Shown here: one piece after another, positions 1-64,000 of the stretch | Layout of the letters: every line of letters begins with the position of its first letter | Position numbering within the stretch: position 1 is the first letter of the stretch | Made by a program: the position numbers and the translations under genes | NCBI GenBank assembly: GCA_035526025.1 | Contig: DATLDE010000005.1 | Location: forward strand, 125,690-189,689 | DNA length: 64,000 nt | DNA from: Candidatus Limnocylindrales bacterium | GTDB taxonomy: Bacteria; Patescibacteriota; Microgenomatia; Levybacterales; UBA12049 | Reading direction: 5' to 3' | The notes under the pieces: model-generated | Seen by the model: only the letters and a program-made list of their open reading frames with translations | Told to the model about the DNA's origin: nothing | The model's database searches: none

Positions 1-113
1 AGATATATGCAACTATTCTTACTATCCAATCAAGAAAAAAATCCAGGGGATTAGTTATTACATTGTGTCCTTTTTCAAGTCCTCGTTTTAACTTGTGAAC
101 GTGCTTTAGCATG

Positions 114-2279
114 CTAGTTGCTCTTGCTCATGCCAATGAGTGAGTCCTCATGAGGCAAAGATAGTATATCTACCCGCATATGTTCATTTTGTCTGTAAAG
201 AACTATTTCACCTATTTCAAGTTCACCAAGCTGTCTCTTTTCCTCATCAGTCATAGGAAATACATTTTCCATAAGAGGAATTGTCGCGTATGATTGTTTG
301 AGTAGAATTTTAGTTTCTGAATTGGTAATAATTGCTTTGCCCAAATCATTATCTAAAAAGTCTTGGATGTCCTGCGTGATTGAAACTACCCCCATATTCC
401 GCTTCCTGGCCTGCTTAACAAGTTTTCTGTAGAAAACAGCAACATCAGTATCAACCAATAAATTATGCGCCTCATCAATAAAAAGCATTTTTTTTCTTGT
501 TGTAATCTGATTTGAAAGATTCCATATGAGAGATGATAATAAATACATTGCTGGTCCTTTCTCTTCCGTTTCTCCAAGTGAAGAAAGGTTAAAAACAATC
601 AAATCATTGTCGAGTGCTATTTCACGCTCTGAATTAAACACTCCTTGTAAGCTTCCCTTATCAAGTACCGCCAAATCGTCATACATTTTTGTTTTTTTCA
701 ACATTTTCAGAAATTTTTTAAAGTTTGGTTTAACTTTTGGAAATTTGTCATAAATGGAAACAAGCACCTTATCAAGTACCGCTCCATCATAGCGTTGAGG
801 TCTGATAAAGAATTTGAAGAATGTTTTTAAGACACTTATATGGTCAAGAATGTCGTTAGGATCCGAGGATGCAATTGAGAAAGGATTAATTCCATTTTTT
901 CTTGAGAAATCAACCACTTCTCCACCCATTTCTTTTGCAAAGTTTAAGTATTCTCCTTCAGGATCAATGATAATAATTTGGGTATTACGCATATATAGCC
1001 GTGTTGCTAGAAGTTTTGCGGTAACAGACTTACCCATACCGGATTGTCCGAAGATATTTATATTGCTGTTATTAATACTTCTTTCATCAATTGTAAATGG
1101 ATTCACAAATACCAAGCTATTATGATAACGATTTACACCAAGCAGTATGCCTTTTGGGTCATGAATTTGCTTTGCGACAAATGGTGTAAGATATGCAACG
1201 GCAGAAGATTGTAATATCCTGTTTTGCTGTAAACGATCTTCATTAAAAGGGAGTGTTGCCTCAAATGCTTTCTTCTGTCCGTAAATATATTTAGTCAGCG
1301 TTAACTCCAAACCATCTGTAAAATTTTTGAGTTCCTTATGAAGCAGTTTTAGCTCATCTTGATTTTTTGCTTCAAGAGACAAGTAAAAAGAATAAACAAA
1401 CCCTTTTTCATATTCATTGACCAATTCATAAATAAATTGGCTTATTTCCTCAATACTTTTTTCGACCTGTTGATCTTTGAGTTTTCCTTTTTGAACTCTT
1501 TCTGCTTGTTTTAGCTCTAGAACAGATAACCGCTCTTTTGCTTTTTTGATGAGCTCCTGGCTGTTTGAGGGTTCAATAAACATGCTTATTGTAAATGGCA
1601 AGTGGGAAGTTGCGAGTTTAAACAAAATATCATCTGTTAAGAAAGCCGGAACATCTGTTAGATAATATGTTGCAATCAATTTCTCATCTATATTAATATG
1701 AGAACTCTTTGTATTAGTATTTTCAGGTTTGTAATGCTTTGAACCATCAGATGAGATCTTAATTCCATCTTTTTCTTTTCCGATGGTTAAATTCATCTCT
1801 GAGTGTTTAGCTCTATTTATAGCATCTTTGTATTCATTCTTCTCAAACCTGTAGAGCCTGATATTCTTTGCAAATGCTCTTGGTTTTATAGACCAGAGAA
1901 GTTTAGGTTTATTTAATCCGGTAAGTGGATTGTTAATCGATTCATTAACAGCTTGCTCTCTATATTTTTCAAGTAATGCCTCCAAACGCTTAACTTCATT
2001 CTGAAAAATTGCCAGTGCTTTCTTTTCTGCTCCGGCAAGAGATAAGTTTTTCAGATTTTTTAACTCCTCGAGTCCACTATAAATTTCCTGATTATGCTCA
2101 GTTAGTGTTTTGATCTTTTTTAGTTTTCTATTTTCATATCCTACTTCTTCCCGCAACTTTTCAAGTTTTCGGATCTTCTCTTTATTTTTCGTCTTAAGAG
2201 CTGCGTTTATATGAATTGATTCATCAAACTTTATCAAATTCTTTTTTAATTTTACAAACAATGTATCTTTTTTTCTCAT
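114..2279 (-). CDS. virB4: Type IV secretion/conjugation ATPase, VirB4/TrbE/TraE family
   Basis: 721 aa; Walker A 'GQSGMGKS', Walker B 'LFIDEAHNLL', 'VVSITQD' motif typical of VirB4-family ATPases; N-terminal coiled-coil; start overlaps upstream gene by 4 nt. Confidence 0.85.
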   Translation of the reverse strand: MRKKDTLFVKLKKNLIKFDESIHINAALKTKNKEKIRKLEKLREEVGYENRKLKKIKTLTEHNQEIYSGLEELKNLKNLSLAGAEKKALAIFQNEVKRLEALLEKYREQAVNESINNPLTGLNKPKLLWSIKPRAFAKNIRLYRFEKNEYKDAINRAKHSEMNLTIGKEKDGIKISSDGSKHYKPENTNTKSSHINIDEKLIATYYLTDVPAFLTDDILFKLATSHLPFTISMFIEPSNSQELIKKAKERLSVLELKQAERVQKGKLKDQQVEKSIEEISQFIYELVNEYEKGFVYSFYLSLEAKNQDELKLLHKELKNFTDGLELTLTKYIYGQKKAFEATLPFNEDRLQQNRILQSSAVAYLTPFVAKQIHDPKGILLGVNRYHNSLVFVNPFTIDERSINNSNINIFGQSGMGKSVTAKLLATRLYMRNTQIIIIDPEGEYLNFAKEMGGEVVDFSRKNGINPFSIASSDPNDILDHISVLKTFFKFFIRPQRYDGAVLDKVLVSIYDKFPKVKPNFKKFLKMLKKTKMYDDLAVLDKGSLQGVFNSEREIALDNDLIVFNLSSLGETEEKGPAMYLLSSLIWNLSNQITTRKKMLFIDEAHNLLVDTDVAVFYRKLVKQARKRNMGVVSITQDIQDFLDNDLGKAIITNSETKILLKQSYATIPLMENVFPMTDEEKRQLGELEIGEIVLYRQNEHMRVDILSLPHEDSLIGMSKSN

Positions 2280-3094
2280 AAGTTATTCCTAAATTGGTTT
2301 TGAAAATAGGCAACCAGCTGCTTATTATTTAATTGAAGGGTCTGTATCCTTTCAAGTGCCAGTCCGCTACTAAATCTTCTCTCCATATCTTCCAGTTTTT
2401 GGGCAGCTTCTATAAATCCCTTATCACCCTGTCCTAAAAGAGGAGTTGAGAATACTGCGTAATACTTCATGATTTGGAAGTCGTTTGTTTCAATGAGATT
2501 TGATAAGTCTTTAATGTAACTTTCAATCAGCCAGTTTACTTTTTCATTGGCTGTTTCATAAAGCGAGTAAAAATGCTCATGATAATCATCAACTGTTGCT
2601 GTCTCTTTTCTTGAAATCAACTGCACTCTCATTGGAAGTGTATGTAAAACCGTTTTGATATGATTGTAGTACCGTTCGCGCTCATCATTATTTAATAGCG
2701 CGATATCAAATGGTCTAATTTCATAAATTGCGATTAGTTTTTTCTTTCTATAAATATAGTTGCCGGTAATTTTAAAGTCACCTGTAGTCTTCCCCAATTC
2801 GTTAGTTGTAAATTGCTTTTTTGAAAAGCTAAAAGATACTGCACGTGGGACAATCTTATACAAAGGCTGATGATCTATTTTAAGAGTTGCAACCAATGCA
2901 TAAAATAGTTCAAGTAAAAATATAGTTGAGACAATAATCCCGGGCTGGTTGATTTTCAAAACCAATCTATAAAAAAGTAATACAGAAACGGCGATTGTTA
3001 TTCCCAACATCAGAAACACCACAGTGTCTGTAAAAAACATTGTTCTGAAGATGTGTTCTCGTAAATTGTCTTTATATACTCTAACTGTTCTCAT
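2276..3094 (-). CDS. T4SS-associated membrane protein (VirB3-like / VirB4 N-domain-like), translationally coupled to virB4
   Basis: 272 aa; N-terminal TM helices; 4-nt overlaps at both ends (3091..3094 and 2276..2279) place it in one operon with the VirB6-like gene and virB4. Confidence 0.45.
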   Translation of the reverse strand: MRTVRVYKDNLREHIFRTMFFTDTVVFLMLGITIAVSVLLFYRLVLKINQPGIIVSTIFLLELFYALVATLKIDHQPLYKIVPRAVSFSFSKKQFTTNELGKTTGDFKITGNYIYRKKKLIAIYEIRPFDIALLNNDERERYYNHIKTVLHTLPMRVQLISRKETATVDDYHEHFYSLYETANEKVNWLIESYIKDLSNLIETNDFQIMKYYAVFSTPLLGQGDKGFIEAAQKLEDMERRFSSGLALERIQTLQLNNKQLVAYFQNQFRNNL

Positions 3095-4614
3095 AATGTG
3101 TTGTTATCGCTGGATTTATTTTGAACCTTGCTCTCTGGTCGAATAAAAGTTTTAAACTGTGGTCTGAATTCGGTTTTTGCAGCAGGGACATCCTCTTTTG
3201 ATCTTTTACTACGTGTAAAATTTGTGGCATAACTTTTGCGATTTAAGGTATCAAAAGTTGATTCCTTATTTTGTAATTTGTCAGTTTTATATTTCTGAGT
3301 ACTGGAAATAATGGGTTTTGCTGAGTCATTATTCATTTCCTGTTTTCTGCGTTTACTTTTCGCTCGTAGCTCGTCCAGAGTGAATTTTTTTGAATAATAG
3401 GGTGGATTATCATCTAATGTCTTTGCACCTTTCCTAGAGTGGTTTTGTGACTCTTCTGATCCTTTCGTACCATTTGAATAATGATCCTTAGCATCTTTAT
3501 CATTTTGCTTTACTTTTGATTGTGTTAATCCAATTTTTCGCCCAATAAATGAACCTGCATAACTCCTAACTCCTACTGATCGCCCTGTAAATGCGCCTCT
3601 TTTTACTTCATTGGTAGTGCCGGTAATTGCACGATTTCCAATCATGCTTTGCGCATTTGAGCTAACCAGTGACCATCCGTCTCCAAAAATTCTGCCGACA
3701 AAAATATTAACCCCACCTAAGAATATGAGAGAAGCAGAAAACAAAAATAGTGTTCCAATTGATCCACCGTTTGAAGAAAGGATGCTTCCCATGATAGTTG
3801 AAACGATTGCAAATCCAAGCACAAAAGCCGGTTGTTGAATAAGAAAAGTAAACCATGTTTTAAAATATGTATTGGTAATGTTTTCAGTCCGTTCGGATAG
3901 GGCAAAGGGCAAAACAAGAGGAAATATTACACTTAGAAAAAGTAGGGCAATAAAACGTATCATTGCCTGGAATACTACATACAGAAAGCCAATCATGAAA
4001 AACCCTACCGCAATAACCAATACGATAAGTTGCAAAATAGTATTTTGATTAAAGAATGATAAGGGGCTAGCGTTAAATCTTATTAAATTCCGGAAATTAT
4101 CACTGTCTACATAATTTAATACGAACGTTGCTAAGTTGTACGCGTTTTTATCGATAATTTTTTCATTGAGTAGGTTAATAAATTGAATACTATACGTTAG
4201 AATGCCAGGAGTAATAATAAAGAGCACTACTACAAAAACTAATCTTTTTAAAAAGTTTTTTAATTGCAAAGTATTATCATTTGTTATATGAGACAGGGCA
4301 ATATAAGAAATAATGAGCACAAATATAGGTATGGCAATATCAGAAAAGATTGTCCTGTATTGGCCAAGACCAGATAATTCCGTGCCATCTTTTAAATTAA
4401 TAGAGCTGTCAAGAAGGGAGGGCGTATTAAAAATAAGACCACTTGAGATCCAGTCAAAACCTGAAAAGAAATTATTTAAGACACTTGATCCGGCAGCTTG
4501 CTGCTCAGCTGTGATTTCTTGTGGAGGTGTAGGTGAGATTGTTTGAGCGTTGACTTGATTATTTAAAAAAAGAAATAAATAGAGGACTAATAGGAAGCAA
4601 CTTAGTTGTTTCAT
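3091..4614 (-). CDS. Polytopic membrane protein, VirB6/TrbL-like T4SS channel component (candidate)
   Basis: 507 aa; signal peptide 'MKQLSCFLLVLYLFLFLNNQVNAQ', at least 6 TM segments, K/R/S-rich C-terminal tail; position in T4SS operon. Confidence 0.5.
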   Translation of the reverse strand: MKQLSCFLLVLYLFLFLNNQVNAQTISPTPPQEITAEQQAAGSSVLNNFFSGFDWISSGLIFNTPSLLDSSINLKDGTELSGLGQYRTIFSDIAIPIFVLIISYIALSHITNDNTLQLKNFLKRLVFVVVLFIITPGILTYSIQFINLLNEKIIDKNAYNLATFVLNYVDSDNFRNLIRFNASPLSFFNQNTILQLIVLVIAVGFFMIGFLYVVFQAMIRFIALLFLSVIFPLVLPFALSERTENITNTYFKTWFTFLIQQPAFVLGFAIVSTIMGSILSSNGGSIGTLFLFSASLIFLGGVNIFVGRIFGDGWSLVSSNAQSMIGNRAITGTTNEVKRGAFTGRSVGVRSYAGSFIGRKIGLTQSKVKQNDKDAKDHYSNGTKGSEESQNHSRKGAKTLDDNPPYYSKKFTLDELRAKSKRRKQEMNNDSAKPIISSTQKYKTDKLQNKESTFDTLNRKSYATNFTRSKRSKEDVPAAKTEFRPQFKTFIRPESKVQNKSSDNNTL

Positions 4615-4642
4615 TGGATATTATATTTTATAGACGAATCGA

Positions 4643-4900
4643 TCAATTGCCCCCAAGAAAAGTCTTTAGTACATTTGCAATAGTTGTTGATCCAAAAACT
4701 AGTAAACCACCAATTAGGATATTGAATATCCAGTGCTTAAGCCTTGCTTTTCTATCAATATCATCGCCACTTCCAACTAGGGCTATACCAATACCAGCAA
4801 TTGATAAAGCCATAACAGGTAAGGAATAGAATTGGAGTGTGGCAACTAAGCCCCAAAGGAGTAGATCTAAATTCGCAAATTGTATAGGTGTACCTTGCAT
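4643..4900 (-). CDS. Small two-TM protein, VirB2/TrbC pilin-like candidate
   Basis: 85 aa, two hydrophobic segments separated by a short charged loop; directly upstream of VirB6-like gene. Confidence 0.45.
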   Translation of the reverse strand: MQGTPIQFANLDLLLWGLVATLQFYSLPVMALSIAGIGIALVGSGDDIDRKARLKHWIFNILIGGLLVFGSTTIANVLKTFLGGN

Positions 4901-5042
4901 ATACGAAAAAAGCCCATTTATTGCTGTTGCAATAAAGGGCAGTGTCTAAGTTGAGTGAGTATAGTAGTAATTTTTACGAATGTCAATAATTAAAAACAGC
5001 TTATCCGCAATTGTCTAATTAAAATTATGATGGATGAGCGAA

Positions 5043-5678
5043 CTAACGCACGAAGATTTTTTGAATATAGGTGTAAGCTCCATTAACCCAAGTTTTAACT
5101 GATTTGGTAACGTAAGCTTGCTTAAAAGGATAATATTTGTTTATATACTTTGATTTATTTGCCCCGGTTTTGACAGCTAGTGTACTGCTCCATGGACCTG
5201 CCATGCAGCCATTACCCGCTCTTACTTTGAATGTATATCTGGTATTAGGTTTGAGTTTGTAGACATCATATTTGAGAGCGCCTGTTGTTTGGGAAAGCGC
5301 AAATGAAGCGCCATACCCCTCGTCTTTTGTTCCATCACCAAATGAGACATAATAGTTGGTGTAAGGATGTTGGGATGGCGCAAAGTAGAGAATTGCATTG
5401 GTACCGACAGTATTTATTTGAAAAAGATTAGGTGCCGAACCCGGTGCCTGAGCTGAACAACCGGGAGTGCCCGTCGTGCTGCCCTGAGTGCTAGAATTTG
5501 AATTGGAGCTTGATCCTGATGAATTTGAAGGAACGCATTGCCCATTGAAAAGGTATGAACCATATCCGCATGATCCATAAGGTGCCGCAAGAGTAGAATC
5601 TGGAAAACCAAGTGTAAAAAGTACCCCTACTAAAATAAATAATTTCCCCATTGAAAAAAGTCTATTTAAGAGCTGCAT
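5043..5678 (-). CDS. Secreted Ser-rich protein with FN3-like beta domain
   Basis: 211 aa; N-terminal hydrophobic signal; 'SSGSSSNSNSS' low-complexity linker; C-terminal FN3-like region 'YTFKVRAGNGCMAGPWSST'. Confidence 0.4.
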   Translation of the reverse strand: MQLLNRLFSMGKLFILVGVLFTLGFPDSTLAAPYGSCGYGSYLFNGQCVPSNSSGSSSNSNSSTQGSTTGTPGCSAQAPGSAPNLFQINTVGTNAILYFAPSQHPYTNYYVSFGDGTKDEGYGASFALSQTTGALKYDVYKLKPNTRYTFKVRAGNGCMAGPWSSTLAVKTGANKSKYINKYYPFKQAYVTKSVKTWVNGAYTYIQKIFVR

Positions 5679-5738
5679 ATAATTCAGTCTATATATAAAT
5701 TGTTATGAATGTCAATGAAACACAAACAAATTATTTTT

Positions 5739-6620
5739 TTAATTTGGGAAAACATAAAATGGCGTTGTCGGGGTAGGAGTGATGGTATTGCCGTCCTCAT
5801 CTGATGAAGCGGTAGGCTGGGCGCTGGCTCTGACTGCTACATCAAAACTTGCAAATACCTTGGCGGAGGGAAGCGTGGAAAAGGGAAGTGATTGCCCTGG
5901 CTGCATTGGTGTTGCGCCCTCAACCACTTTTGCTTCTTGAACATCAACCACAGAGCGGGTGCTGTCAAAAAAGGTGACAAGAGCCGTCACCCCGTAAGCG
6001 TTGCTTGGTCCTGAGTTAGTGAGCGTTCCCGTCACTTTTCTTTGTGCGCCAATCGTAGCTACCTTTTGCTCTGTTACTTTTATCATACTTTGTACATCCT
6101 GAAGTTTGTTTACTCTGTTCATCACTTCATTTTTGAGTCCAGCTACTTTTTGATCTCCAAGTACTTTATCCCTTTCTAATTGTTGCTGATATGCCAATTC
6201 CTCCACAGGACTTCTCCTTCTTTCTATCGGAAATATCATGCTTGATTCCTTACCGCGGTATGAAGAAAAGAATTTCAAAACGCTTTTGCCGACCGGTACA
6301 TTAACCATTGCCGTAAATTCTCCATTTCCGTTCTGGGCGATTTCTGCTTTGTTGCTAACTCTTAGTTTGGCATCCGAAGGCCACACTTTTCCCCTGACAT
6401 AGACTTGTTGGTCTGTAATAAGGTTTTTCTCAATAGGAGTTGTGATAGTTATGACCGGTGCTTTTACGACTTCACGTTTTCCAAAAAGCAGCAATAGCGT
6501 AGGTATTACAATGAGCGCTATCAATACTGGCTTCATTTGCACAGAAGTCTTTACATGCCAGAAAGCTTTGCGGAATGTTTTAGTGGTTTTTTTGAGTAGT
6601 TTTGTTTTTTGTGATTCCAT
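5739..6620 (-). CDS. Membrane-anchored hypothetical protein (possible T4SS periplasmic component)
   Basis: Start set at 'MESQKT' because an AAGGAGG RBS lies 6 nt upstream; single N-terminal TM; no recognisable motif. Confidence 0.35.
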   Translation of the reverse strand: MESQKTKLLKKTTKTFRKAFWHVKTSVQMKPVLIALIVIPTLLLLFGKREVVKAPVITITTPIEKNLITDQQVYVRGKVWPSDAKLRVSNKAEIAQNGNGEFTAMVNVPVGKSVLKFFSSYRGKESSMIFPIERRRSPVEELAYQQQLERDKVLGDQKVAGLKNEVMNRVNKLQDVQSMIKVTEQKVATIGAQRKVTGTLTNSGPSNAYGVTALVTFFDSTRSVVDVQEAKVVEGATPMQPGQSLPFSTLPSAKVFASFDVAVRASAQPTASSDEDGNTITPTPTTPFYVFPN

Positions 6621-6733
6621 AAAGTCCTCCTTAATACATATAATCACAAACAAGCATTAATTCCAAGTGCCATATTTTAGAAACTATTTAATAATCTTGT
6701 ATTCCGGAATCTAATTAATCTATTTTGTTTTCC

Positions 6734-6762
6734 TTGACTTTGCTTAAATCATTATATGATAA
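6734..6762 (+). promoter_or_regulatory. Sigma70-like promoter of cassette copy A (TTGACT -35, 15-17 nt spacer, TATGAT-like -10)
   Basis: Same -35/-10 arrangement conserved at 9560 and 11105 in the other cassette copies. Confidence 0.45.
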
Positions 6763-6790
6763 TGATATTAACAATGAAATTTATCAGATA

Positions 6791-6802
6791 CTCTCTCTCT
6801 CT
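6791..6802 (+). repeat. (CT)6 dinucleotide tract in 5' leader of cassette copy A
   Basis: ctctctctctct between promoter and RBS; copy B has (CT)4 and copy C has (CT)10. Confidence 0.9.
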
Positions 6803-6851
6803 GAGGAATGCCTCTTCTGTCAATCTCCACTCCGAAAGGAGCACATCCTAA

Positions 6852-9143
6852 ATGCCTAGGCTCCCAATTCCAGGTTCAGATGATGGTACATGGGGTGATA
6901 TCCTCAATGATTTCCTCACTCAGGAACACAATGCAGACGGTACCCAGAAGGCAATTCCACAGTCGAAGGTTACAAATCTTGTTAGTGACCTGGCTGGCAA
7001 GCAGGCGACAATTCCGGCAGGGACATACGTTGACACTACGACGGCGCAGAACGTCGCCGGTAAAAAGACGCTCGCCGACGATTCCATCTTCGCCTCGGGT
7101 CGACCGTGGGTAGACATTGAGGCGAAAGGAGCGGTAGTCGGAGCGGCCGACAATGGTCCAGCAATCAACTCGGCCATCTCTACTATGGCTGCGCTCGGCG
7201 GCGGCGACGTACGAATCTTCAAGTCGTACAACTTCTCAACGCCCATCGTAGGAGCCAGCGGTGTTCGTCTACTGGGCACGACCTTTCCTACCGGTGGAGC
7301 GGGCCTACCTGCCCGGTTGATCTACACGGGCTCCGGGTCAACGACAGCTATCCAGGCCGCAGGCGTCAACGGCTTCCAGTTGGAGAACCTGGCCGTGCTG
7401 TATTCCAGCAACACCTTCACGGGCGTGGTGCTCGACATGAGCCGGGTCGCGGTCGGCTGCGGCGGCAAGAACGTCTACATCGGCGCTGCCGGGCAGGCCA
7501 CGAAAACCGCTTCGGCTTGTCTGCAACTAGACCAGGCAACTACGGCGAAGTTCGAGCGGTGGTCGTTTCAGGATGCCGATCACTGCATTACCGGCAAGGC
7601 GTCCACGACCGTCGCCGCTGGCTCGAACGGGGCTGTCCTCCCGCAGGCGACGATCAATGTCGTGTCTACGGCCCGGTTCTCCTCATCGGGGACGTTTGTC
7701 ATTGGCAACAGCACGATTGCATACACCGGCACAACAGCTACATCGTTTACAGGCTGTACGGGTGGGTCGGGCACCTTGGCGACCGGGAACTTAGTCGTCA
7801 CGTATGCCAACAACATCCAGTTCGATACCTGCCACTTCATCAACGCCAACATCTCCCACGTCCACAACAGCGGCCAGGGCTGGTCCTTCATCAACTCAAC
7901 CGTCGAATACATCGTCGGAGGCGCTGCCGGTTTCTATACACACGACCCAGGCAACCGAGCCCAAGGGTTCTCGGTCCTCGGCGGCTGGTGGGGAGATGTG
8001 ACTAACGGCGGCACCCAAATAGTCTGGTCGGGAGATGGCCTGACAATTGGCGGCGGTCTCTTTCTCGGGATTGGCAACAACGCTACGGCAATACAGATTG
8101 ACGAGAACAGTTGTAACGGCTTCGACGTGTCACCCGGATGCCTAATATACGGTTTGGGCACCTGCAAAGGAATAGATTTCGGGGTCACGTCTGGACATGC
8201 CGATGTCCGCATCGCTCCGGGATGGTTTCAGGTATCAACCAAGATCGCCGGTAATGTCCCGCTCGGAGGAATAGTAGATGTTGGAACGGGACCGCAGCTC
8301 TACGGCGCGAGTTTCCTGATTGGCGGACCGCCGAACCTGATGACGGCGGACCAGGCATCATTCGAAGGCGGCATCGCTGACTGGGTACCGTTTGATGTCA
8401 CCAAGAACACGGTGGCCCGCTCGACTGCGTGGTCCGCCGACGGTGTGGCGTCTCTTTTGAGCACCACTACCGTCGCCGGTCCCCAGGATGTCCGGGTGAA
8501 CACGGCGGTAAAGGGCGTTCCTGTCTTGCCTAACACCACGTACACCGTGGTGGCAACCATGCACTCGGCTAACGCTCGCACCGTAGACCTAATCTTAACG
8601 ACATGTGACGCCTCGGGCAGCCAGGTTGGCAGCGTCCAGGTCGTCGGTAACCCGACGTTCTCAACAACGACGGCGGTTAAGACCGCCACCATCACCACCA
8701 ATGCCATAGCGGCCTATTTGCAGGTACAACCCCGTTGGTACGCTACAACAAGCGCCGATACCGGCAACGCCGTGGACAAGTTAGGTGTGTTCCTGGGGTC
8801 ATCAGTGCCCACATGGGTCCTGCCCGGCTCCAGCACGTCAATCAACGGGGCCGACATTACGACACGCTCCCTCCACGGTCCGGCCACGCTTCCACTGCTG
8901 ATCAACCCGATCGGGTCCGGCACTGGCGGAACGGTGTTTGGGGACGGCGCCGGGAACGTTCAGGCGACCATTCTGAACGGTATCCAGGTGCAGACCGGCT
9001 CTCGTCTCTTTTCCGGTGCGGGAGCGCCGAACGTGCCGGGGTCAGTTGCCGGGGACTTCTACCTGAGAACCGACACGCCGTCGACATCACTCCAACGGAT
9101 CTACGTCGCTACAGCGGCCAACACATGGACTGGCATCCTGTAA
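6852..9143 (+). CDS. Large beta-helix (pectate-lyase/tailspike-like) protein with conserved low-GC N-terminal module and about 65% GC body
   Basis: 763 aa; first 54 aa almost identical to ORF 11229..13307; 'AINSAISTMAALGGGDVRIF...GASGVRLLG' resembles N-terminus of right-handed beta-helix (pectate lyase 3-like) proteins; Gly/Thr/Ala-rich; GC rises sharply after about codon 55 and drops again at the stop codon; numerous antisense ORFs are high-GC artefacts. Confidence 0.7.
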   Translation: MPRLPIPGSDDGTWGDILNDFLTQEHNADGTQKAIPQSKVTNLVSDLAGKQATIPAGTYVDTTTAQNVAGKKTLADDSIFASGRPWVDIEAKGAVVGAADNGPAINSAISTMAALGGGDVRIFKSYNFSTPIVGASGVRLLGTTFPTGGAGLPARLIYTGSGSTTAIQAAGVNGFQLENLAVLYSSNTFTGVVLDMSRVAVGCGGKNVYIGAAGQATKTASACLQLDQATTAKFERWSFQDADHCITGKASTTVAAGSNGAVLPQATINVVSTARFSSSGTFVIGNSTIAYTGTTATSFTGCTGGSGTLATGNLVVTYANNIQFDTCHFINANISHVHNSGQGWSFINSTVEYIVGGAAGFYTHDPGNRAQGFSVLGGWWGDVTNGGTQIVWSGDGLTIGGGLFLGIGNNATAIQIDENSCNGFDVSPGCLIYGLGTCKGIDFGVTSGHADVRIAPGWFQVSTKIAGNVPLGGIVDVGTGPQLYGASFLIGGPPNLMTADQASFEGGIADWVPFDVTKNTVARSTAWSADGVASLLSTTTVAGPQDVRVNTAVKGVPVLPNTTYTVVATMHSANARTVDLILTTCDASGSQVGSVQVVGNPTFSTTTAVKTATITTNAIAAYLQVQPRWYATTSADTGNAVDKLGVFLGSSVPTWVLPGSSTSINGADITTRSLHGPATLPLLINPIGSGTGGTVFGDGAGNVQATILNGIQVQTGSRLFSGAGAPNVPGSVAGDFYLRTDTPSTSLQRIYVATAANTWTGIL

Positions 9144-9559
9144 CTATCGCCCGCCACCTCACCTAGACGGTAAAGTTATTATTTAATAGTAAATTAAACA
9201 AATTTCAGTCTCTAGCTTGACTACCTCATCTAGTTCTGAAAAGGTGATTAAAGTATGAAAGAGCAATATGGTTTCTTGATTGATCTATCTGGTATTCAGT
9301 TTAATGAAGATGCGCCAACGTGGATTCAGGCATTTCCGGTGCATTGCCCGCCACGTTTAGTTCAACGGTTGCAGTTGCCTCCCACGCACATCGTATATTT
9401 ATACGAGCAGCTTGATATATAAATTAAAAGTCTTGCATACAGGCTTTATAGTATGTCTTAATTAACCTATGGCAAAATTACTAGTTTCGGGCTCAGATAA
9501 CTGGACTTTGGGAAAAGTAAATCTTGCTACATCTGTTCGGACGTAAGATGTCTATCCGC

Positions 9560-9723
9560 TTGACTTCCTTTAGATATTTATACAATAATGATATTGACAT
9601 GAATAATTCTCTCTCTTTGAGAATTCCTCTATCTCTACTTCTCATCCCGAAAGGAGCACATCCTAAATGGCAAGACTTCCAGTACTAGGTTCAGACGATG
9701 GCACATGGGGTGATATTTACTAA
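9560..9723 (+). pseudogene. Decayed cassette copy B: promoter, (CT)4, RBS and an 18-codon N-terminal remnant (MARLPVLGSDDGTWGDIY*)
   Basis: Sequence parallels copies A and C through TTGACT, 'caataatgatatt', CT tract, 'gaaaggagcacatcctaaATG' and the PGSDDGTWGD codons, then a stop at 9721..9723; runs directly into tatC. Confidence 0.75.
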
Positions 9724-9777
9724 ATTCTTCACATTGCTTAGTTGCTAATTCGTGGGATATACTTAATAAAGAATACT

Positions 9778-10602
9778 ATGACTGCCCAACACACACCGCT
9801 TGAGGAAAAGACATTTGGTGAACATCTCTCAGAACTCCGGACCCGTTTGATGGTATCAGTTTTTTGTGTTGGGTTAGGGGCCACAGTTGCTTACTTTTTC
9901 AATAAAGAAATTCTCGCGTTTCTCGTGCGTCCTCTTGGCGGACCGCTGTATTACACTACGCCTGCCGGCGGATTTGATCTAGTATTTAAAATATCACTTT
10001 TTTCAGGGATATTTATCGCGTCCCCCATCCTTGTGTATCAATTCCTTGCTTTTCTGGAACCGGTCATTCCGCAAAGAACATCCTCATCCTTACGGCAATT
10101 TCTCCTGGCGTCATGGGCGCTACTTATCGCAGGTGCAGCAGTTGCATACTACCTTAGTCTTCCGGCAGCATTGAAACTGCTTAATGAATTTAGTTCAGAT
10201 CAGGTAAAAGCAATCATCTCAACTAAAGATTATTTCTCGTTTGTGATATCTTACCTTGGTGGATTTGCGTTCGTTTTCCAGCTTCCTGTTGTTATGCTGC
10301 TTCTGAATAAAATCACACCGCTTCACCCCAAGAAACTTTCACATTACATCAGACATGTTGTGTTGTTGAGTTTTATAATCGCAGCAATACTTACCCCAAC
10401 ACCTGATCCTGTCAATCAGGCAATTATGGCAGCACCCCTTATCGTTCTCTATCTTTTATCAATTTTCTTCATATGGCTGGTCAACGTATCTAAAAGGCCA
10501 AAAGTAGTTAAACAAAAATTTCTTTTTGTGGATGCAGATCATCCGGTTATTTACAAAGAGAAAATTAAGAGGCACCAAAGATATCTAAAAAGGGGATACT
10601 GA
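9778..10602 (+). CDS. tatC: Twin-arginine translocase subunit TatC
   Basis: 'MTAQHTPLEEKTFGEHLSELRTRLMVSVF...' matches the TatC N-terminal signature (hLxELRxRL), 6 TM segments; ORF-table start 9742 is TTG, ATG at 9778 is more likely. Confidence 0.85.
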   Translation: MTAQHTPLEEKTFGEHLSELRTRLMVSVFCVGLGATVAYFFNKEILAFLVRPLGGPLYYTTPAGGFDLVFKISLFSGIFIASPILVYQFLAFLEPVIPQRTSSSLRQFLLASWALLIAGAAVAYYLSLPAALKLLNEFSSDQVKAIISTKDYFSFVISYLGGFAFVFQLPVVMLLLNKITPLHPKKLSHYIRHVVLLSFIIAAILTPTPDPVNQAIMAAPLIVLYLLSIFFIWLVNVSKRPKVVKQKFLFVDADHPVIYKEKIKRHQRYLKRGY

Positions 10603-10685
10603 CCAATAGTTGGGAGCTGATTAGGCAATAATATTATGCTATTGACAAGTACAGCAAAAGTAATCTACGATGAGTATATAATCAT

Positions 10686-10865
10686 ATGTTTGGATTAGGA
10701 ATGCAAGAATTAGTCATTATTTTGGTCATCCTGCTTCTTCTTTTTGGAGGAAAGAAGTTGCCTGAATTATCACGAAGCATTGGACAATCTATAAAAGATA
10801 TTCGCAAAGGCTTTTCAGATGAACCACATGAGAGAAAAAAAGATGATAGCGGGAATAATTCTTAG
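10686..10865 (+). CDS. tatA: Twin-arginine translocase subunit TatA/E (59 aa; below ORF-track cutoff)
   Basis: Hand-translated: MFGLGMQELVIILVILLLLFGGKKLPELSRSIGQSIKDIRKGFSDEPHERKKDDSGNNS*; TM helix plus 'FGxKKLPELxRSxGxSIKxxxKGF' amphipathic region is the TatA signature; 80 nt downstream of tatC. Confidence 0.8.
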   Translation: MFGLGMQELVIILVILLLLFGGKKLPELSRSIGQSIKDIRKGFSDEPHERKKDDSGNNS

Positions 10866-10885
10866 AAATTTTATAGAGATACATT

Positions 10886-11077
10886 ATGGTTAAAAAAAAT
10901 CTGCAGCAATTACTAGAAAAAAGAATGACCCGCAAGAAATTTATTGCAACAAGCGGGATGATGGCACTTACAGTACTGGGAGTTACAGGAACCCTTAAGA
11001 AGATCACAGAGCTGCCTCAGGCAGAAAACACCACACCCAAATCAAACGGTTTTGGCTCAAGCCCCTACGGAAAATAG
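10886..11077 (+). CDS. Small protein with Tat-like signal peptide (T-R-K-K-F-I-A ... hydrophobic core)
   Basis: 63 aa; 'MTRKKFIATSGMMALTVLGVTG' resembles S/T-R-R-x-F-L-K Tat motif (RK variant) followed by h-region; immediately after tatA. Confidence 0.35.
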   Translation: MVKKNLQQLLEKRMTRKKFIATSGMMALTVLGVTGTLKKITELPQAENTTPKSNGFGSSPYGK

Positions 11078-11104
11078 TAGTAACATAACCCTATAATTTT
11101 CCAC

Positions 11105-11133
11105 TTGACTTTTTTCTAAATTCTATACAATAA
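11105..11133 (+). promoter_or_regulatory. Sigma70-like promoter of cassette copy C (TTGACT ... TACAAT)
   Basis: Conserved with copies A and B. Confidence 0.45.
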
Positions 11134-11161
11134 TGATATTAACAATGAAATTTATCAATTA

Positions 11162-11181
11162 CTCTCTCTCTCTCTCTCTCT
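11162..11181 (+). repeat. (CT)10 dinucleotide tract in 5' leader of cassette copy C
   Basis: 20-nt perfect CT repeat; length differs from copies A and B. Confidence 0.9.
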
Positions 11182-11228
11182 GAGAAACCCTCTATATTTA
11201 CTTCTCATCCTGAAAGGAGCATCTCCTA

Positions 11229-13307
11229 ATGCCTAGACTGCCAGTACCCGGTTCTGATGACGGCACCTGGGGCGATGTACTTAATGACTTCCTCTCGCAA
11301 GAGCATAATGCAGATGGTACACAAAAGGCACTTGCTCAATCAAAAGTTACCAACCTTGTCAGTGACTTGGCAGGCAAGCAAGCGACTATTGCTCCTGGCA
11401 CTTATGCGGTGGCGGCGTCGGCCCTCGGCGGGGTCAGCGTGGAGGCGCATGGCGTCACAGCAGTTACCTCACCCGCCTTCAACACCACCGCCATCAACGC
11501 CGCCATCACTGCTGCCATCGCCGCCGGCACGAAACTTGTCACGTTCGCCCGCTCCTACCACTTCGACGGCACTCTGCTTATCGGCGCCAGTGGCATCCGG
11601 TTCCTGGGTGCCAGCCCAGACACAGCAGTGGCGCTCGGCTACACGGGCACCGGCGTGGCCATCCAGATCGGCACTGACAACGGCAATGCACACGACGCGA
11701 ATGAGTACAACGGGCCATACGGCTTCACCATGGAGAATCTCACCCTATTCACCGTCAGCCCGGCCACGGCGCTGGACAACGGGATGGGCAACTACAAAGA
11801 CGGGACCTACGGGATCAGAGACTGGCGTGGGGGGCACGTAACGCTCAAGCACGTTCGCATCACCGGATTCGACTTCCCGTTCTGGGGGATCCAGAGCGAT
11901 ATCAACTTTTGGTCGGATGTGACCTTCCAGTTCAACCACTCTGGGGTTTACCTCGGCCCTCGCTCTGACCAGCTCACCGCAGACGCCGTCCTGTTTCTCC
12001 AGAACGACCGGGCGCTGGACATCGATTCGGCTTGGCAGGCCAAACTCAGCGGCTGCGTCTTCGTCGGCAACGGCACGGCGGCGACCAACCCTGTTCGCAT
12101 CCGCTCACAGTTCAGCCGCGGCGCTTCCGATGTCACGTTCAACGACCCTTGGTTCGAGCATATAACAATCGGCCCGACCAACCTGGAGGCGTTCATTGAA
12201 GTAGGAGTCGGGGACAGCACCCGCACCAAGGGTATCTCGGTCAGGAATCCCTTGGTGCTTACCGGCACCACCGCCGAGGCTGTCCACGCCAAGCACCTCA
12301 TCAAGATCGACCAGGCTGATCACATTGAAGTGGACATCGCCACCGGCACCTTCCTGACCAGCCTCGACAACATCGTCAAGGTAGTCACCAACACCGGCAC
12401 CAGCCCGCAGGTGTCCTGCCGAATGCCCCATGACCTCACCCTCGCCGCCCCGGCGAAATACCTCAAGACGGGCAGTGTCACCCCGGCGTTCGTGCTGGTC
12501 GATTGGGGCAGTCAAGGCTGGGGACTGTCGGACGGCACCGGCCGGGAGTCCATGCGGATGAAGCCGGGGACCGCCCCCATCCTTGATATCGTGGACCCAC
12601 TGACCGGCTTCAACACCCACCGGATGACGTGGACGACCCAGGACGCCGGGCAGCTCTTCATCGACCTCAACCAAACGACCTCACAGGTTCACATCCGAGA
12701 CGGCATTGGTAGCGGGAATGACCTCTTTCGTGTCCAGCCCTCGACCGGGGCCTACATCCCGGGCGGCGTGGACCCGAACGCTCTCACGACGGGTGAGTCG
12801 ACAATCCGGCGTCGGGATATCGATACCAACGGCATCTCCCAGGGCAGCACGACCCTCCGTGTTGCCTATTTCACCGCAGGGAAAACCGAGACGATCACTC
12901 AGGTTCGGTTTATTTCGGGCGGCACGGCGGCAGGGGCGACCCCGACCATTTGCCGCATCGGCATCTGGACCGCCGACGCGGCCGGGGCACTCCTGTCCCT
13001 GGTGGCGTCCACGACCAATGACACGACCCTGTGGGCAGCCGCAGCGACCGTCTACACCAAAGCACTCACGGCGTCCTTCACCAAAGTGGTCGGCCAGCGC
13101 TACGCCGTGGGTACTCTCGTCGTCTCCGCAGCCGCCACCCCGACCACCGTGGGGACGAACGGTGTCGGCGGGCTGCCCGCTGCTGAGGCCGGTCTGTCGC
13201 CCCGAATGAGTGGGACGGTTGCAGGGCAATCCAACCTTCCCGCCAGCGTGGTCGCTGGCAGCATCTCCGACAACGCAAGCGCCGTCTACGTCGTGCTCTT
13301 GCCGTGA
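11229..13307 (+). CDS. Second large beta-helix (pectate-lyase/tailspike-like) protein with the same low-GC N-terminal module and a different high-GC body
   Basis: 692 aa; N-term 'MPRLPVPGSDDGTWGDVLNDFLSQEHNADGTQKALAQSKVTNLVSDLAGKQATI' matches copy A; then 'AINAAITAAIAAGTKLVTFARSYHFDGTLLIGASGIRFLG' (pectate-lyase-like beta-helix start); body unrelated in detail to copy A; high GC persists about 40 nt past the stop. Confidence 0.7.
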   Translation: MPRLPVPGSDDGTWGDVLNDFLSQEHNADGTQKALAQSKVTNLVSDLAGKQATIAPGTYAVAASALGGVSVEAHGVTAVTSPAFNTTAINAAITAAIAAGTKLVTFARSYHFDGTLLIGASGIRFLGASPDTAVALGYTGTGVAIQIGTDNGNAHDANEYNGPYGFTMENLTLFTVSPATALDNGMGNYKDGTYGIRDWRGGHVTLKHVRITGFDFPFWGIQSDINFWSDVTFQFNHSGVYLGPRSDQLTADAVLFLQNDRALDIDSAWQAKLSGCVFVGNGTAATNPVRIRSQFSRGASDVTFNDPWFEHITIGPTNLEAFIEVGVGDSTRTKGISVRNPLVLTGTTAEAVHAKHLIKIDQADHIEVDIATGTFLTSLDNIVKVVTNTGTSPQVSCRMPHDLTLAAPAKYLKTGSVTPAFVLVDWGSQGWGLSDGTGRESMRMKPGTAPILDIVDPLTGFNTHRMTWTTQDAGQLFIDLNQTTSQVHIRDGIGSGNDLFRVQPSTGAYIPGGVDPNALTTGESTIRRRDIDTNGISQGSTTLRVAYFTAGKTETITQVRFISGGTAAGATPTICRIGIWTADAAGALLSLVASTTNDTTLWAAAATVYTKALTASFTKVVGQRYAVGTLVVSAAATPTTVGTNGVGGLPAAEAGLSPRMSGTVAGQSNLPASVVAGSISDNASAVYVVLLP

Positions 13308-13381
13308 CCCGCCTCCGCATAATGCCGGCTGGGTGCGGTCAAATTATTGGATATTACCCTAAACCATATTTTAATTAGTCT

Positions 13382-13423
13382 ATGACACAATTACCGGTAC
13401 CCGGTTCAGATAATGGTACATAG
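13382..13423 (+). pseudogene. Cassette remnant D (MTQLPVPGSDNGT*), 13 codons
   Basis: Retains the LPVPGSD(D/N)GT codons of the conserved N-terminal module, then a stop; lies 170 nt upstream of the coupling-protein gene. Confidence 0.6.
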
Positions 13424-13596
13424 AATATGTTTAAAAGACTCAAGTGTTTATTAATAAATTAAGCAGAATATAAACAAACCATGATTCTCCTCTCCCATTC
13501 ATAATGTACAAAAGTTTTCTTTTCTGATATTATCAGCTTCATCTAAAACACTGTCCTCTTTAGAGAAAATCCTGCCTAGAAATATAGATACTGTTT

Positions 13597-16320
13597 ATGC
13601 CAACAAAATACATATCATTTCTTGCAGATCTTCCGGTATATTTAATTTTCCTCTCATGCATAACATTTACTTTGCTCATCGCTTATCTTATAACGCGACA
13701 CATATTGCTAAAAAGGAAACTCAATACCCCACATGTTGTTCTTTCAATTAAACCAATCAAGCAAACACTCCAGAGTTCCTATGCTACAGAGCAGTTATTT
13801 ACCCAACTCCATTCACTCATTAAAGGAAAAACATTCTGGCAAAGATTTATGCATGACAAAACATCAATAAGCGTTGAACTAGTTGCAACCAAAGAAGAGG
13901 GAATCCGCTACCTCATTCGCACAAATAAATCTGATGTTTCAGTTATCCGAAAAGCTATCCTGTCATATTTACCAAGTGTTGAGATAGAGGAGGTAGAAGA
14001 TTACCTGCCGCAATCAATCTCAGCTGTGAACAATTTCCTTAAAACAAATAAAGAAATAAGAGTTGTGATTTTTCGCCTATCAAATCACTTCGCAATTCCA
14101 TTAACAGATCAGAAACAACTTGATGAGCATGATCCGATTGCCTATCTCACAGGAAATATGACAAAACTCGCGCGTGAGGAGCTCGTTTCTTTGCAATTAA
14201 TTATTTCTCCGATGGATAAAGCAAGTAACAGAACTAAAACAAATGAAATAAATAGCTTGCTGTCTCATTTATTTCACAGTAAGGATATTTCCAATGTTAT
14301 TAAACATAACAGATTGCTTTCAATCCTTGTTTTCCCAATCAATGCGATTAGTAAATTAATTTACTTAACTCTTGGATTATTGATTGAAATTGTTGGTTAT
14401 ATAGCTGATATTGCAATGAGTAATAGTAACAACCAACAAAGTCCTCGTGACAATTCACAGGCTAAACTTAAAAAAATCTTTACCCCAACAGTCACTCAGC
14501 AAGTGTTATTCGGTCAAGTACATAACAAGCTACAACAGCCAATGTTTGAAACAAGTATGAGGCTTCTTGTAGCTGGCAATAGCTCAGATGCTGTTAGTGA
14601 GCGTATCAGAGGATTTAGAGCAAGTCTCGCAACATTTGATAATACACAATATCAGGCAATTATTCCAAGGCGATCAATCTCAATTCTACCTAAAAAGATC
14701 AAACAATATATTTTGTTTTTCTCACTATACCAAATTGGCAATAGACTGTTGTCTTTCTCTCACAATATTTTCCTCTCAATAAATGAGCTATCAAGTATCT
14801 ATCATTTGCCTTACACCCAAACAACCAAAACTGAGGATATGGTTAAAAGTAAAAGCAAAGAGCTGCCTGCTCCCCATTCATTTAAAAAAGCAGCAACACA
14901 ATTTGATGTTATAGTTGGTACTAATACATATGGTGGTGAACAGACAAAAGTTGGTTTGCCAGTAAGCAACCGCAAAGAGCATACATACATTGTCGGTAAA
15001 ACAGGAACCGGTAAAACAACGATTATTGAGGGAATGGCTCTACAAGACATAACAAATGGCAAAGGAATAGCTGTCATTGATCCCCATGGAGATTTGATTG
15101 AGCATTTACTAACTCTAATTCCTAAAAACAGACTTAAAGATGTGGTACTTGTTAATCCAGCAGATAAAGATTATCCATTGGGACTGAATATCCTCTCCCC
15201 CGGAACGCATTTTTCTGATGTCGATGAGGAAAACGGATTCATAACAAGAAGTCTTATGGCTGTGTTCATGAAAATTACACCTGATAAACATTGGGGGCAG
15301 AGAATGGAGCATATACTCAGAAACGCAACGCTTACTGCCTTAAAGGCACCTACACCAACACCTGAAACACCATATATTTCCTTGCTTTCTATTCAGAAAC
15401 TTCTAACTGACAGTAATTACCGTAGACGAATTACTCAAACCCTAACTGATCCGGTATTAAAACAGTTCTGGGAAAAAGAATATAGCTCATATGGAAAGTT
15501 TCAGCAGGCTGATGCCGCATCTCCTTTGACAAATAAGCTGGGAGGATTTATGACTGATAAGATGTCAAGAAATATCCTGCTTCAGGAAAAAAGTACAATT
15601 AATGTTTCAGAAATAATGGACCAGGAAAAGATTCTTCTTGTGAATCTATCAAAGGGCAAACTGGGAGAGGAGAGAAGTGCATTCTTTGGCACCTTAATGC
15701 TTTCCCTTATCCAACTGGCTGTATATGCAAGGGCTGAAATACCAGAAAAAGAAAGGCGCGATTTCTTTGTTTACATCGATGAATTCCAGAACTTTGCAAG
15801 CACGCACTTTACCGATCTTTTTTCAGAAGCACGAAAGTATCATGTATATTTCATGCCATCTCACCAAAACATTGCCCAAATTGAAGATCCCAAATTATCA
15901 AAAGTTGTATTAAGTAATAGCGGGAATTTAATAGCTCTTAAGAATGGACCGGATGATGAAAGGATTCTTTTACCTTTTCTTGAGCCTGAAGTAGAAAAAG
16001 GATCAATTGTTAATCTTTCCCCTCACCACTTCTACATGAAAGTAACCAATGAATACTCAGAAGATGCATTCTCGGGTGAAACCATACCGATAACAGAGCA
16101 AGGAAGCAGTAAAACAGCAATGGCAATTGTAGAAAATTCAAGAAGTAATTACGCTACTCCAAAAGCCGTAGCTGAGAAACAATTGGAAAAGTTGTTTTTG
16201 GAAATTAAGAAAGAAGTGAAACCCAAAAAAACGGATGGAGATATACAGCAAACGAAACAAAAACCAGCTGCAAAACAAGCAAAAATTACGAAGAAAAAGA
16301 TCAAAAAACAAGAAATATAA
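13597..16320 (+). CDS. Type IV coupling protein (VirD4/TraG/TraD family)
   Basis: 907 aa; N-terminal TM helices; Walker A 'VGKTGTGKTT'; Walker B-like 'FFVYIDEFQNF'; K-rich C-terminal tail. Confidence 0.8.
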   Translation: MPTKYISFLADLPVYLIFLSCITFTLLIAYLITRHILLKRKLNTPHVVLSIKPIKQTLQSSYATEQLFTQLHSLIKGKTFWQRFMHDKTSISVELVATKEEGIRYLIRTNKSDVSVIRKAILSYLPSVEIEEVEDYLPQSISAVNNFLKTNKEIRVVIFRLSNHFAIPLTDQKQLDEHDPIAYLTGNMTKLAREELVSLQLIISPMDKASNRTKTNEINSLLSHLFHSKDISNVIKHNRLLSILVFPINAISKLIYLTLGLLIEIVGYIADIAMSNSNNQQSPRDNSQAKLKKIFTPTVTQQVLFGQVHNKLQQPMFETSMRLLVAGNSSDAVSERIRGFRASLATFDNTQYQAIIPRRSISILPKKIKQYILFFSLYQIGNRLLSFSHNIFLSINELSSIYHLPYTQTTKTEDMVKSKSKELPAPHSFKKAATQFDVIVGTNTYGGEQTKVGLPVSNRKEHTYIVGKTGTGKTTIIEGMALQDITNGKGIAVIDPHGDLIEHLLTLIPKNRLKDVVLVNPADKDYPLGLNILSPGTHFSDVDEENGFITRSLMAVFMKITPDKHWGQRMEHILRNATLTALKAPTPTPETPYISLLSIQKLLTDSNYRRRITQTLTDPVLKQFWEKEYSSYGKFQQADAASPLTNKLGGFMTDKMSRNILLQEKSTINVSEIMDQEKILLVNLSKGKLGEERSAFFGTLMLSLIQLAVYARAEIPEKERRDFFVYIDEFQNFASTHFTDLFSEARKYHVYFMPSHQNIAQIEDPKLSKVVLSNSGNLIALKNGPDDERILLPFLEPEVEKGSIVNLSPHHFYMKVTNEYSEDAFSGETIPITEQGSSKTAMAIVENSRSNYATPKAVAEKQLEKLFLEIKKEVKPKKTDGDIQQTKQKPAAKQAKITKKKIKKQEI

Positions 16321-16463
16321 TTGCCCTAGGGAGCTAGGGCAAGAAATAGTATATTTTGAAGCTATTTTAAACCGTATCATGTTACCTACCCTTAAAAGAA
16401 TAAGGAGTAGGTTGGGTTAGGTAAAGATAAAATATATAAAATATTACTATAAAATAAATAAAC

Positions 16464-17255
16464 ATGACAATACCCTACATAACTAACAAACAACAAGAAA
16501 TAATAAATATAACCTCCCGATTCAGATTCCTAAATAGATTACAGATTCAAAAACTCCTAAACCATAAAGACTATAAAACAATAAATATGTGGTTAAAAGA
16601 TTTAGTAACAAAAGAATACCTAATAAGAATTTACGACAAAACTACATTTGGACAAAATACCAAACTAGCTATATATTACATAGGAATTAATGGTATCAGA
16701 TTTTTAAAAATACTAGATGATTATTCACCTGAGCTAGTCAGAAGACTATACAGAGACAAAGACAGATCAGAAAATTTTATAAATCAGTGTTTACTCTTAG
16801 CTGATGCATGTCTTACTCTCCGGGATCAAAGCAAAAATGGAATATCCTACAGCTTTACACTTGAGAGCAATTATATAAATCCTGACTCAGAATTCAATTT
16901 CCTTCAGGAACTTCATCCAAATCTAATTTTCACAAAACAAAAAAACAAAAGCATAAAACATTATTTAGTTGAAGCTCTTGAGCCAACACTTCCCCGTTAC
17001 TCAATTAGAAAAAGAATGAGAGACTATATAGATTTTTATTACTGTAACGAGTGGGAAAACAATATGGATAATATAGCTTTTCCAATAATCCTGGTTATTT
17101 GCTCTACCAAAGCTATTATGATTGCTACCAAGCGCTACACTAAAAAACTTCTTGTGGACAATCAACAACCTGAAGATCTATATATCAGGTTTGCAACGAT
17201 TAACGAGGTAAAAGAGCATGGGATAACCGGGGAGATTTGGGAAGAGTCTGAGTAA
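16464..17255 (+). CDS. Replication-relaxation family protein (candidate)
   Basis: 263 aa; N-terminal wHTH-like pattern 'EIINITSRFRFLNRLQIQKLL...WLKDLVTKEYLIRI' typical of Replic_Relax proteins; adjacent to T4CP. Confidence 0.45.
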   Translation: MTIPYITNKQQEIINITSRFRFLNRLQIQKLLNHKDYKTINMWLKDLVTKEYLIRIYDKTTFGQNTKLAIYYIGINGIRFLKILDDYSPELVRRLYRDKDRSENFINQCLLLADACLTLRDQSKNGISYSFTLESNYINPDSEFNFLQELHPNLIFTKQKNKSIKHYLVEALEPTLPRYSIRKRMRDYIDFYYCNEWENNMDNIAFPIILVICSTKAIMIATKRYTKKLLVDNQQPEDLYIRFATINEVKEHGITGEIWEESE

Positions 17256-17272
17256 ATTAACATTCATTAAAT

Positions 17273-17299
17273 AGTGGGGCACTTTTCAGCACCCCACTA
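17273..17299. terminator. Bidirectional hairpin terminator between convergent genes
   Basis: 'agtgggg-cacttttcagca-ccccact' 7-bp GC-rich stem; sits between the + gene ending 17255 and the - gene ending 17311. Confidence 0.4.
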
Positions 17300-17310
17300 T
17301 CGTAACAACC

Positions 17311-17640
17311 CTAAACCTGTGCTTGATGCTGGCTCTTTATCTCTGAAAGCCTGCAAAGCTTAAAATATAAATCACGTTCTATTGGTAAACTTAAAATTCC
17401 ATTTACACCGCTTTTAGCACTCTTCAACTGGCTAAGGGTAAAGTATCCAAGTTCTGAGTCGTGGCCTACAACATAACCAAAGAAAAGAAAATCATCATCC
17501 GCTTCCTCTCCTTCAGTTGCATACCATGTCCATGATCCTGTTGGGTCAAAAAACTTGATATACACCATTGGATCTCTCTCTTTCTCTTGAGCATAAAGAG
17601 CCGGAAGCTTCTCTTTAAGTTCTACTGTTAATAATTCCAT
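17311..17640 (-). CDS. DUF2958-family protein (conjugative-element associated)
   Basis: 'MELLTVELKEKLPALYAQE...VYIKFFDPTGSWTWYATEGEE...FFGYVVGHDSELGYFTLSQL...IERDLYF' matches the DUF2958 pattern; start at MELL preceded by GGAGGTGA RBS. Confidence 0.7.
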   Translation of the reverse strand: MELLTVELKEKLPALYAQEKERDPMVYIKFFDPTGSWTWYATEGEEADDDFLFFGYVVGHDSELGYFTLSQLKSAKSGVNGILSLPIERDLYFKLCRLSEIKSQHQAQV

Positions 17641-17672
17641 ATTCTCACCTCCTTTCTCATAATTGTTTTTGT

Positions 17673-17690
17673 CGGGCATGCCCATGCCCG
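17673..17690. promoter_or_regulatory. Perfect inverted repeat cgggcatg-cc-catgcccg upstream of DUF2958 gene (operator candidate)
   Basis: 8-bp arms with 2-nt centre; GC-rich in an AT-rich intergenic region, 30 nt upstream of the start. Confidence 0.4.
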
Positions 17691-17917
17691 GCTACCTGAC
17701 TGAAAGTCCAAGCGGGAAGTGAATTTGCAAGGGCGAGACAACGATCTCGTGTATTTACCCTTGCAAAGAGAAACCGAAGGGGTTTCTGGAAAAGGGAAAG
17801 ATTAAACTATATTATTCAGAAGAAAATACGGGTGAATAGCATCTAAACATACTGTACCTAAATATTTAATGTGAAAATTATTAAGGAGAATATGTGCCTA
17901 TATTTTTGTGTTCAATT

Positions 17918-20749
17918 TCAAATTTGTCCAAAACCGTATTTGCTTTCTCTTTTTTTAAAGGCTTCTTCTCCACCTTCAAGAATATCTTTAATTTTTATAT
18001 TAATAATCGGATTTTCTATGGAACCACTTATGTATCCTTTATTATCATCTTGATCTAATTGAGAAACAATTACTTGTTCAGCGTCAGCATTTACAACAAG
18101 ATTTGCATTATGTGTTGATAATATAATCTGTCTCACTTTTTTGATTCTTTTAATAAGGGGAACAAGCTGATTCATGATAAAGTGATTATCTAAGTTATCC
18201 TCAGGTTGATCAACGATAAATATTTGCTTAACACTAGCTGTTGCTAGATAGATTTTTAGCAATAATGTCCCTCTTTGTCCTACCGACAGTTTTTCTGTAG
18301 GGATTTCTTTTAATCGTGCAATTGCCTTAACGTGAATAAATTCATGCCATTTTGTAAATATGAAGTCAATAAATCTATTTATTCCACCTTCATTAAAATT
18401 CTCTTCTTTAAGGAAACTATTCAAATTATTATTAATCCACAGAGCCAATGAATCGAGTGTTATGTCTTTTATGATACCTTTGTCTTTTCCAGCTATGATC
18501 TCTTTAATATCTTGAGCTGATCTTACTCTTCTCCTATCAACGCAGCTGTTTAGAATGTAGTTACAAAATATTTCTTGCTTAAAATCAATTGCTCCCTCAA
18601 TACTAATATCACTTATAATATTCTTAAATAATTCCTTCTCATCTGTTGAGGAACTGTCCCGAGAGCTAGTAAACTCTATAAACTTCTCATCTATTATATC
18701 CTTGCTCAGTTTAACTTCTTTTATAATCTCAGAGTATAAATCGTTTCTCTCTTCTATCTTTTTGATAAGAATTTTTCTTTTTTCTTCATATGTTACAAGA
18801 TCCCTTGATGCATTATTAATTTCTTTTTGAATCGCCTCTATAGATTGCACCAGAGCAGTTATATCCTCTTTTATACCCAATGTAGAAAGCTTTATCTTTT
18901 TTTCTTCAATGGATTTATTAAGTTGTGTAATCTCTTCCCATACCTTTTTTTGTAAAATTTTAATAGATTTTTCTTGAGTATCAAGTACTATTTCTGGAAT
19001 TAATTCCAGATTTTCCTTGTACAAATCTTTCTGTGCTCTATTTAAGTCTGCTATTTCTTTATTGAGAGTAATAGATTTAACTCTTACAAGCAGATCCTCT
19101 ATATCGCTTGAGAAATCCCTAAGGCGCATCTTTCTGTCAATTTCTTTACTTATTTCTTCTAACAACTTCTTCGTTTCCTCTGATGAGAGTGTTTTCTTCT
19201 GAATTGATTTTCTATCAATATAGTTCCTTAACCATTGTTCAAAAGAAATTTGTTTTTTAAAATCAGGATATTTTTGATGTATATCAATAATTTCTTCTCT
19301 TATTATGTTGACGTCTGCTATTAAATTCCTTGCTACTTCGATTAATTGAGGCTTCTCAATATCTGAAAAATTTAAACTGATTAGCTCGCATACTTTTAAA
19401 GTAAGCTCTTTATCGTCTGTAGCTATCAAACTGAGTTGTTCTTGTCCAATGTACAAAAATGGTAAACTTAAGCTTTCAGAATCATCTAAAGTTTTCCCAA
19501 ACTCTTCTTGATTATTATCTTTATCAATCAATTTTGCCTTCAATGAAAATCCTGGAGAAGGATTTTTTAATTCAACGTTATCTCTATAAAATTCAATTAA
19601 CTTAGGCTTACCATTTTGGTCAGCTTTAGCATGTTCTTCATTTAAAAATGCAACTAAGTCTAAAAAAGCACTCTTTCCGCTTCCCCGGCCTCCAATGATT
19701 GTTACTAGCTCCCTGTTAAGGTAGAATTCTGCATTTGGGACGATAAAATTAACACTACCCTCTAAACTTATTTCATCAATATAAACTTTTTTTCTATCTT
19801 CAAAAGGGGATAGTTTCTGTATCTTAACTCTTTCTCCTGGTTCGTAAATGATTTGCTTTAAACCATCAAAGGTGGTGTCTGCTTTGATCCAACAAAATCT
19901 CATATCACAAGTGTCTGAACTTAAACTACAAGTGTGCCCTCTTTCTCCTCTCCTTGCGCAGGGTAACCCGATTTGCTCCAAGCTATGTGCATCTGAACCG
20001 TGGATGCAGGATTTTAGATTTCCATGTTTTCTGATAATTTCATCTTTATTATCAACGCCATTTCCTAAAAAATACGTAAAATCGTTTGGATTTCCAGAAA
20101 AAATACAGTGAGAAAACCTATAAATTTCTTGTCTTGTAGCGGATAAGCTAGAATGCTGAATCCCTGAGTTGCCATCCCTACTACTATTGGATACTACAAT
20201 TACAGAGTTATCTCTTAGTTCTTTATCTTTGGAAAAAATTTGCTGTAAGTTTGTAAGGTTTGTTTTAAATTGATTGACGCCCGCTTCATATGAAGCTTGC
20301 TCTGACAATGTTTCATCATTTGAATACTTCCTTCCTAGATTAATTAAATTGTCCTTAATACATTTATATGTTTCTCCTTGATATGTAAACTCAAGGCTGG
20401 AAAAAAATTTACTTTCTAAGGTATCGACGATTGAGGGATTAAAAATAATATGTAAATTTATTGGTGTTGACGTATCCGTTACTGGAACAATCCTTAATTC
20501 TACGTTTGGAAGAATCAAATCAATATTGGTTAAGTTACTATTATCTCTAATATATTTATATCCATCTACAGAAAAATAATCAGTTATCCCTACAACTGCA
20601 GTATCAGTTAATGTAGATAATTTTTCTAAGTACTTTTCCCATTTCTCTTCTATGGAAGACCCTTCAAATTGATTGTTGAGCGCAGAAACAGGAGAATGGA
20701 TATGCAAATCCCATTTTCTCCATTCAGATCCGCGTATGTATTTATCCAT
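17918..20749 (-). CDS. PHP-domain phosphoesterase fused to SMC/Rad50-like ABC ATPase with coiled-coil insert
   Basis: 943 aa; N-term 'WDLHIHSPVS...GITDYF...HGSDAHS' gives PHP motifs; 'IIGGRGSGKS' Walker A; a roughly 250-aa K/E-rich coiled coil; 'LSVGQRG' ABC signature; 'IFIVDQPEDNLD' Walker B/D-loop; 'LSTHNANL' H-loop. Confidence 0.7.
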   Translation of the reverse strand: MDKYIRGSEWRKWDLHIHSPVSALNNQFEGSSIEEKWEKYLEKLSTLTDTAVVGITDYFSVDGYKYIRDNSNLTNIDLILPNVELRIVPVTDTSTPINLHIIFNPSIVDTLESKFFSSLEFTYQGETYKCIKDNLINLGRKYSNDETLSEQASYEAGVNQFKTNLTNLQQIFSKDKELRDNSVIVVSNSSRDGNSGIQHSSLSATRQEIYRFSHCIFSGNPNDFTYFLGNGVDNKDEIIRKHGNLKSCIHGSDAHSLEQIGLPCARRGERGHTCSLSSDTCDMRFCWIKADTTFDGLKQIIYEPGERVKIQKLSPFEDRKKVYIDEISLEGSVNFIVPNAEFYLNRELVTIIGGRGSGKSAFLDLVAFLNEEHAKADQNGKPKLIEFYRDNVELKNPSPGFSLKAKLIDKDNNQEEFGKTLDDSESLSLPFLYIGQEQLSLIATDDKELTLKVCELISLNFSDIEKPQLIEVARNLIADVNIIREEIIDIHQKYPDFKKQISFEQWLRNYIDRKSIQKKTLSSEETKKLLEEISKEIDRKMRLRDFSSDIEDLLVRVKSITLNKEIADLNRAQKDLYKENLELIPEIVLDTQEKSIKILQKKVWEEITQLNKSIEEKKIKLSTLGIKEDITALVQSIEAIQKEINNASRDLVTYEEKRKILIKKIEERNDLYSEIIKEVKLSKDIIDEKFIEFTSSRDSSSTDEKELFKNIISDISIEGAIDFKQEIFCNYILNSCVDRRRVRSAQDIKEIIAGKDKGIIKDITLDSLALWINNNLNSFLKEENFNEGGINRFIDFIFTKWHEFIHVKAIARLKEIPTEKLSVGQRGTLLLKIYLATASVKQIFIVDQPEDNLDNHFIMNQLVPLIKRIKKVRQIILSTHNANLVVNADAEQVIVSQLDQDDNKGYISGSIENPIINIKIKDILEGGEEAFKKRESKYGFGQI

Positions 20750-20839
20750 TGTTTATAATTCTTTCTAAGGAATTGTAACACTTTCTTATTTGATTTGATA
20801 TAATTCATTCTACAACTTAATGAGAAACATATTAAAAAA

Positions 20840-21076
20840 GTGATATACTATCCATATATGATTAGCAAACAGGAAGAAAAAAGCAGAAAAGAGTTAGGTG
20901 ATAAGCTAAGAATAGCTCGCGAAAAACTTGATTTTACTCAAGCCGATGTTGCTGAAAAAACGAATATCACAGTGAATTATTATGCAATGATTGAGCGAGG
21001 GGAGGTAAACCCATCCCTTAGTAAGGTAAGAAAATTACTCATTGTTCTTAAAATAAACCCTTCTAAGATATTCTAA
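20840..21076 (+). CDS. XRE-family HTH transcriptional regulator
   Basis: 'DFTQADVAEKTNITVNYYAMIERGEVNPSLSKVRKL' Cro/C1-type HTH; divergent from the PHP-ATPase gene. Confidence 0.7.
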   Translation: MIYYPYMISKQEEKSRKELGDKLRIAREKLDFTQADVAEKTNITVNYYAMIERGEVNPSLSKVRKLLIVLKINPSKIF

Positions 21077-21091
21077 CTGATTCCAAGTGGA

Positions 21092-21370
21092 TTAATTTAC
21101 TATTTTTGATTTTACTTTGTTCTTTACCTCAAATCGTTTCTTTAACCCCTGAACAAAAAGTTGTAATACTTTTGAAAAAATTATTGCATTTTCTTCAGAT
21201 GCATTTTCATGATCAACTTCTTCTAAGATTTTAAGAACGTCTTCTTTTAAAGAAATATCATACTTCTCTACCAAGGCAATATTATAACCTTGCTTGATTT
21301 TACTAGCATTCTCTTTAATCCAATCTTTTGAAAGTTCGTATTTAGCCATATGCCCCCTATTATATAACAC
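21092..21370 (-). CDS. Hypothetical small protein
   Basis: 92 aa, no motif; first of six co-directional small ORFs. Confidence 0.35.
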   Translation of the reverse strand: MLYNRGHMAKYELSKDWIKENASKIKQGYNIALVEKYDISLKEDVLKILEEVDHENASEENAIIFSKVLQLFVQGLKKRFEVKNKVKSKIVN

Positions 21371-21524
21371 TTTCTTCCTCTTCGGATTCTTGATATACTT
21401 TCCTCAGGTGATCCCAGAAAGCTAAAATTCGTTCGAATAGACTGTATTCAGGGTCACAGTGAGGCTAAATAACATACCCCAAGTTGTTTAGCATAAAATT
21501 ATCGTGGCTGTTTGGTTCCAAAAA

Positions 21525-22043
21525 TTACTGACCAGAAAGTGGTTTTTCTGGAATAGTGATACACACCTCACAATTAGGATCATCACATTTCGATTCTAGC
21601 CATATATTACATTTGGGACAGAAATACCTATCGTATTTCTCATAATAAATCCTTAACGTTTTACAATTCTTACATTTTTGAAAATCAATAAATCCTCGAA
21701 CCTCAATCTTTCCAATTCTAACTATATTATTACTTTCAGAAATATTAAGCTCTTTAAGAGAATTATAGGTAGTTACCACTTCGCCTACATCATCCTTAAT
21801 TCCTTCCATTTCAATCCAATTAAGAAGTAAATTTGGATATTCGTACCCTGCTTGCTCTTTTGCCTCTTTAATTGATTTATACCTGGTATCAGTTACGAAC
21901 TCTCCATCGCGTGTATATCTATCTAAGTAATAAGCACTATCTTTTTCTTCAATTACAAGTATTTCTACTATTTCACTCGCATCGTATGGATTGGATCTTT
22001 CTTCTTTAACTGCAACTATAGCGTATTCTCTAATTCTTTTCAT
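21525..22043 (-). CDS. Hypothetical protein with C-terminal Cys-rich zinc ribbon
   Basis: 172 aa; 'CKNCKTLRIYYEKYDRYFCPKCNIWLESKCDDPNCEVC'. Confidence 0.4.
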   Translation of the reverse strand: MKRIREYAIVAVKEERSNPYDASEIVEILVIEEKDSAYYLDRYTRDGEFVTDTRYKSIKEAKEQAGYEYPNLLLNWIEMEGIKDDVGEVVTTYNSLKELNISESNNIVRIGKIEVRGFIDFQKCKNCKTLRIYYEKYDRYFCPKCNIWLESKCDDPNCEVCITIPEKPLSGQ

Positions 22044-22088
22044 GCAGTAATTATATCAAAACAAAAATAAATCCTTGATATAAATAAC

Positions 22089-22436
22089 TTACGTTTGGGT
22101 TGAGTATTTTTCTACAATAGCTTCGCATGCATCAAGCATATCGGGTTTCATAACTTTAATATATTCTTCTAACTCAGAATCAAGTTTTTTAAGTGCATCT
22201 TTGTTCCATTTTTCTCGCACTTCTTCATCTAGTGGTATGTGATCAGTATCATCAGCTACTAACATAAAAATGTCAAATAATTCATCATCAGAGTAATCAG
22301 TTTGATACCTATATGTTTCAATTTTACGACTTCCAGCTGCAAGATTTATCTTTCCATCTATCATATTCTTCGCTATTTCTATAATCTTGTTAGCAGACTC
22401 TTTTTTGATTTGTTCAGGCAATGATGTCATATGCAA
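22089..22436 (-). CDS. Hypothetical acidic small protein
   Basis: 115 aa; acidic, helical-looking. Confidence 0.35.
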   Translation of the reverse strand: MHMTSLPEQIKKESANKIIEIAKNMIDGKINLAAGSRKIETYRYQTDYSDDELFDIFMLVADDTDHIPLDEEVREKWNKDALKKLDSELEEYIKVMKPDMLDACEAIVEKYSTQT

Positions 22437-22477
22437 TTAATCTTTAATTCATAGATATTTTATTCTTAGTAAGTTTA

Positions 22478-22798
22478 TTATTCAACGTCCTTAATCCAAT
22501 TCGTCAGATAGTCCGGGTCTTTAACCAATTCTCCGGTACTCCGTAGTGTATACTCGCCTGGCTCTGCTCGTTTCCAAGTACTAAAATCAGGTGGAAGCGA
22601 GATTGTCTCATCTGAATTATAAAGCTGTATAATAACACCTTCTTTTTTATTCACTCGCACTACATTACCATATTTTTGTTCTTGCTTGATGACCGTACCA
22701 TCTTTTTTTTCATGAGTATATCCAACAATAACTAGCTTGCCTATTAACGTCGCAGCATAAGACTTGTCATAAAAGCGGTATATATCAGTTGATTTCAT
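22478..22798 (-). CDS. Hypothetical small protein
   Basis: 106 aa; no motif. Confidence 0.35.
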   Translation of the reverse strand: MKSTDIYRFYDKSYAATLIGKLVIVGYTHEKKDGTVIKQEQKYGNVVRVNKKEGVIIQLYNSDETISLPPDFSTWKRAEPGEYTLRSTGELVKDPDYLTNWIKDVE

Positions 22799-22849
22799 AT
22801 AATTAATCTGAATTTATTTCTCCTATCTTAATCTATTTTGATTCACATA

Positions 22850-23314
22850 TCATTGTTTTCCACAAATGATCCTATATGTGTTCCAATGTGAATCCTCTTG
22901 AATTGTGCATTGAAGCTTGTGATGTTTTATTTCATCTCTCAACCTTTCATATATTTTTGCAGCAGATGCATAATTTCCGGTATAGAAAATGAATTCTTTC
23001 ATCCCTTCGCCCATAATAGTTCCTACAAATATAGCAAGGTCGTCATTGGCAAATTCATTTTCTAATATAATTTCCATATTTAATAATTTCTCATTTTCTT
23101 CTTTTGATGGAAAACCCTTATTGTCGCTATAAAGTGATGTTGCTATCCCGATTTGATAAGGATACTTGCCACTCTTGGCATATTTCCATTGATTATCTTT
23201 AACTCGCAATAAATACGTCTTTCCATTTTCCTTCATTTCTGCAATAGAATATGTATCTTCAGATTGGCTGACTTTTCTAGGTTTCTTATTTTTGTTAAAT
23301 GTTTTTGAAAACAT
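22850..23314 (-). CDS. Hypothetical protein
   Basis: 154 aa; stop lies 3 nt from the next gene's start. Confidence 0.35.
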   Translation of the reverse strand: MFSKTFNKNKKPRKVSQSEDTYSIAEMKENGKTYLLRVKDNQWKYAKSGKYPYQIGIATSLYSDNKGFPSKEENEKLLNMEIILENEFANDDLAIFVGTIMGEGMKEFIFYTGNYASAAKIYERLRDEIKHHKLQCTIQEDSHWNTYRIICGKQ

Positions 23315-23316
23315 AA

Positions 23317-23613
23317 TTACTTTTTTTGATTATCATTCCACCATCCTAGTATTTCCTCTGCAACATCTAAATCTGGCTTTGTAGAATGCAGACCATAACC
23401 ATCAGCAATTAATTTACCAATCAATTCTGAAAGATCCTTCTTACTTGGGTTTTGGAATAATGCTTTAAGAATTGGATTGATCAAATCTTCATACTCATTC
23501 TTAACCCCTTCAGGAACCACCTGTAAAAAATCGTATTCGTTCAAAATATCCCGGACTGCAATGTGATATTCTTTATATTTACTCAGTTGTATTTTCTTAT
23601 TCATATTTTTCAT
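23317..23613 (-). CDS. Hypothetical small protein
   Basis: 98 aa. Confidence 0.35.
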   Translation of the reverse strand: MKNMNKKIQLSKYKEYHIAVRDILNEYDFLQVVPEGVKNEYEDLINPILKALFQNPSKKDLSELIGKLIADGYGLHSTKPDLDVAEEILGWWNDNQKK

Positions 23614-23886
23614 AAGTGGATTATAGCAAAGTGGCTAAAAATAACAATTTTAGTAGGTTTTAATAACCTATGGTAGTAAGAGCCGAGGATTGAGTAGCTT
23701 CAGGCTGAATAATACTTTTCCATTGCTGCAATGAACCTAGAATCTGGTTCACCATTCGTCATTATATTCCTCCGGGTAAGAACCCGATGGAGCAGGCAAC
23801 TCTGATTCATTGGGGTCATAGTTAAATAATGAATTCTAAAATAGTATGCAAGCTCTTCTACGTATTTCAGTTATAATTACAATGGA

Positions 23887-24879
23887 ATGATTAAAAATAC
23901 TTATAACAACTCCCGTTGGTTAGAAATTTTAAAGTATGGTAAATATGCTCCAACTCCTCATAACACTCAATGGTATTACCTACATGTAATCAACCAAAAT
24001 AAAGCATTAGTTGGAATAGATAGTTCCATTAGCATACCTTACACTGATCCCGATGATCAGTTTCGATTCACAGGACTTGGTGTTTTTGTAGCTCATCTAG
24101 AATATGCCGCAAAAGCCGCAGGATATTCTGTTCGGTCCACATTTCATGTTAATGATTCCACCTTTCCTGTTGAAGTGCAAATAACTAATACCATAAAACC
24201 TGATCCGTTACTGGCTAAGACTATTTTACAACGACGAACGAGTCGCTTACCCTACCAGAAGAAAAAAATTAGCGACAACGCATTAATAGAGCTCTTAAAG
24301 TTGTCTACAAAGGAGAATTTACTACATATTTCCTCTGACAAATTACTAGTAAGTGCTGTTATCAATCTTAATAACAAAATTCTAATTGATGAATTACGCG
24401 ATAAGGGGCTAGGAGACGAGTTGTCACATTGGATTCGATACACGAACCATGCTCAGGCACAGCATCAAAATGGGTTTACTCCCGACACACTCGCAGTCAG
24501 CGGGTGGAAAATTTGGCTCATCTTGAGATTTAGGTGGGTTGTAAAAATTTCATTTATGCGGCAATGGTTAACAAGACAGTATATTAAACAAAATATCACT
24601 GGCACGGTAGGCTGGATCTACAGTTCTTTCGCTACAAAACAAGATCAATATTACGCAGGCAGATTTATGATGGATCTCTGGATACGTGTGACTGAGTTGG
24701 GATTCTATATGCAGCCTTACGGGTCTATTATTACCAATCTATCCGCTCGAAAACAGTTTTTAAAAGCAGCTGGTCAATCAGAGGCGTATGGTAAAATGGT
24801 TTGGTTAGCTTTTCGTGTTGGAGTTTCTGATGTTCCAGCCGCATCACCACGCAAACCAATTGAGGAGTATTTACGATGA
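23887..24879 (+). CDS. Nitroreductase-family protein (double/extended nitroreductase fold, SagB-like candidate)
   Basis: 330 aa; 'GKYAPTPHNTQWYY' resembles the nitroreductase 'APSxxNxQPW' motif; second 'ILQRRTSRLPY' resembles the nitroreductase 'RRSxRxF' start; stop overlaps the next gene's ATG (ATGA). Confidence 0.45.
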   Translation: MIKNTYNNSRWLEILKYGKYAPTPHNTQWYYLHVINQNKALVGIDSSISIPYTDPDDQFRFTGLGVFVAHLEYAAKAAGYSVRSTFHVNDSTFPVEVQITNTIKPDPLLAKTILQRRTSRLPYQKKKISDNALIELLKLSTKENLLHISSDKLLVSAVINLNNKILIDELRDKGLGDELSHWIRYTNHAQAQHQNGFTPDTLAVSGWKIWLILRFRWVVKISFMRQWLTRQYIKQNITGTVGWIYSSFATKQDQYYAGRFMMDLWIRVTELGFYMQPYGSIITNLSARKQFLKAAGQSEAYGKMVWLAFRVGVSDVPAASPRKPIEEYLR

Positions 24880-26414
24880 AATTATCTGACATTATCTGGT
24901 TACCATTAGTAGTCTTAATTAACATTTTGGAGACATTATTCCTACGGAATGAAAATGTTTACAAGATTATGCTAATAAACCGACTTGAGCCTATTAGCTG
25001 GAATATTTCAAAACAACGAGCGGCAGCTCTTGCCAGAAAAGCATGCCGTCAAGTGCCCGCCTACCGTGACTACTATGAAAAAGCTGGAGTCAAAAACATT
25101 GTTGCTAGCAACTTTAATCAACTGCCCGTAACCGATAAAGAAAGCTTTGTAAAAAAATACGCTATAGCCAATCGTGTATGGAACGGCATAATACCCGACT
25201 ATGGTGTAACAGTTGACGAATCATCTGGCAGTACGGGTAGCCCAACTAACTGGGTTCGTGGCTGGGATGAACGGCAAACAACCAAGGAGCTTCTGCAACT
25301 TTCTTTTCATAGCACCTTTCATAAAGACAAAATTTTTGTTTTTAACGCTTTCGTACTTGGGGCTTGGGCTACTGGTATGATTGTTAGCCAATCTATCGGT
25401 GAAATCTGCATTATGAAATCCACCGGGTCAGACGCCGAGAAAATCTTGAATACCATGAAGTATTTTGGCAAGAATTATCACTACATTATCATGGGGTATC
25501 CACCGTTTCTTAAGAGTCTTATCGATGATAATGAGTTTGACTGGAATGGTTATAATGTTGACTGTATCTATGGCGGTGAAGCTATAACTGAACAGGTTCG
25601 AGACTACTTGGGAAAGACATTTGGTAGAGTTATCGGTAGTTACGGCGCATCAGATCTTGAAATAAATATTGGCTATGAGAATGACTTTACCATTGCCTTA
25701 CGAAGAGCACTCTTAACAGATGAGGCACTGCGCAAGGAATTAGTTAAAGATTTCGGTTCTCTTCCATGCATATTTCAATATAATCCACTAGCATACTATG
25801 TAGAGACTAATGAGAATAACGAGCTTTTATTTACCATAAATCGATCAGTAAATATATCTCCAAAAATCCGATACAACATACACGATATAGGCTATACGCT
25901 TCGCTACAATGCCGTTATTGACGTACTCAAAAAATGCAATCGTATGGATGTCATAGAAACTGCGCGAGCCAATGGTCGTCGACTGGTAAATCTACCAATA
26001 CTGTTTCACTACGGTAGATCGGACATGAGCATTAACTACTTCGGTGCAAAGGTAACACCAGAGGGTATTCGCCAAGCACTGAATGCAATACCTGAGCTGA
26101 GCCCACACCTTGAATCTTTCCAGGCTTTTAATGCCGAAAACGATCGCAAAGATAGTCTCATGGTTGTGTGCGTTGAGCTCACTGCTGGTGTTAAAGTCAA
26201 ATTGATTGACCAGGAAAAAATTGAGAGTAAGTTCCCTGAAGAACTCGGTAAGCTTAACGGTGATTTCTACAAAATGCTGTCAACTGCAAAGAAACATCTA
26301 TACCCAGAGGTGCGTATATATGAACATCAGACTGGACCCTTCGAGGGAGGCCATAAGAAAATCAAACATAGTTATGTGGCAACAGCTATCCAATACGACG
26401 ATATTCCTGTTTAG
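24876..26414 (+). CDS. PaaK/F390-synthetase-like adenylate-forming enzyme (acyl-CoA ligase superfamily)
   Basis: 512 aa; 'QVPAYRDYYEKAGV...QLPVTDKESF' and 'VDESSGSTGSPTNWVRGWDE' match the PaaK N-terminal and AMP-binding 'SSGTTGKP' motifs. Confidence 0.6.
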   Translation: MKLSDIIWLPLVVLINILETLFLRNENVYKIMLINRLEPISWNISKQRAAALARKACRQVPAYRDYYEKAGVKNIVASNFNQLPVTDKESFVKKYAIANRVWNGIIPDYGVTVDESSGSTGSPTNWVRGWDERQTTKELLQLSFHSTFHKDKIFVFNAFVLGAWATGMIVSQSIGEICIMKSTGSDAEKILNTMKYFGKNYHYIIMGYPPFLKSLIDDNEFDWNGYNVDCIYGGEAITEQVRDYLGKTFGRVIGSYGASDLEINIGYENDFTIALRRALLTDEALRKELVKDFGSLPCIFQYNPLAYYVETNENNELLFTINRSVNISPKIRYNIHDIGYTLRYNAVIDVLKKCNRMDVIETARANGRRLVNLPILFHYGRSDMSINYFGAKVTPEGIRQALNAIPELSPHLESFQAFNAENDRKDSLMVVCVELTAGVKVKLIDQEKIESKFPEELGKLNGDFYKMLSTAKKHLYPEVRIYEHQTGPFEGGHKKIKHSYVATAIQYDDIPV

Positions 26415-26703
26415 GTATTCTACTTTTAAAAAAATCTCATATTTATGAAGATTTATTGGGCAAAAAATGTTAAATAAAAATATGCCCCTAGCAAGGTCAA
26501 TAACAGGTTCAGAATAACTGCAAGAAAAATCTTCCATAAAGCTTTAAAAGAATTGCTAAAATTGCGCTTGATATCCAGAGAAATGAAGCTAGTGTAGCAT
26601 TTAGTAAAACATGCTTTTTTGCTATACAAGCTAGAACCTGCTCACGCAGGCAATTCTGAATCATTTGGGGTCACAGCGAAGCTAGATAAACGGATTTCAA
26701 CTA

Positions 26704-27432
26704 TCAATCACTATGCTCACACCGCTGTGGTGGCTCTAATTTAGGAAGCGTTGTCTTGTTATGAACGAGGGCTGCGTTGTTTTTCACATATACGAAATAA
26801 TTATTACTTCCTGAAACCTGAGGATTATATACTGTAATTGGTGTTTCGCTTTGAACTTCCTCGATGCTCTCAATAACTAGTGGGACAATCGCCTCTGCAG
26901 CTACTAATTCATCTCCTGCAGCAAGTTCTTTTGCTTTTTTCCAAATTATGTTTCCAGACTTTCGCACCCCCATAGGATGTTCAGATGTAACTTTTAGTGT
27001 CCGGTTAATAAGATAATACGAATTTACTTTATAACTTCTGCACATCTCTATTTTTCCAGAAACAATTGTATTTGTTTTGATATCAAGACCCATCACCTCA
27101 TCACCTACATCTAGAGCAGAAATTCTCACTTTCCCCTTTGAAGTCCAGACTTGTGTATCACCTGTAAAGCTACTACTCATCCCCATGCCTAAAGCAGAAA
27201 ACACATACTGCAAGCCTACGTATGTTATTGCAGTAATAATGAAAATTACTATTCCTATTTTCATTTTCTTTACCCACATGTTATGAGGAGTATGCCTGAG
27301 TGAAGACAAAATTATACCCAAAATTCCGATAATAATCAGAATTACTGAAACGGTTGTTGAAATAAAAAATAATGAACTAATGATGTTTAGGAAAATACGA
27401 ATTGGTAAATACATATTACTTAGTATAGACAT
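26704..27432 (-). CDS. Membrane-anchored Hint (intein-like/BIL) domain protein
   Basis: 242 aa; 2-3 N-terminal TM helices, then 'SFTGDTQVWTSKG..ISALDVGDEV' (intein block A-like with Ser1), 'TSEHP' (block B T..H) and C-terminal 'NNAALVHN' (block G His-Asn). Confidence 0.55.
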   Translation of the reverse strand: MSILSNMYLPIRIFLNIISSLFFISTTVSVILIIIGILGIILSSLRHTPHNMWVKKMKIGIVIFIITAITYVGLQYVFSALGMGMSSSFTGDTQVWTSKGKVRISALDVGDEVMGLDIKTNTIVSGKIEMCRSYKVNSYYLINRTLKVTSEHPMGVRKSGNIIWKKAKELAAGDELVAAEAIVPLVIESIEEVQSETPITVYNPQVSGSNNYFVYVKNNAALVHNKTTLPKLEPPQRCEHSD

Positions 27433-27661
27433 TTATTGAGAGTTTTGTAAGCGTGTTGGTTTCAAGCTTCCACTGGAAGTAATTGCTGACAACTCTTCTA
27501 CTTTAAACTTTAAAAAGTTTTCTATCATACAAATGAACTATCTGAATTTAATTTCAACTGCCAAAGATCGGGGTCACACATTTTGTAATTTTCCGCCCAG
27601 ACCGATTGGGTCTATTTTCATATACTGCGGCAGTACTGCCGCTAATTATTATGAAATCTGT

Positions 27662-29089
27662 TTACCAGTTATTTTGAGTATCAGGGATGCAGGAAGTTCT
27701 GACATATCCTGAAGAACCAGGAGATGTTAAATTCAAATTTCGAGTTATTGAATTTATATGCATAGCGTTCGTTGTTGCGCATTGTGCGTTGTTTTTGTAT
27801 TCTACTTCAAATACCGCCTTGCCTGCGTTCGTAAATGGCGAGAGTAGTCCGCATTCGTTATATTGATAACACTCCTCATTAACCGCCCAATCATAATAGG
27901 GCTGTAGCGCAACTATCTGGTCCACATCGTTTTTAAGTCCGATTGACAAACCATACGAATGGGCAAGTTGTGCGATCATCTTATTGTAATCTAACTGATT
28001 CTGAGCGGTAAGCGGAAAACCACTAGAGTTGGCATACCCATCCATATTATCTGTATCGACTGAATCAAATCCCTTGGTCTGACACATTTGCATACGACTC
28101 GCCATGAGTGGCTGCAATATATTAATTTGTCGGATATCCAGCCACTTCTCACCTTGCCAGCCGCTCACGATATTACCTTGCACAGAAGTTGGGAAGTTCC
28201 CTGCATCCGGTCGCCAATTTTCCCACGTGCCTGCATCGATATAGCAAATCGCCCTCAATCCTTTGGTATGCAGTGCACTCACGGTTGATGCGCTATTATC
28301 AAACCCGTCTATGTCATACACATGCACATTGGGAATCAAATCCGTTGCAGGATTTAGTGCACTTGCGAGTTGATATTGCCAGTGAAGCGGGGTACTTGCA
28401 CTCGGGCTCCACATTCCCGTAGATACGGGGACAGCTGTTGGTGTCGGTGTAGGAACAAAACTTGTCGGACTTGGCGTGCTAATAATAACAGGTGAGGGTG
28501 TTGGTGTCGGCACTGCAGTACTGCTTGCATCATCTATGACTAGATTATCAAATAGCATATCCCAGCTGAGTGTTGAGGTCACAGTGACAGGTGAACAGTT
28601 CGCAGTCCAGTTGCTTATAAGCGTTCGCGTATTACTAGGTGCGACAGTTATGCTTTTTGTTACCTGCCCTGCACAAGAAATCGTTACCTTTCCTGTGCTT
28701 CCGCCACCGTAGTTGTATGCATCAAGTGAGATAAGCCGTCTAGGCGTTATAAATGTGAATGATGCACTTTTTAAGCGTGTTGCAAATTGAAGATTATTGG
28801 TCTTAAACGTTCCGGACGGGCCATTGGTAATCCAGTTTTGCCCTCCCCAATCAATAAGTCCTAATGGATACTGACTCAAGGTCTGATTTGCACGCTGATC
28901 GTCAAATGTGAGAGTTTGCTGATTTGCTGCAGCGAGCATTCTGAAGTCTTGTTTCTGCTGGACGAGGAATAAAGTGCAGGCGATTCCGAACATAATAAAA
29001 CCCAGCATATATAATTTTGTTCGCGATGAACCTCTGGACGATTTTCGTCCAAGAAACCAAGTTGATTTACTTTTTGATGCCTTCGCCAT
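27662..29089 (-). CDS. Secreted/membrane-anchored glycoside hydrolase family 114-like (endo-alpha-1,4-polygalactosaminidase-like) protein
   Basis: 475 aa; N-terminal TM; PT-rich linker 'PTPTPSPVIISTPSPT'; C-terminal 'VYDIDGFDNSASTVSALHTKGLRAICYIDAGTWENWRPD' resembles GH114 TIM-barrel. Confidence 0.55.
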   Translation of the reverse strand: MAKASKSKSTWFLGRKSSRGSSRTKLYMLGFIMFGIACTLFLVQQKQDFRMLAAANQQTLTFDDQRANQTLSQYPLGLIDWGGQNWITNGPSGTFKTNNLQFATRLKSASFTFITPRRLISLDAYNYGGGSTGKVTISCAGQVTKSITVAPSNTRTLISNWTANCSPVTVTSTLSWDMLFDNLVIDDASSTAVPTPTPSPVIISTPSPTSFVPTPTPTAVPVSTGMWSPSASTPLHWQYQLASALNPATDLIPNVHVYDIDGFDNSASTVSALHTKGLRAICYIDAGTWENWRPDAGNFPTSVQGNIVSGWQGEKWLDIRQINILQPLMASRMQMCQTKGFDSVDTDNMDGYANSSGFPLTAQNQLDYNKMIAQLAHSYGLSIGLKNDVDQIVALQPYYDWAVNEECYQYNECGLLSPFTNAGKAVFEVEYKNNAQCATTNAMHINSITRNLNLTSPGSSGYVRTSCIPDTQNNW

Positions 29090-29219
29090 ATAAATATATA
29101 ATATTTATATATGGGATTAAATGTCAAGAACTAAAACTAGTAACTACATTATCTCAATGCAAATATTAAAATAAACTAAAGGTTTCATCCTTATGTTCTC
29201 AAGTATGTAAGGGTGTTTG

Positions 29220-29522
29220 TTATTCCGATTGGAATGTTTTTATGAAGATTGCGAGTTTTTTACCGTATGGAGAAAGTTTATGTTCCCGAAATTTTCCTCG
29301 ATAATTTTTATCAATTAGTCCTGCGACATGTAGTCTTCGCGTATGTTCACCTATTGTTTTCTCATTGGCTTTAATCTTCTCAACTATACCTTCAAGTGTT
29401 ATTCCTGGTTGGTCATGAATAAGAATAAGTATCTGAATACGATAATGATTGGAGATACCCTTAAAATGCCTTTCCATCTGCTTTGCAGTCTTTACAGAAG
29501 CCATAAAATTATTATTCCACAA
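29220..29522 (-). CDS. ArsR/SmtB-family wHTH transcriptional regulator
   Basis: 100 aa; 'HYRIQILILIHDQPGITLEGIVEKIKANEKTIGEHTRRLHVAGLI' HTH pattern; non-ATG start in ORF table, ATG (MASV) a few codons in. Confidence 0.55.
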   Translation of the reverse strand: MWNNNFMASVKTAKQMERHFKGISNHYRIQILILIHDQPGITLEGIVEKIKANEKTIGEHTRRLHVAGLIDKNYRGKFREHKLSPYGKKLAIFIKTFQSE

Positions 29523-29524
29523 TA

Positions 29525-29870
29525 CCCTTACATTCTCAAGTATTTAAGGGTGATTTAACAGATGAGCTACAACATACACAACATCCTCATATTCTCGGGT
29601 ATTTAAGGGTGTTGAGTGGTGAATAGAGGCATGGTAAATCTAAATAAAATGCTCGCTTGGTTTAAACTAAAATTGAATGATCCGCTGCAACCCCTACCCG
29701 AAGTCTAATTAAAATAATCAAAACATCCTTACATTCTCAAGTATTTAAGGGTATTGTGCGACAATAATTGGAATAATTGGTTTGAAAACAATAAGTATAT
29801 TTTTTACTTAATTTGAACGAAAGTTGAATGACTCGCTGAAAGCCTTTCCAGAAATCTAAAAATGATGTAA
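29525..29870. repeat. Intergenic tandem repeats: three copies of a 27-nt palindromic motif CCTTACATTCTCAAGTATTTAAGGGTG (fourth copy near 29189..29215) plus a duplicated 40-nt motif TTGAATGA.CGCTG.AA.CC....GAA.TCTAA
   Basis: Motif copies at about 29525, 29585, 29727 and 29189; each has CCCTTA...TAAGGG inverted arms; second motif at about 29668..29712 and 29826..29868; coordinates +/-2 nt. Confidence 0.7.
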
Positions 29871-29893
29871 CTAGTCTTATTAAGAATTTAAAT

Positions 29894-31378
29894 TTAGGAC
29901 TGCTTGAGCTTGACTAAGTGCTTATAGATCTCAACCATAGCCAGAGTATCAAGGCCACAATACTTTATCAGATCATCAAGGATTTGTTCTTTTTCTGCAT
30001 TTCGCTCTCCATACAGAATTGCCTCCATCCACAATCTTTGAGCTGAAGCTCCTTCCTGTATGCCAAGCGTTTTGTAGGACAATTCGGGAGCAAGAACAGG
30101 TAGAACTGCTTTTATTGAGGCACTGCCCCCAAATCCCTTATCAACATACCAACTACTTGAAAAGGGAATCATCAGATCAACGATCCGATTATTCACCTCC
30201 TCATAAAATTCCTTGTACTCAGTAAGGATTGTTCCAAGTAGCGTGTTACAACTTTTTTCAAACCCCGCGCTCCAGGCCAGAATCGATCCTGTGGTACCAA
30301 TTTGTGATTTAAGATTTTTACTAATCTCCTCAGCAGGATTGGAATTATCACTATGTAGATATTCAAAATGCCTGATCTCAGAATCAGGCGTCTCCAGAAC
30401 ATCCAGGGAATATTGAAAAGGAAGCTGTTGATACGCGCGGAGGTCATCAAAATATGGGACAATGCCACCCAGGGTCTCATAATCAAGAAAATAAAGAGGG
30501 TAAATAAGACTGGATAGAAAATCTCTGATTTTTTCTTTCTCTATCAGGACTCTATTTTGTTTGACTGATTCTACCTGTTGCTTTTGTTTGCCAGACAGTG
30601 GAAAGTCAGATGGTATTTCGTTAAGTTTCTTCACTTTCAATTCGTCAAATTTGCTAAGCAATTTGGTGTTAAGTACACATAAGTCATAAATGCTTTCAGG
30701 CTCAACACTGACCAACCCACGATAAATTCCAAGCCATTCTTTGAGAGATCCATACGCAGCAAGTGAAGGGGAAATATCAGGCATGACTTCTGAGTTGGCA
30801 ACTTTTAGAGCTGCCTTTATATTATCCTCGGTAAATTTTCTTTTGGCTTTTACGTTTTCTGTTATGTCTACAATAGTTGTAAATTCACCAGGGACTATAT
30901 CACCACGCTTAATATATTCATTATTAACATGAATTACTGAAATATTGCGAACTGTGTTTCCGCATAGCTCAAGTACAATCATTTGAAAAGCCAGATCTAG
31001 CTCGTGCTCTAATTTCACCTTTGTACTTGATTTTATTTCGTATAAATCAACTGTTTTTTCATCAACGATCTGGATTACATCACACACAAAAGTTAACTGA
31101 CTGTGTTCAAATCTTCCCTGGAATATCGTTTTTGCTCCCTCTTTTATAGCTCTTTGCGTACGCTCAGGTAGGCTCAGATATTCATAATAATCATCAAATC
31201 CTAGCCTTACTCCCTCAGGAAATAATTGCTCAGCATATGTTTCAAACAAATGACCCGCATCAAATACAGCTTGAGTGTTGTCATCAATTATAGGAAGCTT
31301 TGCTTTATCGTGTTTCTTAAGCCACAGCCATGCCGGGTGCTTGAGAAACATCATGTATTCTGATTTAGACAAAAGCAT
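29894..31378 (-). CDS. DUF2779-like PD-(D/E)XK (RecB-family) nuclease domain protein
   Basis: 494 aa; N-term 'LSKSEYMMFLKHPAWLWLK'; 'VDLYEIKSS' (D-x-E-x-K); C-terminal 'YFLDYETLGGIVPYFDDLRAYQQLPFQYSL' matches the DUF2779 hallmark. Confidence 0.6.
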   Translation of the reverse strand: MLLSKSEYMMFLKHPAWLWLKKHDKAKLPIIDDNTQAVFDAGHLFETYAEQLFPEGVRLGFDDYYEYLSLPERTQRAIKEGAKTIFQGRFEHSQLTFVCDVIQIVDEKTVDLYEIKSSTKVKLEHELDLAFQMIVLELCGNTVRNISVIHVNNEYIKRGDIVPGEFTTIVDITENVKAKRKFTEDNIKAALKVANSEVMPDISPSLAAYGSLKEWLGIYRGLVSVEPESIYDLCVLNTKLLSKFDELKVKKLNEIPSDFPLSGKQKQQVESVKQNRVLIEKEKIRDFLSSLIYPLYFLDYETLGGIVPYFDDLRAYQQLPFQYSLDVLETPDSEIRHFEYLHSDNSNPAEEISKNLKSQIGTTGSILAWSAGFEKSCNTLLGTILTEYKEFYEEVNNRIVDLMIPFSSSWYVDKGFGGSASIKAVLPVLAPELSYKTLGIQEGASAQRLWMEAILYGERNAEKEQILDDLIKYCGLDTLAMVEIYKHLVKLKQS

Positions 31379-31490
31379 ATTTTGTAATTTATCGCGATAA
31401 ATTATTTTTTATGTTTGGGATAATAATATTGGGCCAATATTGTAGGATTATAACTTGTTATCTGATAGATGTCCATTAGCCTATGAGTGA

Positions 31491-33005
31491 CTATTCATAC
31501 TGCAGATGAGATGCAAAAAGCTCTACTTCCTTCCGATCTATAACAGCATCAAGATTTTTAATACTTTCGTAATCAATATATTTTGCATCGTCAAGCAATT
31601 TCTTTAAGTCCGCAGGCAATTCCCATTTTGAGCTAAAAAGCTCTAAATTTTCACCGGTGGCATTTCTACATAGTTTTTCTTCAAAAAGAAAATAAATACT
31701 GTGTTTTATAGCAATTCTTTGTAACCATATTTCCAAAAGCCCAGAATTTGGTAATAAATTAATTTTTCGGAGTAACTTGTCTAGAACTTCCTTCTTACTC
31801 TCATGTGCCCTTTTATCAATAGCCTTACTAATTAATACAGCAACTATCGGAAAAGATCTTGGATTTTCATATGCAATATTAATAAGAATACTTATGATTT
31901 CAATATAATTATTTCGAAGTAAGGTAACTCTAACAGTATCATTTAGCCTCATTAATCTAATATTTACAGCACCACAATTAGGGTGGCTTGTCCCTATTGA
32001 ATATATAGTTAAAAGTTCATTCCGGAGTGTTTTTTTTGTGATCGTATTTGATAATGGCAACTTAAGCATGGCCAATTTATCTGGTTTAATTGAATCAGTA
32101 ATAATACTATCACTTTTTTTAGTTTTTGCGGTGTTTAGTGCCATACCAAGCTTAGCAAGTACCTCACTTAAGGACTTCATGATTAATTCTCCGTCTTTAG
32201 GATTTCGGACAAAAATTCTATAATCATCACGATAACGAAGAATTCTATATGAATCTTTACTAAGTAACTTTATTTTTTTAGAAAGTTCATGATCAGCGTA
32301 AGATAAAACTATCTCTGCAATAAAATCCATTAACACACTTCCTTGGGGTATTCCATTTGTTTGGCCATTGGACATTGCTTGAAGATGATGGTCAATTTTA
32401 TTGCCTAAAAGTTGATTATAATTTCGCTTCTCTTTTGAAATAGACTTTTCATGTAACGCCCATGCTATAGAGTGAGTATAAACAGAACCATAACAATTAA
32501 CAATGTCAGTTTGAAATAAATATTCAAAATCTAATGCTAAACGTATAGATTCTTTTTCAATCAAATCAAACCATTCATTCACCTGAGTGGCTTGTTGTTT
32601 CTTATTGGTATCGCCAATAACAGGCAAGCTTATACAGCTTATCGAATTATTGAATGAAAGACTTTTAAATCTGCTACAAATTATTTCCCAAGAGTCTCTA
32701 GCAGTGATAAGATTAACAAGCGAAACATATAGTACTGGATTAATTAATTCGTATTTTCTCCATGCATAATTACCATCTTTATTTCCGTAGATAATATGAT
32801 TTATATTCTCAGCGCTTTTAGCAGTCATAAGATTTTTTTCTGGGATGGGCCCTCCTCGCAATTTTTTAGAAAGTACCAACAAAGTCTTTTCAAATTCAAA
32901 GTATGGAGGCAGGTCCATACTAAAATATTTTTCTTGATTAAGGAAGAATTTATTAGCTTTTCTGCAATCTAATTTCAGAATGTTACTCCTCATAGTATCT
33001 ACCAC
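31491..33005 (-). CDS. Stand-alone reverse transcriptase (defence-associated/Abi-like RT candidate)
   Basis: 504 aa; motif A 'TDIVNCYGSV', motif B 'NGIPQGSVLMDFIAEIVL', motif C 'RYRDDYRIF' (YxDD); roughly 200-aa alpha-helical C-terminal extension; no maturase/En domain. Confidence 0.7.
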   Translation of the reverse strand: MVDTMRSNILKLDCRKANKFFLNQEKYFSMDLPPYFEFEKTLLVLSKKLRGGPIPEKNLMTAKSAENINHIIYGNKDGNYAWRKYELINPVLYVSLVNLITARDSWEIICSRFKSLSFNNSISCISLPVIGDTNKKQQATQVNEWFDLIEKESIRLALDFEYLFQTDIVNCYGSVYTHSIAWALHEKSISKEKRNYNQLLGNKIDHHLQAMSNGQTNGIPQGSVLMDFIAEIVLSYADHELSKKIKLLSKDSYRILRYRDDYRIFVRNPKDGELIMKSLSEVLAKLGMALNTAKTKKSDSIITDSIKPDKLAMLKLPLSNTITKKTLRNELLTIYSIGTSHPNCGAVNIRLMRLNDTVRVTLLRNNYIEIISILINIAYENPRSFPIVAVLISKAIDKRAHESKKEVLDKLLRKINLLPNSGLLEIWLQRIAIKHSIYFLFEEKLCRNATGENLELFSSKWELPADLKKLLDDAKYIDYESIKNLDAVIDRKEVELFASHLQYE

Positions 33006-33105
33006 TGATATTGAGGGTAATTATACTGGAAGCTTATAGAGAATGCTACGTGCAAAAAATCTAATTTAAAAAATATTTATTTTCTGAGGCAAGTCATGTT
33101 GCAAC

Positions 33106-34209
33106 CTATATATTACCTTTCCGTCGATTGTCTTCCCTGCATAACATCTGGCAATTCACAGTTAATGTTTTTCCACCCTCTACCCATGGCGTAATGTGAT
33201 CTGCTTCCATTTCTTCTATATCAAATCTATTTTTACAAAAACGGCAAACACCGTTCTGTCTCTCATATGCTTCCCTCCTCATTCTGTCAGTAAATGCACG
33301 TATACTTAGATAATTCTCCTTCCTCGTGAGAACGTAAGGGTAAATCCCAGATTTCTTTGTTACATCTTCATCTTGCATTAATACTTTTATTTCTTCTTCA
33401 AGTTTTACAGTATTTAGCTTTTGCTCATTAAATTGATTGTAGAGATCACCCCAATTTACATTTGCCATTTCTCTTCTGTAATTCGGGAACGCTTTTCGCA
33501 CCCAAGAGATAACGTCTTGAAAGTAATTCCATAACTCATCTGCATTTTTATCATGTTGATGTTTGGCCATGTAATCCGCAATTTCACCATTGTTAATCCA
33601 AGAAAGTGAAGTTTCTAAGTATTCTTGCCTTATCGGTGAACCCGCCAAAAGGGAACCACCATCATTGGCCAATAGATATGCAGCACAATTTGTTTTGCTG
33701 AATTTGAGTTTTGCATCAGACAACCAAGGGCCAGTATAAACAGCATTTTTAAGTTCCTGATCCGTAAGTTTTTCACCTGCAATATTAATAATTCTGAACC
33801 AATCCAAACGCTCTTTGTCTGTGCCTTCACAAAAATAAATCATTAATTGATAATCCAAAATCTGATTCTGTTCGTCAGGAGTTAAGTTGTGGAACATTGC
33901 TAATCTGCCATTAAAATCTACGGAAAAGTCGCCATTTACAAATTGTGCAAGACTAATTGTTCTTTGTTGGCCATCAAGTACTTCATATCCACCATCTTCT
34001 CTCACAACCCAGTACATCACATTAAGTGGGAACCCATTCCTGACAGTATCAATGACTGCATCTCGTTGTGTATCTTTGTAGATAAATTCGCGCTGGTATT
34101 TGGGACGAATATCAAGTTTGCCACAATATCCTACAACACCTTCTTCAGCATTGTCTGTATATTCATCAACTACTTCTCGCACTTTTATTTTTTGTAACTC
34201 AATCTTCAT
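33106..34209 (-). CDS. DUF262 (ParB-like, DGQQR) + C-terminal HNH nuclease protein, GmrSD-like
   Basis: 367 aa; 'VLDGQQRTISLAQF' DUF262 motif; C-term 'CRFCKNRFDIEEMEADHITPWVEGG...NCQMLCREDNRRKGN' HNH. Confidence 0.7.
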   Translation of the reverse strand: MKIELQKIKVREVVDEYTDNAEEGVVGYCGKLDIRPKYQREFIYKDTQRDAVIDTVRNGFPLNVMYWVVREDGGYEVLDGQQRTISLAQFVNGDFSVDFNGRLAMFHNLTPDEQNQILDYQLMIYFCEGTDKERLDWFRIINIAGEKLTDQELKNAVYTGPWLSDAKLKFSKTNCAAYLLANDGGSLLAGSPIRQEYLETSLSWINNGEIADYMAKHQHDKNADELWNYFQDVISWVRKAFPNYRREMANVNWGDLYNQFNEQKLNTVKLEEEIKVLMQDEDVTKKSGIYPYVLTRKENYLSIRAFTDRMRREAYERQNGVCRFCKNRFDIEEMEADHITPWVEGGKTLTVNCQMLCREDNRRKGNI

Positions 34210-34213
34210 ATTA

Positions 34214-35275
34214 CTAGACCTTTTTTCGTATCAAAATACGTCCATATTTAAGTTTGCCACTGATGTAAGGACCATCTTTGCCTGACGCAGAAGTAATTCC
34301 TGCTAAACCTTTGATGTTTCCTGCAATGAGACCAACTATTTCAAATTGTTCAGGGTTGTATTTATCTACAAATGTAATAGGGACACCCATTACACCATCG
34401 TGGTCTACAGGAATATCAGAAACTTTATTGACATTTATTGCGTTGTAATTGTCATACTTGAGAAACTCTTCTGGAGTATATTTCTTATATAATGTTAACT
34501 CTTGATGACGTTTTGTAGTTTCTAAATTTGTGAACCATAAAATTCTCCCCATACTGAAATACTTTACTCCATTCACAATCTTCTTTCTCGATTCTGTTGG
34601 GATATCATAGTCCATCGGAACCTGAAACCACTTTGTGCCACCATTGTCATTACCAAGCCACAATTTATTGTCTTTAATTAGCTTGAAAATCTCTTTGTAG
34701 GTAATGGCATTTTGATCACCAAGAATCAAAAAATTCTTCTTAAATTCAGTAAGCTGGGCTATATATTCACGAAACAAGGAGAAAGGAGGATTGGTGACGA
34801 CAATATCAGCCTCATTGAGTAGTTCAATGCACTCTTTACTTCTAAAATCTCCATTTTCTTTTAAAGGTGTTGACACGTTAGCATCACGTTTCAAAAGCCA
34901 CTCTACGTCTGTTAAATCTATGGCACCATCAGTATTTTTATCTGGCACGTCATTAATTTCAATCTTAAAAGGCTTTTTTCCTTCAGGTTTTAAACCTTGT
35001 ATTTCAAGAAGTGGGAGCTGTCCACCTGCAATAGAAGATTGGTCAAAACTCGTAGTTATAAGTTTCTTTAGTCCTAATGCATTAAAATTTGCAGCAAAAT
35101 ATTTGAAGAAATTGCTCTCAAAAGGATCATCACAATTACAATATACTACCTTGCCACGAAATTGATCCTTGTAATGCTTCAATTCTTTTTCAATGTCAGT
35201 TAACTGCGTATAAAACTCATCCTTCTTGGCTTTACCTGCCTTACCTAAGTTTGTATTTAATGATTTTGAATTCAT
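34214..35275 (-). CDS. N6-adenine DNA methyltransferase-like (gamma-class, NPPF motif)
   Basis: 353 aa; 'IVVTNPPFSLF' motif IV; upstream 'CDDPFESN' degenerate motif I; stop 4 nt from DUF262-HNH start. Confidence 0.5.
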   Translation of the reverse strand: MNSKSLNTNLGKAGKAKKDEFYTQLTDIEKELKHYKDQFRGKVVYCNCDDPFESNFFKYFAANFNALGLKKLITTSFDQSSIAGGQLPLLEIQGLKPEGKKPFKIEINDVPDKNTDGAIDLTDVEWLLKRDANVSTPLKENGDFRSKECIELLNEADIVVTNPPFSLFREYIAQLTEFKKNFLILGDQNAITYKEIFKLIKDNKLWLGNDNGGTKWFQVPMDYDIPTESRKKIVNGVKYFSMGRILWFTNLETTKRHQELTLYKKYTPEEFLKYDNYNAINVNKVSDIPVDHDGVMGVPITFVDKYNPEQFEIVGLIAGNIKGLAGITSASGKDGPYISGKLKYGRILIRKKV

Positions 35276-35388
35276 AACTGTTTAAGCGTTAAGTCATAAT
35301 TTTAATCTTTGTTTAGCAAGCTTTTGTAATTACCAGTTTTACGTATTATACGCCCCGGGGAAGGTTTTGGGAAGCGGGGAGAGGAGTA

Positions 35389-35811
35389 TTAAGTTCTATT
35401 TGGTATCCGGATTTGAAAATACCCTTTTTCTTTCTTATCCAAATATACATTATTCTCCCCAAATTTAACACTTAATTTTCTCATCACCATCTCCTCACTT
35501 TTATCTCGTTTACCTACAAATTTCCCAAAGAAATATATAAAATATTGATCCCTTTCAATATATTTGTACTTAAAAAGCTTATGACTGAATGCTGACTTAT
35601 AACCGATCATATCCAGGACTTCACTAACATCGCGATTTCTATAATGAATAAAGTGATCTTTCCCTATCTCAGAAAATGGAAAATATTTTGAAATTTTAGT
35701 ATAAAACTTGAAAAGGTGAGGAAGTATAAATTCAGCTAATATGATCAAGACAAAACCTTTAAAGCTAATCTCAGATTCAGGCTTTTCAACTGCTTTCTTC
35801 ACTGATTTCAC
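35389..35811 (-). CDS. Hypothetical protein
   Basis: 140 aa, hydrophobic N-terminal half, no motif. Confidence 0.3.
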   Translation of the reverse strand: MKSVKKAVEKPESEISFKGFVLIILAEFILPHLFKFYTKISKYFPFSEIGKDHFIHYRNRDVSEVLDMIGYKSAFSHKLFKYKYIERDQYFIYFFGKFVGKRDKSEEMVMRKLSVKFGENNVYLDKKEKGYFQIRIPNRT

Positions 35812-35947
35812 AAACTTATCAATATTATAGTCCTAAAACTGGGATTATGGAAAGCGGGAACGTGAGGTAGTGAGTATAAAGCAGTAAGGATAAAGTATGA
35901 TAAAACTTCCTGTATTATTTTTTATAAACTGCGTTTTCTCTACCCGC

Positions 35948-36595
35948 CTATGTCTTACTCAGAAATGCATCGCGACCTGATCCGATACGATATGGTGCAT
36001 ATCTTTCAGGATTTTTGTACGCATAATCCTGATGCTCTTCTTCTGCTGGCCAAAAATCTGATGCGGGAATAATCTCTGTCACTATTGGCTTTTCAAATAT
36101 TTTTGCTTTAGTGATTGCATCACTAACATCATTAGCAATCCTTTTTTCATCCTCATTTTCATAATATACAGCTGATGTGTATCCCTCTCCTCTATCAAAA
36201 AATGAACCTCCGGGATCTGTCGGATCAATATGACGGAAATAATACTCAGCGAGTTCACCATACGTGATTATCGTGGGATCATAAACAACTTCTACTGCTT
36301 CTCTATGTCCACCCGCTACGTAGTTTTCATACGTTACATTCTCTGTTCTCCCACCTGTGAATCCTGATCTGACATCAACAATTCCCTTTGGAATTTTTTC
36401 AAAATATGACTCCAGACTCCAGAAACATCCTCCGGCAAAGATTGCTACTTTATCTGCTTCGCGCCTTGGTCTTCTTTCAATAGTCTTTTCTGCTGCAATA
36501 GAATCAGATTTCTGTACTGGTGTGTGTTTAAAGAACACATTGAACCCAAGGTACACAATGACAGCTGCTATTAAAAATATTATATATTTCTTCAT
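35948..36595 (-). CDS. msrA: Peptide methionine sulfoxide reductase MsrA (membrane-anchored/secreted)
   Basis: 'GGCFWSLESYFEKIPKGIVDVRSGFTGGRTENVTYENY...GHREAVEVVYDP' MsrA signature with N-terminal TM. Confidence 0.85.
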   Translation of the reverse strand: MKKYIIFLIAAVIVYLGFNVFFKHTPVQKSDSIAAEKTIERRPRREADKVAIFAGGCFWSLESYFEKIPKGIVDVRSGFTGGRTENVTYENYVAGGHREAVEVVYDPTIITYGELAEYYFRHIDPTDPGGSFFDRGEGYTSAVYYENEDEKRIANDVSDAITKAKIFEKPIVTEIIPASDFWPAEEEHQDYAYKNPERYAPYRIGSGRDAFLSKT

Positions 36596-36774
36596 ACTTC
36601 GATTAAACTCAGTATGACCCTGAGCAATGCCGAAGGATCATATAAATAGTATACCACAAATGTAAAAGTAACTTTACATCTAATTAAGAATAAACTGTGA
36701 CTTTACGCCAAAAACCTCGCTCATTTGATGAACGAGATTTTTTGAAAAAGAAGTGATCAAACTTCTGATAAGCT

Positions 36775-36999
36775 CTAGCGCATGAAATTTTTGTTCTTGT
36801 GGTTAATTGCTAAGATAACTCCACAAACCCCAATAAGTAAATAAACAATCTTTTCTACAGTTGGAACAGATCCTAAGAGCATGCTGACTACATTAAAACC
36901 CAATGCAGTTAAACCCCAATTGATTGCCCCTATGACAACTACCCAAAAAACAATGTCATTTTTATCATTAAAATGTGTAAACTTTCCCATTTTTATCAC
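36775..36999 (-). CDS. DUF378-family small membrane protein
   Basis: 74 aa; 'VIGAINWGLTALGFNVVSMLLG' typical of DUF378. Confidence 0.5.
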   Translation of the reverse strand: MIKMGKFTHFNDKNDIVFWVVVIGAINWGLTALGFNVVSMLLGSVPTVEKIVYLLIGVCGVILAINHKNKNFMR

Positions 37000-37062
37000 C
37001 TCCTTTCACTACTTGAGTCTAATACTCGCTTCTCATACTGTCAATAATCAAACCATGTACTG

Positions 37063-37962
37063 TTAAACTTTAACTTCTTTACGATTATTATATTGATTAA
37101 CATAGGGAATAGCAGCTGCTGCGATAATACACGTCATGCCAAGTGTTACCACAGCTGTGAGATGCTCTTTAAAGAAAATAATGCCCAGGACTACTCCAAA
37201 TACTATTTCAAGAAGTCCAAGAATGCCTGCTGTTCCAGCCTCAATGAGCTTTAACCCGCTTATAAGTAACCACGATGAGATAAATGAAGCTAAAGCGAAT
37301 AATAAAAGATAGATCCAATGGATATCTGAATTTATTTGCGGAAAACTTTCATTAAGAATAAAAATCATAGGAATATTTGCCAAAACCGTTCCTATCCATG
37401 TCAGTATTGCTGTTTGTAATACCGAGTATTTGATTTTTTTATTTACTACCATGTTAAGTCCCGATGCAAGCCCACTTATTAATGCAGCGAGTAGTGCAAG
37501 TAATCCGAAAATCTTTGTGCTGGGTGTAAAAATAAGCCATAATCCCATAATCCCAAGGATTGTCGAGGCAACTTTATCTTTTGTATATACCTCACCATTA
37601 AATATTCTCCCGAAAAAAAATGCCCCCAATACAATTCCTGCATACGCGACTGCAAGACCTAGTCCAACGCCTATGATTTTGATCGAATAGAACAGAGGAA
37701 CTGAAATAAGTGCATTTGAAATAAGCAATCCAATCAGAAGCCAAGCATCACGACGCCAAAAAATTCGTGATAGTTTATTCCTGAATATTGCCACTGGTAA
37801 AAGCAGCAAAATTACTAAAACACCTCGCAAGACAGCTTGTGTAAAATCTCCCAAGAAATTTCCCAGAAGTTTAATCCATACACCATAGCTTGCATAAACC
37901 AAAGAGGATAAAACAACTAACCCGCTTCCCAAATGAGCAGCAGCGTGCTTTCTGTACTCCAT
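37063..37962 (-). CDS. EamA-like (DMT superfamily) transporter
   Basis: 299 aa; about 10 TM helices in two EamA-like halves. Confidence 0.6.
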   Translation of the reverse strand: MEYRKHAAAHLGSGLVVLSSLVYASYGVWIKLLGNFLGDFTQAVLRGVLVILLLLPVAIFRNKLSRIFWRRDAWLLIGLLISNALISVPLFYSIKIIGVGLGLAVAYAGIVLGAFFFGRIFNGEVYTKDKVASTILGIMGLWLIFTPSTKIFGLLALLAALISGLASGLNMVVNKKIKYSVLQTAILTWIGTVLANIPMIFILNESFPQINSDIHWIYLLLFALASFISSWLLISGLKLIEAGTAGILGLLEIVFGVVLGIIFFKEHLTAVVTLGMTCIIAAAAIPYVNQYNNRKEVKV

Positions 37963-38028
37963 ACCACTAAGTATACATTATGGAAATAATTAGATATTGC
38001 TTATGTTTTCAAAACAGATAAGAAGGGA

Positions 38029-38484
38029 TTATTTTTCTGCTATTTCTTTAAGCTTCTGAAGTGCCGGGGGCCACATATCTTCAAACATTTTACTCATTTC
38101 ATCATTTATATCTATATCTACTTCTACTGTTGTTATGCCATCTTTCTCAGTCATTGTATAATTCTCATGTGCTCCGGCCCAAGATTTCACGCTCTCACTA
38201 GTCGTATCCTCTACGCCATCATTTATTACACCGAGATGCTCAATAGACATGAATTCAGGCTTTTTGTTAACTTCAATCCGACTTACCATCCCACCTACTT
38301 TTCCTGTCTTTTCGTCCGGCCCGAGAAATAACATCTTCGATCCCTCACTCCAATCACCCTCAAAATAAGACCCGCCTGGATTAAACACGCTGGTCCACTC
38401 GCGGTATGTAACGTCCCCCAACATCGTATCCCAGACTTTTTCCCTGGGTGCATTAATATCTATATTGAAATGCAATTTCGCCAT
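38029..38484 (-). CDS. SRPBCC / AHSA1-like (START/Bet v1 fold) protein
   Basis: 151 aa; 'NAPREKVWDTMLGDVTYREW'. Confidence 0.5.
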   Translation of the reverse strand: MAKLHFNIDINAPREKVWDTMLGDVTYREWTSVFNPGGSYFEGDWSEGSKMLFLGPDEKTGKVGGMVSRIEVNKKPEFMSIEHLGVINDGVEDTTSESVKSWAGAHENYTMTEKDGITTVEVDIDINDEMSKMFEDMWPPALQKLKEIAEK

Positions 38485-38539
38485 AGCTTTATTCTAAACA
38501 ATATTTATTAGATTCTAGTAAGAATTAATTACGCAAACA

Positions 38540-39484
38540 CTAAATGGATAGATCATCATACCTTGCACTATTTGACTTAAGAAACGCGTTTACTTCTGAT
38601 GGGTGTTCTTTTTTAAATTGCTCAAGCTGTCCCAATGTGGGAATTGATTCAATGCCCACGCCACTCAGTGCTGCAATTTTCACTGCTGAAAAAAAAGCAG
38701 CATATACTCCGGCTTCTATAGCACTCCCGGATTTTATAAACTTTGCAATAAATGCCGCAGCAAATGAGTCCCCGGCCCCTGTAAAATCCTTAATTTCATC
38801 CTCCTTAAGAAAAAATGCATTAATAGTCGTATCCATACCACCCTGATAAACGATAGCACCCATTCTGCCTCTAGTAAGAACCGTGATTGGAGAAGCGCTT
38901 GTAATTCTATCGAGCAAGCTATCATCGATTATCCCCCCTATCGCGATATCCTCCTCACTCAGTATTGTGATTGCCGCAGCGGATAAATCTTCTTCAAATC
39001 CGCTCCATTCTCTCTGAAATACTGTCCCGTCTTCATTTGTATCCCGGAAATACCCCTGTGGAGTTACAACCACTAATCCGTATTTCGCAAGATATGGAAT
39101 AGAACGGGTATCAACCTCACCCATTACAGATGCTACAAGAAAAACAGTGTTCCTAAAATTATCTGCTGGAATATTTTTCAACTCTGTTGCTGTAATATCT
39201 TCCTGTCTATCAAGAAGCACTTGTTTTCTTTCTCCAAATGGTCCATACCTATTTGTAAACGTGGTAATTCCATCGTATTCTGTGGGAAGTGTGAGAACAC
39301 TGATACCCCGCTTTACAAGTGTGTCTGTGAACCTATGCCCTTCCGGTAGTTTTGTAATCACTTGAACCTCCAGTCCTAGGTTCCGAGCCGCAATTCCAGC
39401 ATATGACACTCCCCCTCCAATAACATTTACAGGCTCTGCCGTATCCTCTACTACATGTCCAACTGCAACCAAACGCTCTATCAT
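38540..39484 (-). CDS. PfkB-family carbohydrate kinase (ribokinase-like)
   Basis: 314 aa; 'DFTGAGDSFAAAFIA' GAGD motif of PfkB kinases. Confidence 0.7.
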   Translation of the reverse strand: MIERLVAVGHVVEDTAEPVNVIGGGVSYAGIAARNLGLEVQVITKLPEGHRFTDTLVKRGISVLTLPTEYDGITTFTNRYGPFGERKQVLLDRQEDITATELKNIPADNFRNTVFLVASVMGEVDTRSIPYLAKYGLVVVTPQGYFRDTNEDGTVFQREWSGFEEDLSAAAITILSEEDIAIGGIIDDSLLDRITSASPITVLTRGRMGAIVYQGGMDTTINAFFLKEDEIKDFTGAGDSFAAAFIAKFIKSGSAIEAGVYAAFFSAVKIAALSGVGIESIPTLGQLEQFKKEHPSEVNAFLKSNSARYDDLSI

Positions 39485-39517
39485 ATTTTGGATTATAACA
39501 AATTGAGAAGATGTAAT

Positions 39518-40753
39518 TTACATTTGTCCAGAAAGTGCATTCCAGAACATCTCTTCGGCAGTTTTTAATGAATAGTGTCCGCTGGCCCACCTCAAGGCCT
39601 GCTGCTGCAAAGATCTAAGCAGTTCGCTGTCTTGCATCTGGTGCAATAATCTCCGTGCCAATTCCTCAGGGGAATCTACAATATCCCCAACAGCATATGG
39701 AGGATTTTGAATAATTTCACTGGCTGCCTTATTATCTGTGCGCGTTATTACCGTCATCCCTGCAGACATCGCTTCAACAGCCACTCTCCCAAACCCATCC
39801 GATGGAGATGGGTGAAAAAGAACGTCATATGCATTATATATCTTCTGCAATCCAACTCTATCAAATTTCCCCAGATAACGAAATGTGATCGAATCAGCGT
39901 GGCGAATATCACCTGTACGATCTACGACTGCATTTATCTCTTCCATTACTCTGGCAACATATTCCTCTTGACCATCTATAATCTGTCCGGCTACGGCCAC
40001 TTGTAATTTTCTGTATGGACTTTCAGGAGATATAAACCTGCGCTCTTTCCGTAGGGATTCAATCAGCTTTGGAAGCCAACTAAGCCCACGCTCGCTGCTT
40101 AATCTAGTAACAATTAACACTCCAAGCTCATCATCGTCAAGATACTTACGTCGCTCATGAACTGCTCCCTCTGAGCTGCGTACTGCAGGAGAAAATTCTC
40201 CTCCTATCTGTTCCGGAATAACTCTAATGTTGTTGTGGATTCCGATATTTTCAAGTGATGAAACAAGCGCTTCTGAAACAACCAAATTAGACGAAACGTT
40301 ATTTCCAACGTATCGCTGCATACGCTGCTGAATGCCCTTTACAGCCTTTCTTGCTTGAGCCTTGAGAGGTCTCTCTTCACGAATAGCTGTTGTCCGATCC
40401 ACCTCCGCACGCCAGAGTGCATGGGATCTTCTACGTAAAGACTTAGGAAGTGCCAAAAATAGCGATCCTGTGTAGAAATCCGGATGATTAATAATAAGAT
40501 GCTCGGGATCATATCTTTCAATTTCTAGCGCAACTCGCCTGGCCTCCATCGGTGACGGAAGATATTGATGAGAAAACGGAATTTTTACTGATGGAGTTCG
40601 CCTACTATTAACAACTAATGATGAGGCGTCATGAGGTGTCACTAAAAACCAGTCTGTTCCAAACTCAAACATATTTTTAGTACTTTCCTGAGATCCCCCT
40701 TTAATAGCAAAGTTTATATCTCCAACAAGAGCGGTTCTTCTTTCTGCCAACAT
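39518..40753 (-). CDS. Glycosyltransferase family 4 (GT-B)
   Basis: 411 aa; 'SPSDGFGRVAVEAMSAGMTVI' E-x7-E-type GT4 motif. Confidence 0.7.
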   Translation of the reverse strand: MLAERRTALVGDINFAIKGGSQESTKNMFEFGTDWFLVTPHDASSLVVNSRRTPSVKIPFSHQYLPSPMEARRVALEIERYDPEHLIINHPDFYTGSLFLALPKSLRRRSHALWRAEVDRTTAIREERPLKAQARKAVKGIQQRMQRYVGNNVSSNLVVSEALVSSLENIGIHNNIRVIPEQIGGEFSPAVRSSEGAVHERRKYLDDDELGVLIVTRLSSERGLSWLPKLIESLRKERRFISPESPYRKLQVAVAGQIIDGQEEYVARVMEEINAVVDRTGDIRHADSITFRYLGKFDRVGLQKIYNAYDVLFHPSPSDGFGRVAVEAMSAGMTVITRTDNKAASEIIQNPPYAVGDIVDSPEELARRLLHQMQDSELLRSLQQQALRWASGHYSLKTAEEMFWNALSGQM

Positions 40754-40932
40754 TTGGCAAGAAGTATAGCATATTATAGGTTGTTTCTCAAGATATGCTT
40801 AACTGATTCGGCAAGAATTGGCTTTACAAATTTTTTAATCTTTCAGTTTTTATGAAAAATACATGCAGTTGAAAACATGAAGATTAACAGAGGGAATTAA
40901 CAGATTTATTCTTTATCAAAAAATAGGTGCTC

Positions 40933-41238
40933 TTATTTTACTTCAGATTCAAGCCATAAGAGATAAGGCTTATTGACCTTTGATACATTAATCTGAATAA
41001 CCTCAGGAACTTCATAACCGGAATTTTTCTGTATAAATTCTTCGACATTTCCAAAGTTTTCTTTCTTTGTCTTCATAATCATCATCGTTTCATTTCCCTC
41101 TTCAATCTTTCCCTTCCACCAAAATGCTGATTCTATGGGAAATAAATTGTAACAGACAATTAGTCTGTGCGTTAGCAAACCCTTACCTATCTTTTGAGCA
41201 TCTTCCTTTTTATGAATCGTTGTAACAATTAGTACCAT
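40933..41238 (-). CDS. cutA: Divalent-cation tolerance protein CutA
   Basis: 101 aa; 'LIVCYNLFPIESAFWWKGKIEEGNETMMIMKT...GYEVPEVIQINVSKVNKPYLLWL' CutA1 pattern. Confidence 0.7.
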   Translation of the reverse strand: MVLIVTTIHKKEDAQKIGKGLLTHRLIVCYNLFPIESAFWWKGKIEEGNETMMIMKTKKENFGNVEEFIQKNSGYEVPEVIQINVSKVNKPYLLWLESEVK

Positions 41239-41287
41239 AATATTTATTTTACCATAGAACTAAAATCATGTAGTATTATTTATAGAT

Positions 41288-43231
41288 ATGATTGGTGCTT
41301 TGCTTTTATCTATAATTCCCACTTTTATAGCTTCTGTTCTTGTCAAAAAAACTAATCTCAAACTAAAAAGCAATTATCTCAAGCTTTCACTATATTGGCT
41401 TACCGGACAGTACTTATTTACCATTTCAGTATTTCTTCTCGCCCAATCTTTGAGCTTTCTGACAACAGGCGTACTACTCAAAGCTTCAGTGATTGTCTTA
41501 TTAATGTTGATGCTGTCTCTCCTATTTTTACATAAAAATGTCTTGGAATTAATCAACAAAGCTCTCAAATACTTAAACCATTTTCCCATACTAACGACTG
41601 CGATAATTACCGCTTTTTGCCTGCTTTTTTCTTTTTTCTTTTTTACTCCCCACTTAAATTATGAGAACAGCACAATACTTACAAGCCCGGTTTACTGGGA
41701 TTTTCACTGGCATGCAGCTTTAATTCAAAATTTTACACTTGGAGACAATTTCCCACCACAAAATGAAGCGTTTGCTGGAGTTGTGCATACTTATCATTAT
41801 TTCTGGGCTGTACTTACCGGGATTTATAGTGTACTGGGCCTGAGTCTAGTCGATGCAATAAATTTTTATAGCGTTGTCTCCTTTTTCTTTGTACTTATAA
41901 CCATCGTCGGACTAAGTCAAGAATTCTTTAAAAATAAATTAACTGGCTTAATTGCAATTGCATTAACTCTAACTTCAAGCAGTCTTCACTTCATTGATTA
42001 TTTAATCGAGAACAAAAATGAAAATTTATTCTCTATTATAAAAAATATTTTTCTAGACACTCAACACCCATGGTTTGCATCATTTACAACCGCAAAACAC
42101 GACTTCTATTATAATGGAACATTTTTCAACTTATTTTATTTTATCGAAGAACGGCAAATGATAATCGGGGCTCTATACTTCCTGATATCTGCATGTCTCC
42201 TTTACAAGCGCAAAGAAATACCATATTTCTTACTTTTTCCTATCGGCATATTCATGGGGGGATTTTTCCTATGGCATCTTCACCTGACCATAAGCGTACT
42301 CTTGGCTTTGATTTTTTTACTTATATTTGATGATGAACGAAAAGAAACATTTTTAATTTTATCAGGATTTTTATTAATTTTTTTCGCTCACTTAATATAT
42401 ATAAAAATGGCTACTGCTTCCCCATGGTTCACAGATACCAAAGGTTTTCCACAGCTAAATTTAGGATTCTCAGATCAGGAAAACAAAGCTTTCTCTTTAT
42501 TGCATTCTATGATCTGGTATACCTATTCTTATGGAATTAAAATTATTTTGTTTCCGGTGAGCTTGCTACTTATAAAGTTTAAAAACAAAAAACTATTTCT
42601 TGTTTTTTGCGCTTTTATCATACCCACATTCTTATTATTAAATACTGTTCAACTTTCCCCCGGTTCTATCTATGAAAATCATAAATGGCTAAGACCAATG
42701 AATTTATTCATAGATTTAGTTGTTGCATACGGAGTATACGAGCTTTTCTTCAAACGAAAAAAGTATTTATTATATTTGCCGGGAGCTGCAGTAGTTTTAC
42801 TATTAACTATTTCAGGATTTATAGAGTTGATGCCATTTCTGAATTCCCGTCCGACATATGCTTATTCCAAATTCCCCTCTACAGTCAGCAGTGCGATTAC
42901 TTCGCGCACAAAACCAGATGATGTATTTCTTACCGAAGACGCAAATACAGTTCAGCTTTCAGGAAGAAAAGCGTTTTTAGGAGATGTTCTTGGGGGAGGA
43001 TTGGGCCTTAATATAGAGAAAAGACAAGAAATAACTGATGAAATATATGATTCATCCAACAAAGATAGTTTTTGCACTATAATCTTAAATTATAAAATTG
43101 ACTATGTTATCTATGATAATTCGATTCGATTATTGCCCTCCTACTTGGAAAAAAGTTCATACTTTTCTGAAAATGATGACCATGAGAATAAGATTACTTT
43201 CTTGGATATTAAGAAAAGCTGTAAACCTTAG
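41288..43231 (+). CDS. Large polytopic membrane protein (GT-C-like glycosyl/arabinosyl transferase or polymerase candidate)
   Basis: 647 aa; at least 12 TM segments, soluble C-terminal domain; no sharp motif. Confidence 0.35.
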   Translation: MIGALLLSIIPTFIASVLVKKTNLKLKSNYLKLSLYWLTGQYLFTISVFLLAQSLSFLTTGVLLKASVIVLLMLMLSLLFLHKNVLELINKALKYLNHFPILTTAIITAFCLLFSFFFFTPHLNYENSTILTSPVYWDFHWHAALIQNFTLGDNFPPQNEAFAGVVHTYHYFWAVLTGIYSVLGLSLVDAINFYSVVSFFFVLITIVGLSQEFFKNKLTGLIAIALTLTSSSLHFIDYLIENKNENLFSIIKNIFLDTQHPWFASFTTAKHDFYYNGTFFNLFYFIEERQMIIGALYFLISACLLYKRKEIPYFLLFPIGIFMGGFFLWHLHLTISVLLALIFLLIFDDERKETFLILSGFLLIFFAHLIYIKMATASPWFTDTKGFPQLNLGFSDQENKAFSLLHSMIWYTYSYGIKIILFPVSLLLIKFKNKKLFLVFCAFIIPTFLLLNTVQLSPGSIYENHKWLRPMNLFIDLVVAYGVYELFFKRKKYLLYLPGAAVVLLLTISGFIELMPFLNSRPTYAYSKFPSTVSSAITSRTKPDDVFLTEDANTVQLSGRKAFLGDVLGGGLGLNIEKRQEITDEIYDSSNKDSFCTIILNYKIDYVIYDNSIRLLPSYLEKSSYFSENDDHENKITFLDIKKSCKP

Positions 43232-45600
43232 GATGGCATTGGCGCATGAAGAACTTCACGAGTTGACGTAGGTTCACTATCAGCAGATCTTGCTTTGGGC
43301 AATGGCCTCGTAAGGGCAATTTCCAGAACCTCATCAATCTGTGAAACGAATTTAAAGGTTAAATCGTTTAATACTTCTTTTGGAATATCTTCAAGATCTT
43401 TTTTATTTTCTTTTGGTACTATAATTGTTTTCAGTCCTGCTCTATGGGCTGCTATAACTTTCTCTTTTAATCCCCCAATTTCCAGAACCCGTCCCCTGAG
43501 AGTCGCCTCTCCTGTCATCCCAACTTTTCTATGAACCGGGATTTTAGTGAGGGCCGAAACAATTGCTGTAGTTATGGCAGCACCTGCTGATGGGCCATCT
43601 TTTGGTACTGCTCCTTCTGGGACATGAACATGGATATCTGTTTTTTGAAATGTTTTATCTGATATTCCCATGAGATGTGCACGTGAGCGGATATAGGAAA
43701 GTGCAGCTTGCGCGGATTCTTTCATCACATCCCCCAATTGACCTGTCAAAGTCAGAACGCCTTTCCCAGGCATAAGTGCCACTTCAATGAATAATATATC
43801 TCCCCCTGCTTCAGTCCATGCGAGACCGGTTGACATTCCTATCTCGTCTTTTTTCTCAATCATGGTACTTGTAAATTTAACAGGACCCAAGTATTTTTGC
43901 ATATCGGATGAATTTACTGTAACTTTTGCTTTCTCACCCTCTGCCACTTTCTTGGCAATTTTTCTAAACACTGTTGCCATCTTACGCTCTAGATTTCGAA
44001 CTCCGGCTTCTCTTGTATAATGATGGATCATGAATTTAAGCGCATCATCTTTCAGATCTACTTTCTCAAGAGATAATCCGTGATTCTCAAGTGTTTTCTT
44101 TAACAAAAAGTTCTTTGCAATCTTAAATTTCTCATCATGTGTGTAACCTGCAAAATGTATGATTTCAAGTCTATCCCGAAGAGCCGGGGGTATAGTGTCC
44201 AATACATTTGCAGTAGTGATAAACATCACATTTGAAAGATCAAATGGAACCTCAAGATAATGATCTGAAAATTGTCCATTCTGTTCAGGATCTAGTGCCT
44301 CAAGTAACGCACTGGATGGATCACCTCTGAAATCAGAACCTACTTTATCTATCTCATCAAGCATAAATACAGGATTTTTTGTTCCGGCGTCTTTAATACC
44401 TTGAATTATTCTTCCAGGAAGCGCTCCTACATATGTTCTTCTGTGTCCTCGTATTTCTGCCTCGTCCCTGATTCCGCCAAGTGATACGCGTACAAATTTA
44501 CGTCCCAGTGCTCTTGCAATTGATTTCCCAATTGAAGTCTTACCAACTCCTGGAGGCCCTGAAAAACACAGAATAGGCCCTTTCATTTTTCCTGATAATT
44601 TATAAACAGCCAGATATTCTGTAATTCTCTCTTTTGCTTTTTGAAGTCCAAAATGATCCTCATCCAGAATTTTTTCAGCTGTCTTAATCTCAGCAACGTC
44701 ACGACTTTCATTACTCCAAGGAAGTCCCACCATCAAATCCAGATAATTTCTGATGTACCCTGCTTCTGGATTAAATTGATTCATGTTCTGAAGCTTTCCG
44801 AGCTCTTTCTTGGCTTTCTCCTCAACATCTTCAGGCATTTTCGCGTCTTTTATCTTATTCAGAAGCATTCTGATCTCTGAATTTTCTTCTTTTTCACCCA
44901 GTTCTTCTTCTATTGTTCTAAGGCGTTCTCTAAGCATTGCTTCACGAGCTCCTTTCTCAAATCTTTCCTGAGTCTTTGATGCGATTCGTCTTTCCAGTTC
45001 TAAAATCTTGATTTCTTTTGCTAGAAGTTCAGTGATTTTTACCAATCGTACTTTGACATCTGTGATCTCAAGCAGCTCTTGTTTTTCCTGAGGCTTGAGA
45101 TTTAAGGCACTTGCCACCAAATCTGAAAGCTCAGAGGGGGTATTTTCTGACATTATGTTCATAAATAGCAGAAAATCAGCTGACTTTCCAAAATTCATGG
45201 CTTTTCTGAACTCATTGGTCAGGTGATTACAAAGCGCTTTAATTTCCTCAGATTCTTCATAAATTTCAGGAATTTCCTTAACTTTGGCCATGAAGTATGA
45301 GTCATGTCTTTCGTATGACAGTATTTCAACTCTGGCCAATCCCTTTACCTGCGCGTTGATCTCCCCATCTGTTTTGATCATTCTTTCAATCCTTGAGAGT
45401 GTACCAATCTGGTGTAACTCCTCAGGAGTAGGATCATTTAGCCTGGCGTTCTTCTGCAAAACAAAGCAAACAATTCTCTCTTTTTGAAATGCTGACTCTA
45501 ATGCGGCAAGGCTTTTAGGTCGTCCAAAGGTAAGAACAGAATCAGTGCTGGGGAATATTATGCCATCTCTTATTGGGATTATAGGTACTATTTTTTCCAT
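43228..45600 (-). CDS. lon: ATP-dependent Lon protease
   Basis: 790 aa; 'GPPGVGKTS' Walker A; 'PKDGPSAGAAITTAIVSAL' S16 catalytic Ser. Confidence 0.9.
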   Translation of the reverse strand: MEKIVPIIPIRDGIIFPSTDSVLTFGRPKSLAALESAFQKERIVCFVLQKNARLNDPTPEELHQIGTLSRIERMIKTDGEINAQVKGLARVEILSYERHDSYFMAKVKEIPEIYEESEEIKALCNHLTNEFRKAMNFGKSADFLLFMNIMSENTPSELSDLVASALNLKPQEKQELLEITDVKVRLVKITELLAKEIKILELERRIASKTQERFEKGAREAMLRERLRTIEEELGEKEENSEIRMLLNKIKDAKMPEDVEEKAKKELGKLQNMNQFNPEAGYIRNYLDLMVGLPWSNESRDVAEIKTAEKILDEDHFGLQKAKERITEYLAVYKLSGKMKGPILCFSGPPGVGKTSIGKSIARALGRKFVRVSLGGIRDEAEIRGHRRTYVGALPGRIIQGIKDAGTKNPVFMLDEIDKVGSDFRGDPSSALLEALDPEQNGQFSDHYLEVPFDLSNVMFITTANVLDTIPPALRDRLEIIHFAGYTHDEKFKIAKNFLLKKTLENHGLSLEKVDLKDDALKFMIHHYTREAGVRNLERKMATVFRKIAKKVAEGEKAKVTVNSSDMQKYLGPVKFTSTMIEKKDEIGMSTGLAWTEAGGDILFIEVALMPGKGVLTLTGQLGDVMKESAQAALSYIRSRAHLMGISDKTFQKTDIHVHVPEGAVPKDGPSAGAAITTAIVSALTKIPVHRKVGMTGEATLRGRVLEIGGLKEKVIAAHRAGLKTIIVPKENKKDLEDIPKEVLNDLTFKFVSQIDEVLEIALTRPLPKARSADSEPTSTREVLHAPMPS

Positions 45601-45720
45601 ACTTTTATCTAATTCATATTGAGTTCAATCGAACTATTAGCAATCTATCACAGTATCTGCTAATTGTCAACTATGTCAAAACCAATCACATTAAACCACT
45701 ATATTCAAGATCTGTCAATC

Positions 45721-46341
45721 TCACTTTTCGCGGGCTTCTGCATATACAACAGTTCTTGTTGAGTAAAGTTTTGTCTTGTTATTCCAAGTTCCACTACAGG
45801 TAATTAGATTGAGCAGGGACTTGTCTGATGTGGCAGCATAAATCTCCTGAAGCGGAACTTTATCAAATTCATATTCGACTTTTTTAATTACTGAATATGA
45901 AAATTCATTACCATCAGCATCAGTTACAGATATTTCGTCACCCGCGTCAAGTTTCTTCAGGTCCCAAAATACAGCTGGTGATCCATTTACCTTATCAAAA
46001 TGACCTGAAATAACAGCGCTACCTTTATTCCCGGGTCTTGTTCCCAAGCTATACCAAACTACATTATCCGGGTCATCAGGCAATATAGGCTTTTTTTGCT
46101 CATCAAGCCCTGCAGCCTCAACCGCTGTATCAATTTTTATTTTAGGAATAGCTAATCTTTTAGGCATTCCAGCCTCAATCTTTTTTTCCTGGACAACAGG
46201 TGGAACATCAATTTGATTTTCATCAACATTATTTTCTGCAATCCTATCCTGAACCACAGGCTGGTGGGATACACTTAAACCAGTTTTTATACCAAAGAAT
46301 GAAAAAACTGCGATCAATAATATAAATAATATTTTTTTCAT
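45721..46341 (-). CDS. Sortase-family transpeptidase
   Basis: 206 aa; N-terminal TM; 'VISGHFD'; 'LNLITCSG' (TLxTC) catalytic Cys. Confidence 0.7.
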   Translation of the reverse strand: MKKILFILLIAVFSFFGIKTGLSVSHQPVVQDRIAENNVDENQIDVPPVVQEKKIEAGMPKRLAIPKIKIDTAVEAAGLDEQKKPILPDDPDNVVWYSLGTRPGNKGSAVISGHFDKVNGSPAVFWDLKKLDAGDEISVTDADGNEFSYSVIKKVEYEFDKVPLQEIYAATSDKSLLNLITCSGTWNNKTKLYSTRTVVYAEAREK

Positions 46342-46439
46342 AAAATTACTTAAATTTAATTAAAAATGTTTTTTAAAAGCCTTACAAGATGCAACGACAT
46401 AATATCATTGCATCTTGCTTGCTCTTTCAAATCATTACA

Positions 46440-46616
46440 TTAGTTAGCCCTTCCAGTTGCCGGCGCTGTTGCTGGTACTGTTGTTGATGGACTTGGTGTA
46501 ACGGTTGTATTTGTTGTGTTAGTTGTAGTTGTCGGTGCCTGTGCAAATGTCATAGTAGCTGCTGCTAATGCTGAAATTGCGAATGCACCTGTTGCTAATG
46601 CTGCTTTTTTTATCAT
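46440..46616 (-). CDS. Small secreted Thr/Pro-rich protein
   Basis: Signal peptide 'MIKKAALATGAFAISALAAATMTFAQA' then TTTTNTTNTTVTPSPSTTVPATAPATG; no LPXTG or TM anchor. Confidence 0.35.
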   Translation of the reverse strand: MIKKAALATGAFAISALAAATMTFAQAPTTTTNTTNTTVTPSPSTTVPATAPATGRAN

Positions 46617-46832
46617 GATATCACCTCCTTTCAAAAATAGAATTATACATATAAATTCTTTGAAAAATCTTCCTACCTTGAACCAATTCTTGGTAAGGGG
46701 AAGTTGATTTTAGGTTGTCAAAAACCTGATAAGAGCATTAATTATGCTAACAACTTTTTAACATCTAGTCAACCCACTATAGCTTTTTCTTACAACTGCC
46801 TTACATTTTTCTGTCGCTCCAGTAGAGAGTGG

Positions 46833-48233
46833 TTATATTTCATGGATTCTCTGGAGCAGGAATTCTTTATTATTCTTCTCCAAATCCTCATCTACCTCTT
46901 CAAAGAGTTTTTGAAGGATTTCACCAATCTTGGGTCCGGGTTTTATCTTAAGTTCCTTCATGATATCTTTTCCATCAATTGCTAAGTCATTTATCGAAAA
47001 AGGTGCAGGCGCCATTTGTTCATCAAGTCGCTTTTTAAATAACTTAAGCCTCCATGATTCAGCAGTCTGAGTTCCACCACCCAATCTGTCCCCAACTCTT
47101 AGATCCATCATATCCTTAACATTTTCAACACCAATTCGTCTGATAAAACGCCTGACTGCGCTGTCAGTTATATGCTCATCAACCGTGAACATATGCCACC
47201 TAACAAGCTTTATGATCTTTTCCTGCTCTTTTTTTGAGAATCGAAGCCTTTCTGTAACGTTACGTGCGATTTTTGCGCCTGCGATTTCATGATTGTGAAA
47301 TATTACAAGTCCGTCATTATCACTATTTTTTACTTTTGGTTTGCCGATATCATGAATTAAAGTTGCAAAACGAACAATGGGATCAGTTGAAGTTGTAAAC
47401 TTTAAAGATAACACATTATGCGTGAAAACATCATCTACATGGTGCCTGCCCGGGCGCATCTGAGATATGCCTATTCCCTCCTCAAGCTCAGGCAAGATCA
47501 GGGATAATAGCCCGGTGTTTTTTAGCAGCATAATACCCTCATAAGGAAATTCACTAGCAAGAATCTTCATCAATTCGTCTCTGACTCTCTCAAATGCGAT
47601 ATTTTTCAGCAACCCTGCGTCCTGCGTGATTGCTTCTAGAGTTTCTTCTTCGATTGAAAATCCTAGTTGACTTGCAAACCTAATTGCCCGCATCAATCTC
47701 AGGGCATCTTCCTTAAAACGCAGGTCTGGGTCCCCAACTGCCCTAATTATATTTTTTTTCAAATCCTCTTGCCCGTTATATGGATCAATAATATTATAAT
47801 CAGGCAGTTTACCCTGAGTGAGCGAAGCGAGTCGAAGGGCCATTGCATTTATCGTAAAATCCCGTCTTCCCAAATCCTCCTCCACCGTTTTGCCCCATTC
47901 AACTTTATCCGGATGGCGACTGTCTTTGTATCCTTTTTCTGTTCGAAATGTAGTTACCTCAACAAGTCCTTTATGTTCAGTCTCAGGCAAGTCAGGCGCT
48001 TTGATCCCGACCGTCCCAAAATTATTTTCATATAAGGAATCAGGAAAAAGCACTAGCATTTGCTCAGGAGTTGCGCTGGTTGTTAAATCCCAATCAGTTA
48101 CTTTTCGATTATTTAGTAAATCCCGGACACTTCCACCAACTAAAAAGATTTCATATCCAGCACTTGAAAATTTTTCTACAATTTCATGTATGTGAGGTGG
48201 TATTTTATCAGTCATCTTGTTATAGTATAGCAA
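46833..48233 (-). CDS. cca: CCA-adding tRNA nucleotidyltransferase with HD domain
   Basis: 'FLVGGSVRDLLNNRKVTDWDLTT' Pol-beta NT motif; 'IHDIGKP' HD domain. Confidence 0.85.
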   Translation of the reverse strand: MLYYNKMTDKIPPHIHEIVEKFSSAGYEIFLVGGSVRDLLNNRKVTDWDLTTSATPEQMLVLFPDSLYENNFGTVGIKAPDLPETEHKGLVEVTTFRTEKGYKDSRHPDKVEWGKTVEEDLGRRDFTINAMALRLASLTQGKLPDYNIIDPYNGQEDLKKNIIRAVGDPDLRFKEDALRLMRAIRFASQLGFSIEEETLEAITQDAGLLKNIAFERVRDELMKILASEFPYEGIMLLKNTGLLSLILPELEEGIGISQMRPGRHHVDDVFTHNVLSLKFTTSTDPIVRFATLIHDIGKPKVKNSDNDGLVIFHNHEIAGAKIARNVTERLRFSKKEQEKIIKLVRWHMFTVDEHITDSAVRRFIRRIGVENVKDMMDLRVGDRLGGGTQTAESWRLKLFKKRLDEQMAPAPFSINDLAIDGKDIMKELKIKPGPKIGEILQKLFEEVDEDLEKNNKEFLLQRIHEI

Positions 48234-48242
48234 ACAAAATAT

Positions 48243-49922
48243 ATGAAGACATGGAATATCCTAAAAAATTCAAAAAAAAATGTAGCTGATAATCTCATTG
48301 ATATCTTGCTTGAAAACCGAGGTATTAAAACCAAAATAGAAAAAGAGAATTTTCTAAATCCCCTGCTTGAAGGTGTTACCGTTAAAAGCGTGGGTATTGA
48401 TGAAAAAGAGTTAAAAAAAGCAGTAGCCAGAATTAAAAAGGCACTGAAGAACCAGGAGCAAATGGTCGTATTTGGTGACTATGACGTTGATGGAATAACA
48501 GGCGCTGCGATTATCTGGGAAACTCTTCACGAAATAGGTGGAAAAATCCTTCCCCACATTCCCCATAGAATTGAAGAAGGGTATGGATTATCAATAACCG
48601 GCATCTCCAATATAATAGAAAAACTTCCTGAGATAAAATTAATCATCACAGTAGATAATGGAATTGTCGCCAATGAGGCCGTAGACTATGCAAATTCACA
48701 TGGAATTGACGTGATTATCACAGATCATCATGTCGCATCAGATCACAAACCTAAGGCGCTTGCTATCGTGCATACGACCAAACTTTGCGGAGCAGGAGTT
48801 GGTTATCTCTTATCCAAAGAACTAAAAACAAAGAACCAAGAACCAGAAAACGATGCTCATCTCGAACTTGCAGCTTTAGGAACCGTTGCGGATATGGTGC
48901 CACTAACCAATGAGAACAGAGCAATTGTCAAGCATGGACTCTCAAAAATATGTAATACAAACAGAAAAGGTCTGCAAGAGCTATTCAGACAAGCTGGGCT
49001 TGAAAAAGATACTTTTACACCTTATGAAATTGGGTACATTATTGCACCTCGATTGAATGCTGCAGGCCGCATAGAATCAGGAATGGATAGCCTGCGCCTC
49101 ATTTGCACAAATGATCGAACACGTGCCAAATTGCTAGCAGAAAAACTTGAGCTAATCAACAAAGAACGACAATTAATCTTAAAAGAAATTACAGAACATG
49201 CCATTACATCAGTTCAAAGTACCAAAACAAAAATTAGGAATTTACTATTTATTGCACACGAGACTTACCAACAAGGAGTAATAGGACTGGTTGCGGGGAA
49301 ACTTGTTGAAGAATTTTATAGACCCGCAATTGTTGTTTCAATTGGTAAAAAAATCAGTAAGGCTTCAGCCCGTTCTATAACTGGTTTTAATTTAATTGAG
49401 TTCTTAAGACAACATGCAACAGAATTTATTAACGTAGGGGGCCATCCAATGGCAGCCGGATTTAGCATCGCAACTGAAAAAATTGAATCACTAAAGAAAC
49501 TTCTTGAGAAATCAGCTGATGAAATAATTACTGAAGAAATCCTCAAACGAGCTCTGAAAATTGACTGCATACTGGACTTATCCCTTATTTCAATCGAACT
49601 ATATAAAGAGATACAATCACTTTCTCCTTTTGGCATAGGAAACCCTGAACCTACATTTGCAAGTTACAATGTAACCGTCAAAGATTTCAAACTTCTTGGA
49701 AAAGATAAAACCCATCTCAAGCTACAAATTTACCAAGAACCAAGAACCAAGAACCAAGAACCAAGAACCTTAGAAGCTATTGCTTTTGGAATGGGAGAAC
49801 TGGCTGAGAACCTAAAACAAAATAATAAAATTGATATAGCGTATACTATTGATGAGAACTCCTGGAACGGGAACATTAAATTACAACTTAAGATAAAAGA
49901 CATAAAAATAAATGATAAATAA
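48243..49922 (+). CDS. recJ: Single-stranded-DNA-specific exonuclease RecJ
   Basis: 559 aa; 'GDYDVDGITGAAI' and 'ITDHHV' DHH motifs; DHHA1 'GGHPMAAG'. Confidence 0.85.
   Translation: MKTWNILKNSKKNVADNLIDILLENRGIKTKIEKENFLNPLLEGVTVKSVGIDEKELKKAVARIKKALKNQEQMVVFGDYDVDGITGAAIIWETLHEIGGKILPHIPHRIEEGYGLSITGISNIIEKLPEIKLIITVDNGIVANEAVDYANSHGIDVIITDHHVASDHKPKALAIVHTTKLCGAGVGYLLSKELKTKNQEPENDAHLELAALGTVADMVPLTNENRAIVKHGLSKICNTNRKGLQELFRQAGLEKDTFTPYEIGYIIAPRLNAAGRIESGMDSLRLICTNDRTRAKLLAEKLELINKERQLILKEITEHAITSVQSTKTKIRNLLFIAHETYQQGVIGLVAGKLVEEFYRPAIVVSIGKKISKASARSITGFNLIEFLRQHATEFINVGGHPMAAGFSIATEKIESLKKLLEKSADEIITEEILKRALKIDCILDLSLISIELYKEIQSLSPFGIGNPEPTFASYNVTVKDFKLLGKDKTHLKLQIYQEPRTKNQEPRTLEAIAFGMGELAENLKQNNKIDIAYTIDENSWNGNIKLQLKIKDIKINDK
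49733..49767 (+). repeat. Five tandem copies of heptanucleotide CCAAGAA inside the recJ 3' region
   Basis: ccaagaa x5 followed by cc; encodes 'QEPRTKNQEPRT'; a related 'AAGAACCAAGAACCAGAA' segment occurs at about 48829. Confidence 0.9.
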
Positions 49923-50397
49923 TCCTAAAGCTATAAATAAAATCCGCTTTACAAAAGAAGGCTATTACAAGCTAAAAGAAGAATATGCCGATCTTCTCAG
50001 ACAACGACCGCTTGCCGTTGCGGATTTGAAAAAAGCGCGGGAGATGGGCGATCTTTCTGAGAATGGGTATTACAAAGAATCCAAACTTAAACTTAATTTT
50101 ATTGACGGTAGACTTAGGAGATTTTCGGATTATTTAAAAAGAGCTGACATAGTTGATAACAATGGAACAAAATTGCAAATTGATACAGTGTATATAGGAA
50201 GTACTGTTACATTGGCTGATGAAAAAAAAGAACGCACATACCAAATAGTAGGCGATTTAGAAGCAAATCCAGGGGAGGGTAAGCTTTCGCTTCTCTCACC
50301 TATCGGACGAGCGATTGTAGGGAAAAAACTAAACACTGAAGTTGAGATAGAAACTCCAGCGGGAAAGTTTACCTACAAAATAACCAAAATTTCTTAG
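49912..50397 (+). CDS. greA: Transcription elongation factor GreA
   Basis: 161 aa; 'GDLSENGYYKESKLKLNFIDGRLRRF' GreA N-terminal signature. Confidence 0.85.
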   Translation: MINNPKAINKIRFTKEGYYKLKEEYADLLRQRPLAVADLKKAREMGDLSENGYYKESKLKLNFIDGRLRRFSDYLKRADIVDNNGTKLQIDTVYIGSTVTLADEKKERTYQIVGDLEANPGEGKLSLLSPIGRAIVGKKLNTEVEIETPAGKFTYKITKIS

Positions 50398-50439
50398 CCA
50401 CAGATACAATCATTTGTTGTGGTAGAATATAGTGAATAA

Positions 50440-51564
50440 ATGAAGAAATTTATAGTTGTTATTTTATTGATATTATTGGGAGCAGCTGCATTTAGAGTAT
50501 TTGGGATTGGTAAAACCTCAGTTAGGAAAGTTGCTGAAAATATCGTAGAGCGCGTGGATGAGGAATCGGGCTTAAGTGAGCTAGAAAAAGATATTAATCC
50601 CCTTTCAATAGATGCATTGAAAAATGAAAAATTTATTGGCTCTGAAATAATAATTGAACAAACACTTGAACCGGGAAGCAATCATCAACGATACCTTACC
50701 TCTTATCTTTCAGAAGGGAATAAAATTTTTGCCTTATTAACTGTACCCAATTCTTCGGCAGGTCATTCGACTCTGAGGGACGAGCCCTCAGGCTCAGACT
50801 CGAAGAACTCAGGACAAGTTAAGCCGGAAAAAGGATGGCCAGTAATAGTTTTTAATCATGGATATATCCCACCTGCTGAATACAGAACTACCGAGCGCTA
50901 TCTTGCTTATACCGATGCATTCTCAAGAAATGGATATATTGTCTTTAAATCAGATTACCGGGGCCACGGTAGCTCTGAGGGAGTATCAAGAGGTGGTTAT
51001 GGATCAAATGACTATACGATTGATGTCTTAAATGCGCTTGCTTCAATTAAGAAATATAAAGACGCAGATCCAACAAAGATTGGCATGTGGGGTCATTCAA
51101 TGGGTGGATTTATAGCACTCAGATCTATGGTTGTGAATAAGGATATCAAGGTAGGTGTAATCTGGGCTGGAGTTGTCGCATCATACCCAGATCTTTTAAC
51201 AAGATGGCGAAGAGTAAGCACAACCCCTCCTGCTACCAGTGGGCTATCAATAGGATGGAGAACTCTACTGACTCAAACATATGGTAATCCTGCAAGTAAT
51301 CCTAAATTCTGGAATTCTATATCAGCAAATAACTACCTTTCGGATATTTCAGGACCAATTCAGTTACATCATGGGACAGCAGACACTTCAGTTCCGGTTG
51401 AATTTTCTGAAAAACTTGATAAACAATTAAAAGTAGTTGGTAAGCCAAGTGAGTTGTATATTTATGAAGGTGATGATCATAATCTCTCAATAAATTTGGG
51501 GGTAGCACTTGAACGCTCTGTTGAATATTTTGATAAAGTATTAAAACCCAGTCAGGAATTATGA
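50440..51564 (+). CDS. Secreted alpha/beta hydrolase (S9 peptidase / dienelactone-hydrolase-like)
   Basis: 374 aa; N-terminal TM/signal; 'IGMWGHSMGG' nucleophile elbow; C-terminal 'HHGTADTSVP'. Confidence 0.6.
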   Translation: MKKFIVVILLILLGAAAFRVFGIGKTSVRKVAENIVERVDEESGLSELEKDINPLSIDALKNEKFIGSEIIIEQTLEPGSNHQRYLTSYLSEGNKIFALLTVPNSSAGHSTLRDEPSGSDSKNSGQVKPEKGWPVIVFNHGYIPPAEYRTTERYLAYTDAFSRNGYIVFKSDYRGHGSSEGVSRGGYGSNDYTIDVLNALASIKKYKDADPTKIGMWGHSMGGFIALRSMVVNKDIKVGVIWAGVVASYPDLLTRWRRVSTTPPATSGLSIGWRTLLTQTYGNPASNPKFWNSISANNYLSDISGPIQLHHGTADTSVPVEFSEKLDKQLKVVGKPSELYIYEGDDHNLSINLGVALERSVEYFDKVLKPSQEL

Positions 51565-52535
51565 TTGACTATTCTAAATTTCCGCAAAACCCTCCACGGA
51601 AAAGAAATAACAGTTCAAAGCTATATTTATTTTTTTTCCTTGCCTTAATGATGATAATATACGTATATGTTTTTATCCCTTATAAAAATTCCGAAAAAGC
51701 TTCAAATTTCATAAGCCCTCTTGCAAATGGAATAATCGAAAGAGGTGTTGAATTTTTAAATCCGGAAGAAAATAGCATATCTCTTGAAAAAATAGTTCAG
51801 GATGAATTGAAAAACGCCAAAGGAGACTATGCAGTTGCAATTAAAAATCTAAAAACTGGTGAAAGATATTACTTTAATGAACACGAAGTTTTTGATGCGG
51901 CGAGTCTATATAAGCTTTTTGTTATGGCAACTGTTTTTCAAAAAATTCAGAATGGTGATTTGACAAAAAACCAGATGTTGTCCCAAAAAATTCCTGAACT
52001 AAATACAAAATTCAGAATCGCATCTGAATCAGCAGAGTTAAAAGAAGGTAGCATAACACTCCCTGTCCAAAGCGCACTATCCCGAATGATAACTATTTCA
52101 GATAATTATTCTGCCCTCCTTTTGGCTGAAAATGTCAAGCTTTCAAACGTATCATCTTTTTTGAAAAAAAATAAATTTTTAGAATCAAGGGTGGGAACTA
52201 GAGGCGAAGCACCAGCCACAACAGCTTTTGATATAACATCTTTTTTTGAAAAACTCTATAAAGGAGATCTCGCATCTCCTGAGCTAACTACTGATATGTT
52301 ATCTCTACTGAAAAGCCAAAAATTAAATAATAAAATTCCAAAATATCTCCCCAAAAATGTAGTTACTGCTCACAAGACAGGAGAGCTCGGAAGGCTGTCT
52401 CATGACGCAGGAATAATTTACACGCCGAAAGGGGATTATATTTTAGTTATATTAACGGATACTGAAAAACCCACTGACGCGAATGAAAAAATTGCTCTCA
52501 TCTCCAAAGCAATTTTTGATTACTTTACAAAATAA
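51561..52535 (+). CDS. Class A beta-lactamase-like serine hydrolase
   Basis: 324 aa; 'AASLYKLFV' (SxxK), 'ISDNYSA' (SDN), 'HKTGELG' (KTG); N-terminal TM; 4-nt overlap with upstream hydrolase. Confidence 0.6.
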   Translation: MIDYSKFPQNPPRKRNNSSKLYLFFFLALMMIIYVYVFIPYKNSEKASNFISPLANGIIERGVEFLNPEENSISLEKIVQDELKNAKGDYAVAIKNLKTGERYYFNEHEVFDAASLYKLFVMATVFQKIQNGDLTKNQMLSQKIPELNTKFRIASESAELKEGSITLPVQSALSRMITISDNYSALLLAENVKLSNVSSFLKKNKFLESRVGTRGEAPATTAFDITSFFEKLYKGDLASPELTTDMLSLLKSQKLNNKIPKYLPKNVVTAHKTGELGRLSHDAGIIYTPKGDYILVILTDTEKPTDANEKIALISKAIFDYFTK

Positions 52536-52560
52536 TATTTAATTATTATTTAAGTAAAAT

Positions 52561-53598
52561 CTAATGAAGGGATTTTACTTTTTCCAGCGGCCATTTAATA
52601 CCCATCTTATCAGCAGCAAGCCAAAAGTCTGAACCCCAAAGACTGACTGTACTACAGCCTGACTTGTTGATGTATTTGTGAAAAGTCTTATCCAATGAAT
52701 CATTTGCATATTTTAATACTCTTTCATTTGGATTTTCAGATTCATTGATCAACTGATACCATGATTGCCCACTTCCCCATGGCTGTGCCTCAACTTCAGC
52801 GAAATACATTTCACATTTTCCAAATTTTTTTTGAAAAGACTTAAAGAATTGTCGATATGGTAGCAATAAATACAATAATTTTTGTATAAAATATCTTTTC
52901 CAAATAAATTGTGACGGATAAACATCAAAACCGAGTCTACCCCTATCCCCCAGTACGCCCAGAATTTCTCCAAATGTTTTTGATAGTTTGCTTTTTTCAA
53001 TTGCTTCAATATTTGTATTTAGAAGAATGGGCTTGGCAGTATTCGCTTTCAAATACTTTGCGCACTCGATCATGAAAGCGTGTGAAATACATGTTTTTAT
53101 TTTTTCTTTACCTTTTACTTTTTGCGGATCCGGCCATTCATTTGCAAAGTGAAATCCATGAATTCGCGGGTCTTCTCCATAGATTGCAATCTGTTCTTCA
53201 AGAAAACTCATACCATATTTCCAAAGTTGTGACGTAGTATCAAGACATCTCTTGTTATCAAAAACAAAATTTAGCATTTTCTCTGGAAGATAAATTCCTG
53301 GATAATTTGGATACTGAAATGGCCCTATACACAAATCAACTTCTACTTTATTCTTTTTGGAGAGCTTTAGCATTTTATTTATTGCTTCCCAACGAAATAC
53401 TTTACCGTCTGTTGTTAACTCAGATGGATAGATGACCAAACGAATTCCTGAGATTCCAGCTTTTTTTAATTTCTTAATAGACTCATCAATGAGTGCAGTA
53501 TTTTCCTGCCACTTACTATTTGGTGATTTACCCTTTGTCAGAATATAACTTAATTCCCATGCAACTTTTTGAGGGGTAAAAGTGGTCCAGAGTTTCAT
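52561..53598 (-). CDS. TIM-barrel glycoside-hydrolase-like protein (GH5/GH113-like candidate)
   Basis: 345 aa; 'HGFHFANEWPDP' resembles the NEP acid/base motif. Confidence 0.3.
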   Translation of the reverse strand: MKLWTTFTPQKVAWELSYILTKGKSPNSKWQENTALIDESIKKLKKAGISGIRLVIYPSELTTDGKVFRWEAINKMLKLSKKNKVEVDLCIGPFQYPNYPGIYLPEKMLNFVFDNKRCLDTTSQLWKYGMSFLEEQIAIYGEDPRIHGFHFANEWPDPQKVKGKEKIKTCISHAFMIECAKYLKANTAKPILLNTNIEAIEKSKLSKTFGEILGVLGDRGRLGFDVYPSQFIWKRYFIQKLLYLLLPYRQFFKSFQKKFGKCEMYFAEVEAQPWGSGQSWYQLINESENPNERVLKYANDSLDKTFHKYINKSGCSTVSLWGSDFWLAADKMGIKWPLEKVKSLH

Positions 53599-53625
53599 AC
53601 TAGGAGTATACCAAATTTAATAAAA

Positions 53626-54231
53626 CTATTTTGCCATTTTTAAGATTTCTCTCGTAACATCAGGAAGTGAAGTAATACTATCAGCATTATCTACTGGACC
53701 AGAAAAATGGCCCATGCTGTGTTTGATAATAAGTTCAGCGCCCAATTTTTCCTTAAATATATAACCATATTTTAATGAAACATATGGATCATTATCAGAA
53801 TGAATTGCAATATATTTTTTTGCCTTTGTTTTGAGCTTACTCCATAAAATAGGTGATTCAAAGAAATTCTTAAGCTCATCTTCTATTGGATCAACACTTC
53901 GAAGATCATCTGTGAATCCAGCAACAAGTATAACCCCTCCAACTTTTTCGTTTTCATTCAGTTGCTCTAAATACCTTAATATAGCCATGCACCCTATGCT
54001 ATGTCCTACAAGATATAAATTTTCGTTGGGAATTCCTATAGCTTCCTTTAATGTCGGCAGCCAGAGAGATAATTTAGGTAAATTCGTTTCAGGCATTTCG
54101 GGAACAGTTACCTGAAAATTTTGTTGTTCCAATTCTTGTTTTGTTTTAGGATACCAACAATATTCAGGCGTTCCATTCCAGCAGTGAACAATAACAGCAT
54201 GTTTCATTGGACAATTATAACAAAATACCAA
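53626..54231 (-). CDS. Alpha/beta hydrolase, YdeN/RBBP9-like serine hydrolase
   Basis: 201 aa; 'HAVIVHCWNGTPEYCWYP' and 'LYLVGHSIGC' match this family. Confidence 0.55.
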   Translation of the reverse strand: MVFCYNCPMKHAVIVHCWNGTPEYCWYPKTKQELEQQNFQVTVPEMPETNLPKLSLWLPTLKEAIGIPNENLYLVGHSIGCMAILRYLEQLNENEKVGGVILVAGFTDDLRSVDPIEDELKNFFESPILWSKLKTKAKKYIAIHSDNDPYVSLKYGYIFKEKLGAELIIKHSMGHFSGPVDNADSITSLPDVTREILKMAK

Positions 54232-54317
54232 TATATTTTTCTTTTCTACTTCTTACCTTAATATAATGAGCTTCTTATTGAATAATGATTAAATACATGA
54301 ACTAATTTTGAAAGGAG

Positions 54318-54578
54318 GTGAAATTTATGGCAGAAGACAATAGAGGATTCGCATCCCCCAATTATCCCCAAGAAAAAGCACAAAAAGCTCGCCGAAAAGG
54401 AGGGCAAATTTCCTCAAGAAAACAAGATATGAGTAAATTAGGTCAAAAAGGAGGCCAAGCGGCACAACAAAGCGGAAATGCACATCGATTGACAAATGAA
54501 GATCGCAGAAAAGGCGGTGAGCGTTCTTCCCAAAAACAAAACATGAGTGAACTCGGACGCAAAGGAGGAAGCCAATAA
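54318..54578 (+). CDS. KGG-repeat general stress protein (YciG/Con-6-like)
   Basis: 86 aa; three 'RKGGxxSSxKQxMSxLGxKGG' repeats. Confidence 0.7.
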   Translation: MKFMAEDNRGFASPNYPQEKAQKARRKGGQISSRKQDMSKLGQKGGQAAQQSGNAHRLTNEDRRKGGERSSQKQNMSELGRKGGSQ

Positions 54579-54592
54579 TATTGTTCAGATAT

Positions 54593-54627
54593 AAATAGGT
54601 GAGCAAAACTACTTATTCACCTATTTA
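54593..54627. terminator. Bidirectional hairpin between convergent genes
   Basis: 'aaataggtga-gcaaaactacttat-tcacctattt' 10-bp stem. Confidence 0.4.
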
Positions 54628-54653
54628 TATGTACTTATCTAAAAATATAAACA

Positions 54654-55181
54654 CTATTTTAAATGAAGCGGTAGAGGAACTGGGCTAGGTGCAGGATTAA
54701 TGTGAATATTTTGTTCACTTATCATAATTTCTTCAACGAGCAGCATAGTTTTGCTTAATGAAACTTGTAAAATATCTTCGTCTTTGGTACCTAAGTCAAT
54801 AGTTATATGAAAAACACCTCTTTTATCTTTATTCCAGTTCCATTTTGTAATACCATTATGAATAGGGTTTTTCATGCCTAAACTTCGCTTTATCTCCCCA
54901 ATATATTCAAGTAAAATGTGTTCAAAAAGATGACCGAGCTCTGTATTTATTACTTCTTTTTCAAACGGCAAATTATCTTTATTGAAACATTTTGATCTTA
55001 ATGTACTAGGTAATTTTGCTTTAAGGATAGAGAGAGTATATAAAAGATTTTTAGTTGTAAGCTCATCAGAGAAAAAATTAGCTGCTATTCGCGTCGATCT
55101 TCTATTTGAGTCTACGAGGAGATCAAAATAAGGATTTTTGTAATAATTTTTATTTGTAATACTTGCTGTGATTATTGACAT
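54654..55181 (-). CDS. Hypothetical protein
   Basis: 175 aa, no motif. Confidence 0.35.
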   Translation of the reverse strand: MSIITASITNKNYYKNPYFDLLVDSNRRSTRIAANFFSDELTTKNLLYTLSILKAKLPSTLRSKCFNKDNLPFEKEVINTELGHLFEHILLEYIGEIKRSLGMKNPIHNGITKWNWNKDKRGVFHITIDLGTKDEDILQVSLSKTMLLVEEIMISEQNIHINPAPSPVPLPLHLK

Positions 55182-55358
55182 ATTTCTAACGAATTTCTTA
55201 CCTAATATTTACACTACAATATTGCATTTTCCATGTCAATAAGCCTGGAGCGGGTATTTGTTCTATGGAATTTTTTTGGATTTATTAAACCCACAACAAC
55301 TATGCTTAAAAGAATAAATAACATTGAAATTTTCCCCACCGCGTAGTAAGATGCCTAT

Positions 55359-55886
55359 ATGAATAGACGACTCTATATACTTATTCCATTGGTGATACTG
55401 GTTTCAACTGCATTCGCATTTGGCGGCATATCAATCTATAAAAAATTTACAACTCCGCAACCTGTACATTTCCACGCGGGTTTTCAATTATACATCGACG
55501 GAAAGTTGCAAGACTTTTCAGGAGCAAAATACATGAAAGAGGACCCATGCACAGTAGATGATTCAGAACACGGCATTATGGATGAGCAGCTCGAGAAAGC
55601 CCATCTCCACGATAGGACAGGAATCGTTGTGCATTCGCATAGAAAGAATGTACTTTGGTCCGATTTATTTACCAATATTAAATATAAAATTCCAAATGAT
55701 AAAGAAATAAAAAGTTTTGTAAATGGAAAAGAAGTAAAAGAAATATTAAATAATGAAATTAATCCATATGATAGTGTTGTTATTATTCTTGGTGATGATA
55801 AAAAAGTCCAAGAGCTTCTAAAAAAGGCTGTAACAAAAGATCAAATCATAAAAGAGGAGAAAAAAAGCGAATCCTGCGGCTCATGA
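55359..55886 (+). CDS. Hypothetical secreted/membrane-anchored protein
   Basis: 175 aa; N-terminal TM; K/E-rich C-terminal part. Confidence 0.35.
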   Translation: MNRRLYILIPLVILVSTAFAFGGISIYKKFTTPQPVHFHAGFQLYIDGKLQDFSGAKYMKEDPCTVDDSEHGIMDEQLEKAHLHDRTGIVVHSHRKNVLWSDLFTNIKYKIPNDKEIKSFVNGKEVKEILNNEINPYDSVVIILGDDKKVQELLKKAVTKDQIIKEEKKSESCGS

Positions 55887-55888
55887 AT

Positions 55889-56620
55889 CTAACTTGAATT
55901 TAATTCATGAATTATCCTCAATCCCTCAAGAGTAAGAGATTGATTATATTCATCAACCAAAGGTAATTCATCTATAACATTTAAGATATTTCCTCCCGTA
56001 CCTATTATAAATGCGTCAATATATTCTTTTTTTATTCTCTTAAGAATTTCATTAACCAACCCAATGTATCCATAGTAAATTCCGGACCTCATTGAATCAA
56101 CTGTATTTTTTCCAATTATCTTTTCAGGTTTTTCAATTTCGACCTTGGGCAAAAGAGCTGTACTTTCGCTCAAAGTTTTTGACATTGACTGTAGTCCCCC
56201 TGCGATAACAGCGCCTGTAAATTCTCCTTCTTGTGAGAGCAGACAAAAAGTAGTTGCTGTTCCGCTATCAAGAACTATGACTGGTTTTTTGTATTGATCA
56301 TAAGCTGCAACTATATTTGCAATCAAATCCGCGCCCACCTTATCAGGATTATCAACAGATATTCTTATTGGAAGTTTTAACTTACTATTTACAACTATTG
56401 GTATAGGTAAATTTAACTTTTTAATTAGGCTTTTGATTATAGGCGTAATTTGCGGTACAACACTTGCAATAATTACGCCATCTATTTTACTAAATTTTAA
56501 TATTTTTTTTTCTAGTTCTTCATGCTCATTTTTACTAATTTTCCACATCTCCAAAATTTTAGATCCATCAAAAATCCCCCCTGTTATATTTGTATTTCCG
56601 ATATTAATTGCTATCAGCAT
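55889..56620 (-). CDS. coaX: Type III pantothenate kinase
   Basis: 243 aa; 'MLIAINIGNTNITGG', 'VLDSGTATTF', 'IIGTGGN' ASKHA motifs. Confidence 0.75.
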   Translation of the reverse strand: MLIAINIGNTNITGGIFDGSKILEMWKISKNEHEELEKKILKFSKIDGVIIASVVPQITPIIKSLIKKLNLPIPIVVNSKLKLPIRISVDNPDKVGADLIANIVAAYDQYKKPVIVLDSGTATTFCLLSQEGEFTGAVIAGGLQSMSKTLSESTALLPKVEIEKPEKIIGKNTVDSMRSGIYYGYIGLVNEILKRIKKEYIDAFIIGTGGNILNVIDELPLVDEYNQSLTLEGLRIIHELNSS

Positions 56621-56679
56621 AAGCCCTATTATAGTACAAAACGCTGTGATTTATATTTAAAATGTTAGAATAGACGTCC

Positions 56680-57468
56680 ATGATAAAAATACTAAATATC
56701 TATAAACCAATTGGTCTTAGGCCTTTACAACTTATAAATATTCTAAGAGCCAGACATAAAGAGTATCAGAGTATTAAAATTGGCTTTGCAGGGCGTCTTG
56801 ATCCACTAGCTCATGGGGTAATGCTTCTTATGCTTGGTGACGAAACAAAAAATAGAGACAAGTATTTAAGTCTTACAAAAGAATATGAATTTGAAGTTTT
56901 ATTTGGTATGTCGACAGATACTTATGATTCACTTGGATTGCTAAATAATTTAGCAATAAAGCAATTTAACAATTCGGCTTTTACTAGAGTAGATCTTGAA
57001 AAACAGATTAATCAATTTATCAGAACCAAACTCGGTCGACAACACCAACCCTACCCTCCTTATTCTTCAAAAGAAGTAAACGGCAAACCACTATTTCAAT
57101 GGGCAAGAGAAAAAAAATTATCTGTAATTGAAATACCCTGTCGAGAAACTGAAATTTATGAATTTGAGCAATTAAGTATAGCAAGCAAATCCTCCGATAA
57201 AATAAAAAGAATAATTTTTGAAAATATCGAAAAAGTTAACGGTGATTTTAGACAAGACACTATAATTAAACAATGGCAAGACTTTTTTTACTCAAACAAT
57301 AGCGAGCAATTCACAATTGCTAAATTTAGGGTAAGTTGCTCAAGTGGTACTTATGTTCGCTCCATTGCCAATGAGATAGGACAAATAATTGGAGTGGGAG
57401 CAATTGCACTATCAATTCTAAGAACAAAAGTTGGAGAAAATAAACTCGATGATTCACTAATGCTATGA
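56680..57468 (+). CDS. truB: tRNA pseudouridine(55) synthase TruB
   Basis: 262 aa; 'GFAGRLDPLAHGVMLLMLG' catalytic Asp motif. Confidence 0.8.
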   Translation: MIKILNIYKPIGLRPLQLINILRARHKEYQSIKIGFAGRLDPLAHGVMLLMLGDETKNRDKYLSLTKEYEFEVLFGMSTDTYDSLGLLNNLAIKQFNNSAFTRVDLEKQINQFIRTKLGRQHQPYPPYSSKEVNGKPLFQWAREKKLSVIEIPCRETEIYEFEQLSIASKSSDKIKRIIFENIEKVNGDFRQDTIIKQWQDFFYSNNSEQFTIAKFRVSCSSGTYVRSIANEIGQIIGVGAIALSILRTKVGENKLDDSLML

Positions 57469-57929
57469 GTAAGAAATATTTTTATCTCGGTAAAAAATAT
57501 GAGCTGGGTATACGTCTGGGACAAAAAAATATTATTGAGGTAGATGACAAAATCTACCTGGGAATCTCATCCAATAATTCACAATCTTACTTGCTAAGTT
57601 GGTATCGAGAACAAGCAAGAAAAATTATTCTAGAGCGGGTATATCACTACTCATTACGTCATGGCTTACATTTTAATTCTGTGACGGTAGGAAGCGTTGC
57701 AGCGACTACTAGATGGGGATCATGTAGTAGTCAGAAAAATCTAAATTTTAATTGGAAATTGATTATGGCGCCTATTCAAGTAATTGATTATGTTGTTGTT
57801 CACGAACTTTCACATCTTAGTGAACTAAATCACTCAAGAGCATTTTGGGAAAATGTCAGAAAAATGCTCCCCCTGTACAGGGAATACAGACTATGGCTCA
57901 AACGCAACGGCCACATGTTAACTCTCTAG
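57465..57929 (+). CDS. DUF45/YgjP-family metal-dependent hydrolase (SprT/WLM-like)
   Basis: 154 aa; 'YVVVHELSHLSELNHSRAFW' HExxH...NHS motif; 4-nt overlap with truB. Confidence 0.6.
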   Translation: MSKKYFYLGKKYELGIRLGQKNIIEVDDKIYLGISSNNSQSYLLSWYREQARKIILERVYHYSLRHGLHFNSVTVGSVAATTRWGSCSSQKNLNFNWKLIMAPIQVIDYVVVHELSHLSELNHSRAFWENVRKMLPLYREYRLWLKRNGHMLTL

Positions 57930-58261
57930 AAAAACATCCTAAAATCTAACAATATTATGCCAATTAGAGTAATTATGGCGAAGAAACGGACGGCAGACTT
58001 TGCATATTTTTTAGGCAATATCAATTCAAAAAATGGCGTGTAATCTCCTGCAAGCTTTTGAAGATACCCAAATGGACAATTACCCCGATTGAGGAAAATA
58101 ACCAGTCCCTCAATAAATAAGCTTATTATAAAAACATATAGTAAATAACTTGTCTGCTGAATGTAGGCAGAATAATATATGTAGGCTATGCCAGAAACTA
58201 AATATATAACGATTACAAAATGAATTATCCTGAGAACTGATTTATAATGTGATTTCTTCAT
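57926..58261 (-). CDS. Small membrane protein
   Basis: 111 aa; 3 TM helices. Confidence 0.35.
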   Translation of the reverse strand: MKKSHYKSVLRIIHFVIVIYLVSGIAYIYYSAYIQQTSYLLYVFIISLFIEGLVIFLNRGNCPFGYLQKLAGDYTPFFELILPKKYAKSAVRFFAIITLIGIILLDFRMFF

Positions 58262-58278
58262 TAATAGACTTCATTAAG

Positions 58279-58851
58279 TTATGTATTCAGTGATTCCCAT
58301 TCTTCATCTATATTTTCCCATGGAAATATTCTGATTTCATTAGTTATGCCCATTTTCTCTGCTTCAACGTTGGAAATAAATCTTCCTTCATTACTCAATT
58401 CTCCATAAAATATTTGCTCTATGAAGTCCAGTGATTTTATAGACTGATCAATTAAAGCAGAAGCAAAGTAGAGCTTAGCCATTGGATATAAATCATATAC
58501 ATCTGTTATAACTTTAGCTGCAATTTTTTTATGAACTGTATTGGAATCAACAATTAGGATATTGCGATTAGGTGGCAAAGTGAAATTTAACTTGGGAAAA
58601 TCAAATTTTTTTTCAATCTTAATTTCTTGAGAATAGATATATTTATACTGAGCAGGCAATATATTTATAATCTTTAACTTTGATGCTAGATGTAATCCTG
58701 TAAATCCCCCACTTCGCAGGATAGGAACTACCAAATCAATCTTTAAGTTATTCTTAAGTACATACTCTTCAATTTTTTTTGTTAATGTGTTTAGAAGTTC
58801 TCCAAATTCCTGATATGACATCTCTCTTAAATCCTCTCTCTGAATTTTCAT
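58279..58851 (-). CDS. Phosphoribosyltransferase-domain protein (candidate)
   Basis: 190 aa; 'DLVVPILRSGGFTG' and 'ILIVDSNTVHKKIAAKV' resemble the PRTase type I fold. Confidence 0.4.
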   Translation of the reverse strand: MKIQREDLREMSYQEFGELLNTLTKKIEEYVLKNNLKIDLVVPILRSGGFTGLHLASKLKIINILPAQYKYIYSQEIKIEKKFDFPKLNFTLPPNRNILIVDSNTVHKKIAAKVITDVYDLYPMAKLYFASALIDQSIKSLDFIEQIFYGELSNEGRFISNVEAEKMGITNEIRIFPWENIDEEWESLNT

Positions 58852-58926
58852 GAGATTATTATACCAAAAATTTCGGCTGCAAGCCTTAATTTTTGATTTA
58901 TGAAGAATTGATTAAATTGGAAATTC

Positions 58927-59310
58927 TTATTTTTCTTCGAGAACTGAGATGATGTTTCCTGCCGGGTCCTTGAACCATGCAATAGCAGGACCCAACTCTC
59001 CTCTGGATATTCCTTTTTCATCTGTTTTCAGATGAGAATATTGCTCGAATTTTACACCCTTTAAAGTAAGTTCATCAACTGCCTTATCAACATCTTCTAC
59101 GGAAAAATTGAGTACAGTATAGTTAGCTGGAGAATGTTCATCTCCTTTCGGATATATCATCACGCGGTGTCCTCCGGCCAGACGCAACTCCATGATTCCC
59201 ATATCTTTCATCTCGGATACCTCAATACCCAAAACGGTGCTATAGAATTCTTTTGCTTTCTCAAGATTATCAACTGAATAACTTGAAAATGCTTTTGTGT
59301 CTTTAAACAT
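58927..59310 (-). CDS. VOC-family (glyoxalase/bleomycin-resistance fold) protein
   Basis: Start set at 'MFKDTKAF' (128 aa) to avoid overlap with PBP gene; '[11 protein letters not shown]...[10 protein letters not shown]...[11 protein letters not shown]'. Confidence 0.55.
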
Positions 59311-59326
59311 ATTATTCACCTCCTTT

Positions 59327-61513
59327 CTAATTCTTTTTAAATCTTCCCCTTCTTTCCTCGCGTCTTCTTTGTATCTCCTCGAGCAATCCCTGCTGATCGC
59401 TTTGTATTCTATCAAGAATTTCCTGAATTTTCTTTTCCTGATCATCTTTTTCTTTTGGCGCATCAGTTGGCTTGATCTCTTCTGTACATTCTTTTGAAAG
59501 CTCAGTTCCTGGTATAAAATATTCTGTATAAGTTGCGCTCGTTGAGGCGTTTTTGGCCTTCAGACCGTTGCTTCGGCATATTAAAAGCTGAATAATGCCA
59601 GATGGCTTCTCAAAATCTTTATTTGGCTTGCCTTCACTGAATTTTTCCATCAAATCGCGCCAAATAGGCGCAGCCCCCAGTGATCCTGCAACCTGATCCA
59701 TTGGGGTATTATCATTATTTCCAACCCATACGCCGACCACCAAATCAGGCGTGTAGCCTATTGTCCAGGCATCTTTGTAACTATCAGTAGTTCCTGTTTT
59801 AACAGCAGCGGTGCGGGTTATATTCAATGCATTCCCAAATTCCTCAGCTCTCGCCTGATTATCTGACAGTATGCTTGAGATTAAGAATGCTACATTTTCA
59901 GACCAGACACGCTTTTTTGTGTCTTCTGAAACGAAAATCGTCTCACCCATTTTATCTTTGATTTCTGTATAAAGCTTGTAATTACTTAACTCGCCTTTAT
60001 TTGCAAAAGATGAATAAGCCTGAACCATTTCAACCAGAGGGAATTCACCAGCTCCCAAAACTAGTGATAATCCGTAATCTGTGGGATTTTTACTGAGTGT
60101 ACTAATTCCAAGTTCGTTAGTTTTTGCTAGTGCTTTTGGAATACCAACTTTTTGCATAACCAACACAGCTGGTATATTAAGAGAATTAGCCAGAGCGCGC
60201 CTTACCAGAACGTTGCCATGAAATTCACCATCATAATTACGAGGAACATACTCTGTACAGGATGGACAATTGGGATCTTTGAACGATGTTTTCTCATCTT
60301 TCAGAACAGTTGCCGGAGAGATATACTTTTCCTCAAGTGCAGATGCATATATAAATGGCTTGAATGAAGAACCAGGCTGCCTAGGTGTTATCGCCATATT
60401 AATTTTTCCATTTTTTTCATCTGCCCAATCAGCTGATCCAACAAGGGATTTTATTTCACCACTTTTTGGGTCCATTATAACAGCAGCCCCATTTGTAACT
60501 TTATTAACTCCCAGTTTCTCCACTTGATTCTTGACGCTTACTTCAGCATATTCCTGAAATGCAGTGTCCAGCGTTGTCTTCACTGTAAAACCTGATCTCA
60601 CTATCTTCTCTTCACCATATTTTTTAAATAGCTCATCTCTTACCATTAGCGCAAAATGAGGAGCTATATTGTTTGTGTCTTCATTGTTGTTTTTGAAAAT
60701 TAATTCTTCATCAATCGCATTTGCATATTCTTCCTCAGTAATCACATTTTCATCCTTCATACTGGCAAGAATAATTTTTTGTATTTTATATGCTTGCTGA
60801 CGATTACCGTTATAGGGCGAGAGCCTACTTGGAGATGGAATAACACTAACTAAAAAACTGGCCTGAGCGATAGATAAATCTTTTGCATTTTTCCCAAAAT
60901 AAGTTTGAGACGCATCTTCAATTCCAAATGAGCCCTCGCCAAAATATATTGAATTTAGGTACATTTCCATTATCTCTTCTTTGGAATACCTGGCTTCAAT
61001 TTGTCCAGCCAATACTGCTTCTTGATATTTGCGAACCAGGCTTTTTTCAGGTGTGAGAAGTACATTTTTGACTAACTGCTGAGTGATTGTTGAACCACCA
61101 TATGAAAAAGATTTATCTTTGAAATCCAGTCCCATGGCTCTGATTATTCCCCGTATCGAAACCCCTCCATGACGATAAAAATCCCTGTCTTCAGAAATTA
61201 TCAGAGCTCTTTCTACATGTCTGGAGATTTGACTAAGCGCTACATATTTTTTCCTTTTACTGTTATAAAAAGCAAAAAATGGATCACCTTTATTGTCAAG
61301 AAGGAGAATGCCCGAATTTCTACTATTAATCAATGAATCCCTATCTTTAATCGTCGAATAAAAATACGCATTCGTTACTCCTGCAAGTAATAGAAATACA
61401 AATAAAGTAATTACAATTCCAAAAAAACAGGCATATAGAATCTTTTTAAAAAAGGGTTTAACACTGAATACGTTTTCATGATTTTTCTTTTTTCTTGGCA
61501 TACTCTGCTGCAA
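59327..61513 (-). CDS. Class A penicillin-binding protein (bifunctional transglycosylase/transpeptidase, PBP1A-like)
   Basis: 728 aa; N-terminal TM; GT51 '[19 protein letters not shown]', '[12 protein letters not shown]'; transpeptidase 'PGSSFKPF' (SxxK), 'KTGTT'. Confidence 0.85.
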
Positions 61514-61533
61514 GGCGGGGATTATTTAAATTA

Positions 61534-61950
61534 CTATTTATTTTCTGATTCTGTTTTTCGTAAAGACTCGCATGCTTCTTTATCATTATCTCCATCAAGA
61601 CGATTGGTGTCTTTCGAAGGACCGCCAGCTTTTGTAAAAAATTTCTGAGCTTGTGGCTGTGTCTCAAAATCATCACAATTATATTCATCAGTATATTTGC
61701 CCCCACTCTCAACGACATTTCCATCTTTATCTCTCAATACCTTTGATTCGCTTAGTGACTTACCGGAAATCAATGAACCCATGTCAAAGTCATTATTGGA
61801 GGCTTCGAGTCCAAATGCACCAAGTAGGAGGGCTAACACTGCAATTAATATACCCTTGATTACATTTTTTGATTTTCCACTTGCTTCGTCTAATTGTTTT
61901 ATTTTAGGAATAGCCATAGTTCTACCAAACTGAATATAATAAATAAGCAA
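61534..61950 (-). CDS. Secreted Excalibur (extracellular Ca-binding) domain protein
   Basis: 138 aa; TM/signal; 'NCDDFETQPQAQKFFTKAGGPSKDTNRLDGDNDKEACESL' Excalibur motif. Confidence 0.6.
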   Translation of the reverse strand: MLIYYIQFGRTMAIPKIKQLDEASGKSKNVIKGILIAVLALLLGAFGLEASNNDFDMGSLISGKSLSESKVLRDKDGNVVESGGKYTDEYNCDDFETQPQAQKFFTKAGGPSKDTNRLDGDNDKEACESLRKTESENK

Positions 61951-62145
61951 CTACTACGATCAGTAGTGCAATCACGATAAGTCTAACCTTTTTATTTCTT
62001 CGCGCTTCTCCTATACTTGCCATAAATATATTATAACATGCAAAACAATTATAATTGCAACTAAATTTGTTAAATAGTATTTTTCTTACAAGATTATGAT
62101 AAATCTCATTTTTGTTTTATAATACTATATTAAATCATTGCGATT

Positions 62146-62973
62146 ATGGGCAAATCATCACTTACAATCATAAAATCAAATAAGGAAGACTCAAGCAAAA
62201 GAAAACAGCTAATTTTATCAATCGCGAAGAAAAGGGCTGAATTAAAAAAATTTATTGTCAAAGTCGAAACGCTCCGGGTAAATCTTCAAATTGCACAAAC
62301 GGAATATATGGCAAAAATAGGAAGCCTTTTCCTAAAAGACAATCATCTTGATTTAGAAATAATTAGATTTCAAAACATCCTATCACTTATGATAGAAGGT
62401 CTTTCATATGATCAAGCAGCAGAAAAAGTTGCAAAAACTTATTATTCCCAGCAAATAGAAATTGAAAACGAGAAGCGGAGAATTGAGTTTGAAAAAGAGA
62501 TTTATGAAAAAAGAAAAATACAGAGTCCTGAGTTGAATAAAGATATTAAAAAATTATGGAGAAGGTTAATTTCCCAATTCCATCCTGATCTAGTACAGGA
62601 CTTAAAAGAAAAATTAAGAAGAGATAAAATCATGAAACAAATTAATAGGGCTTATCATGAAGGGGACTACGATCAATTATTTAAAATCGATAATGAAGTA
62701 TTAATAAATCAGGAAAATACTATAGATAACCTTGAAATTATACTTGTTTCAATTACAAATGATATTGATCAACAGACTGAAACATATAAATCTTTAAAGA
62801 ATTCAGAATGGTATTCATGGATGGAAAAAATTAACTATGCCAAGAAAAAATCTTTAAATATATTTGCAGAAACAGAAAAGAAATTATTAAATGATATTTT
62901 ATTAAAAATTAATACACTCAAGTCGCTCAAAGAACAGGTCCGGGAATTTCAGAGAAATTATACTGATATTTAA
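62146..62973 (+). CDS. J-domain-like protein (HPD motif) with coiled-coil regions
   Basis: 275 aa; 'LWRRLISQFHPDLVQD...IMKQINRAYHEGD' J-domain pattern. Confidence 0.4.
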   Translation: MGKSSLTIIKSNKEDSSKRKQLILSIAKKRAELKKFIVKVETLRVNLQIAQTEYMAKIGSLFLKDNHLDLEIIRFQNILSLMIEGLSYDQAAEKVAKTYYSQQIEIENEKRRIEFEKEIYEKRKIQSPELNKDIKKLWRRLISQFHPDLVQDLKEKLRRDKIMKQINRAYHEGDYDQLFKIDNEVLINQENTIDNLEIILVSITNDIDQQTETYKSLKNSEWYSWMEKINYAKKKSLNIFAETEKKLLNDILLKINTLKSLKEQVREFQRNYTDI

Positions 62974-62985
62974 ACCCAACTATTT

Positions 62986-63059
62986 TGGCTACCGAGCAGG
63001 GATTCGAACCCCAATAAACAGATCCAGAATCTGTTGTCCTACCGTTAGACGACTCGGTA
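62986..63059 (-). tRNA. tRNA-Gln: tRNA-Gln (anticodon CUG), 74 nt with encoded CCA
   Basis: Hand-folded reverse complement: acceptor UACCGAG/CUCGGUA (U1:A72), G73, D-stem GUCU/GGAC, anticodon stem ACAGA/UCUGU, loop UUCUGGA (CUG), T-loop UUCGAAU, 3' CCA. Confidence 0.8.
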
Positions 63060-63106
63060 AAGTTAACCTATTTTACTAAAGCTTGAACAAAAAAGCTATT
63101 TTTTTG

Positions 63107-63141
63107 ACTTTAATAATCAAATTATGGTATAATACCTATAG
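63107..63141 (+). promoter_or_regulatory. Sigma70-like promoter TTGACT-N18-TATAAT upstream of the MazG-like gene
   Basis: 'ttgactttaataatcaaattatggtataat'; about 150-nt leader with hairpin 'gcagat-tgaaatacgt-atctgc' before the CDS. Confidence 0.45.
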
Positions 63142-63256
63142 TTAAATTGCAGATTGAAATACGTATCTGCTTATGTAAAAGATCTTAGATCGATAAAGAC
63201 AAAGATAACCACAAATACTTCATAATTGTATCTTTTCTCCGTTTCAGAGCACTTTT

Positions 63257-63637
63257 TTGTATTTAAGCAGTTATTTTATTTCAATTAACAATATGAATAC
63301 AAAAATAATTAATAAAAAACAGGAGTCGCCATTTGGTAAGTATTTCAATATGCTTGGCGAGATAGACAAAGATCTTAAAAATTCCAAAGAGTTCGGATCT
63401 ATACTTATTCTATCGCTCGTTGAGGAGATTGGGGAAATGTCGCGTGCTTATCTTGCCAAACACGGACGAAAAAGAAATAATGTTGCAGCGCAAAATGATG
63501 AAACATATGAGCAAGAACTTGGTGATATTCTGGTCACAATCATAAGATTTGCAAAAATCAAAAATATAAATCTCGATGAGAGGATTATGTATACGCTTGG
63601 AAAAATTAAACGCCGCAAAAACTCTCCAAAGCTCTGA
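63257..63637 (+). CDS. MazG-like nucleotide pyrophosphohydrolase
   Basis: 126 aa; 'SLVEEIGEMSRAY...ELGDILVTIIRFA' EExxE and E..D motifs; ATG at 63293 (MNTK) may be the true start. Confidence 0.6.
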   Translation: MYLSSYFISINNMNTKIINKKQESPFGKYFNMLGEIDKDLKNSKEFGSILILSLVEEIGEMSRAYLAKHGRKRNNVAAQNDETYEQELGDILVTIIRFAKIKNINLDERIMYTLGKIKRRKNSPKL

Positions 63638-64000
63638 TCAGATCAATTTTTTTCTAAATGTGTAGAGTAAAATAAACGCCAGAAAGCTCATTCCGCTACC
63701 ATAAAAAAATGTTGCTGAAGGATTTATCTTACTCCACAATAATCCACCAATTGTCGAAGCAAGAAGGGTTCCCGCAGCTGTAAGCGCATAATATGCCCCG
63801 AAATATGTTCCCGACTCTTTTTTTTCAATAAACTCTGATAAATATGCCTTTGAAACTCCATCTGTAGCTGCAATATAAATTCCGTAAATAGGGAAAAGCA
63901 CCCATAACCAGTTCGAGTTACGTATTAATCCGAAAGCCAAATATACTATTGAAAAAATTATCAGTCCTAAAAGATAAACTTTCTTTGCACCCAGTTTATC
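63638..64000 (-). CDS. MFS transporter, 3' portion (gene continues past window end)
   Basis: TM-rich C-terminal segment; reading frame stays open to the window edge. Confidence 0.5.
   Translation of the reverse strand, partial: DKLGAKKVYLLGLIIFSIVYLAFGLIRNSNWLWVLFPIYGIYIAATDGVSKAYLSEFIEKKESGTYFGAYYALTAAGTLLASTIGGLLWSKINPSATFFYGSGMSFLAFILLYTFRKKLI

What the first reader, a model, noticed from the sequence alone, without database searches (positions are those of the whole stretch)
26704..27432. Stand-alone membrane-anchored Hint/bacterial-intein-like domain protein
After two to three TM helices the protein carries a roughly 140-aa segment with intein blocks A (S-F-T-G-D-T-Q-V), B (T-S-E-H-P) and G (...N-A-A-L-V-H-N), but no extein and a Lys at +1. 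Free-standing Hint/BIL domains are unusual. They can self-cleave or attach to targets and are known in hypervariable and secreted protein contexts. Here it lies beside a secreted GH114 hydrolase.
Basis: partly seen in the sequence, partly recalled or inferred. Interest (0 to 1): 0.6.

Follow-up and report, generated by a model that had tools for sequence, protein, structure and literature searches.

The report
Membrane-anchored self-cleaving Hint domain protein
This gene encodes a small membrane protein whose outer part is a complete self-cutting "Hint" (bacterial intein-like) domain with nothing attached for it to release; it belongs to a recurrent but unstudied group, and its biological purpose is unknown.

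Summary
Window 26704-27432 (-) encodes a 242-aa protein with two transmembrane helices (about 13-45 and 59-84), a Hint domain (S88-N225) and a 17-aa tail.

Evidence for the Hint domain:
- Pfam PT-HINT scores above its curated cut-off.
- A family profile hits the C. thermocellum BIL structure 2LWY at E 6e-25.
- An AlphaFold model (pLDDT 90) superposes on BIL structures (TM 0.83-0.87).
- Ser88, Thr149, His152, His224 and Asn225 are invariant among relatives only 25-57% identical.

- Lys at +1 is the rule in this clade (108 of 131 domains), so it does not mark a missing extein.
- Terminal Hint domains with tiny tails are common among relatives: 60 of 109 top representatives. Fourteen of these place the scissile bond at the membrane surface, and 12 of the 14 use Ser1.

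The GH114 neighbour is not conserved, and no toxin or immunity partner is present. Paired cysteines and the positive-inside rule place the Hint domain outside the cell.

Most likely this is an extracytoplasmic type-A BIL that cuts itself off its membrane anchor. Its role is unknown, and NCBI already names it "Hint domain-containing protein". I rate it a new variant of a known kind, of moderate interest.

The parts
26704..27432 (-). Whole ORF, 242 aa plus stop codon: TM hairpin, Hint domain, short tail. NCBI HUQ85082.1 starts at Met7.
27298..27396 (-). TM helix 1, residues about 13-45.
   Evidence: Hydropathy. AF2 helix 2-46 with pLDDT above 90.
27259..27297 (-). Short K/R/H-rich loop (RHTPHNMWVKKMK, residues 46-58), predicted to be cytoplasmic.
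   Evidence: The loop holds 4 of the 5 K/R residues in the first 86 residues. The same pattern is seen in all 5 close homologues. The assignment rests on the positive-inside rule and is an inference.
27181..27258 (-). TM helix 2, residues about 59-84. It ends 3-4 residues before the scissile bond.
27169..27174 (-). N-terminal junction Ser87|Ser88. Ser88 is Hint position 1, the predicted nucleophile for the N-O acyl shift.
   Evidence: It aligns to position 1 of 2lwy (C1A in the structure). S88-F89 are invariant in 19 family members.
26758..27171 (-). Hint / type-A BIL domain, residues 88-225 (138 aa).
26977..26988 (-). Block B, Thr149-Ser-Glu-His152 (the TxxH motif).
   Evidence: T149 and H152 are invariant in alignments A2 and A4. 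The motif aligns to TFDH of 2lwy.
26755..26763 (-). C-terminal junction His224-Asn225|Lys226 (block G plus the +1 residue).
   Evidence: H224 and N225 are invariant and K226 is at least 90% conserved. Lys is at +1 in 108 of 131 domains.
26707..26757 (-). The 17-aa C-terminal flank KTTLPKLEPPQRCEHSD. It is disordered in the model. Cys238 co-occurs with Cys131 of the Hint core.

Best explanation
The gene encodes a small envelope protein. A two-helix membrane hairpin (N-terminus out, K/R-rich loop in the cytoplasm) displays a complete type-A bacterial intein-like (PT-HINT clade) Hint domain on the outer face of the cytoplasmic membrane.

The domain keeps every residue needed for both self-cleavage reactions:
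- Ser88, assisted by Thr149 and His152, would convert the Ser87-Ser88 peptide bond into an ester. That bond lies only 3-4 residues from the membrane surface.
- His224 and Asn225 would cut the Asn225-Lys226 bond by succinimide formation.

The most likely outcome is single-turnover autoprocessing that detaches the ~15-kDa Hint domain from its 87-residue membrane anchor. The 17-residue tail would be cut off, or ligated onto the anchor through its freed amine, as described for type-A BILs.

What is shown:
- Domain identity and fold.
- Conservation of the catalytic residues.
- The two hydrophobic helices, seen in the sequence and the model.
- Lack of any cargo domain or conserved partner gene.
- The existence of a recurrent subfamily with the same layout.

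What is inferred:
- That the two helices span the membrane, and in which orientation, so that the Hint domain faces outwards.
- That cleavage actually occurs.
- Which bond is cut first.
- What the products do. The biological role is not known.
For: Domain identity:
- Pfam PT-HINT scores above the gathering cut-off.
- PDB 2lwy BIL is hit at E 1.7e-6 by the single sequence and at E 5.7e-25 by the profile.
- The AF2 model (pLDDT 90.3) matches BIL2 6y75 and 2lwy with TM 0.83-0.87, ahead of inteins, Vint and Hedgehog.

Catalytic residues:
- S88, F89, T149, H152, H224 and N225 are invariant in 19 family members that share only 24-57% identity with the window protein.
- T149, H152, H224 and N225 are again invariant in the 28-domain alignment.

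Outside location:
- K/R residues cluster in the inter-helix loop in all 5 close homologues.
- Apart from the position-1 nucleophile, cysteines occur only in pairs in 28 of 28 domains. Residues 175+184 are paired in 10 sequences, and 131+238 in the window protein, P0002 and P0003. This is the pattern expected of disulfides.
- Relatives carry N-terminal signal-like segments.

A stable architecture rather than debris:
- Four other sequences at 42-57% identity have the same layout.
- The gene sits near the same CCA-adding enzyme, sortase, Lon and CutA1 block in a second genome: Lon is 89% identical and the Hint protein 57%.
- An NJ clade of 34 domains holds 22 of the 27 Ser1 domains. Thirty of the 34 have tails of 18 aa or less.
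- In 14 representatives the last TM ends 15 aa or less before position 1, and 12 of these use Ser1.

Chemistry precedent:
- Type-A BILs form the N-terminal (thio)ester and undergo Asn cyclisation. The freed amine can then ligate the flanks, but cleavage products dominate (PMC4031507).
Against: - No biochemical data exist for this protein or for any member of its subfamily.
- With no cargo on either side, it is unclear what selective benefit self-cleavage brings.
- Conservation of the catalytic residues could also reflect a structural or binding role.
- The tail is disordered in the model (pLDDT about 50), so the active-site geometry at the C-terminal junction is not supported structurally.
- Topology rests on the positive-inside rule and on cysteine pairing. 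No dedicated topology predictor or experiment was used.
- The cysteine-pair evidence amounts to about 6 independent evolutionary events.
Confidence: 0.6

Rival explanations
1. BIL-type splicing rather than simple cleavage. After ester formation and Asn225 cyclisation, the freed amine of Lys226 (alpha, or its epsilon side chain) attacks the ester. The mature product would be a 104-residue membrane protein (hairpin plus KTTLPKLEPPQRCEHSD) together with a free Hint domain. The Hint domain would then act as an intein-like maturation device for a tiny membrane protein.
For: - Type-A BILs can splice without a +1 nucleophile through the freed amine (PMC4031507).
- Tetrahymena BIL2, the best structural match, forms a Lys epsilon-amine isopeptide (PMC8616854).
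- Lys is at +1 in 108 of 131 domains.
- The tail is partly conserved in the close clade (K226, P230, L232).
Against: - Across the subfamily the tails are 1-18 aa long and unconserved beyond K-[TSQ]-x-x-P. Some proteins appear to end at HNK or HNKH, although contig truncation of these records was not excluded.
- The N-terminal anchors are also unconserved (1-7 TM segments), so no conserved 'mature' product exists.
- Reviews state that cleavage dominates over splicing in type-A BILs.
- An oxyester from Ser1 is less reactive to aminolysis than a thioester (general chemistry).
Confidence: 0.15
2. Decayed remnant of a polymorphic toxin. An ancestral anchor-Hint-toxin protein lost its toxin module, and what remains is a functionless or slowly decaying gene.
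For: - The domain belongs to the PT-HINT clade, whose classical members sit just upstream of toxin domains (PMC3482391).
- Relatives with 100-1500 aa after His-Asn are present among the hits.
- The K-x-x-P start of the tail resembles the linkers seen in those longer proteins.
- The gene lies in a variable region rich in mobile and defence genes.
Against: - The same short-tailed layout is kept in 5 sequences at 42-57% identity, with all catalytic residues intact and no frameshifts.
- The gene holds a similar chromosomal position in two genomes.
- Short-tailed, TM-anchored forms cluster together in the tree, 30 of 34, instead of being scattered as independent truncations would be.
- There is no adjacent immunity-like gene. 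The 51-aa ORF downstream is not conserved.
Confidence: 0.1
3. Single-turnover transferase or tether. The ester formed at the membrane surface is resolved not by water but by an external amine or hydroxyl, such as a peptidoglycan stem-peptide amine, another surface protein's lysine or a lipid head group. This would covalently link the C-terminus of the membrane hairpin to that acceptor while the Hint domain leaves, analogous to Hedgehog cholesterol transfer or BUBL-BIL2 conjugation.
For: - The scissile bond lies 3-4 residues from the end of TM2. This arrangement recurs in 14 representatives, 12 of them Ser1.
- Hedgehog and BIL2 show that Hint (thio)esters can be passed to non-water acceptors.
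- The Hint domain, not its flanks, is the conserved part.
Against: - This is purely analogical. No acceptor-binding region is present: there is no sterol-recognition-like extension, only a 17-aa disordered tail.
- No conserved partner gene exists.
- The conserved His-Asn is not needed for such a reaction.
Confidence: 0.08
4. The Hint domain releases the 17-residue tail as a diffusible peptide, for example a signal or an antimicrobial. It would work as a minimal 'pretoxin' module whose cargo is a peptide.
For: - PT-HINT domains release whatever follows His-Asn (PMC3482391).
- The tail is partly conserved among the three closest sequences, including a Cys.
Against: - The tail shrinks to 1-10 residues in other subfamily members.
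- Cys238 co-occurs with Cys131 of the Hint core, which suggests the tail is disulfide-stapled to the domain rather than released.
- There is no export, immunity or receptor gene nearby.
Confidence: 0.04
5. Functional pair with the upstream GH114 hydrolase, for example processing or anchoring of the glycosidase.
For: - The two genes are adjacent on the same strand, 229 bp apart.
- Both are predicted envelope proteins.
Against: - GH114 is absent next to the homologues in L001, L004, L058 and L060.
- The intergenic region holds a hairpin and a promoter-like site, which suggests separate transcription.
- The GH114 protein has no Hint-related motif.
Confidence: 0.03

Closest known systems
Type-A bacterial intein-like (BIL) domains, e.g. 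Clostridium thermocellum BIL (PDB 2LWY); Pfam PT-HINT PF07591
   Same: - Best sequence and structure match: profile E 5.7e-25, TM 0.87, rmsd 2.1 A.
- Nucleophile at position 1, block B TxxH, C-terminal His-Asn and no +1 nucleophile.
   Different: - Position 1 is Ser rather than Cys.
- The domain is at the very end of the protein with only 17 residues after it.
- The N-terminal flank is a bare two-helix membrane hairpin rather than a secreted variable protein.
- No C-terminal variable or toxin domain and no immunity gene are present.
BIL2 of the Tetrahymena thermophila BUBL1 polyubiquitin-like locus (PDB 6Y75/6TMM)
   Same: - Top Foldseek hit (E 6.7e-11, TM 0.83) and a strong profile hit (E 5e-12).
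- It uses an amine (Lys) rather than a +1 Cys/Ser/Thr to resolve the thioester, which is relevant to the conserved +1 Lys here.
   Different: - BIL2 is eukaryotic and cytoplasmic, and is flanked by ubiquitin-like domains that serve as cargo.
- The window protein has no ubiquitin-like or any other cargo domain.
- It is predicted to be extracytoplasmic.
Pretoxin HINT modules of polymorphic toxins (MafB class 1, CdiA, Rhs and others)
   Same: - Same Pfam family.
- Secreted or surface context.
- Autoproteolytic chemistry at His-Asn.
   Different: Those modules sit immediately upstream of a C-terminal toxin and next to an immunity gene. Here there is neither.
Hedgehog / Hog C-terminal autoprocessing domains
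   Same: - A Hint domain placed at the C-terminal end of the protein.
- Its position-1 nucleophile would cleave off everything upstream.
- The fold match is significant (6tyy and 1at0, E about 3e-6).
   Different: - Hog domains lack the C-terminal His-Asn and carry a sterol-recognition region.
- Their junction is Gly-Cys.
- Their cargo is a signalling domain.
- Sequence similarity is below the Pfam cut-off (PF01079: 15.9 bits against 29.7).
Canonical mini-inteins
   Same: - Same fold and the same blocks A, B, F and G.
- No homing endonuclease.
   Different: - The +1 residue is Lys, not Cys/Ser/Thr.
- The domain is not inserted in a conserved site of a housekeeping protein.
- Intein Pfam and NCBIfam models score below their cut-offs.

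Membership tests
HINT superfamily (fold level) | Hint beta-fold (horseshoe of paired beta-hairpins) | tested here: met
   AF2 pLDDT is 90.3 and residues 88-225 are all-beta. Foldseek gives 58 PDB matches at E<=1e-3; every one of the 50 listed is a BIL, intein, Vint or Hedgehog structure.
HINT superfamily (fold level) | Nucleophile (Cys/Ser) at position 1 and block B Thr-x-x-His | tested here: met
   S88, T149 and H152 are invariant in A2, and T149 and H152 in A4. They align to the corresponding 2lwy residues.
Type-A BIL / PT-HINT (PF07591) | Score above Pfam's curated cut-off | tested here: met
   34.8 bits against 27.7, covering profile positions 2-136 of 137.
Type-A BIL / PT-HINT (PF07591) | C-terminal His-Asn and no Cys/Ser/Thr at +1 | tested here: met
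   H224-N225 followed by K226. 'VHN|K' occurs in 108 of 131 related domains. Definition taken from PMC4031507.
Type-A BIL / PT-HINT (PF07591) | Embedded between an N-terminal secreted region and a C-terminal variable or toxin region | tested here: not met
   Only 17 disordered residues follow the domain. The N-flank is a TM hairpin with no Pfam match.
Type-A BIL / PT-HINT (PF07591) | Autocatalytic N- and/or C-terminal cleavage | not testable with these tools
   Needs protein expression and mass spectrometry. Here only the conservation of the catalytic residues is shown.
Polymorphic toxin system | C-terminal toxin domain plus an adjacent immunity gene, often with orphan cassettes | tested here: not met
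   There is no domain after the Hint domain. The downstream 51-aa ORF is not conserved. PADLOC gives no hit. Neighbouring genes differ in all five loci read.
Canonical intein | +1 Cys/Ser/Thr and insertion in a conserved host-protein site | tested here: not met
   The +1 residue is Lys. The flanks are a TM hairpin and a short tail, and they vary freely across the subfamily. Intein_splicing scores 24.3 against 35.8 bits, and TIGR01445 scores 14.4 against 24.5.
Type-B BIL (Hint_2, PF13403) | Hint_2 profile match and a non-intein C-terminal motif | tested here: not met
   23.7 bits against 28.4, covering residues 88-124 only. The C-terminus is the intein-like His-Asn.
Hedgehog/Hog autoprocessing domain | Hog Hint profile match, sterol-recognition region, and no C-terminal Asn | tested here: not met
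   PF01079 scores 15.9 against 29.7 bits. The tail is 17 aa. His-Asn is present.

The most novel reading that the evidence does not exclude
The Ser1, membrane-proximal, cargo-less Hint proteins would form a distinct functional class. In this class the ester created at the membrane surface is passed to an amine. The acceptor would be either the conserved +1 lysine, giving a branched or spliced micro-membrane protein, or an external acceptor such as peptidoglycan or another surface protein. The Hint domain would then be a self-consuming, ATP-independent ligase that covalently tethers a membrane anchor to the cell envelope. This would be a bacterial counterpart of Hedgehog lipidation and of BUBL-BIL2 conjugation.
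Probability: 0.1. Interest if true: 0.75.

Novelty: new variant of a known kind. Interest (0 to 1): 0.4.

Why it matters
Hint domains are known as devices that release or join something: exteins, Hedgehog ligands, toxins or ubiquitin-like proteins.

Here the device is fully intact but has nothing obvious to deliver. The same layout recurs in dozens of uncultured lineages: a membrane anchor, a scissile bond at the membrane surface, a Ser nucleophile and a tiny tail.

If the domain is active, either the freed Hint domain or the newly created C-terminus of the anchor must be the functional product. Neither is a described use of Hint chemistry in bacteria.

The practical value is modest. A naturally Ser1, disulfide-compatible, extracellular mini-BIL with a +1 Lys could be a useful scaffold for cysteine-free protein ligation. 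The finding is not a new principle unless transfer to an acceptor is demonstrated.

Tried and rejected
1. First AF2 run, using only 5 close sequences. The Hint part came out with pLDDT below 50 and was unusable. The run was repeated with 54 sequences.
2. Word-index homologue search with full-length queries. It returned only 4 and then 9 hits, probably because TM-derived words dominated the candidate list. A Hint-only alignment gave 93 hits.
3. The search for related loci with the diverse alignment A2. It failed because no stretch was conserved enough.
4. The search for related loci with the close alignment A3. It found no relative above about 40% identity in 185,579 species genomes, so no organism-level distribution could be given for the close clade.
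5. Conserved gene neighbourhood. None was found across five loci. GH114, a response-regulator-like gene, a HAD hydrolase and UvrA are each seen only once.
6. Sortase-signal reading of the tail (LPKLE against LPxTG). Rejected: the motif does not fit, and no hydrophobic or positively charged C-terminal segment follows.
7. Defence-system membership. There was no PADLOC hit for the Hint protein or its two downstream neighbours.
8. Small 51-aa ORF at 26509-26664 as an immunity gene. Rejected because it is not conserved in L001 or L004.
9. AFDB fold search. That library was unavailable.
10. The primary BIL papers (Dassa 2004, Aranko 2013) are not held. Their content is cited only through reviews.
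Full report
**1. What is in the sequence**

Window 26704..27432 (minus strand) is an ATG-initiated ORF of 242 codons. The parts, checked by translation, are:
- residues 1-12: a short N-terminal tail;
- residues about 13-45 and 59-84: two long hydrophobic stretches, separated by the basic loop RHTPHNMWVKKMK;
- GMGMS, then S88-FTGDTQV;
- V-T149-SE-H152-P;
- NAALV-H224-N225;
- K226-TTLPKLEPPQRCEHSD, then the stop codon.

Hydropathy and the AlphaFold model (helices 2-46 and 50-80, pLDDT above 90 for most of both helices) agree on two membrane helices, not three.

NCBI holds the identical protein starting at Met7: HUQ85082.1, 'Hint domain-containing protein', from a MAG labelled Candidatus Limnocylindrales.

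**2. Is it a Hint domain?**

Yes, by four independent lines.
- Pfam PT-HINT (PF07591) scores 34.8 bits against a curated cut-off of 27.7 and covers almost the whole profile. The intein, Hint_2, Hog and homing-endonuclease Hint models all score below their cut-offs.
- The single sequence finds the Clostridium thermocellum bacterial intein-like domain 2LWY end to end at E 1.7e-6. A 19-member family profile raises this to E 5.7e-25. The next hits are an 'Intein C-terminal splicing domain-containing protein' (8W20) and the Tetrahymena BIL2 domain.
- An AlphaFold2 model built on 54 homologues reaches pLDDT 90.3 and pTM 0.75.
- Foldseek ranks BIL2 (6Y75, E 6.7e-11, TM 0.83) and 2LWY (TM 0.87, rmsd 2.1 A) first, ahead of mini-inteins, the Vint domain and Hedgehog.

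The catalytic set is intact. S88, F89, T149, H152, H224 and N225 are invariant across 19 relatives that share only 24-57% identity with the window protein, and T149, H152, H224 and N225 are also invariant in a 28-domain alignment.

By the published definition, this is a type-A BIL (PMC4031507; PMC7765530). That definition requires a C-terminal His-Asn and no +1 nucleophile. Such domains form an N-terminal (thio)ester, cyclise the Asn, and give mostly cleavage products with occasional splicing.

**3. What the relatives show**

An exhaustive HMMER search of 1.84 billion cluster representatives found 1876 proteins at E<=1e-3 and 134 at E<=1e-10. I re-scanned the top 153 proteins (the 149 new representatives from that search plus P0001-P0004) with a Hint HMM. 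Three architectures appear:
- (a) arrays of 2-4 directly abutting Hint domains ('LVHN|KGGGCF...');
- (b) large proteins in which 100-1500 residues follow the domain (the classical pretoxin layout);
- (c) proteins that end 1-18 residues after His-Asn.

Lys follows His-Asn in 108 of 131 complete domains, whatever comes next.

Layout (c) is not rare.
- Of 109 representatives whose last domain is complete, 60 have 20 residues or fewer after His-Asn, and 39 of those have an upstream hydrophobic segment.
- In 14 of them the last hydrophobic segment ends within 15 residues of Hint position 1, as it does here.

Position 1 is Cys in most domains but Ser in 27.
- Ser1 domains are each other's nearest neighbours in 22 of 27 cases.
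- One NJ clade of 34 domains holds 22 of the Ser1 domains, and 30 of its 34 members have tails of 18 aa or less.
- Twelve of the 14 'junction at the membrane' proteins are Ser1.

The window protein therefore belongs to a coherent subfamily defined by a membrane anchor, Ser1, a terminal position and a tiny tail.

A word-index search seeded with the Hint part alone listed a further 93 small (91-286 aa) Hint proteins. Where their sources name them at all, the names are 'Hint domain-containing', 'polymorphic toxin-type HINT domain-containing', 'intein/homing endonuclease' or hypothetical. I found no paper that describes this layout.

**4. Close clade and genomic context**

Four other sequences share 42-57% identity and the exact layout. 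All are from metagenomes: P0002-P0004 and P0005; alignments.

None of the 185,579 GTDB species genomes holds a relative above about 40% identity.

In the 440-kb JGI contig that carries P0002, the gene lies downstream of the same block as in the window:

| Gene | Identity to the window copy |
|---|---|
| CCA-adding enzyme | 80% |
| sortase | 54% |
| Lon | 89% |
| 650-aa protein | 47% |
| CutA1 | 69% |
| Hint protein | 57% |

The Hint gene thus sits near the same block in both genomes, which suggests a chromosomal, vertically inherited gene that evolves at the pace of surface proteins.

In the window, 13.5 kb lie between CutA1 and the Hint gene. This stretch holds glycosyltransferase, kinase, EamA, MsrA, an EcoRI-type methylase with a restriction enzyme, an AbiP2-type defence reverse transcriptase, a Cas4-like DUF2779 protein, an HTH protein and GH114. 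In the other genome only three small genes lie there.

The immediate neighbours differ in all five loci read: GH114, a response-regulator-like gene, a 40-aa ORF, a HAD hydrolase and UvrA. There is therefore no conserved partner, no immunity gene and no link to GH114.

The 229-bp spacer between GH114 and the Hint gene contains a hairpin and a promoter-like site.

**5. Which side of the membrane?**

In all five close homologues the K/R residues concentrate in the loop between the helices: 4-7 in the loop against 0-1 in the N-tail. By the positive-inside rule this puts the loop in the cytoplasm and both termini, and hence the Hint domain, outside.

Cysteine pairing gives independent support. Apart from the position-1 nucleophile, cysteines in the 28-domain alignment occur only in even numbers:
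- ten sequences have both Cys175 and Cys184 (window numbering);
- the window protein, P0002 and P0003 have both Cys131 and the tail Cys238, while P0004 and P0005 have neither;
- three others have a pair within the tail, and one has a pair just before the domain.

That makes about six independent pairs and no singleton, which is the signature of disulfides in an oxidising compartment. In the window protein it also suggests that the tail is stapled to the Hint core.

This is inference. The sample is small and partly redundant.

**6. How it most likely works**

The shown facts are an intact type-A BIL active site at both junctions, two N-terminal hydrophobic helices read as a membrane anchor, and no cargo.

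The inferred mechanism has three steps.
1. Ser88 attacks the Ser87 carbonyl (N-O acyl shift, assisted by Thr149 and His152).
2. Asn225 cyclises and cuts before Lys226.
3. The ester is hydrolysed, which frees the Hint domain from the anchor.

I put about 0.6 on 'extracytoplasmic, catalytically competent, self-detaching Hint domain'.

The main uncertainty is purpose. Because the Hint domain, and not its flanks, is the conserved element, the flanks cannot be a conserved cargo.

Rival readings, with my estimates:

| Reading | Estimate | Main point |
|---|---|---|
| BIL-type splicing of the tail onto the anchor through the freed Lys amine | 0.15 | Supported by BIL precedent and the +1 Lys; weakened by the unconserved flanks |
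| Toxin-less remnant | 0.10 | Weakened by the conserved layout, the similar gene position in two genomes and the clade structure |
| Ester transfer to an external acceptor | 0.08 | Attractive because the junction sits at the membrane surface and Hedgehog and BIL2 set precedents; no acceptor site is evident |
| Release of the tail as a peptide | 0.04 | |
| GH114 partnership | 0.03 | |

**7. Comparison with known families**

It works like, and by sequence and fold is, a type-A BIL / PT-HINT domain. It does not meet the contextual definition of those domains, which are embedded between a secreted N-terminal region and a C-terminal variable or toxin region.

Three other assignments fail:
- It is not an intein: the +1 residue is Lys, there is no conserved host site, and the intein models score below their cut-offs.
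- It is not a type-B BIL.
- It is not a Hog domain: His-Asn is present and there is no sterol-recognition region.

Positionally it resembles Hedgehog, with a Hint domain at the C-terminal end that cleaves off everything upstream. Here, however, 'everything upstream' is only a membrane hairpin.

**8. Verdict**

The protein is a new variant of a known kind: a Ser1, membrane-hairpin-anchored, cargo-less terminal BIL. It belongs to a recurrent but uncharacterised subfamily seen almost entirely in metagenomes and MAGs.

It is already annotated generically in NCBI. It does not overturn anything known, but its function is a real open question that a simple cleavage and mass-spectrometry experiment could address.

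Interest 0.4. The most novel reading not excluded is a self-consuming envelope ligase, at about 0.1 probability.

Noticed in passing
window 114-17255: A conjugation module: a TraG/VirB4-like ATPase (114-2279), TrbL/VirB6 (3091-4614), a type IV coupling protein (13597-16320) and a relaxase-like gene (16464-17255). It encloses a GC-rich block at about 6-14 kb (GC 0.46-0.54 against about 0.35 elsewhere). That block holds large ORFs with no convincing Pfam match: 6852-9143 has only a sub-threshold CBM_4_9 hit, and 11229-13307 has none. This looks like an integrated conjugative element with foreign cargo.
   Followed up: partly
window 17918-20749 and 29894-35275: A cluster of defence genes:
- an AbiP2-type DRT reverse transcriptase (31491-33005, 579 bits in PADLOC);
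- a type II restriction enzyme with GmrSD_N and HNH domains (33106-34209);
- an EcoRI-type adenine methylase (34214-35275);
- a DUF2779/Cas4-like nuclease (29894-31378);
- a Ppl-like ABC/AAA ATPase (17918-20749).
   Followed up: partly
window 27662-29089 (-): The GH114 protein (NCBI: endo alpha-1,4 polygalactosaminidase) has an N-terminal signal-anchor, an unassigned domain of about 150 aa and a Pro/Thr-rich linker ahead of the catalytic domain. Its adjacency to the Hint gene is not conserved elsewhere.
   Followed up: partly
whole window: The NCBI record labels the MAG Candidatus Limnocylindrales, but the window's GC content is about 35%. No close relative of the Hint protein exists in 185,579 GTDB species genomes. 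The taxonomic label or the binning may deserve a check.
   Followed up: no
relatives P0007, P0020, P0027, P0038, P0058: These proteins carry 2-4 directly abutting Hint domains joined by 'LVHN|K-G-G-(G)-C-F', after a signal-like segment and often before a Gly-rich region and a TM helix. If every junction is active, these would be self-dismantling Hint polyproteins. I did not find this described.
   Followed up: no
window residues Cys131 (27040-27042) and Cys238 (26719-26721); alignment A4: In 28 of 28 related domains, non-nucleophile cysteines occur only in pairs. Positions 175+184 are paired in ten sequences, and 131+238 in the window protein and its two closest relatives. This suggests disulfides, an extracytoplasmic location, and in this protein a staple between the tail and the Hint core.
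   Followed up: partly
window 26509-26664 (-): A 51-aa ORF with a hydrophobic C-terminal half lies about 40 bp downstream of the Hint stop codon on the same strand. No counterpart exists downstream of the homologues in L001 or L004, so it is probably not a gene.
   Followed up: partly
window 40933-48233 compared with L001 168-7813: A shared gene block with a 440-kb JGI metagenome contig: CCA-adding enzyme, class F-like sortase, Lon, a 650-aa protein without a Pfam match, and CutA1. Identities range from 47% to 89%. The block could be used to place the organism.
   Followed up: partly

What the first reader, a model, noticed from the sequence alone, without database searches (positions are those of the whole stretch)
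29894..33005. Reverse transcriptase adjacent to a DUF2779-type PD-(D/E)XK nuclease: candidate RT-nuclease defence pair
A 504-aa RT with intact motifs A, B and C (YRDDY) and a roughly 200-aa helical C-terminal extension lacks intron-maturase, endonuclease or DGR accessory features. It is followed on the same strand, after 112 nt, by a 494-aa RecB-like nuclease with the DUF2779 'PFQYSL' hallmark. Stand-alone RTs of this size are typical of defence-associated RTs (Abi/DRT/UG classes), and pairing with a PD-(D/E)XK nuclease is not a combination I can place in a described system. A perfect 18-bp palindrome AATTTATCGCGATAAATT lies just upstream of the nuclease gene (about 31386..31405). The 100-nt region upstream of the RT could hold a cognate ncRNA.
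Basis: partly seen in the sequence, partly recalled or inferred. Interest (0 to 1): 0.75.

Follow-up and report, generated by a model that had tools for sequence, protein, structure and literature searches.

The report
AbiP2 defence polymerase beside DUF2779 nuclease
The reverse transcriptase is a member of the already known AbiP2 anti-phage family, and the two-domain nuclease next to it is a frequent neighbour of many kinds of defence genes rather than its dedicated partner, although relatives of this enzyme are followed by a nuclease gene often enough that a looser link deserves a test.

Summary
On the minus strand, an RT (33005/32993..31491) is followed after 112 nt by a 494-aa DUF2779 protein (31378..29894), with a perfect palindrome just before the nuclease start.

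The RT is not unplaced. It is a full-length AbiP2 (PADLOC E 2e-174; PDB 7R08 E 6.5e-124), with the catalytic YRDD and the priming tyrosine conserved. AbiP2 needs no ncRNA, and none was detected.

DUF2779 is a Cas4-like PD-(D/E)XK domain fused to a DEDDy exonuclease domain. The genes sit in a defence island directly after a type II restriction-modification pair.

The specific RT-DUF2779 pairing is rare. It was absent from 112 RT loci and 97 DUF2779 loci found by scans, and appeared once (L174) among nine close RT relatives looked up individually. DUF2779 follows many other defence systems instead. The closest RT relative carries a lipase in that position.

However, in the roughly 20-locus candidate-phyla-radiation (CPR) clade holding this RT, about half the RTs are followed by some nuclease: Cas4-like in 6, DEDDy in 2, DUF2779 in 2.

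Most likely these are independent island modules (0.55). A facultative RT-nuclease partnership remains possible (about 0.3).

The parts
31491..32993 (-). AbiP2-family reverse-transcriptase-like polymerase (500 aa from ATG 32993; the ORF extends to GTG 33005). It has an RT palm/fingers domain plus an Abi-specific helical domain. The priming Tyr is Y35 and the catalytic motif is Y258-R-D260-D261 (504-aa numbering).
   Evidence: PADLOC AbiP2 PDLC03744 E 2.3e-174, covering residues 5-500 against profile positions 3-486 of 489. Pfam RVT_1. The homologue profile matches PDB 7R08 (Abi-P2) at E 6.5e-124 over positions 3-494. Tyr61 of Abi-P2, shown to prime synthesis, aligns with Y35, which is invariant in 34 sequences.
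29894..31378 (-). DUF2779 dual nuclease. The N-terminal domain is a Cas4-like PD-(D/E)XK (D100, E114-x-K116, Q132). The C-terminal domain is a DEDDy 3'-5' exonuclease-like domain (D299-x-E301 ... Y473-x3-D477), and includes PFQYSL at 320-325.
   Evidence: Pfam PF11074 E 4.9e-34, with weak Cas_Cas4 and RNase_H_2 hits. Catalytic residues are invariant in 33 homologues. The AlphaFold model has pLDDT 87.9. Foldseek matches Cas4 4r5q, EXO5 and AdnAB for the N-terminal half, and DnaQ 8h18 (TM 0.61 normalised by target length) for the C-terminal half. The same architecture is described for MMSYN1_0389 (PMC13621843) and family F.17 (PMC3985635).
31447..31475 (-). Sigma-70-like promoter match (TGGACA-17-TATAAT, 11 of 12) in the RT-nuclease spacer. 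It hints that the nuclease has its own promoter.
   Evidence: This is a consensus match only; the number of such sites in the region is not above shuffles.
31385..31404 (.). Perfect 20-bp palindrome TAATTTATCGCGATAAATTA, 6 nt upstream of the nuclease start codon. It could be an operator or a weak 5'-UTR hairpin.
   Evidence: 0.54 palindromes of at least 18 bp expected per window. The spacer as a whole folds no better than shuffles (z = -0.44). It has no other copy in the window and is not conserved in other DUF2779 loci.
33106..34209 (-). Type II restriction endonuclease (GmrSD_N/ParB-like N-terminal domain plus a C-terminal HNH), immediately upstream of the RT.
   Evidence: Pfam GmrSD_N and HNH. 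PADLOC REase_II E 1.4e-141. Homologues at 73-74% aa identity lie next to AbiP2 in L005 and next to SIR2-HerA plus DUF2779 in L094.
34214..35275 (-). EcoRI-type N6-adenine DNA methyltransferase, the partner of the REase.
   Evidence: Pfam EcoRI_methylase E 3.5e-139. PADLOC MTase_II E 2.7e-132.
29169..29755 (-). A 100-aa winged-helix regulator gene (29522..29220) bracketed by copies of a hairpin element ACCCTTAcATTCTCAAGTATtTAAGGGT. Two further copies lie in the spacer towards the nuclease.
   Evidence: Repeat family D1. Weak MarR/ArsR/HTH_24 hits. The cassette with its bracketing elements is 77.5% nt identical in L167, downstream of the closest RT relative.

Best explanation
The region is a small defence island in a low-GC genome that resembles candidate phyla radiation (CPR, Patescibacteria) genomes. 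It is built from modules that act on their own.

The modules, in gene order on the minus strand:
1. A type II restriction-modification pair (EcoRI-type methylase plus GmrSD_N-HNH endonuclease).
2. An AbiP2 polymerase.
3. A separately transcribed DUF2779 nuclease.
4. A small winged-helix regulator cassette.

What is shown:
- The family assignment of the RT and the conservation of its residues.
- The domain architecture of the nuclease.
- The variability of neighbours in homologous loci.

What is inferred:
- By homology to E. coli Abi-P2 and L. lactis AbiK, the RT works as an oligomer. It uses its own tyrosine (Y35 here) as primer and makes random single-stranded DNA without any RNA or DNA template. 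In a way still unknown for the whole family, this aborts phage infection.
- The DUF2779 protein (Cas4-like PD-(D/E)XK plus DEDDy exonuclease) is a DNA-end processing nuclease. In CPR genomes it habitually lies at the downstream end of highly variable defence cargo.
- Its place next to the RT reflects island modularity, not a dedicated two-gene system.
- Independent action of the modules and the biochemical activities in this organism are also inferred.
For: RT identity:
- AbiP2 profile E 2.3e-174, full length.
- PDB 7R08 at E 6.5e-124.
- The priming Tyr and YRDD are invariant.
- Mestre et al. 2022 class AbiP2 among stand-alone multi-domain proteins.

No ncRNA.

Pairing is not conserved:
- No DUF2779 in 80 genome RT loci or 32 viral RT loci.
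- No AbiP2 in 85 metagenome or 12 viral DUF2779 loci.

DUF2779 has many other upstream neighbours:
- These include type I, II and III RM, Gabija, SIR2-HerA, SMC/AAA ATPases, a retron, and dnaG-rpoD.
- No neighbour family has more than 3 members among 76.
- PADLOC families hit: 391 and 497 for the two upstream genes, against 29 for the downstream gene.

Natural module swaps:
- L094 has the same RM pair (73% aa), then SIR2-HerA, then DUF2779.
- L005 has the same RM pair, then AbiP2, with no DUF2779.
- The closest RT relative (67% aa, L166/L167) keeps the RT and the wHTH cassette (82% aa) but has a GDSL lipase where the window has DUF2779.
- The DUF2779 gene of L174 is 91-93% nt identical to copies in unrelated contexts, with homology ending at the gene borders.

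Spacing: the 112-nt spacer compares with a median of 13 nt for same-strand upstream neighbours of DUF2779. It carries an 11/12 promoter-like match.
Against: - The adjacency does recur once, independently. In L174 an AbiP2 (51% aa identity) is followed after 101 nt by a DUF2779 (45% aa identity) on the same strand.
- In the NJ clade containing the window RT (22 entries, about 20 distinct loci), about half the RTs are directly followed by a nuclease gene on the same strand. These are Cas4-like Fe-S nuclease in 6 loci (5-9 nt gap), DEDDy exonuclease in 2, DUF2779 in 2, and HARE-HTH/PDDEXK_5 in 1. Three more distinct loci have such a nuclease within 3.5 kb.
- The Cas4-like and DEDDy families are not general island residents. 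They give 0 hits and 2 weak hits among 835 genes of the DUF2779 loci.
- The window holds no stand-alone copy of either family, so DUF2779 is the only candidate for that role.
- The sampling of close RT relatives is small (9 look-ups).
Confidence: 0.55

Rival explanations
1. Facultative RT-nuclease system. In the CPR clade of AbiP2, the polymerase works together with a DNA-end nuclease encoded just downstream, and different lineages have recruited different nucleases. In the window, DUF2779 (Cas4-like plus DEDDy) fills the position taken by a stand-alone DEDDy exonuclease in the nearest sister loci.

The likely logic is as follows. AbiP2 makes ssDNA whose 5' end is blocked by the protein and whose 3' end is free. 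A 3'-5' exonuclease would keep this product short in uninfected cells. Phage interference with the nuclease, or protection of the ssDNA, would let it accumulate and trigger abortive infection. Alternatively, the nuclease is the effector.
For: - Clade-specific nuclease neighbours: roughly 13 of 22 loci in the clade against 0 of 67 other genome loci and 0 of 32 viral loci.
- The Cas4-like partner sits 5-9 nt after the RT stop in 6 loci from different CPR lineages, and carries the 4-Cys and D/DxK/QxxxY motifs.
- The partnership is kept even where partners were exchanged: L008 and L050 share 90% RT identity but only 63% nuclease identity.
- A DEDDy gene follows the RT in L168 and L169, the second and third closest relatives.
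- RT-DUF2779 adjacency occurs a second time in L174.
- The Cas4-like and DEDDy families are essentially absent from other CPR defence islands sampled.
- Precedents: UG7 RTs with a PD-(D/E)XK partner in only part of the family (PMC9226505), and host exonuclease SbcB restraining DRT10 cDNA (bioRxiv 10.64898/2026.04.29.721553).
Against: - DUF2779 itself is a promiscuous neighbour of many unrelated systems.
- The closest RT relative has no adjacent nuclease, and several clade members have none at all.
- The spacer is 112 nt with a promoter-like site.
- DUF2779 is only remotely related to the small nucleases; hhalign was not significant.
- E. coli Abi-P2 protects and polymerises on its own (PMC9508834; PMC9226505).
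Confidence: 0.3
2. A dedicated, obligate two-gene RT-DUF2779 defence system of a new type.
For: Same strand and adjacent in the window and in L174.
Against: - There were 0 co-occurrences in 112 scanned RT loci and 97 scanned DUF2779 loci.
- Near-identical DUF2779 genes occur without an RT.
- The closest RT relatives lack DUF2779.
- The RT belongs to a family that functions alone.
Confidence: 0.04
3. The RT belongs to a retroelement (group II intron, DGR or retron) or to a DRT that needs a neighbouring ncRNA template.
For: Only the generic RVT_1 match and the existence of a 100-nt upstream spacer.
Against: - The best profile by about 115 orders of magnitude is AbiP2.
- Group II and retron structures match only at E 1e-5 to 1e-3 over the palm.
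- No maturase or endonuclease domain is present.
- No Rfam family matches, there is no excess structure, and no TR/VR-like direct repeats.
- The upstream spacer is not conserved with the closest relative.
Confidence: 0.01

Closest known systems
Abi-P2 of P2-like coliphages (PDB 7R08; Figiel et al. 2022, PMC9508834)
   Same: - Full-length homology covers the RT-like palm/fingers and the Abi-specific helical domain (E 6.5e-124).
- The catalytic YRDD and the priming tyrosine (Tyr61, equivalent to Y35 here) are conserved.
- It is located among defence genes.
   Different: - The host is a CPR-like uncultured bacterium rather than an E. coli prophage hot spot.
- The RT shares at most 43% identity with any viral-contig relative, most of which are 32-41% identical.
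- It belongs to a clade whose members are often followed by a nuclease gene.
AbiK (L. lactis) and DRT4/UG15: other protein-primed, template-independent Abi/UG class 1 polymerases
   Same: They share the same overall architecture and presumably the same chemistry.
   Different: They are much more distant. The AbiK structure matches at E 7e-17 over the palm only, and the PADLOC AbiK profile at 3.7e-30.
UG7 RT plus PD-(D/E)XK nuclease (Mestre et al. 2022, PMC9226505)
   Same: It is an Abi/UG class 1 RT accompanied by a PD-(D/E)XK nuclease in part of the family only. This matches the pattern seen in the CPR AbiP2 clade.
   Different: The RT group and the nuclease family are both different. The association has not been reported for AbiP2 in the texts searched.
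DUF2779/PF11074 proteins such as MMSYN1_0389 of JCVI-syn3.0 (PMC13621843) and RNase H-like family F.17 (PMC3985635)
   Same: It shows the same fusion of a Cas4-like PD-(D/E)XK domain to a DEDDy exonuclease domain. The catalytic residues are conserved and the Cas4 four-cysteine cluster is lacking.
   Different: The mycoplasma gene is quasi-essential and is discussed as a solo Cas4. The CPR subfamily here (60-80% identical across lineages) sits after variable defence cargo. No function has been tested for any member.
Cas4 and the Cas2-DnaQ domain (CRISPR prespacer-trimming nucleases)
   Same: These are the best structural matches to the two halves of the DUF2779 model (4r5q and 8h18).
   Different: No CRISPR array or cas genes are present in the region, sequence identity is only 10-15%, and there is no Fe-S cysteine set.

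Membership tests
AbiP2 (Abi/UG class 1 reverse-transcriptase-like polymerases) | Full-length similarity to the family profile, best among RT classes | tested here: met
   PADLOC PDLC03744 E 2.3e-174, residues 5-500 against profile 3-486 of 489. The next best is UG14 at 2.4e-59.
AbiP2 (Abi/UG class 1 reverse-transcriptase-like polymerases) | RT palm with catalytic aspartates (motif A Asp, motif C YxDD) | tested here: met
   D167 and Y258-R-D260-D261 are invariant or nearly invariant in 34 homologues. Pfam RVT_1 E 7e-13.
AbiP2 (Abi/UG class 1 reverse-transcriptase-like polymerases) | Abi-specific C-terminal helical domain in place of a thumb | tested here: met
   The profile aligns to Abi-P2 structure 7R08 through position 494 of 499. 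The domain is described in PMC9508834. This rests on sequence; the RT structure was not modelled here.
AbiP2 (Abi/UG class 1 reverse-transcriptase-like polymerases) | Priming tyrosine on the alpha2-alpha3 loop (Tyr61 in Abi-P2) | tested here: met
   Chain residue Y61 in 'ELPAYINF' aligns with 'DLPPYFEF'. Y35 is invariant in 34 sequences.
AbiP2 (Abi/UG class 1 reverse-transcriptase-like polymerases) | Template-independent, protein-primed DNA synthesis by a trimer or hexamer; abortive-infection phenotype | not testable with these tools
   This needs biochemistry and phage assays.
AbiP2 (Abi/UG class 1 reverse-transcriptase-like polymerases) | Stand-alone gene without a conserved partner | tested here: inconclusive
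   There is no conserved partner across 80 genome and 32 viral loci. Within the CPR clade, however, a nuclease follows the RT in about half of the loci.
DUF2779 (PF11074) dual nucleases | Match to PF11074 above the gathering score | tested here: met
   117.7 bits against 23.3, covering the whole 126-position model.
DUF2779 (PF11074) dual nucleases | N-terminal Cas4/RecB-like PD-(D/E)XK core with D...ExK | tested here: met
   D100, E114 and K116 are invariant. Weak Cas4 profile hits. Foldseek Cas4 4r5q probability 1.00, plus EXO5 and AdnAB.
DUF2779 (PF11074) dual nucleases | C-terminal DEDD(y/h) RNase H-like exonuclease core | tested here: met
   D299, E301, Y473 and D477 are invariant. Weak RNase_H_2 hit. 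The DnaQ domain 8h18 matches with TM 0.61 normalised by target length. The middle acidic residues were not assigned with certainty.
Canonical Cas4 | Four-cysteine Fe-S cluster and linkage to cas1/cas2 and a CRISPR array | tested here: not met
   The sequence has no CxxC...CxxC set. No repeats resembling an array are present, and no cas genes appear among the neighbours.
Dedicated multi-gene RT-nuclease defence system (as for UG7 plus PD-(D/E)XK) | The RT and this particular nuclease co-occur in homologous loci | tested here: not met
   0 of 112 scanned RT loci and 0 of 97 scanned DUF2779 loci. There is one recurrence (L174) among 9 looked-up relatives.
Group II intron, DGR and retron RTs | Maturase/En domain, intron RNA, TR/VR repeats with Avd, or msr-msd ncRNA | tested here: not met
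   No such domains, no Rfam match, no suitable repeats, and no structured upstream RNA.

The most novel reading that the evidence does not exclude
AbiP2 polymerases of the CPR clade are two-component systems in which a DNA-end nuclease is an interchangeable partner. The partner may be a Cas4-like Fe-S nuclease, a DEDDy exonuclease, or the DUF2779 fusion of both domain types. It would trim or release the tyrosine-linked ssDNA made by the RT and so set the threshold for abortive infection.

A corollary concerns DUF2779. It is quasi-essential in the minimal mycoplasma cell and sits at the end of many CPR defence islands. It may be the general DNA-end processing nuclease on which defence systems rely in these reduced genomes, possibly in place of RecBCD/AddAB. 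The presence or absence of RecBCD/AddAB in these genomes was not checked here.
Probability: 0.3. Interest if true: 0.65.

Novelty: new member of a known kind. Interest (0 to 1): 0.42.

Why it matters
How AbiK and AbiP2-type polymerases actually stop phages is still unknown. Only the chemistry of protein-primed random ssDNA synthesis has been solved.

If the nuclease genes that follow AbiP2 in CPR genomes are true partners, they would point to the missing downstream step, namely processing or sensing of the ssDNA. That step would become testable with simple two-gene constructs.

The survey also gives the uncharacterised DUF2779 family its first reproducible genomic signature. The gene lies co-oriented at the downstream end of highly variable defence cargo. 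This is a lead to the function of a gene kept in the minimal synthetic cell.

If neither link holds, the locus is an ordinary defence island with a known RT.

Tried and rejected
- **ncRNA upstream of the RT.** There was no Rfam hit at gathering or relaxed thresholds, and folding energy was not better than shuffles. The region is not conserved with the 67% identical relative. Rejected.
- **Retroelement RT classes.** Rejected on profile scores and missing accessory features.
- **Palindrome as a conserved operator of DUF2779 genes.** It was not found upstream of 76 other DUF2779 genes or in L174, and it has no second copy in the window.
- **Apparent 'RT_UG29' hits two genes upstream of DUF2779 in L115 and L149.** These turned out to be DnaG primases matching the primase part of that profile, within dnaG-rpoD operons. 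Not RTs.
- **Direct homology between the small RT-linked nucleases and the halves of DUF2779.** hhalign was not significant (E 0.068 and 0.46), although the catalytic motifs line up. They share a fold class and are not close kin.
- **A single dominant partner of DUF2779.** Clustering of 76 upstream neighbours gave no family with more than 3 members. In plasmids of Aliarcobacter, Rhodoferax and Selenomonas, the gene sits among large ATPases and other defence-like genes.
- **DUF2779 in phages.** There was no match in 50,697 phage records.
- **Solved structures.** The DUF2779 profile gave only weak, probably spurious J-domain hits.


Full report
**1. The observation**

Both genes lie on the minus strand.
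- The RT ORF runs 33005..31491 (504 aa from GTG). Homologue alignment and an independent gene call make the ATG at 32993 (500 aa) the likely start.
- After a 112-nt spacer, a 494-aa ORF runs 31378..29894.
- The RT carries motif A (D167), motif B (QTNGIPQGS) and motif C (YRDDY, residues 258-262).
- The second protein matches Pfam DUF2779 over the whole model (117.7 bits) and contains PFQYSL at 320-325.
- The palindrome is real and slightly longer than reported: 20 bp at 31385-31404, ending 6 nt before the nuclease ATG.
- A window of this composition is expected to hold about 0.5 perfect palindromes of at least 18 bp, and 2 are observed. It is only mildly unusual.
- The palindrome has no second copy in the window and no counterpart upstream of other DUF2779 genes.

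**2. What the RT is**

Against PADLOC profiles, the protein is a full-length AbiP2 (E 2.3e-174). The next class, UG14, scores 2.4e-59.

[quoted passage not shown] AbiK, DRT3b and UG15 structures match far more weakly. Group II intron and retron RTs match only marginally.

Figiel et al. (PMC9508834) showed that Abi-P2 is a trimer or hexamer. It makes DNA without a template, primed by its own Tyr61. The helical C-terminal domain replaces the template strand. In the alignment, Tyr61 corresponds to Y35 of the window protein, which is invariant in all 34 sequences.

No ncRNA is expected for this family, and none is detectable:
- No Rfam match at either threshold.
- The 112 nt upstream of the RT folds no better than shuffles (z = +0.53).
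- DNA similarity to the closest relative starts only inside the coding sequence.

**3. What the nuclease is**

The N-terminal third has an invariant D100...E114-x-K116 and Q132, a Cas4/RecB-like PD-(D/E)XK core. The C-terminal third has D299-x-E301 and Y473-x3-D477, a DEDDy core.

An AlphaFold model (pLDDT 87.9) matches Cas4, EXO5 and AdnAB nuclease domains with one half. The other half matches a DnaQ domain.

This agrees with published sequence analyses of the family (PMC3985635; PMC13621843). Those analyses also note that the member in the minimal cell JCVI-syn3.0 is quasi-essential. No member has a tested function.

The window protein has thousands of homologues. More than 100 of them are 59-80% identical, and those that carry a source name are labelled Patescibacteria lineages.

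**4. The surroundings**

Directly upstream of the RT, on the same strand, lies a type II RM pair. It consists of an EcoRI-type methylase (35275..34214) and a GmrSD_N-HNH endonuclease (34209..33106).

Downstream of the nuclease lies a repeat-rich spacer and a 100-aa winged-helix gene bracketed by hairpin elements.

The spacer between RT and nuclease contains an 11/12 sigma-70-like match (31475..31447) and no terminator-like site.

**5. Is RT+DUF2779 a conserved pair?**

Scans found no co-occurrence from either side.

| Collection | Loci | Co-occurrence |
|---|---|---|
| AbiP2 loci, species-representative genomes (±6 kb) | 80 | none encode a DUF2779 homologue |
| AbiP2 loci, viral contigs | 32 | none |
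| DUF2779 loci, metagenomes (±7 kb) | 85 | none encode an AbiP2-like RT |
| DUF2779 loci, viral contigs | 12 | none |

The gene upstream of DUF2779 is on the same strand in 60 of 68 non-redundant loci, with a median gap of 13 nt. It is extremely variable. Examples include:
- type I, II and III restriction enzymes and methylases;
- Gabija GajA/GajB;
- SIR2-HerA;
- SMC/AAA_13/AAA_21 ATPases;
- GmrSD;
- a retron;
- dnaG-rpoD, in two loci.

No neighbour family exceeds 3 of 76 members. The two upstream genes hit 391 and 497 PADLOC families, while the downstream gene hits 29.

Three natural comparisons are telling:
- L094 has the same RM pair as the window (about 70-73% aa), then SIR2-HerA, then DUF2779.
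- L005 has the same RM pair, then AbiP2, but no DUF2779.
- The closest RT relative (67% aa, L166/L167) shares the RT and the winged-helix cassette (82% aa, 77.5% nt including its hairpin elements). It has a GDSL lipase where the window has DUF2779.

One further RT-DUF2779 adjacency exists. In L174 the RT is 51% identical, the gap is 101 nt, and the DUF2779 is 45% identical. Copies of that DUF2779 gene with 91-93% nt identity lie in unrelated contexts, with homology ending within about 35 nt of the gene ends.

The specific pair is therefore rare and has been assembled more than once from mobile modules.

**6. The complication: a nuclease theme in this RT clade**

A neighbour-joining tree of 89 RTs places the window RT in a clade of 22 entries. 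All are at least 47% identical to it, and those from named genomes are mostly labelled Patescibacteria lineages. L001 equals L172, and L166/L167 are near-duplicates, so about 20 loci are distinct.

| Neighbour of the RT | Position | Loci |
|---|---|---|
| Cas4-like nuclease, about 250 aa (PDDEXK_1/Cas_Cas4, CxxC...CxxC, DDxW/DYK/QxxxY) | 5-9 nt downstream | L002, L004, L005 (split), L006, L008, L050 |
| DEDDy exonuclease, about 210 aa (RNase_H_2/DNA_pol_B_exo2) | 46-67 nt downstream | L168, L169 (65% and 60% identical RTs) |
| DEDDy exonuclease | within 3.5 kb | L166, L172 |
| Cas4-like gene | 2.4 kb away | L170 |
| HARE-HTH/PDDEXK_5 protein | immediately downstream | L010 |
| DUF2779 | 101-112 nt downstream | window, L174 |

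Further points bearing on this theme:
- None of the three families occurs near the 67 RTs outside the clade or the 32 viral-contig RTs.
- The Cas4-like and DEDDy families are almost absent from the 835 genes of the DUF2779-linked islands (0 hits and 2 weak hits). They are not generic island furniture.
- L008 and L050 have 90% identical RTs but only 63% identical Cas4-like partners. The partnership is kept while partners are exchanged.
- The 64-kb window contains no stand-alone copy of either small nuclease.
- The small nucleases and DUF2779 are not detectably close relatives.
- Mestre et al. list AbiP2 as stand-alone, but describe a comparable partial association of UG7 RTs with a PD-(D/E)XK nuclease.
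- I found no report of an AbiP2-nuclease association.

**7. Weighing**

For the window itself, the simplest reading is a defence island of independent modules (0.55). The RT is AbiP2. DUF2779 is a separately transcribed nuclease whose habitual position is the downstream end of variable defence cargo.

The facultative-partner model (about 0.3) is kept alive by the clade-specific nuclease theme and by L174. It proposes a concrete mechanism. AbiP2 products have a protein-blocked 5' end and a free 3' end, which is the substrate of a DEDDy 3'-5' exonuclease. Such trimming would parallel the restraint of DRT10 cDNA by host SbcB.

An obligate new RT-DUF2779 system (0.04) and a retroelement RT (0.01) are essentially excluded.

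**8. Verdict**

The RT is a new member of a known family and the reported pair is not a new system.

The residual interest lies in two leads found on the way:
- the AbiP2-nuclease operons of CPR genomes;
- the consistent position of DUF2779 at the edge of defence islands.

Noticed in passing
L002 7513-8262, L004 7525-8274, L006 2077-2829, L008 2938-3687, L050 7515-8270, L005 4998-5643 (split): A conserved Cas4-like Fe-S nuclease of about 250 aa lies 5-9 nt downstream of AbiP2 in six loci, five labelled as CPR lineages and one (L006) as an archaeal bin. This looks like an undescribed two-gene AbiP2 variant. L168 and L169 carry a DEDDy exonuclease of about 210 aa in the same position.
   Followed up: partly
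window 29169-29755; L167 8687-9051; L166 8671-9006: A hairpin element ACCCTTAcATTCTCAAGTATtTAAGGGT occurs four times, and two copies bracket a 100-aa winged-helix gene. The bracketed cassette is conserved (77.5% nt, 82% aa) downstream of the closest AbiP2 relative. A 49% aa homologue lies 5.3 kb from the RT in L050. It may be an autoregulated island regulator.
   Followed up: partly
L081-L165, L175-L186 (DUF2779 loci): DUF2779 genes of CPR genomes lie co-oriented at the downstream end of very diverse defence cargo (RM I/II/III, Gabija, SIR2-HerA, SMC-like ATPases, a retron). Genes downstream of them are mostly not defence genes. No single partner family dominates.
   Followed up: partly
L174 6610-8171 compared with L159 6970-8534 and L153 1255-2806: DUF2779 genes that are 91-93% nt identical sit in unrelated contexts, and homology stops within about 35 nt of the gene ends. 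The gene behaves like a shuffled cassette rather than a fixed chromosomal anchor.
   Followed up: partly
L010, L013-L017, L019-L021, L024, L029, L033, L043, L049, L056, L069, L075, L079: In other phyla AbiP2 is embedded in type I RM operons, with an HsdS-like gene directly upstream (often a 4-nt overlap), an HsdM-like gene before it, and an HsdR-like gene of about 1040 aa after it. In the window, L005, L166, L171 and L174, the RT also abuts RM genes.
   Followed up: partly
window 33106-35275; L005 1275-3453; L094 45-1878: The EcoRI-methylase plus GmrSD_N-HNH endonuclease module is shared at about 70-74% aa identity by three loci with different downstream cargo (AbiP2+DUF2779; AbiP2+split Cas4-like; SIR2-HerA+DUF2779). 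This is a clear case of modular island shuffling.
   Followed up: yes
window 17918-20749 (-): A 943-aa SMC_N/AAA_21-like ATPase lies next to an HTH_3 gene, 9 kb from the nuclease. It is weakly homologous (26% over 399 aa) to the 919-aa ATPase that directly precedes DUF2779 in L089.
   Followed up: no
whole window: NCBI labels the source contig 'Candidatus Limnocylindrales' (Chloroflexota). However, GC is about 0.31-0.48 in the 20 kb profiled, and the close homologues of the genes examined that carry a name are Patescibacteria/CPR. The contig may be mis-binned.
   Followed up: no
window protein 29894-31378 (-), residues 178-234: The linker between the two nuclease domains gives weak profile hits to DnaJ J-domains (E 0.007-0.08). 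These are probably spurious helical similarity.
   Followed up: no
L219 (Aliarcobacter pM830MA), L221 (Rhodoferax plasmid), L220 (Selenomonas pSRC1): Distant DUF2779 genes on plasmids also sit among defence-like genes. Their neighbours include SbcCD-like and other large ATPases, dGTPase, WYL, PLD plus DEAD helicase, and NERD. In Aliarcobacter and Rhodoferax a large ATP-binding protein directly precedes the gene.
   Followed up: partly

Follow-up and report, generated by a model that had tools for sequence, protein, structure and literature searches.

A DUF262-HNH nuclease gene abutting an EcoRI-family methyltransferase gene: a probable two-gene restriction-modification operon of type II style

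The enzymes of the GmrSD family (GmrSD, Eco94GmrSD, BrxU and SspE) possess an N-terminal DUF262 domain of ParB/Srx fold, carrying a DGQQR motif and an upstream R-x-F motif, and a C-terminal His-Me finger with a D-H-I-x-P motif. They are modification-dependent, usually solitary, contain DUF1524 and comprise about 570-700 residues. In BrxU, the DUF262 motifs bind and hydrolyse NTP, and cleavage requires that NTP first be bound and hydrolysed (PMC8565348). The nuclease considered here, encoded in a stretch of DNA of 64,000 nucleotides (hereafter, the window), has the same N-terminal and C-terminal motifs. It differs from the GmrSD family, however, by its size (367 aa), by an HNH domain of the PF01844 type with a cysteine cluster, and by an obligate linkage to a methyltransferase (MTase) gene.

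Type II systems offer other points of comparison. KpnI, Hpy99I, PacI, MnlI and HpyAV are beta-beta-alpha-metal HNH enzymes, often with a Cys4 zinc site, that restrict unmethylated DNA (PMC4081073). The window nuclease shares their type of active site. To our knowledge, none of these enzymes has an N-terminal DUF262 NTPase-like domain. A cognate MTase together with restriction that needs nucleotide hydrolysis is known from CglI and NgoAVII, which employ a separate helicase-like ATPase subunit, a PLD nuclease and an m5C MTase, whereas in the window a ParB-like domain is fused to the HNH domain and the MTase is a predicted m6A enzyme. The EcoRI system is, like the window pair, a two-gene type II operon on mobile DNA with an MTase of the same family. 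Its gene order is R then M, as opposed to M then R in the window, and R.EcoRI is a PD-(D/E)XK enzyme (annotated as 'EcoRI family type II restriction endonuclease') that has no similarity to the DUF262-HNH nuclease. Finally, the idea that a DUF262 protein is the restriction partner of an adjoining MTase is already present in the type II models of PADLOC and in Bifidobacterium animalis, where a REBASE 'DUF262 domain-containing protein' is a putative type II restriction enzyme adjoining its MTase (PMC13091528). The Bifidobacterium system probably represents another subfamily, since its site is asymmetric and its MTase is annotated differently from that of the window. The REBASE entries behind the PADLOC nuclease model may themselves be no more than putative. 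No named, characterised prototype of the nuclease family was found in the literature searched, among homologue names, in NCBIfam or by PDB sequence searches; the only names given to homologues are 'DUF262 domain-containing protein' and 'HNH endonuclease', and neither the MTase nor the nuclease has a model in NCBIfam. The literature searched yielded neither biochemical or methylome evidence on the family nor a paper on its specificity or cofactor needs.

In the window, both genes lie on the minus strand, the MTase gene preceding the nuclease gene. The sequence-only reading of this DNA had described a DUF262(DGQQR)-HNH nuclease and an NPPF MTase encoded 4 nt apart, and the open reading frames, coordinates, motifs and Pfam matches all agree with that description. 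The features are as follows, from the upstream end of the pair.

35345..35373, minus strand: promoter-like site (TTCCCA, 17 nt, TATAAT) about 70 nt 5' of the MTase start, found by consensus scan only and weak, because such sites in the region are no commoner than the shuffled expectation
34214..35275, minus strand: gene of the N6-adenine DNA MTase of the EcoRI family, 353 aa (ORF, PF13651, PADLOC MTase_II, identity to M.EcoRI)
34781..34792, minus strand: NPPF catalytic motif IV, MTase residues 162-165 (computed position), aligned with the NPPF of M.EcoRI (TNPPFSLFREY)
34210..34213, minus strand: spacer TAAT of exactly 4 nt between the MTase stop (TAG) and the nuclease start (ATG), the sequence reading ...GTC TAG TAAT ATG...
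33106..34209, minus strand: gene of the restriction nuclease, 367 aa, with DUF262, helical middle region and HNH (ORF, PADLOC REase_II, AlphaFold2)
33730..34122, minus strand: DUF262 (GmrSD_N, ParB/Srx-fold) domain, residues ~30-160 (PF03235, conservation, fold matches)
33295..33729, minus strand: all-helical middle region, residues ~161-305, with no family match (model helices, invariant residues)
33112..33246, minus strand: HNH (His-Me finger) nuclease domain, residues 322-366 (PF01844, PDB 4h9d, conservation)

The tight spacing of the two genes fits co-transcription and translational coupling.

Profile searches could have pointed to an RNA or protein methyltransferase. They do not: the enzyme is a DNA MTase matching Pfam EcoRI_methylase (PF13651) over profile positions 1-345 of 345 (E 3.5e-139; 464.4 bits for a cut-off of 26.4) and PADLOC MTase_II (PDLC03297) over its full length (E 2.7e-132), and it is 47% identical, again over the full length, to authentic M.EcoRI, taken here as the product of the gene adjoining R.EcoRI on the E. 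coli plasmid pU90-3. The two proteins share the NPPF motif and a strongly conserved C-terminal half, and the window MTase has an insertion of about 27 residues relative to M.EcoRI. When M.EcoRI was compared with the partner MTases of related nucleases, identities ranged from 40 to 54%, nearly all of them being 45-54%. These partner MTases belong to one family throughout, with a conserved C-terminal half.

The nuclease aligns with positions 1-371 of the 372 of the PADLOC REase_II model (PDLC03418; E 1.4e-141). Within it, GmrSD_N (PF03235) is found at residues 34-158 (E 3.1e-16), with YQREF at residues 38-42, the RxFxY motif at R40-Y44 (within 34084-34098) and DGQQR at residues 79-83 (33975..33961). 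HNH (PF01844) is found at residues 322-366 (E 7.8e-11); the PF14279 HNH model and the Gme HNH structure (PDB 4h9d; E 5.4e-06) are matched as well. The characteristic residues of this domain are a CxxC motif (C322, C325), D337-H338 within DHITPW (residues 337-342), N352, C353/C357 and N361. Pfam searches gave no match to DUF1524 (PF07510) anywhere in the nuclease. The Pfam scores of the MTase and of the two nuclease domains far exceed what chance would give. The earlier description of the C-terminal module as a classical HNH rather than DUF1524 thus stands at the Pfam level, but the catalytic motif DHITP comes close to the DHIYP that DUF1524 has in BrxU.

In a set of 69 nuclease homologues (46-86% identity), invariant residues are found in all three parts of the protein: Y38, Q39, R40, Y44, D79, G80, Q81, Q82, R83, N142 and G145 in DUF262; W162, K167, R194, Q195, W227, W236, W253 and R304, among others, in the middle region; and C322, C325, D337, H338, N352, C357 and N361 in HNH. 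An AlphaFold2 model (mean pLDDT 86.5) folds the middle region into helices (H161-295). Searches with this model retrieved BrxU (7p9k), ParB/Noc, sulfiredoxin and HNH nucleases. BrxU is the best whole-chain match, with marginal sequence similarity (E 0.13). The helical middle region, for which family searches returned nothing, is a candidate DNA-recognition or linker module.

The two genes travel together. An MTase gene is located 5' of the nuclease gene, on the same strand, in 78 of the 81 related loci; in two of the three loci that lack it, the nuclease gene lies within 500 nt of a contig end. Locus L047 has a nuclease gene with no adjoining MTase gene. The gap between the two genes lies between -11 and +9 nt in 57 of 68 loci, and on plasmids of Enterococcus, Macrococcoides, Lactiplantibacillus and Thiomicrorhabdus the pair is kept at nuclease identities as low as 38%. 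It is also carried by a temperate Flavobacterium phage, an E. coli prophage and integrative elements, the latter adjoining CcdAB. The E. coli strains 2013C-3033 and TUM1886 are natural carriers, as are hundreds of metagenome-assembled genomes. On the Thiomicrorhabdus plasmid, the MTase is missing from the gene table; its ORF is intact in the sequence. The nuclease family as a whole comprises 489 clusters at 50% identity (E <= 1e-30), distributed over Patescibacteria, Firmicutes, Proteobacteria, Bacteroidota, plasmids, phages and many E. coli, and public data contain many close relatives (73-86% identity), across phyla.

We therefore consider it very probable that, taken as a whole, the locus is a two-gene restriction-modification (RM) operon of type II style, composed of an m6A MTase and a cognate HNH nuclease bearing a putative NTP site. 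The MTase and the nuclease are encoded by separate, adjoining genes inherited together; as judged from their sequences, the first is a DNA MTase with its catalytic motif and the second a member of a family catalogued as type II restriction enzymes. Of the hallmarks of GmrSD enzymes, DUF262 with DGQQR is present, DUF1524 is absent, and solitary action is at odds with the obligate linkage to an m6A MTase gene. The sequence-only reading of the pair as RM-like, blocked by modification, in place of a solitary type IV enzyme, is supported by the full-length matches to the PADLOC type II models and by the order and spacing of the genes. Further evidence comes from two sources. Small controller-type HTH_3 genes (65-70 aa) abut the MTase start in roughly 14 loci, about one fifth, and HTH_17 genes in two. 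Moreover, in E. coli 2015C-3121 the nuclease gene is split by IS1 beside an intact MTase gene, other strains keeping both genes at the same site.

In the proposed mechanism, the EcoRI-family, gamma-class N6-adenine MTase would label a short sequence wherever it occurs in the DNA of its host. The nuclease, probably produced by translational coupling from the abutting gene, would cut DNA devoid of this mark through its C-terminal HNH site (D337-H338...N352...N361), which a zinc-binding cysteine cluster would support, and recognition of the DNA probably involves the helical middle region. Because DUF262 keeps the residues used by BrxU for NTP binding and hydrolysis, we infer that cleavage may be gated or stimulated by nucleotide, unlike in orthodox type IIP enzymes.

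Could the nuclease instead be a modification-dependent type IV enzyme like GmrSD, BrxU and SspE, next to an unrelated or orphan MTase, or one that marks another sequence? DUF262 with DGQQR is a hallmark of such enzymes, the best whole-chain fold match is BrxU, and DHITP resembles the DHIYP of DUF1524. It should, however, be noted that the top profile match is to a type II restriction-enzyme model and not to GmrSD, that DUF1524 is absent and that the sequence similarity to BrxU is marginal. The recurrence of the abutting M-then-R arrangement over phyla, plasmids and phages would be unexpected for a solitary enzyme. Moreover, an m6A-dependent nuclease coupled to an m6A MTase would kill its host, and it is the nuclease gene that was lost, and the MTase gene kept, at the IS1-split E. 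coli locus. A type IV enzyme is thus very unlikely. We give still less credit to a mainly selfish role as an addiction (post-segregational killing) cassette, or as a maintenance or homing module of mobile elements, with no real antiviral function. The pair is indeed found on small plasmids, in prophages and a temperate phage, and in integrative elements that adjoin CcdAB, and identities of 73-86% across phyla imply recent horizontal spread. Yet addiction is a trait of many type II RM systems, not an alternative mechanism; besides, the window pair adjoins an AbiP2-type defence reverse transcriptase, and the nuclease, which contains a DUF262 domain, lacks the setting of a homing endonuclease, such as an intron or intein.

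Another explanation starts from the unequal conservation of the two proteins. Mean pairwise identity is 80% for the nuclease versus 63% for the MTase, and their co-divergence is weak (r = 0.25). Type II systems usually show the opposite, and the imbalance hints at an exchange of partners or at a different recognition logic. MTases that are 45-55% identical partner nucleases that are about 75% identical. The nuclease might then have little or no specificity of its own, being kept in check by dense adenine methylation, with 'self' marked by the MTase at a short site of very high frequency, or being directed by an MTase that supplies target recognition in a complex; it would be a conserved, exchangeable effector and not an orthodox type IIP enzyme. 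In favor of this proposal, the pooled related loci show no clearly avoided 4-6-mer, other genes, including a second MTase, are inserted at the M/R junction of some related loci, and M-R fusion proteins exist. Two database proteins fuse the MTase to DUF262, the full-length one also with HNH; both could be gene-calling artefacts. On the other hand, a specific reader could be built from the conserved helical middle region and the numerous basic and aromatic residues that are invariant, the conserved C-terminal half of partner MTases of one family fits a single shared specificity, and weak site avoidance is often observed with real RM systems too. This alternative appears improbable, and the type II-style operon described above is preferred.

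Within this preferred explanation, the target sequence can be approached in several ways. An MTase specificity is transferred at 80% identity by a published tool; the 47% identity to M.EcoRI is too low for the GAATTC specificity of the latter (inner adenine) to be transferred to the window enzyme. Placing M.EcoRI within a tree of the partner MTases was of no more help: it takes an edge position, near the E. coli and Lactiplantibacillus partners, in a neighbour-joining tree too weak for specificity transfer. K-mer avoidance was computed for the window alone, for 1.27 Mb of pooled related loci, and for two phages and a plasmid carrying the pair. Of the 6-mer palindromes, GAATTC scored the lowest z (O/E 0.76, z -7.5), but its O/E resembles that of many other palindromes and the pair-carrying phages are not depleted in it, so that it was rejected as a target deduced from avoidance. 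A scan of the regions 5' of the MTase genes for a conserved palindrome or target site returned coding-sequence signals only; the same scan brought the upstream HTH genes to light. As a guess, GAATTC or a related target with an AATT core might be recognized, judging from the identity between M.EcoRI and the partner MTases.

A broader proposal can be built on these observations. The nuclease family would be a class of restriction enzymes in which the nucleotide-driven DUF262 switch of GmrSD has been rewired to attack unmethylated DNA and is blocked by m6A; it would perhaps read the EcoRI site (GAATTC or an AATT core) with a fold unrelated to that of R.EcoRI; the nuclease would be an unusually conserved, exchangeable effector for diverged MTases; and other defence genes would use the M/R junction as a point of entry. 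That all these parts hold jointly is a tentative idea, which we consider rather doubtful. If the retained NTP site is functional, a single sensor-nuclease chassis could serve both modification-dependent and modification-blocked restriction. The family might, in addition, be a source of new enzymes for work with DNA. The pair itself is largely ordinary, standard defence-gene models already listing it as a type II RM system. Since a PADLOC scan would label it as such and close relatives are abundant, it adds little to the annotation of the window, and the novelty implied by the sequence-only reading was overstated, since the family already stands among the catalogued type II restriction enzymes.

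Genes surrounding the pair were also considered as members of the system. No controller HTH gene is found 5' of the window pair, where the upstream position is occupied by a 140-aa ORF (35389-35811). This ORF was rejected, since family searches gave no match and none of the related loci encodes a homologue. The reverse transcriptase (RT) and the DUF2779 gene were rejected too, both being absent from the related loci save for one DUF2779 match. These two genes had previously been taken for an RT-nuclease pair. That pairing is not supported: the RT is of the stand-alone AbiP2 type, and the plasmid homologues of the two genes occur in different host taxa, which also counted against their membership in the system. 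The exact protein, with the same neighbours, was also found in an independent public assembly.

Two abutting ORFs lie on the minus strand of the window, at the coordinates where the sequence-only reading had placed them:

35275..34214, minus strand, methyltransferase ORF of 353 aa, first of the pair
34209..33106, minus strand, nuclease ORF of 367 aa, second of the pair

The junction reads GTC-TAG-TAAT-ATG, with four bases between the methyltransferase stop and the nuclease start, as that reading had counted. An independent public assembly holds the same protein with the same neighbours. Thus, the pair is no assembly quirk.

The first gene had been described as an NPPF N6-adenine methyltransferase, and profile searches agree. 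Pfam EcoRI_methylase (PF13651) spans the protein end to end (E 3.5e-139), PADLOC MTase_II also matches (E 2.7e-132), and NPPF occupies residues 162-165. The protein is 47% identical over its whole length to authentic M.EcoRI, whose gene adjoins that of an 'EcoRI family type II restriction endonuclease' on the E. coli plasmid pU90-3. The two share TNPPFSLFREY and a well-conserved C-terminal half. Because of these matches and this identity, the window protein is, as judged from its sequence, a DNA N6-adenine methyltransferase; the profile searches gave a DNA enzyme and not an RNA or protein methyltransferase.

In the second gene product, Pfam detects GmrSD_N (DUF262) at residues 34-158 (E 3.1e-16) and HNH (PF01844) at residues 322-366 (E 7.8e-11), with no DUF1524 match. 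The earlier assignment of a DUF262 domain with DGQQR, joined to a classical HNH in place of DUF1524, therefore stands. The motifs are YQREF (38-42), DGQQR (79-83) and DHITPW (337-342). Across 69 homologues (46-86% identity), the invariant positions are Y38-Q39-R40, Y44, E76, D79-G80-Q81-Q82-R83, N142, G145, Q151-E152 and N155 in the DUF262 part, and C322, C325, D337-H338, N352, C357 and N361 in the HNH part; the middle region, too, has many invariant residues, both aromatic and basic.

Relatives of the nuclease are encoded in 303 genomes in a scan of species-representative genomes, and the best 80 loci belong mainly to Patescibacteria (CPR) metagenome-assembled genomes. When these 80 are taken together with one Lactiplantibacillus plasmid, 78 of the 81 loci have an EcoRI-family methyltransferase gene upstream of the nuclease gene, in the same orientation. 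In two of the three exceptions, the nuclease gene lies less than 500 nt from a contig end; in the third (locus L047), it does stand alone in the 3.3 kb of sequence available. Among the 68 loci with two complete ORFs, the distance from methyltransferase stop to nuclease start is -11 to +9 nt in 57, 1 nt being commonest. Plasmids of Macrococcoides, Sulfitobacter, Aeromonas, Variovorax, Gordonia, Lactobacillaceae, Enterococcus faecium and Thiomicrorhabdus still carry the pair, with nucleases 38-61% identical. The pair is also an accessory cassette of the temperate Flavobacterium phage laban6-1, and in E. coli it occurs in a prophage and in integrative elements beside CcdAB and TraG. In E. coli 2015C-3121 (L084), IS1 splits the nuclease gene and leaves the methyltransferase gene of the same element intact, the decay expected if the nuclease is dangerous and the methyltransferase protective. 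The pair is intact in some E. coli strains with this element (comparison loci L085 and L086), and the intact and IS1-split strains offer a natural experiment for existing PacBio methylomes.

Two further features of the relatives bear on the function of the pair. In roughly 14 related loci, a gene for a 65-70-aa HTH_3 (Cro/C1-type) protein stops 1-4 nt before the methyltransferase start, and an HTH_17 gene takes this place in two others; these proteins resemble the controller proteins of type II systems. No controller-type HTH gene lies upstream of the methyltransferase gene in the window. Database proteins also join the two activities: P0262 (688 aa, full-length) carries EcoRI_methylase, GmrSD_N and HNH in one polypeptide, and P0387 (515 aa, a fragment) carries EcoRI_methylase and GmrSD_N with no HNH match. 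Such proteins may be genuine single-chain RM enzymes, or may come from read-through gene calls, for example from recoded-stop genomes.

Taken together, the linkage, the abutting genes, the mobile carriers, the IS1 decay, the HTH genes and the fusions support an RM unit, and the pair is very probably a type II RM system. The same results tell strongly against a nuclease that would act alone and depend on modification. Restriction enzymes of type II systems usually evolve faster than their methyltransferases (see PMC4081073). Here the order is reversed: among 67 CPR-type pairs, the nucleases average 80% identity (minimum 72%) whereas the methyltransferases average 63% (minimum 45%), and the correlation between their distance matrices is weak (r = 0.25). 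Moreover, in 11 of the 68 complete loci (L004, L005, L007, L011, L017, L020, L021, L063, L070, L073 and L076), other genes on the same strand separate the partners. They encode DUF2130, T5orf172/MUG113 (GIY-YIG-like) and RhuM proteins, a 927-aa SMC/AAA_23 (SMC-like) ATPase and unknown membrane proteins, and one of them, in L007, encodes a second EcoRI-family methyltransferase. The junction resembles a hotspot at which accessory or defence genes insert. The reversed conservation, the weak correlation and these inserts suggest recombination at the junction and partner exchange. They leave room for a less likely alternative, in which the nuclease would be a conserved effector with a specificity unlike that of orthodox type IIP enzymes.

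The type II RM reading also agrees with existing catalogues. The best match of the nuclease in any library is PADLOC REase_II PDLC03418 (1-371 of 372, E 1.4e-141), so that catalogues of type II restriction enzymes already include the family. The proposal of an RM-like, putatively modification-blocked pair was essentially right, but the pair belongs to a very widespread, catalogued type II RM family and is not a new variant. An exhaustive HMMER search over 1.84 billion cluster representatives gave 5678 matches at E <= 1e-3 and 489 at E <= 1e-30 for the nuclease; most of the best 150 are about 360-410 aa long and align over nearly the whole query. A word-indexed search returned at least 8000 matches for each of two different queries. 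Members are common in the human gut, with 776 contigs for a Ruminococcus bromii cluster and 941 for an E. coli member. Neither protein has an NCBIfam model, and in public sources relatives go by no names but 'DUF262 domain-containing protein', 'HNH endonuclease (family protein)' and 'GmrSD restriction endonuclease domain-containing protein'. A full-text literature search found no named or characterised prototype. The closest statement concerns Bifidobacterium animalis, for which REBASE gives a 'DUF262 domain-containing protein' as a putative type II enzyme (Ban8145ORF124P, RTCAGG), adjoining its methyltransferase (PMC13091528). An earlier comparative study had reported frequent fusions of DUF262 with HNH and other nucleases in the vicinity of modification genes (PMC3632139). 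The remaining interest lies in the biochemistry of this DUF262-HNH restriction enzyme family.

In the AlphaFold2 model of the nuclease (mean pLDDT 86.5, pTM 0.60), the N-terminal domain is alpha/beta, the middle (about 161-305) is all-helical, and the HNH domain has a beta-beta-alpha fold. The model's top whole-chain Foldseek match among solved structures is the GmrSD-family enzyme BrxU (7p9k, E 3.5e-4), to which sequence similarity is marginal (E 0.13, over the first motif). The N-terminal domain next matches ParB/Noc CTPase domains and sulfiredoxin, and the C-terminal domain matches Gme HNH (4h9d), Cas9 HNH and McrA. In BrxU, the RLFDS and DGQQR motifs serve nucleotide binding and hydrolysis, Q101A and R102A variants bind nucleotide without hydrolysing it, and DNA cutting by the DHIYP-motif nuclease domain requires prior nucleotide binding and hydrolysis (PMC8565348; family motifs are defined in PMC4619093). 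The window nuclease retains R40-x-F-x-Y44 and DGQQR, and has DHITP where BrxU has DHIYP. Because these motifs are kept, there is about an even chance that it would be a nucleotide-gated HNH nuclease.

As to the recognition sequence, the partner methyltransferases that were compared share 40-54% identity with M.EcoRI (nearly all of them 45-54%), a range that overlaps the lower part of their own spread (45-98%). Because of this overlap, a GAATTC-like target, either GAATTC or another AATT-core site, may be a reasonable guess, albeit one of rather low probability. GAATTC is depleted in 1.27 Mb (O/E 0.76, z -7.5), at a ratio no stronger than that of other palindromes, and no site-avoidance signal is seen in the window, two phages and one plasmid.

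On one side of the pair are housekeeping genes (MsrA, an EamA transporter and a PfkB kinase), and on the other a reverse transcriptase gene and two more genes:

35948-36595, MsrA, housekeeping flank
31491-33005, minus strand, reverse transcriptase (RT), PADLOC AbiP2 over its full length (E 2.3e-174)
29894-31378, minus strand, DUF2779 protein, weak Cas4/RecB-like N-terminal and RNase H-like C-terminal matches
29220-29522, small ArsR-like HTH protein, beyond the DUF2779 gene

Two recognised defence systems thus stand side by side in a small defence island, as had been proposed for 29.9-35.3 kb. The idea that the RT and its neighbour form an RT-nuclease pair finds no support in the relatives: neither gene accompanies the RM pair in other loci, except for one DUF2779 match. 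The two are probably independent, because the taxa with plasmid homologues of one and of the other differ (Enterococcus, Staphylococcus and Pediococcus against Arcobacter and Helicobacter).

Between MsrA and the methyltransferase gene lies a 140-aa ORF (35389-35811) that matches no family and lacks homologues among the related loci. C/T-rich stretches followed by TATAAT occur alike 5' of this ORF and of the methyltransferase gene (window 35300-35870, minus strand: TTCCCGCTTTCCATAATCCC...ACTATAAT and TCCCCGCTTCCCAAAACCTTCC...CGTATAAT), and may be a repeated promoter element.

Farther away, upstream of the RM pair, three genes may point to a region that is conjugative or mobile:

13597-16320, plus strand, TrwB/TraG-like coupling ATPase with a HerA/DUF87 domain
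17918-20749, minus strand, SMC_N/AAA_21 ATPase of 943 aa
26704-27432, minus strand, membrane protein with a pretoxin-HINT domain

Two paralogous ORFs of 763 and 692 aa (6852-9143 and 11229-13307, plus strand) sit in islands of about 60% GC, the window being about 36% GC. Their near-identical N-terminal ~60 aa (MPRLPxPGSDDGTWGDxLNDFL...QSKVTNLVSDLAGKQ) precede Gly/Thr/Ala-rich sequence. CBM_4_9 is their only match, below threshold. The two may be surface proteins of the tail-fibre or beta-helix type, with a foreign composition.
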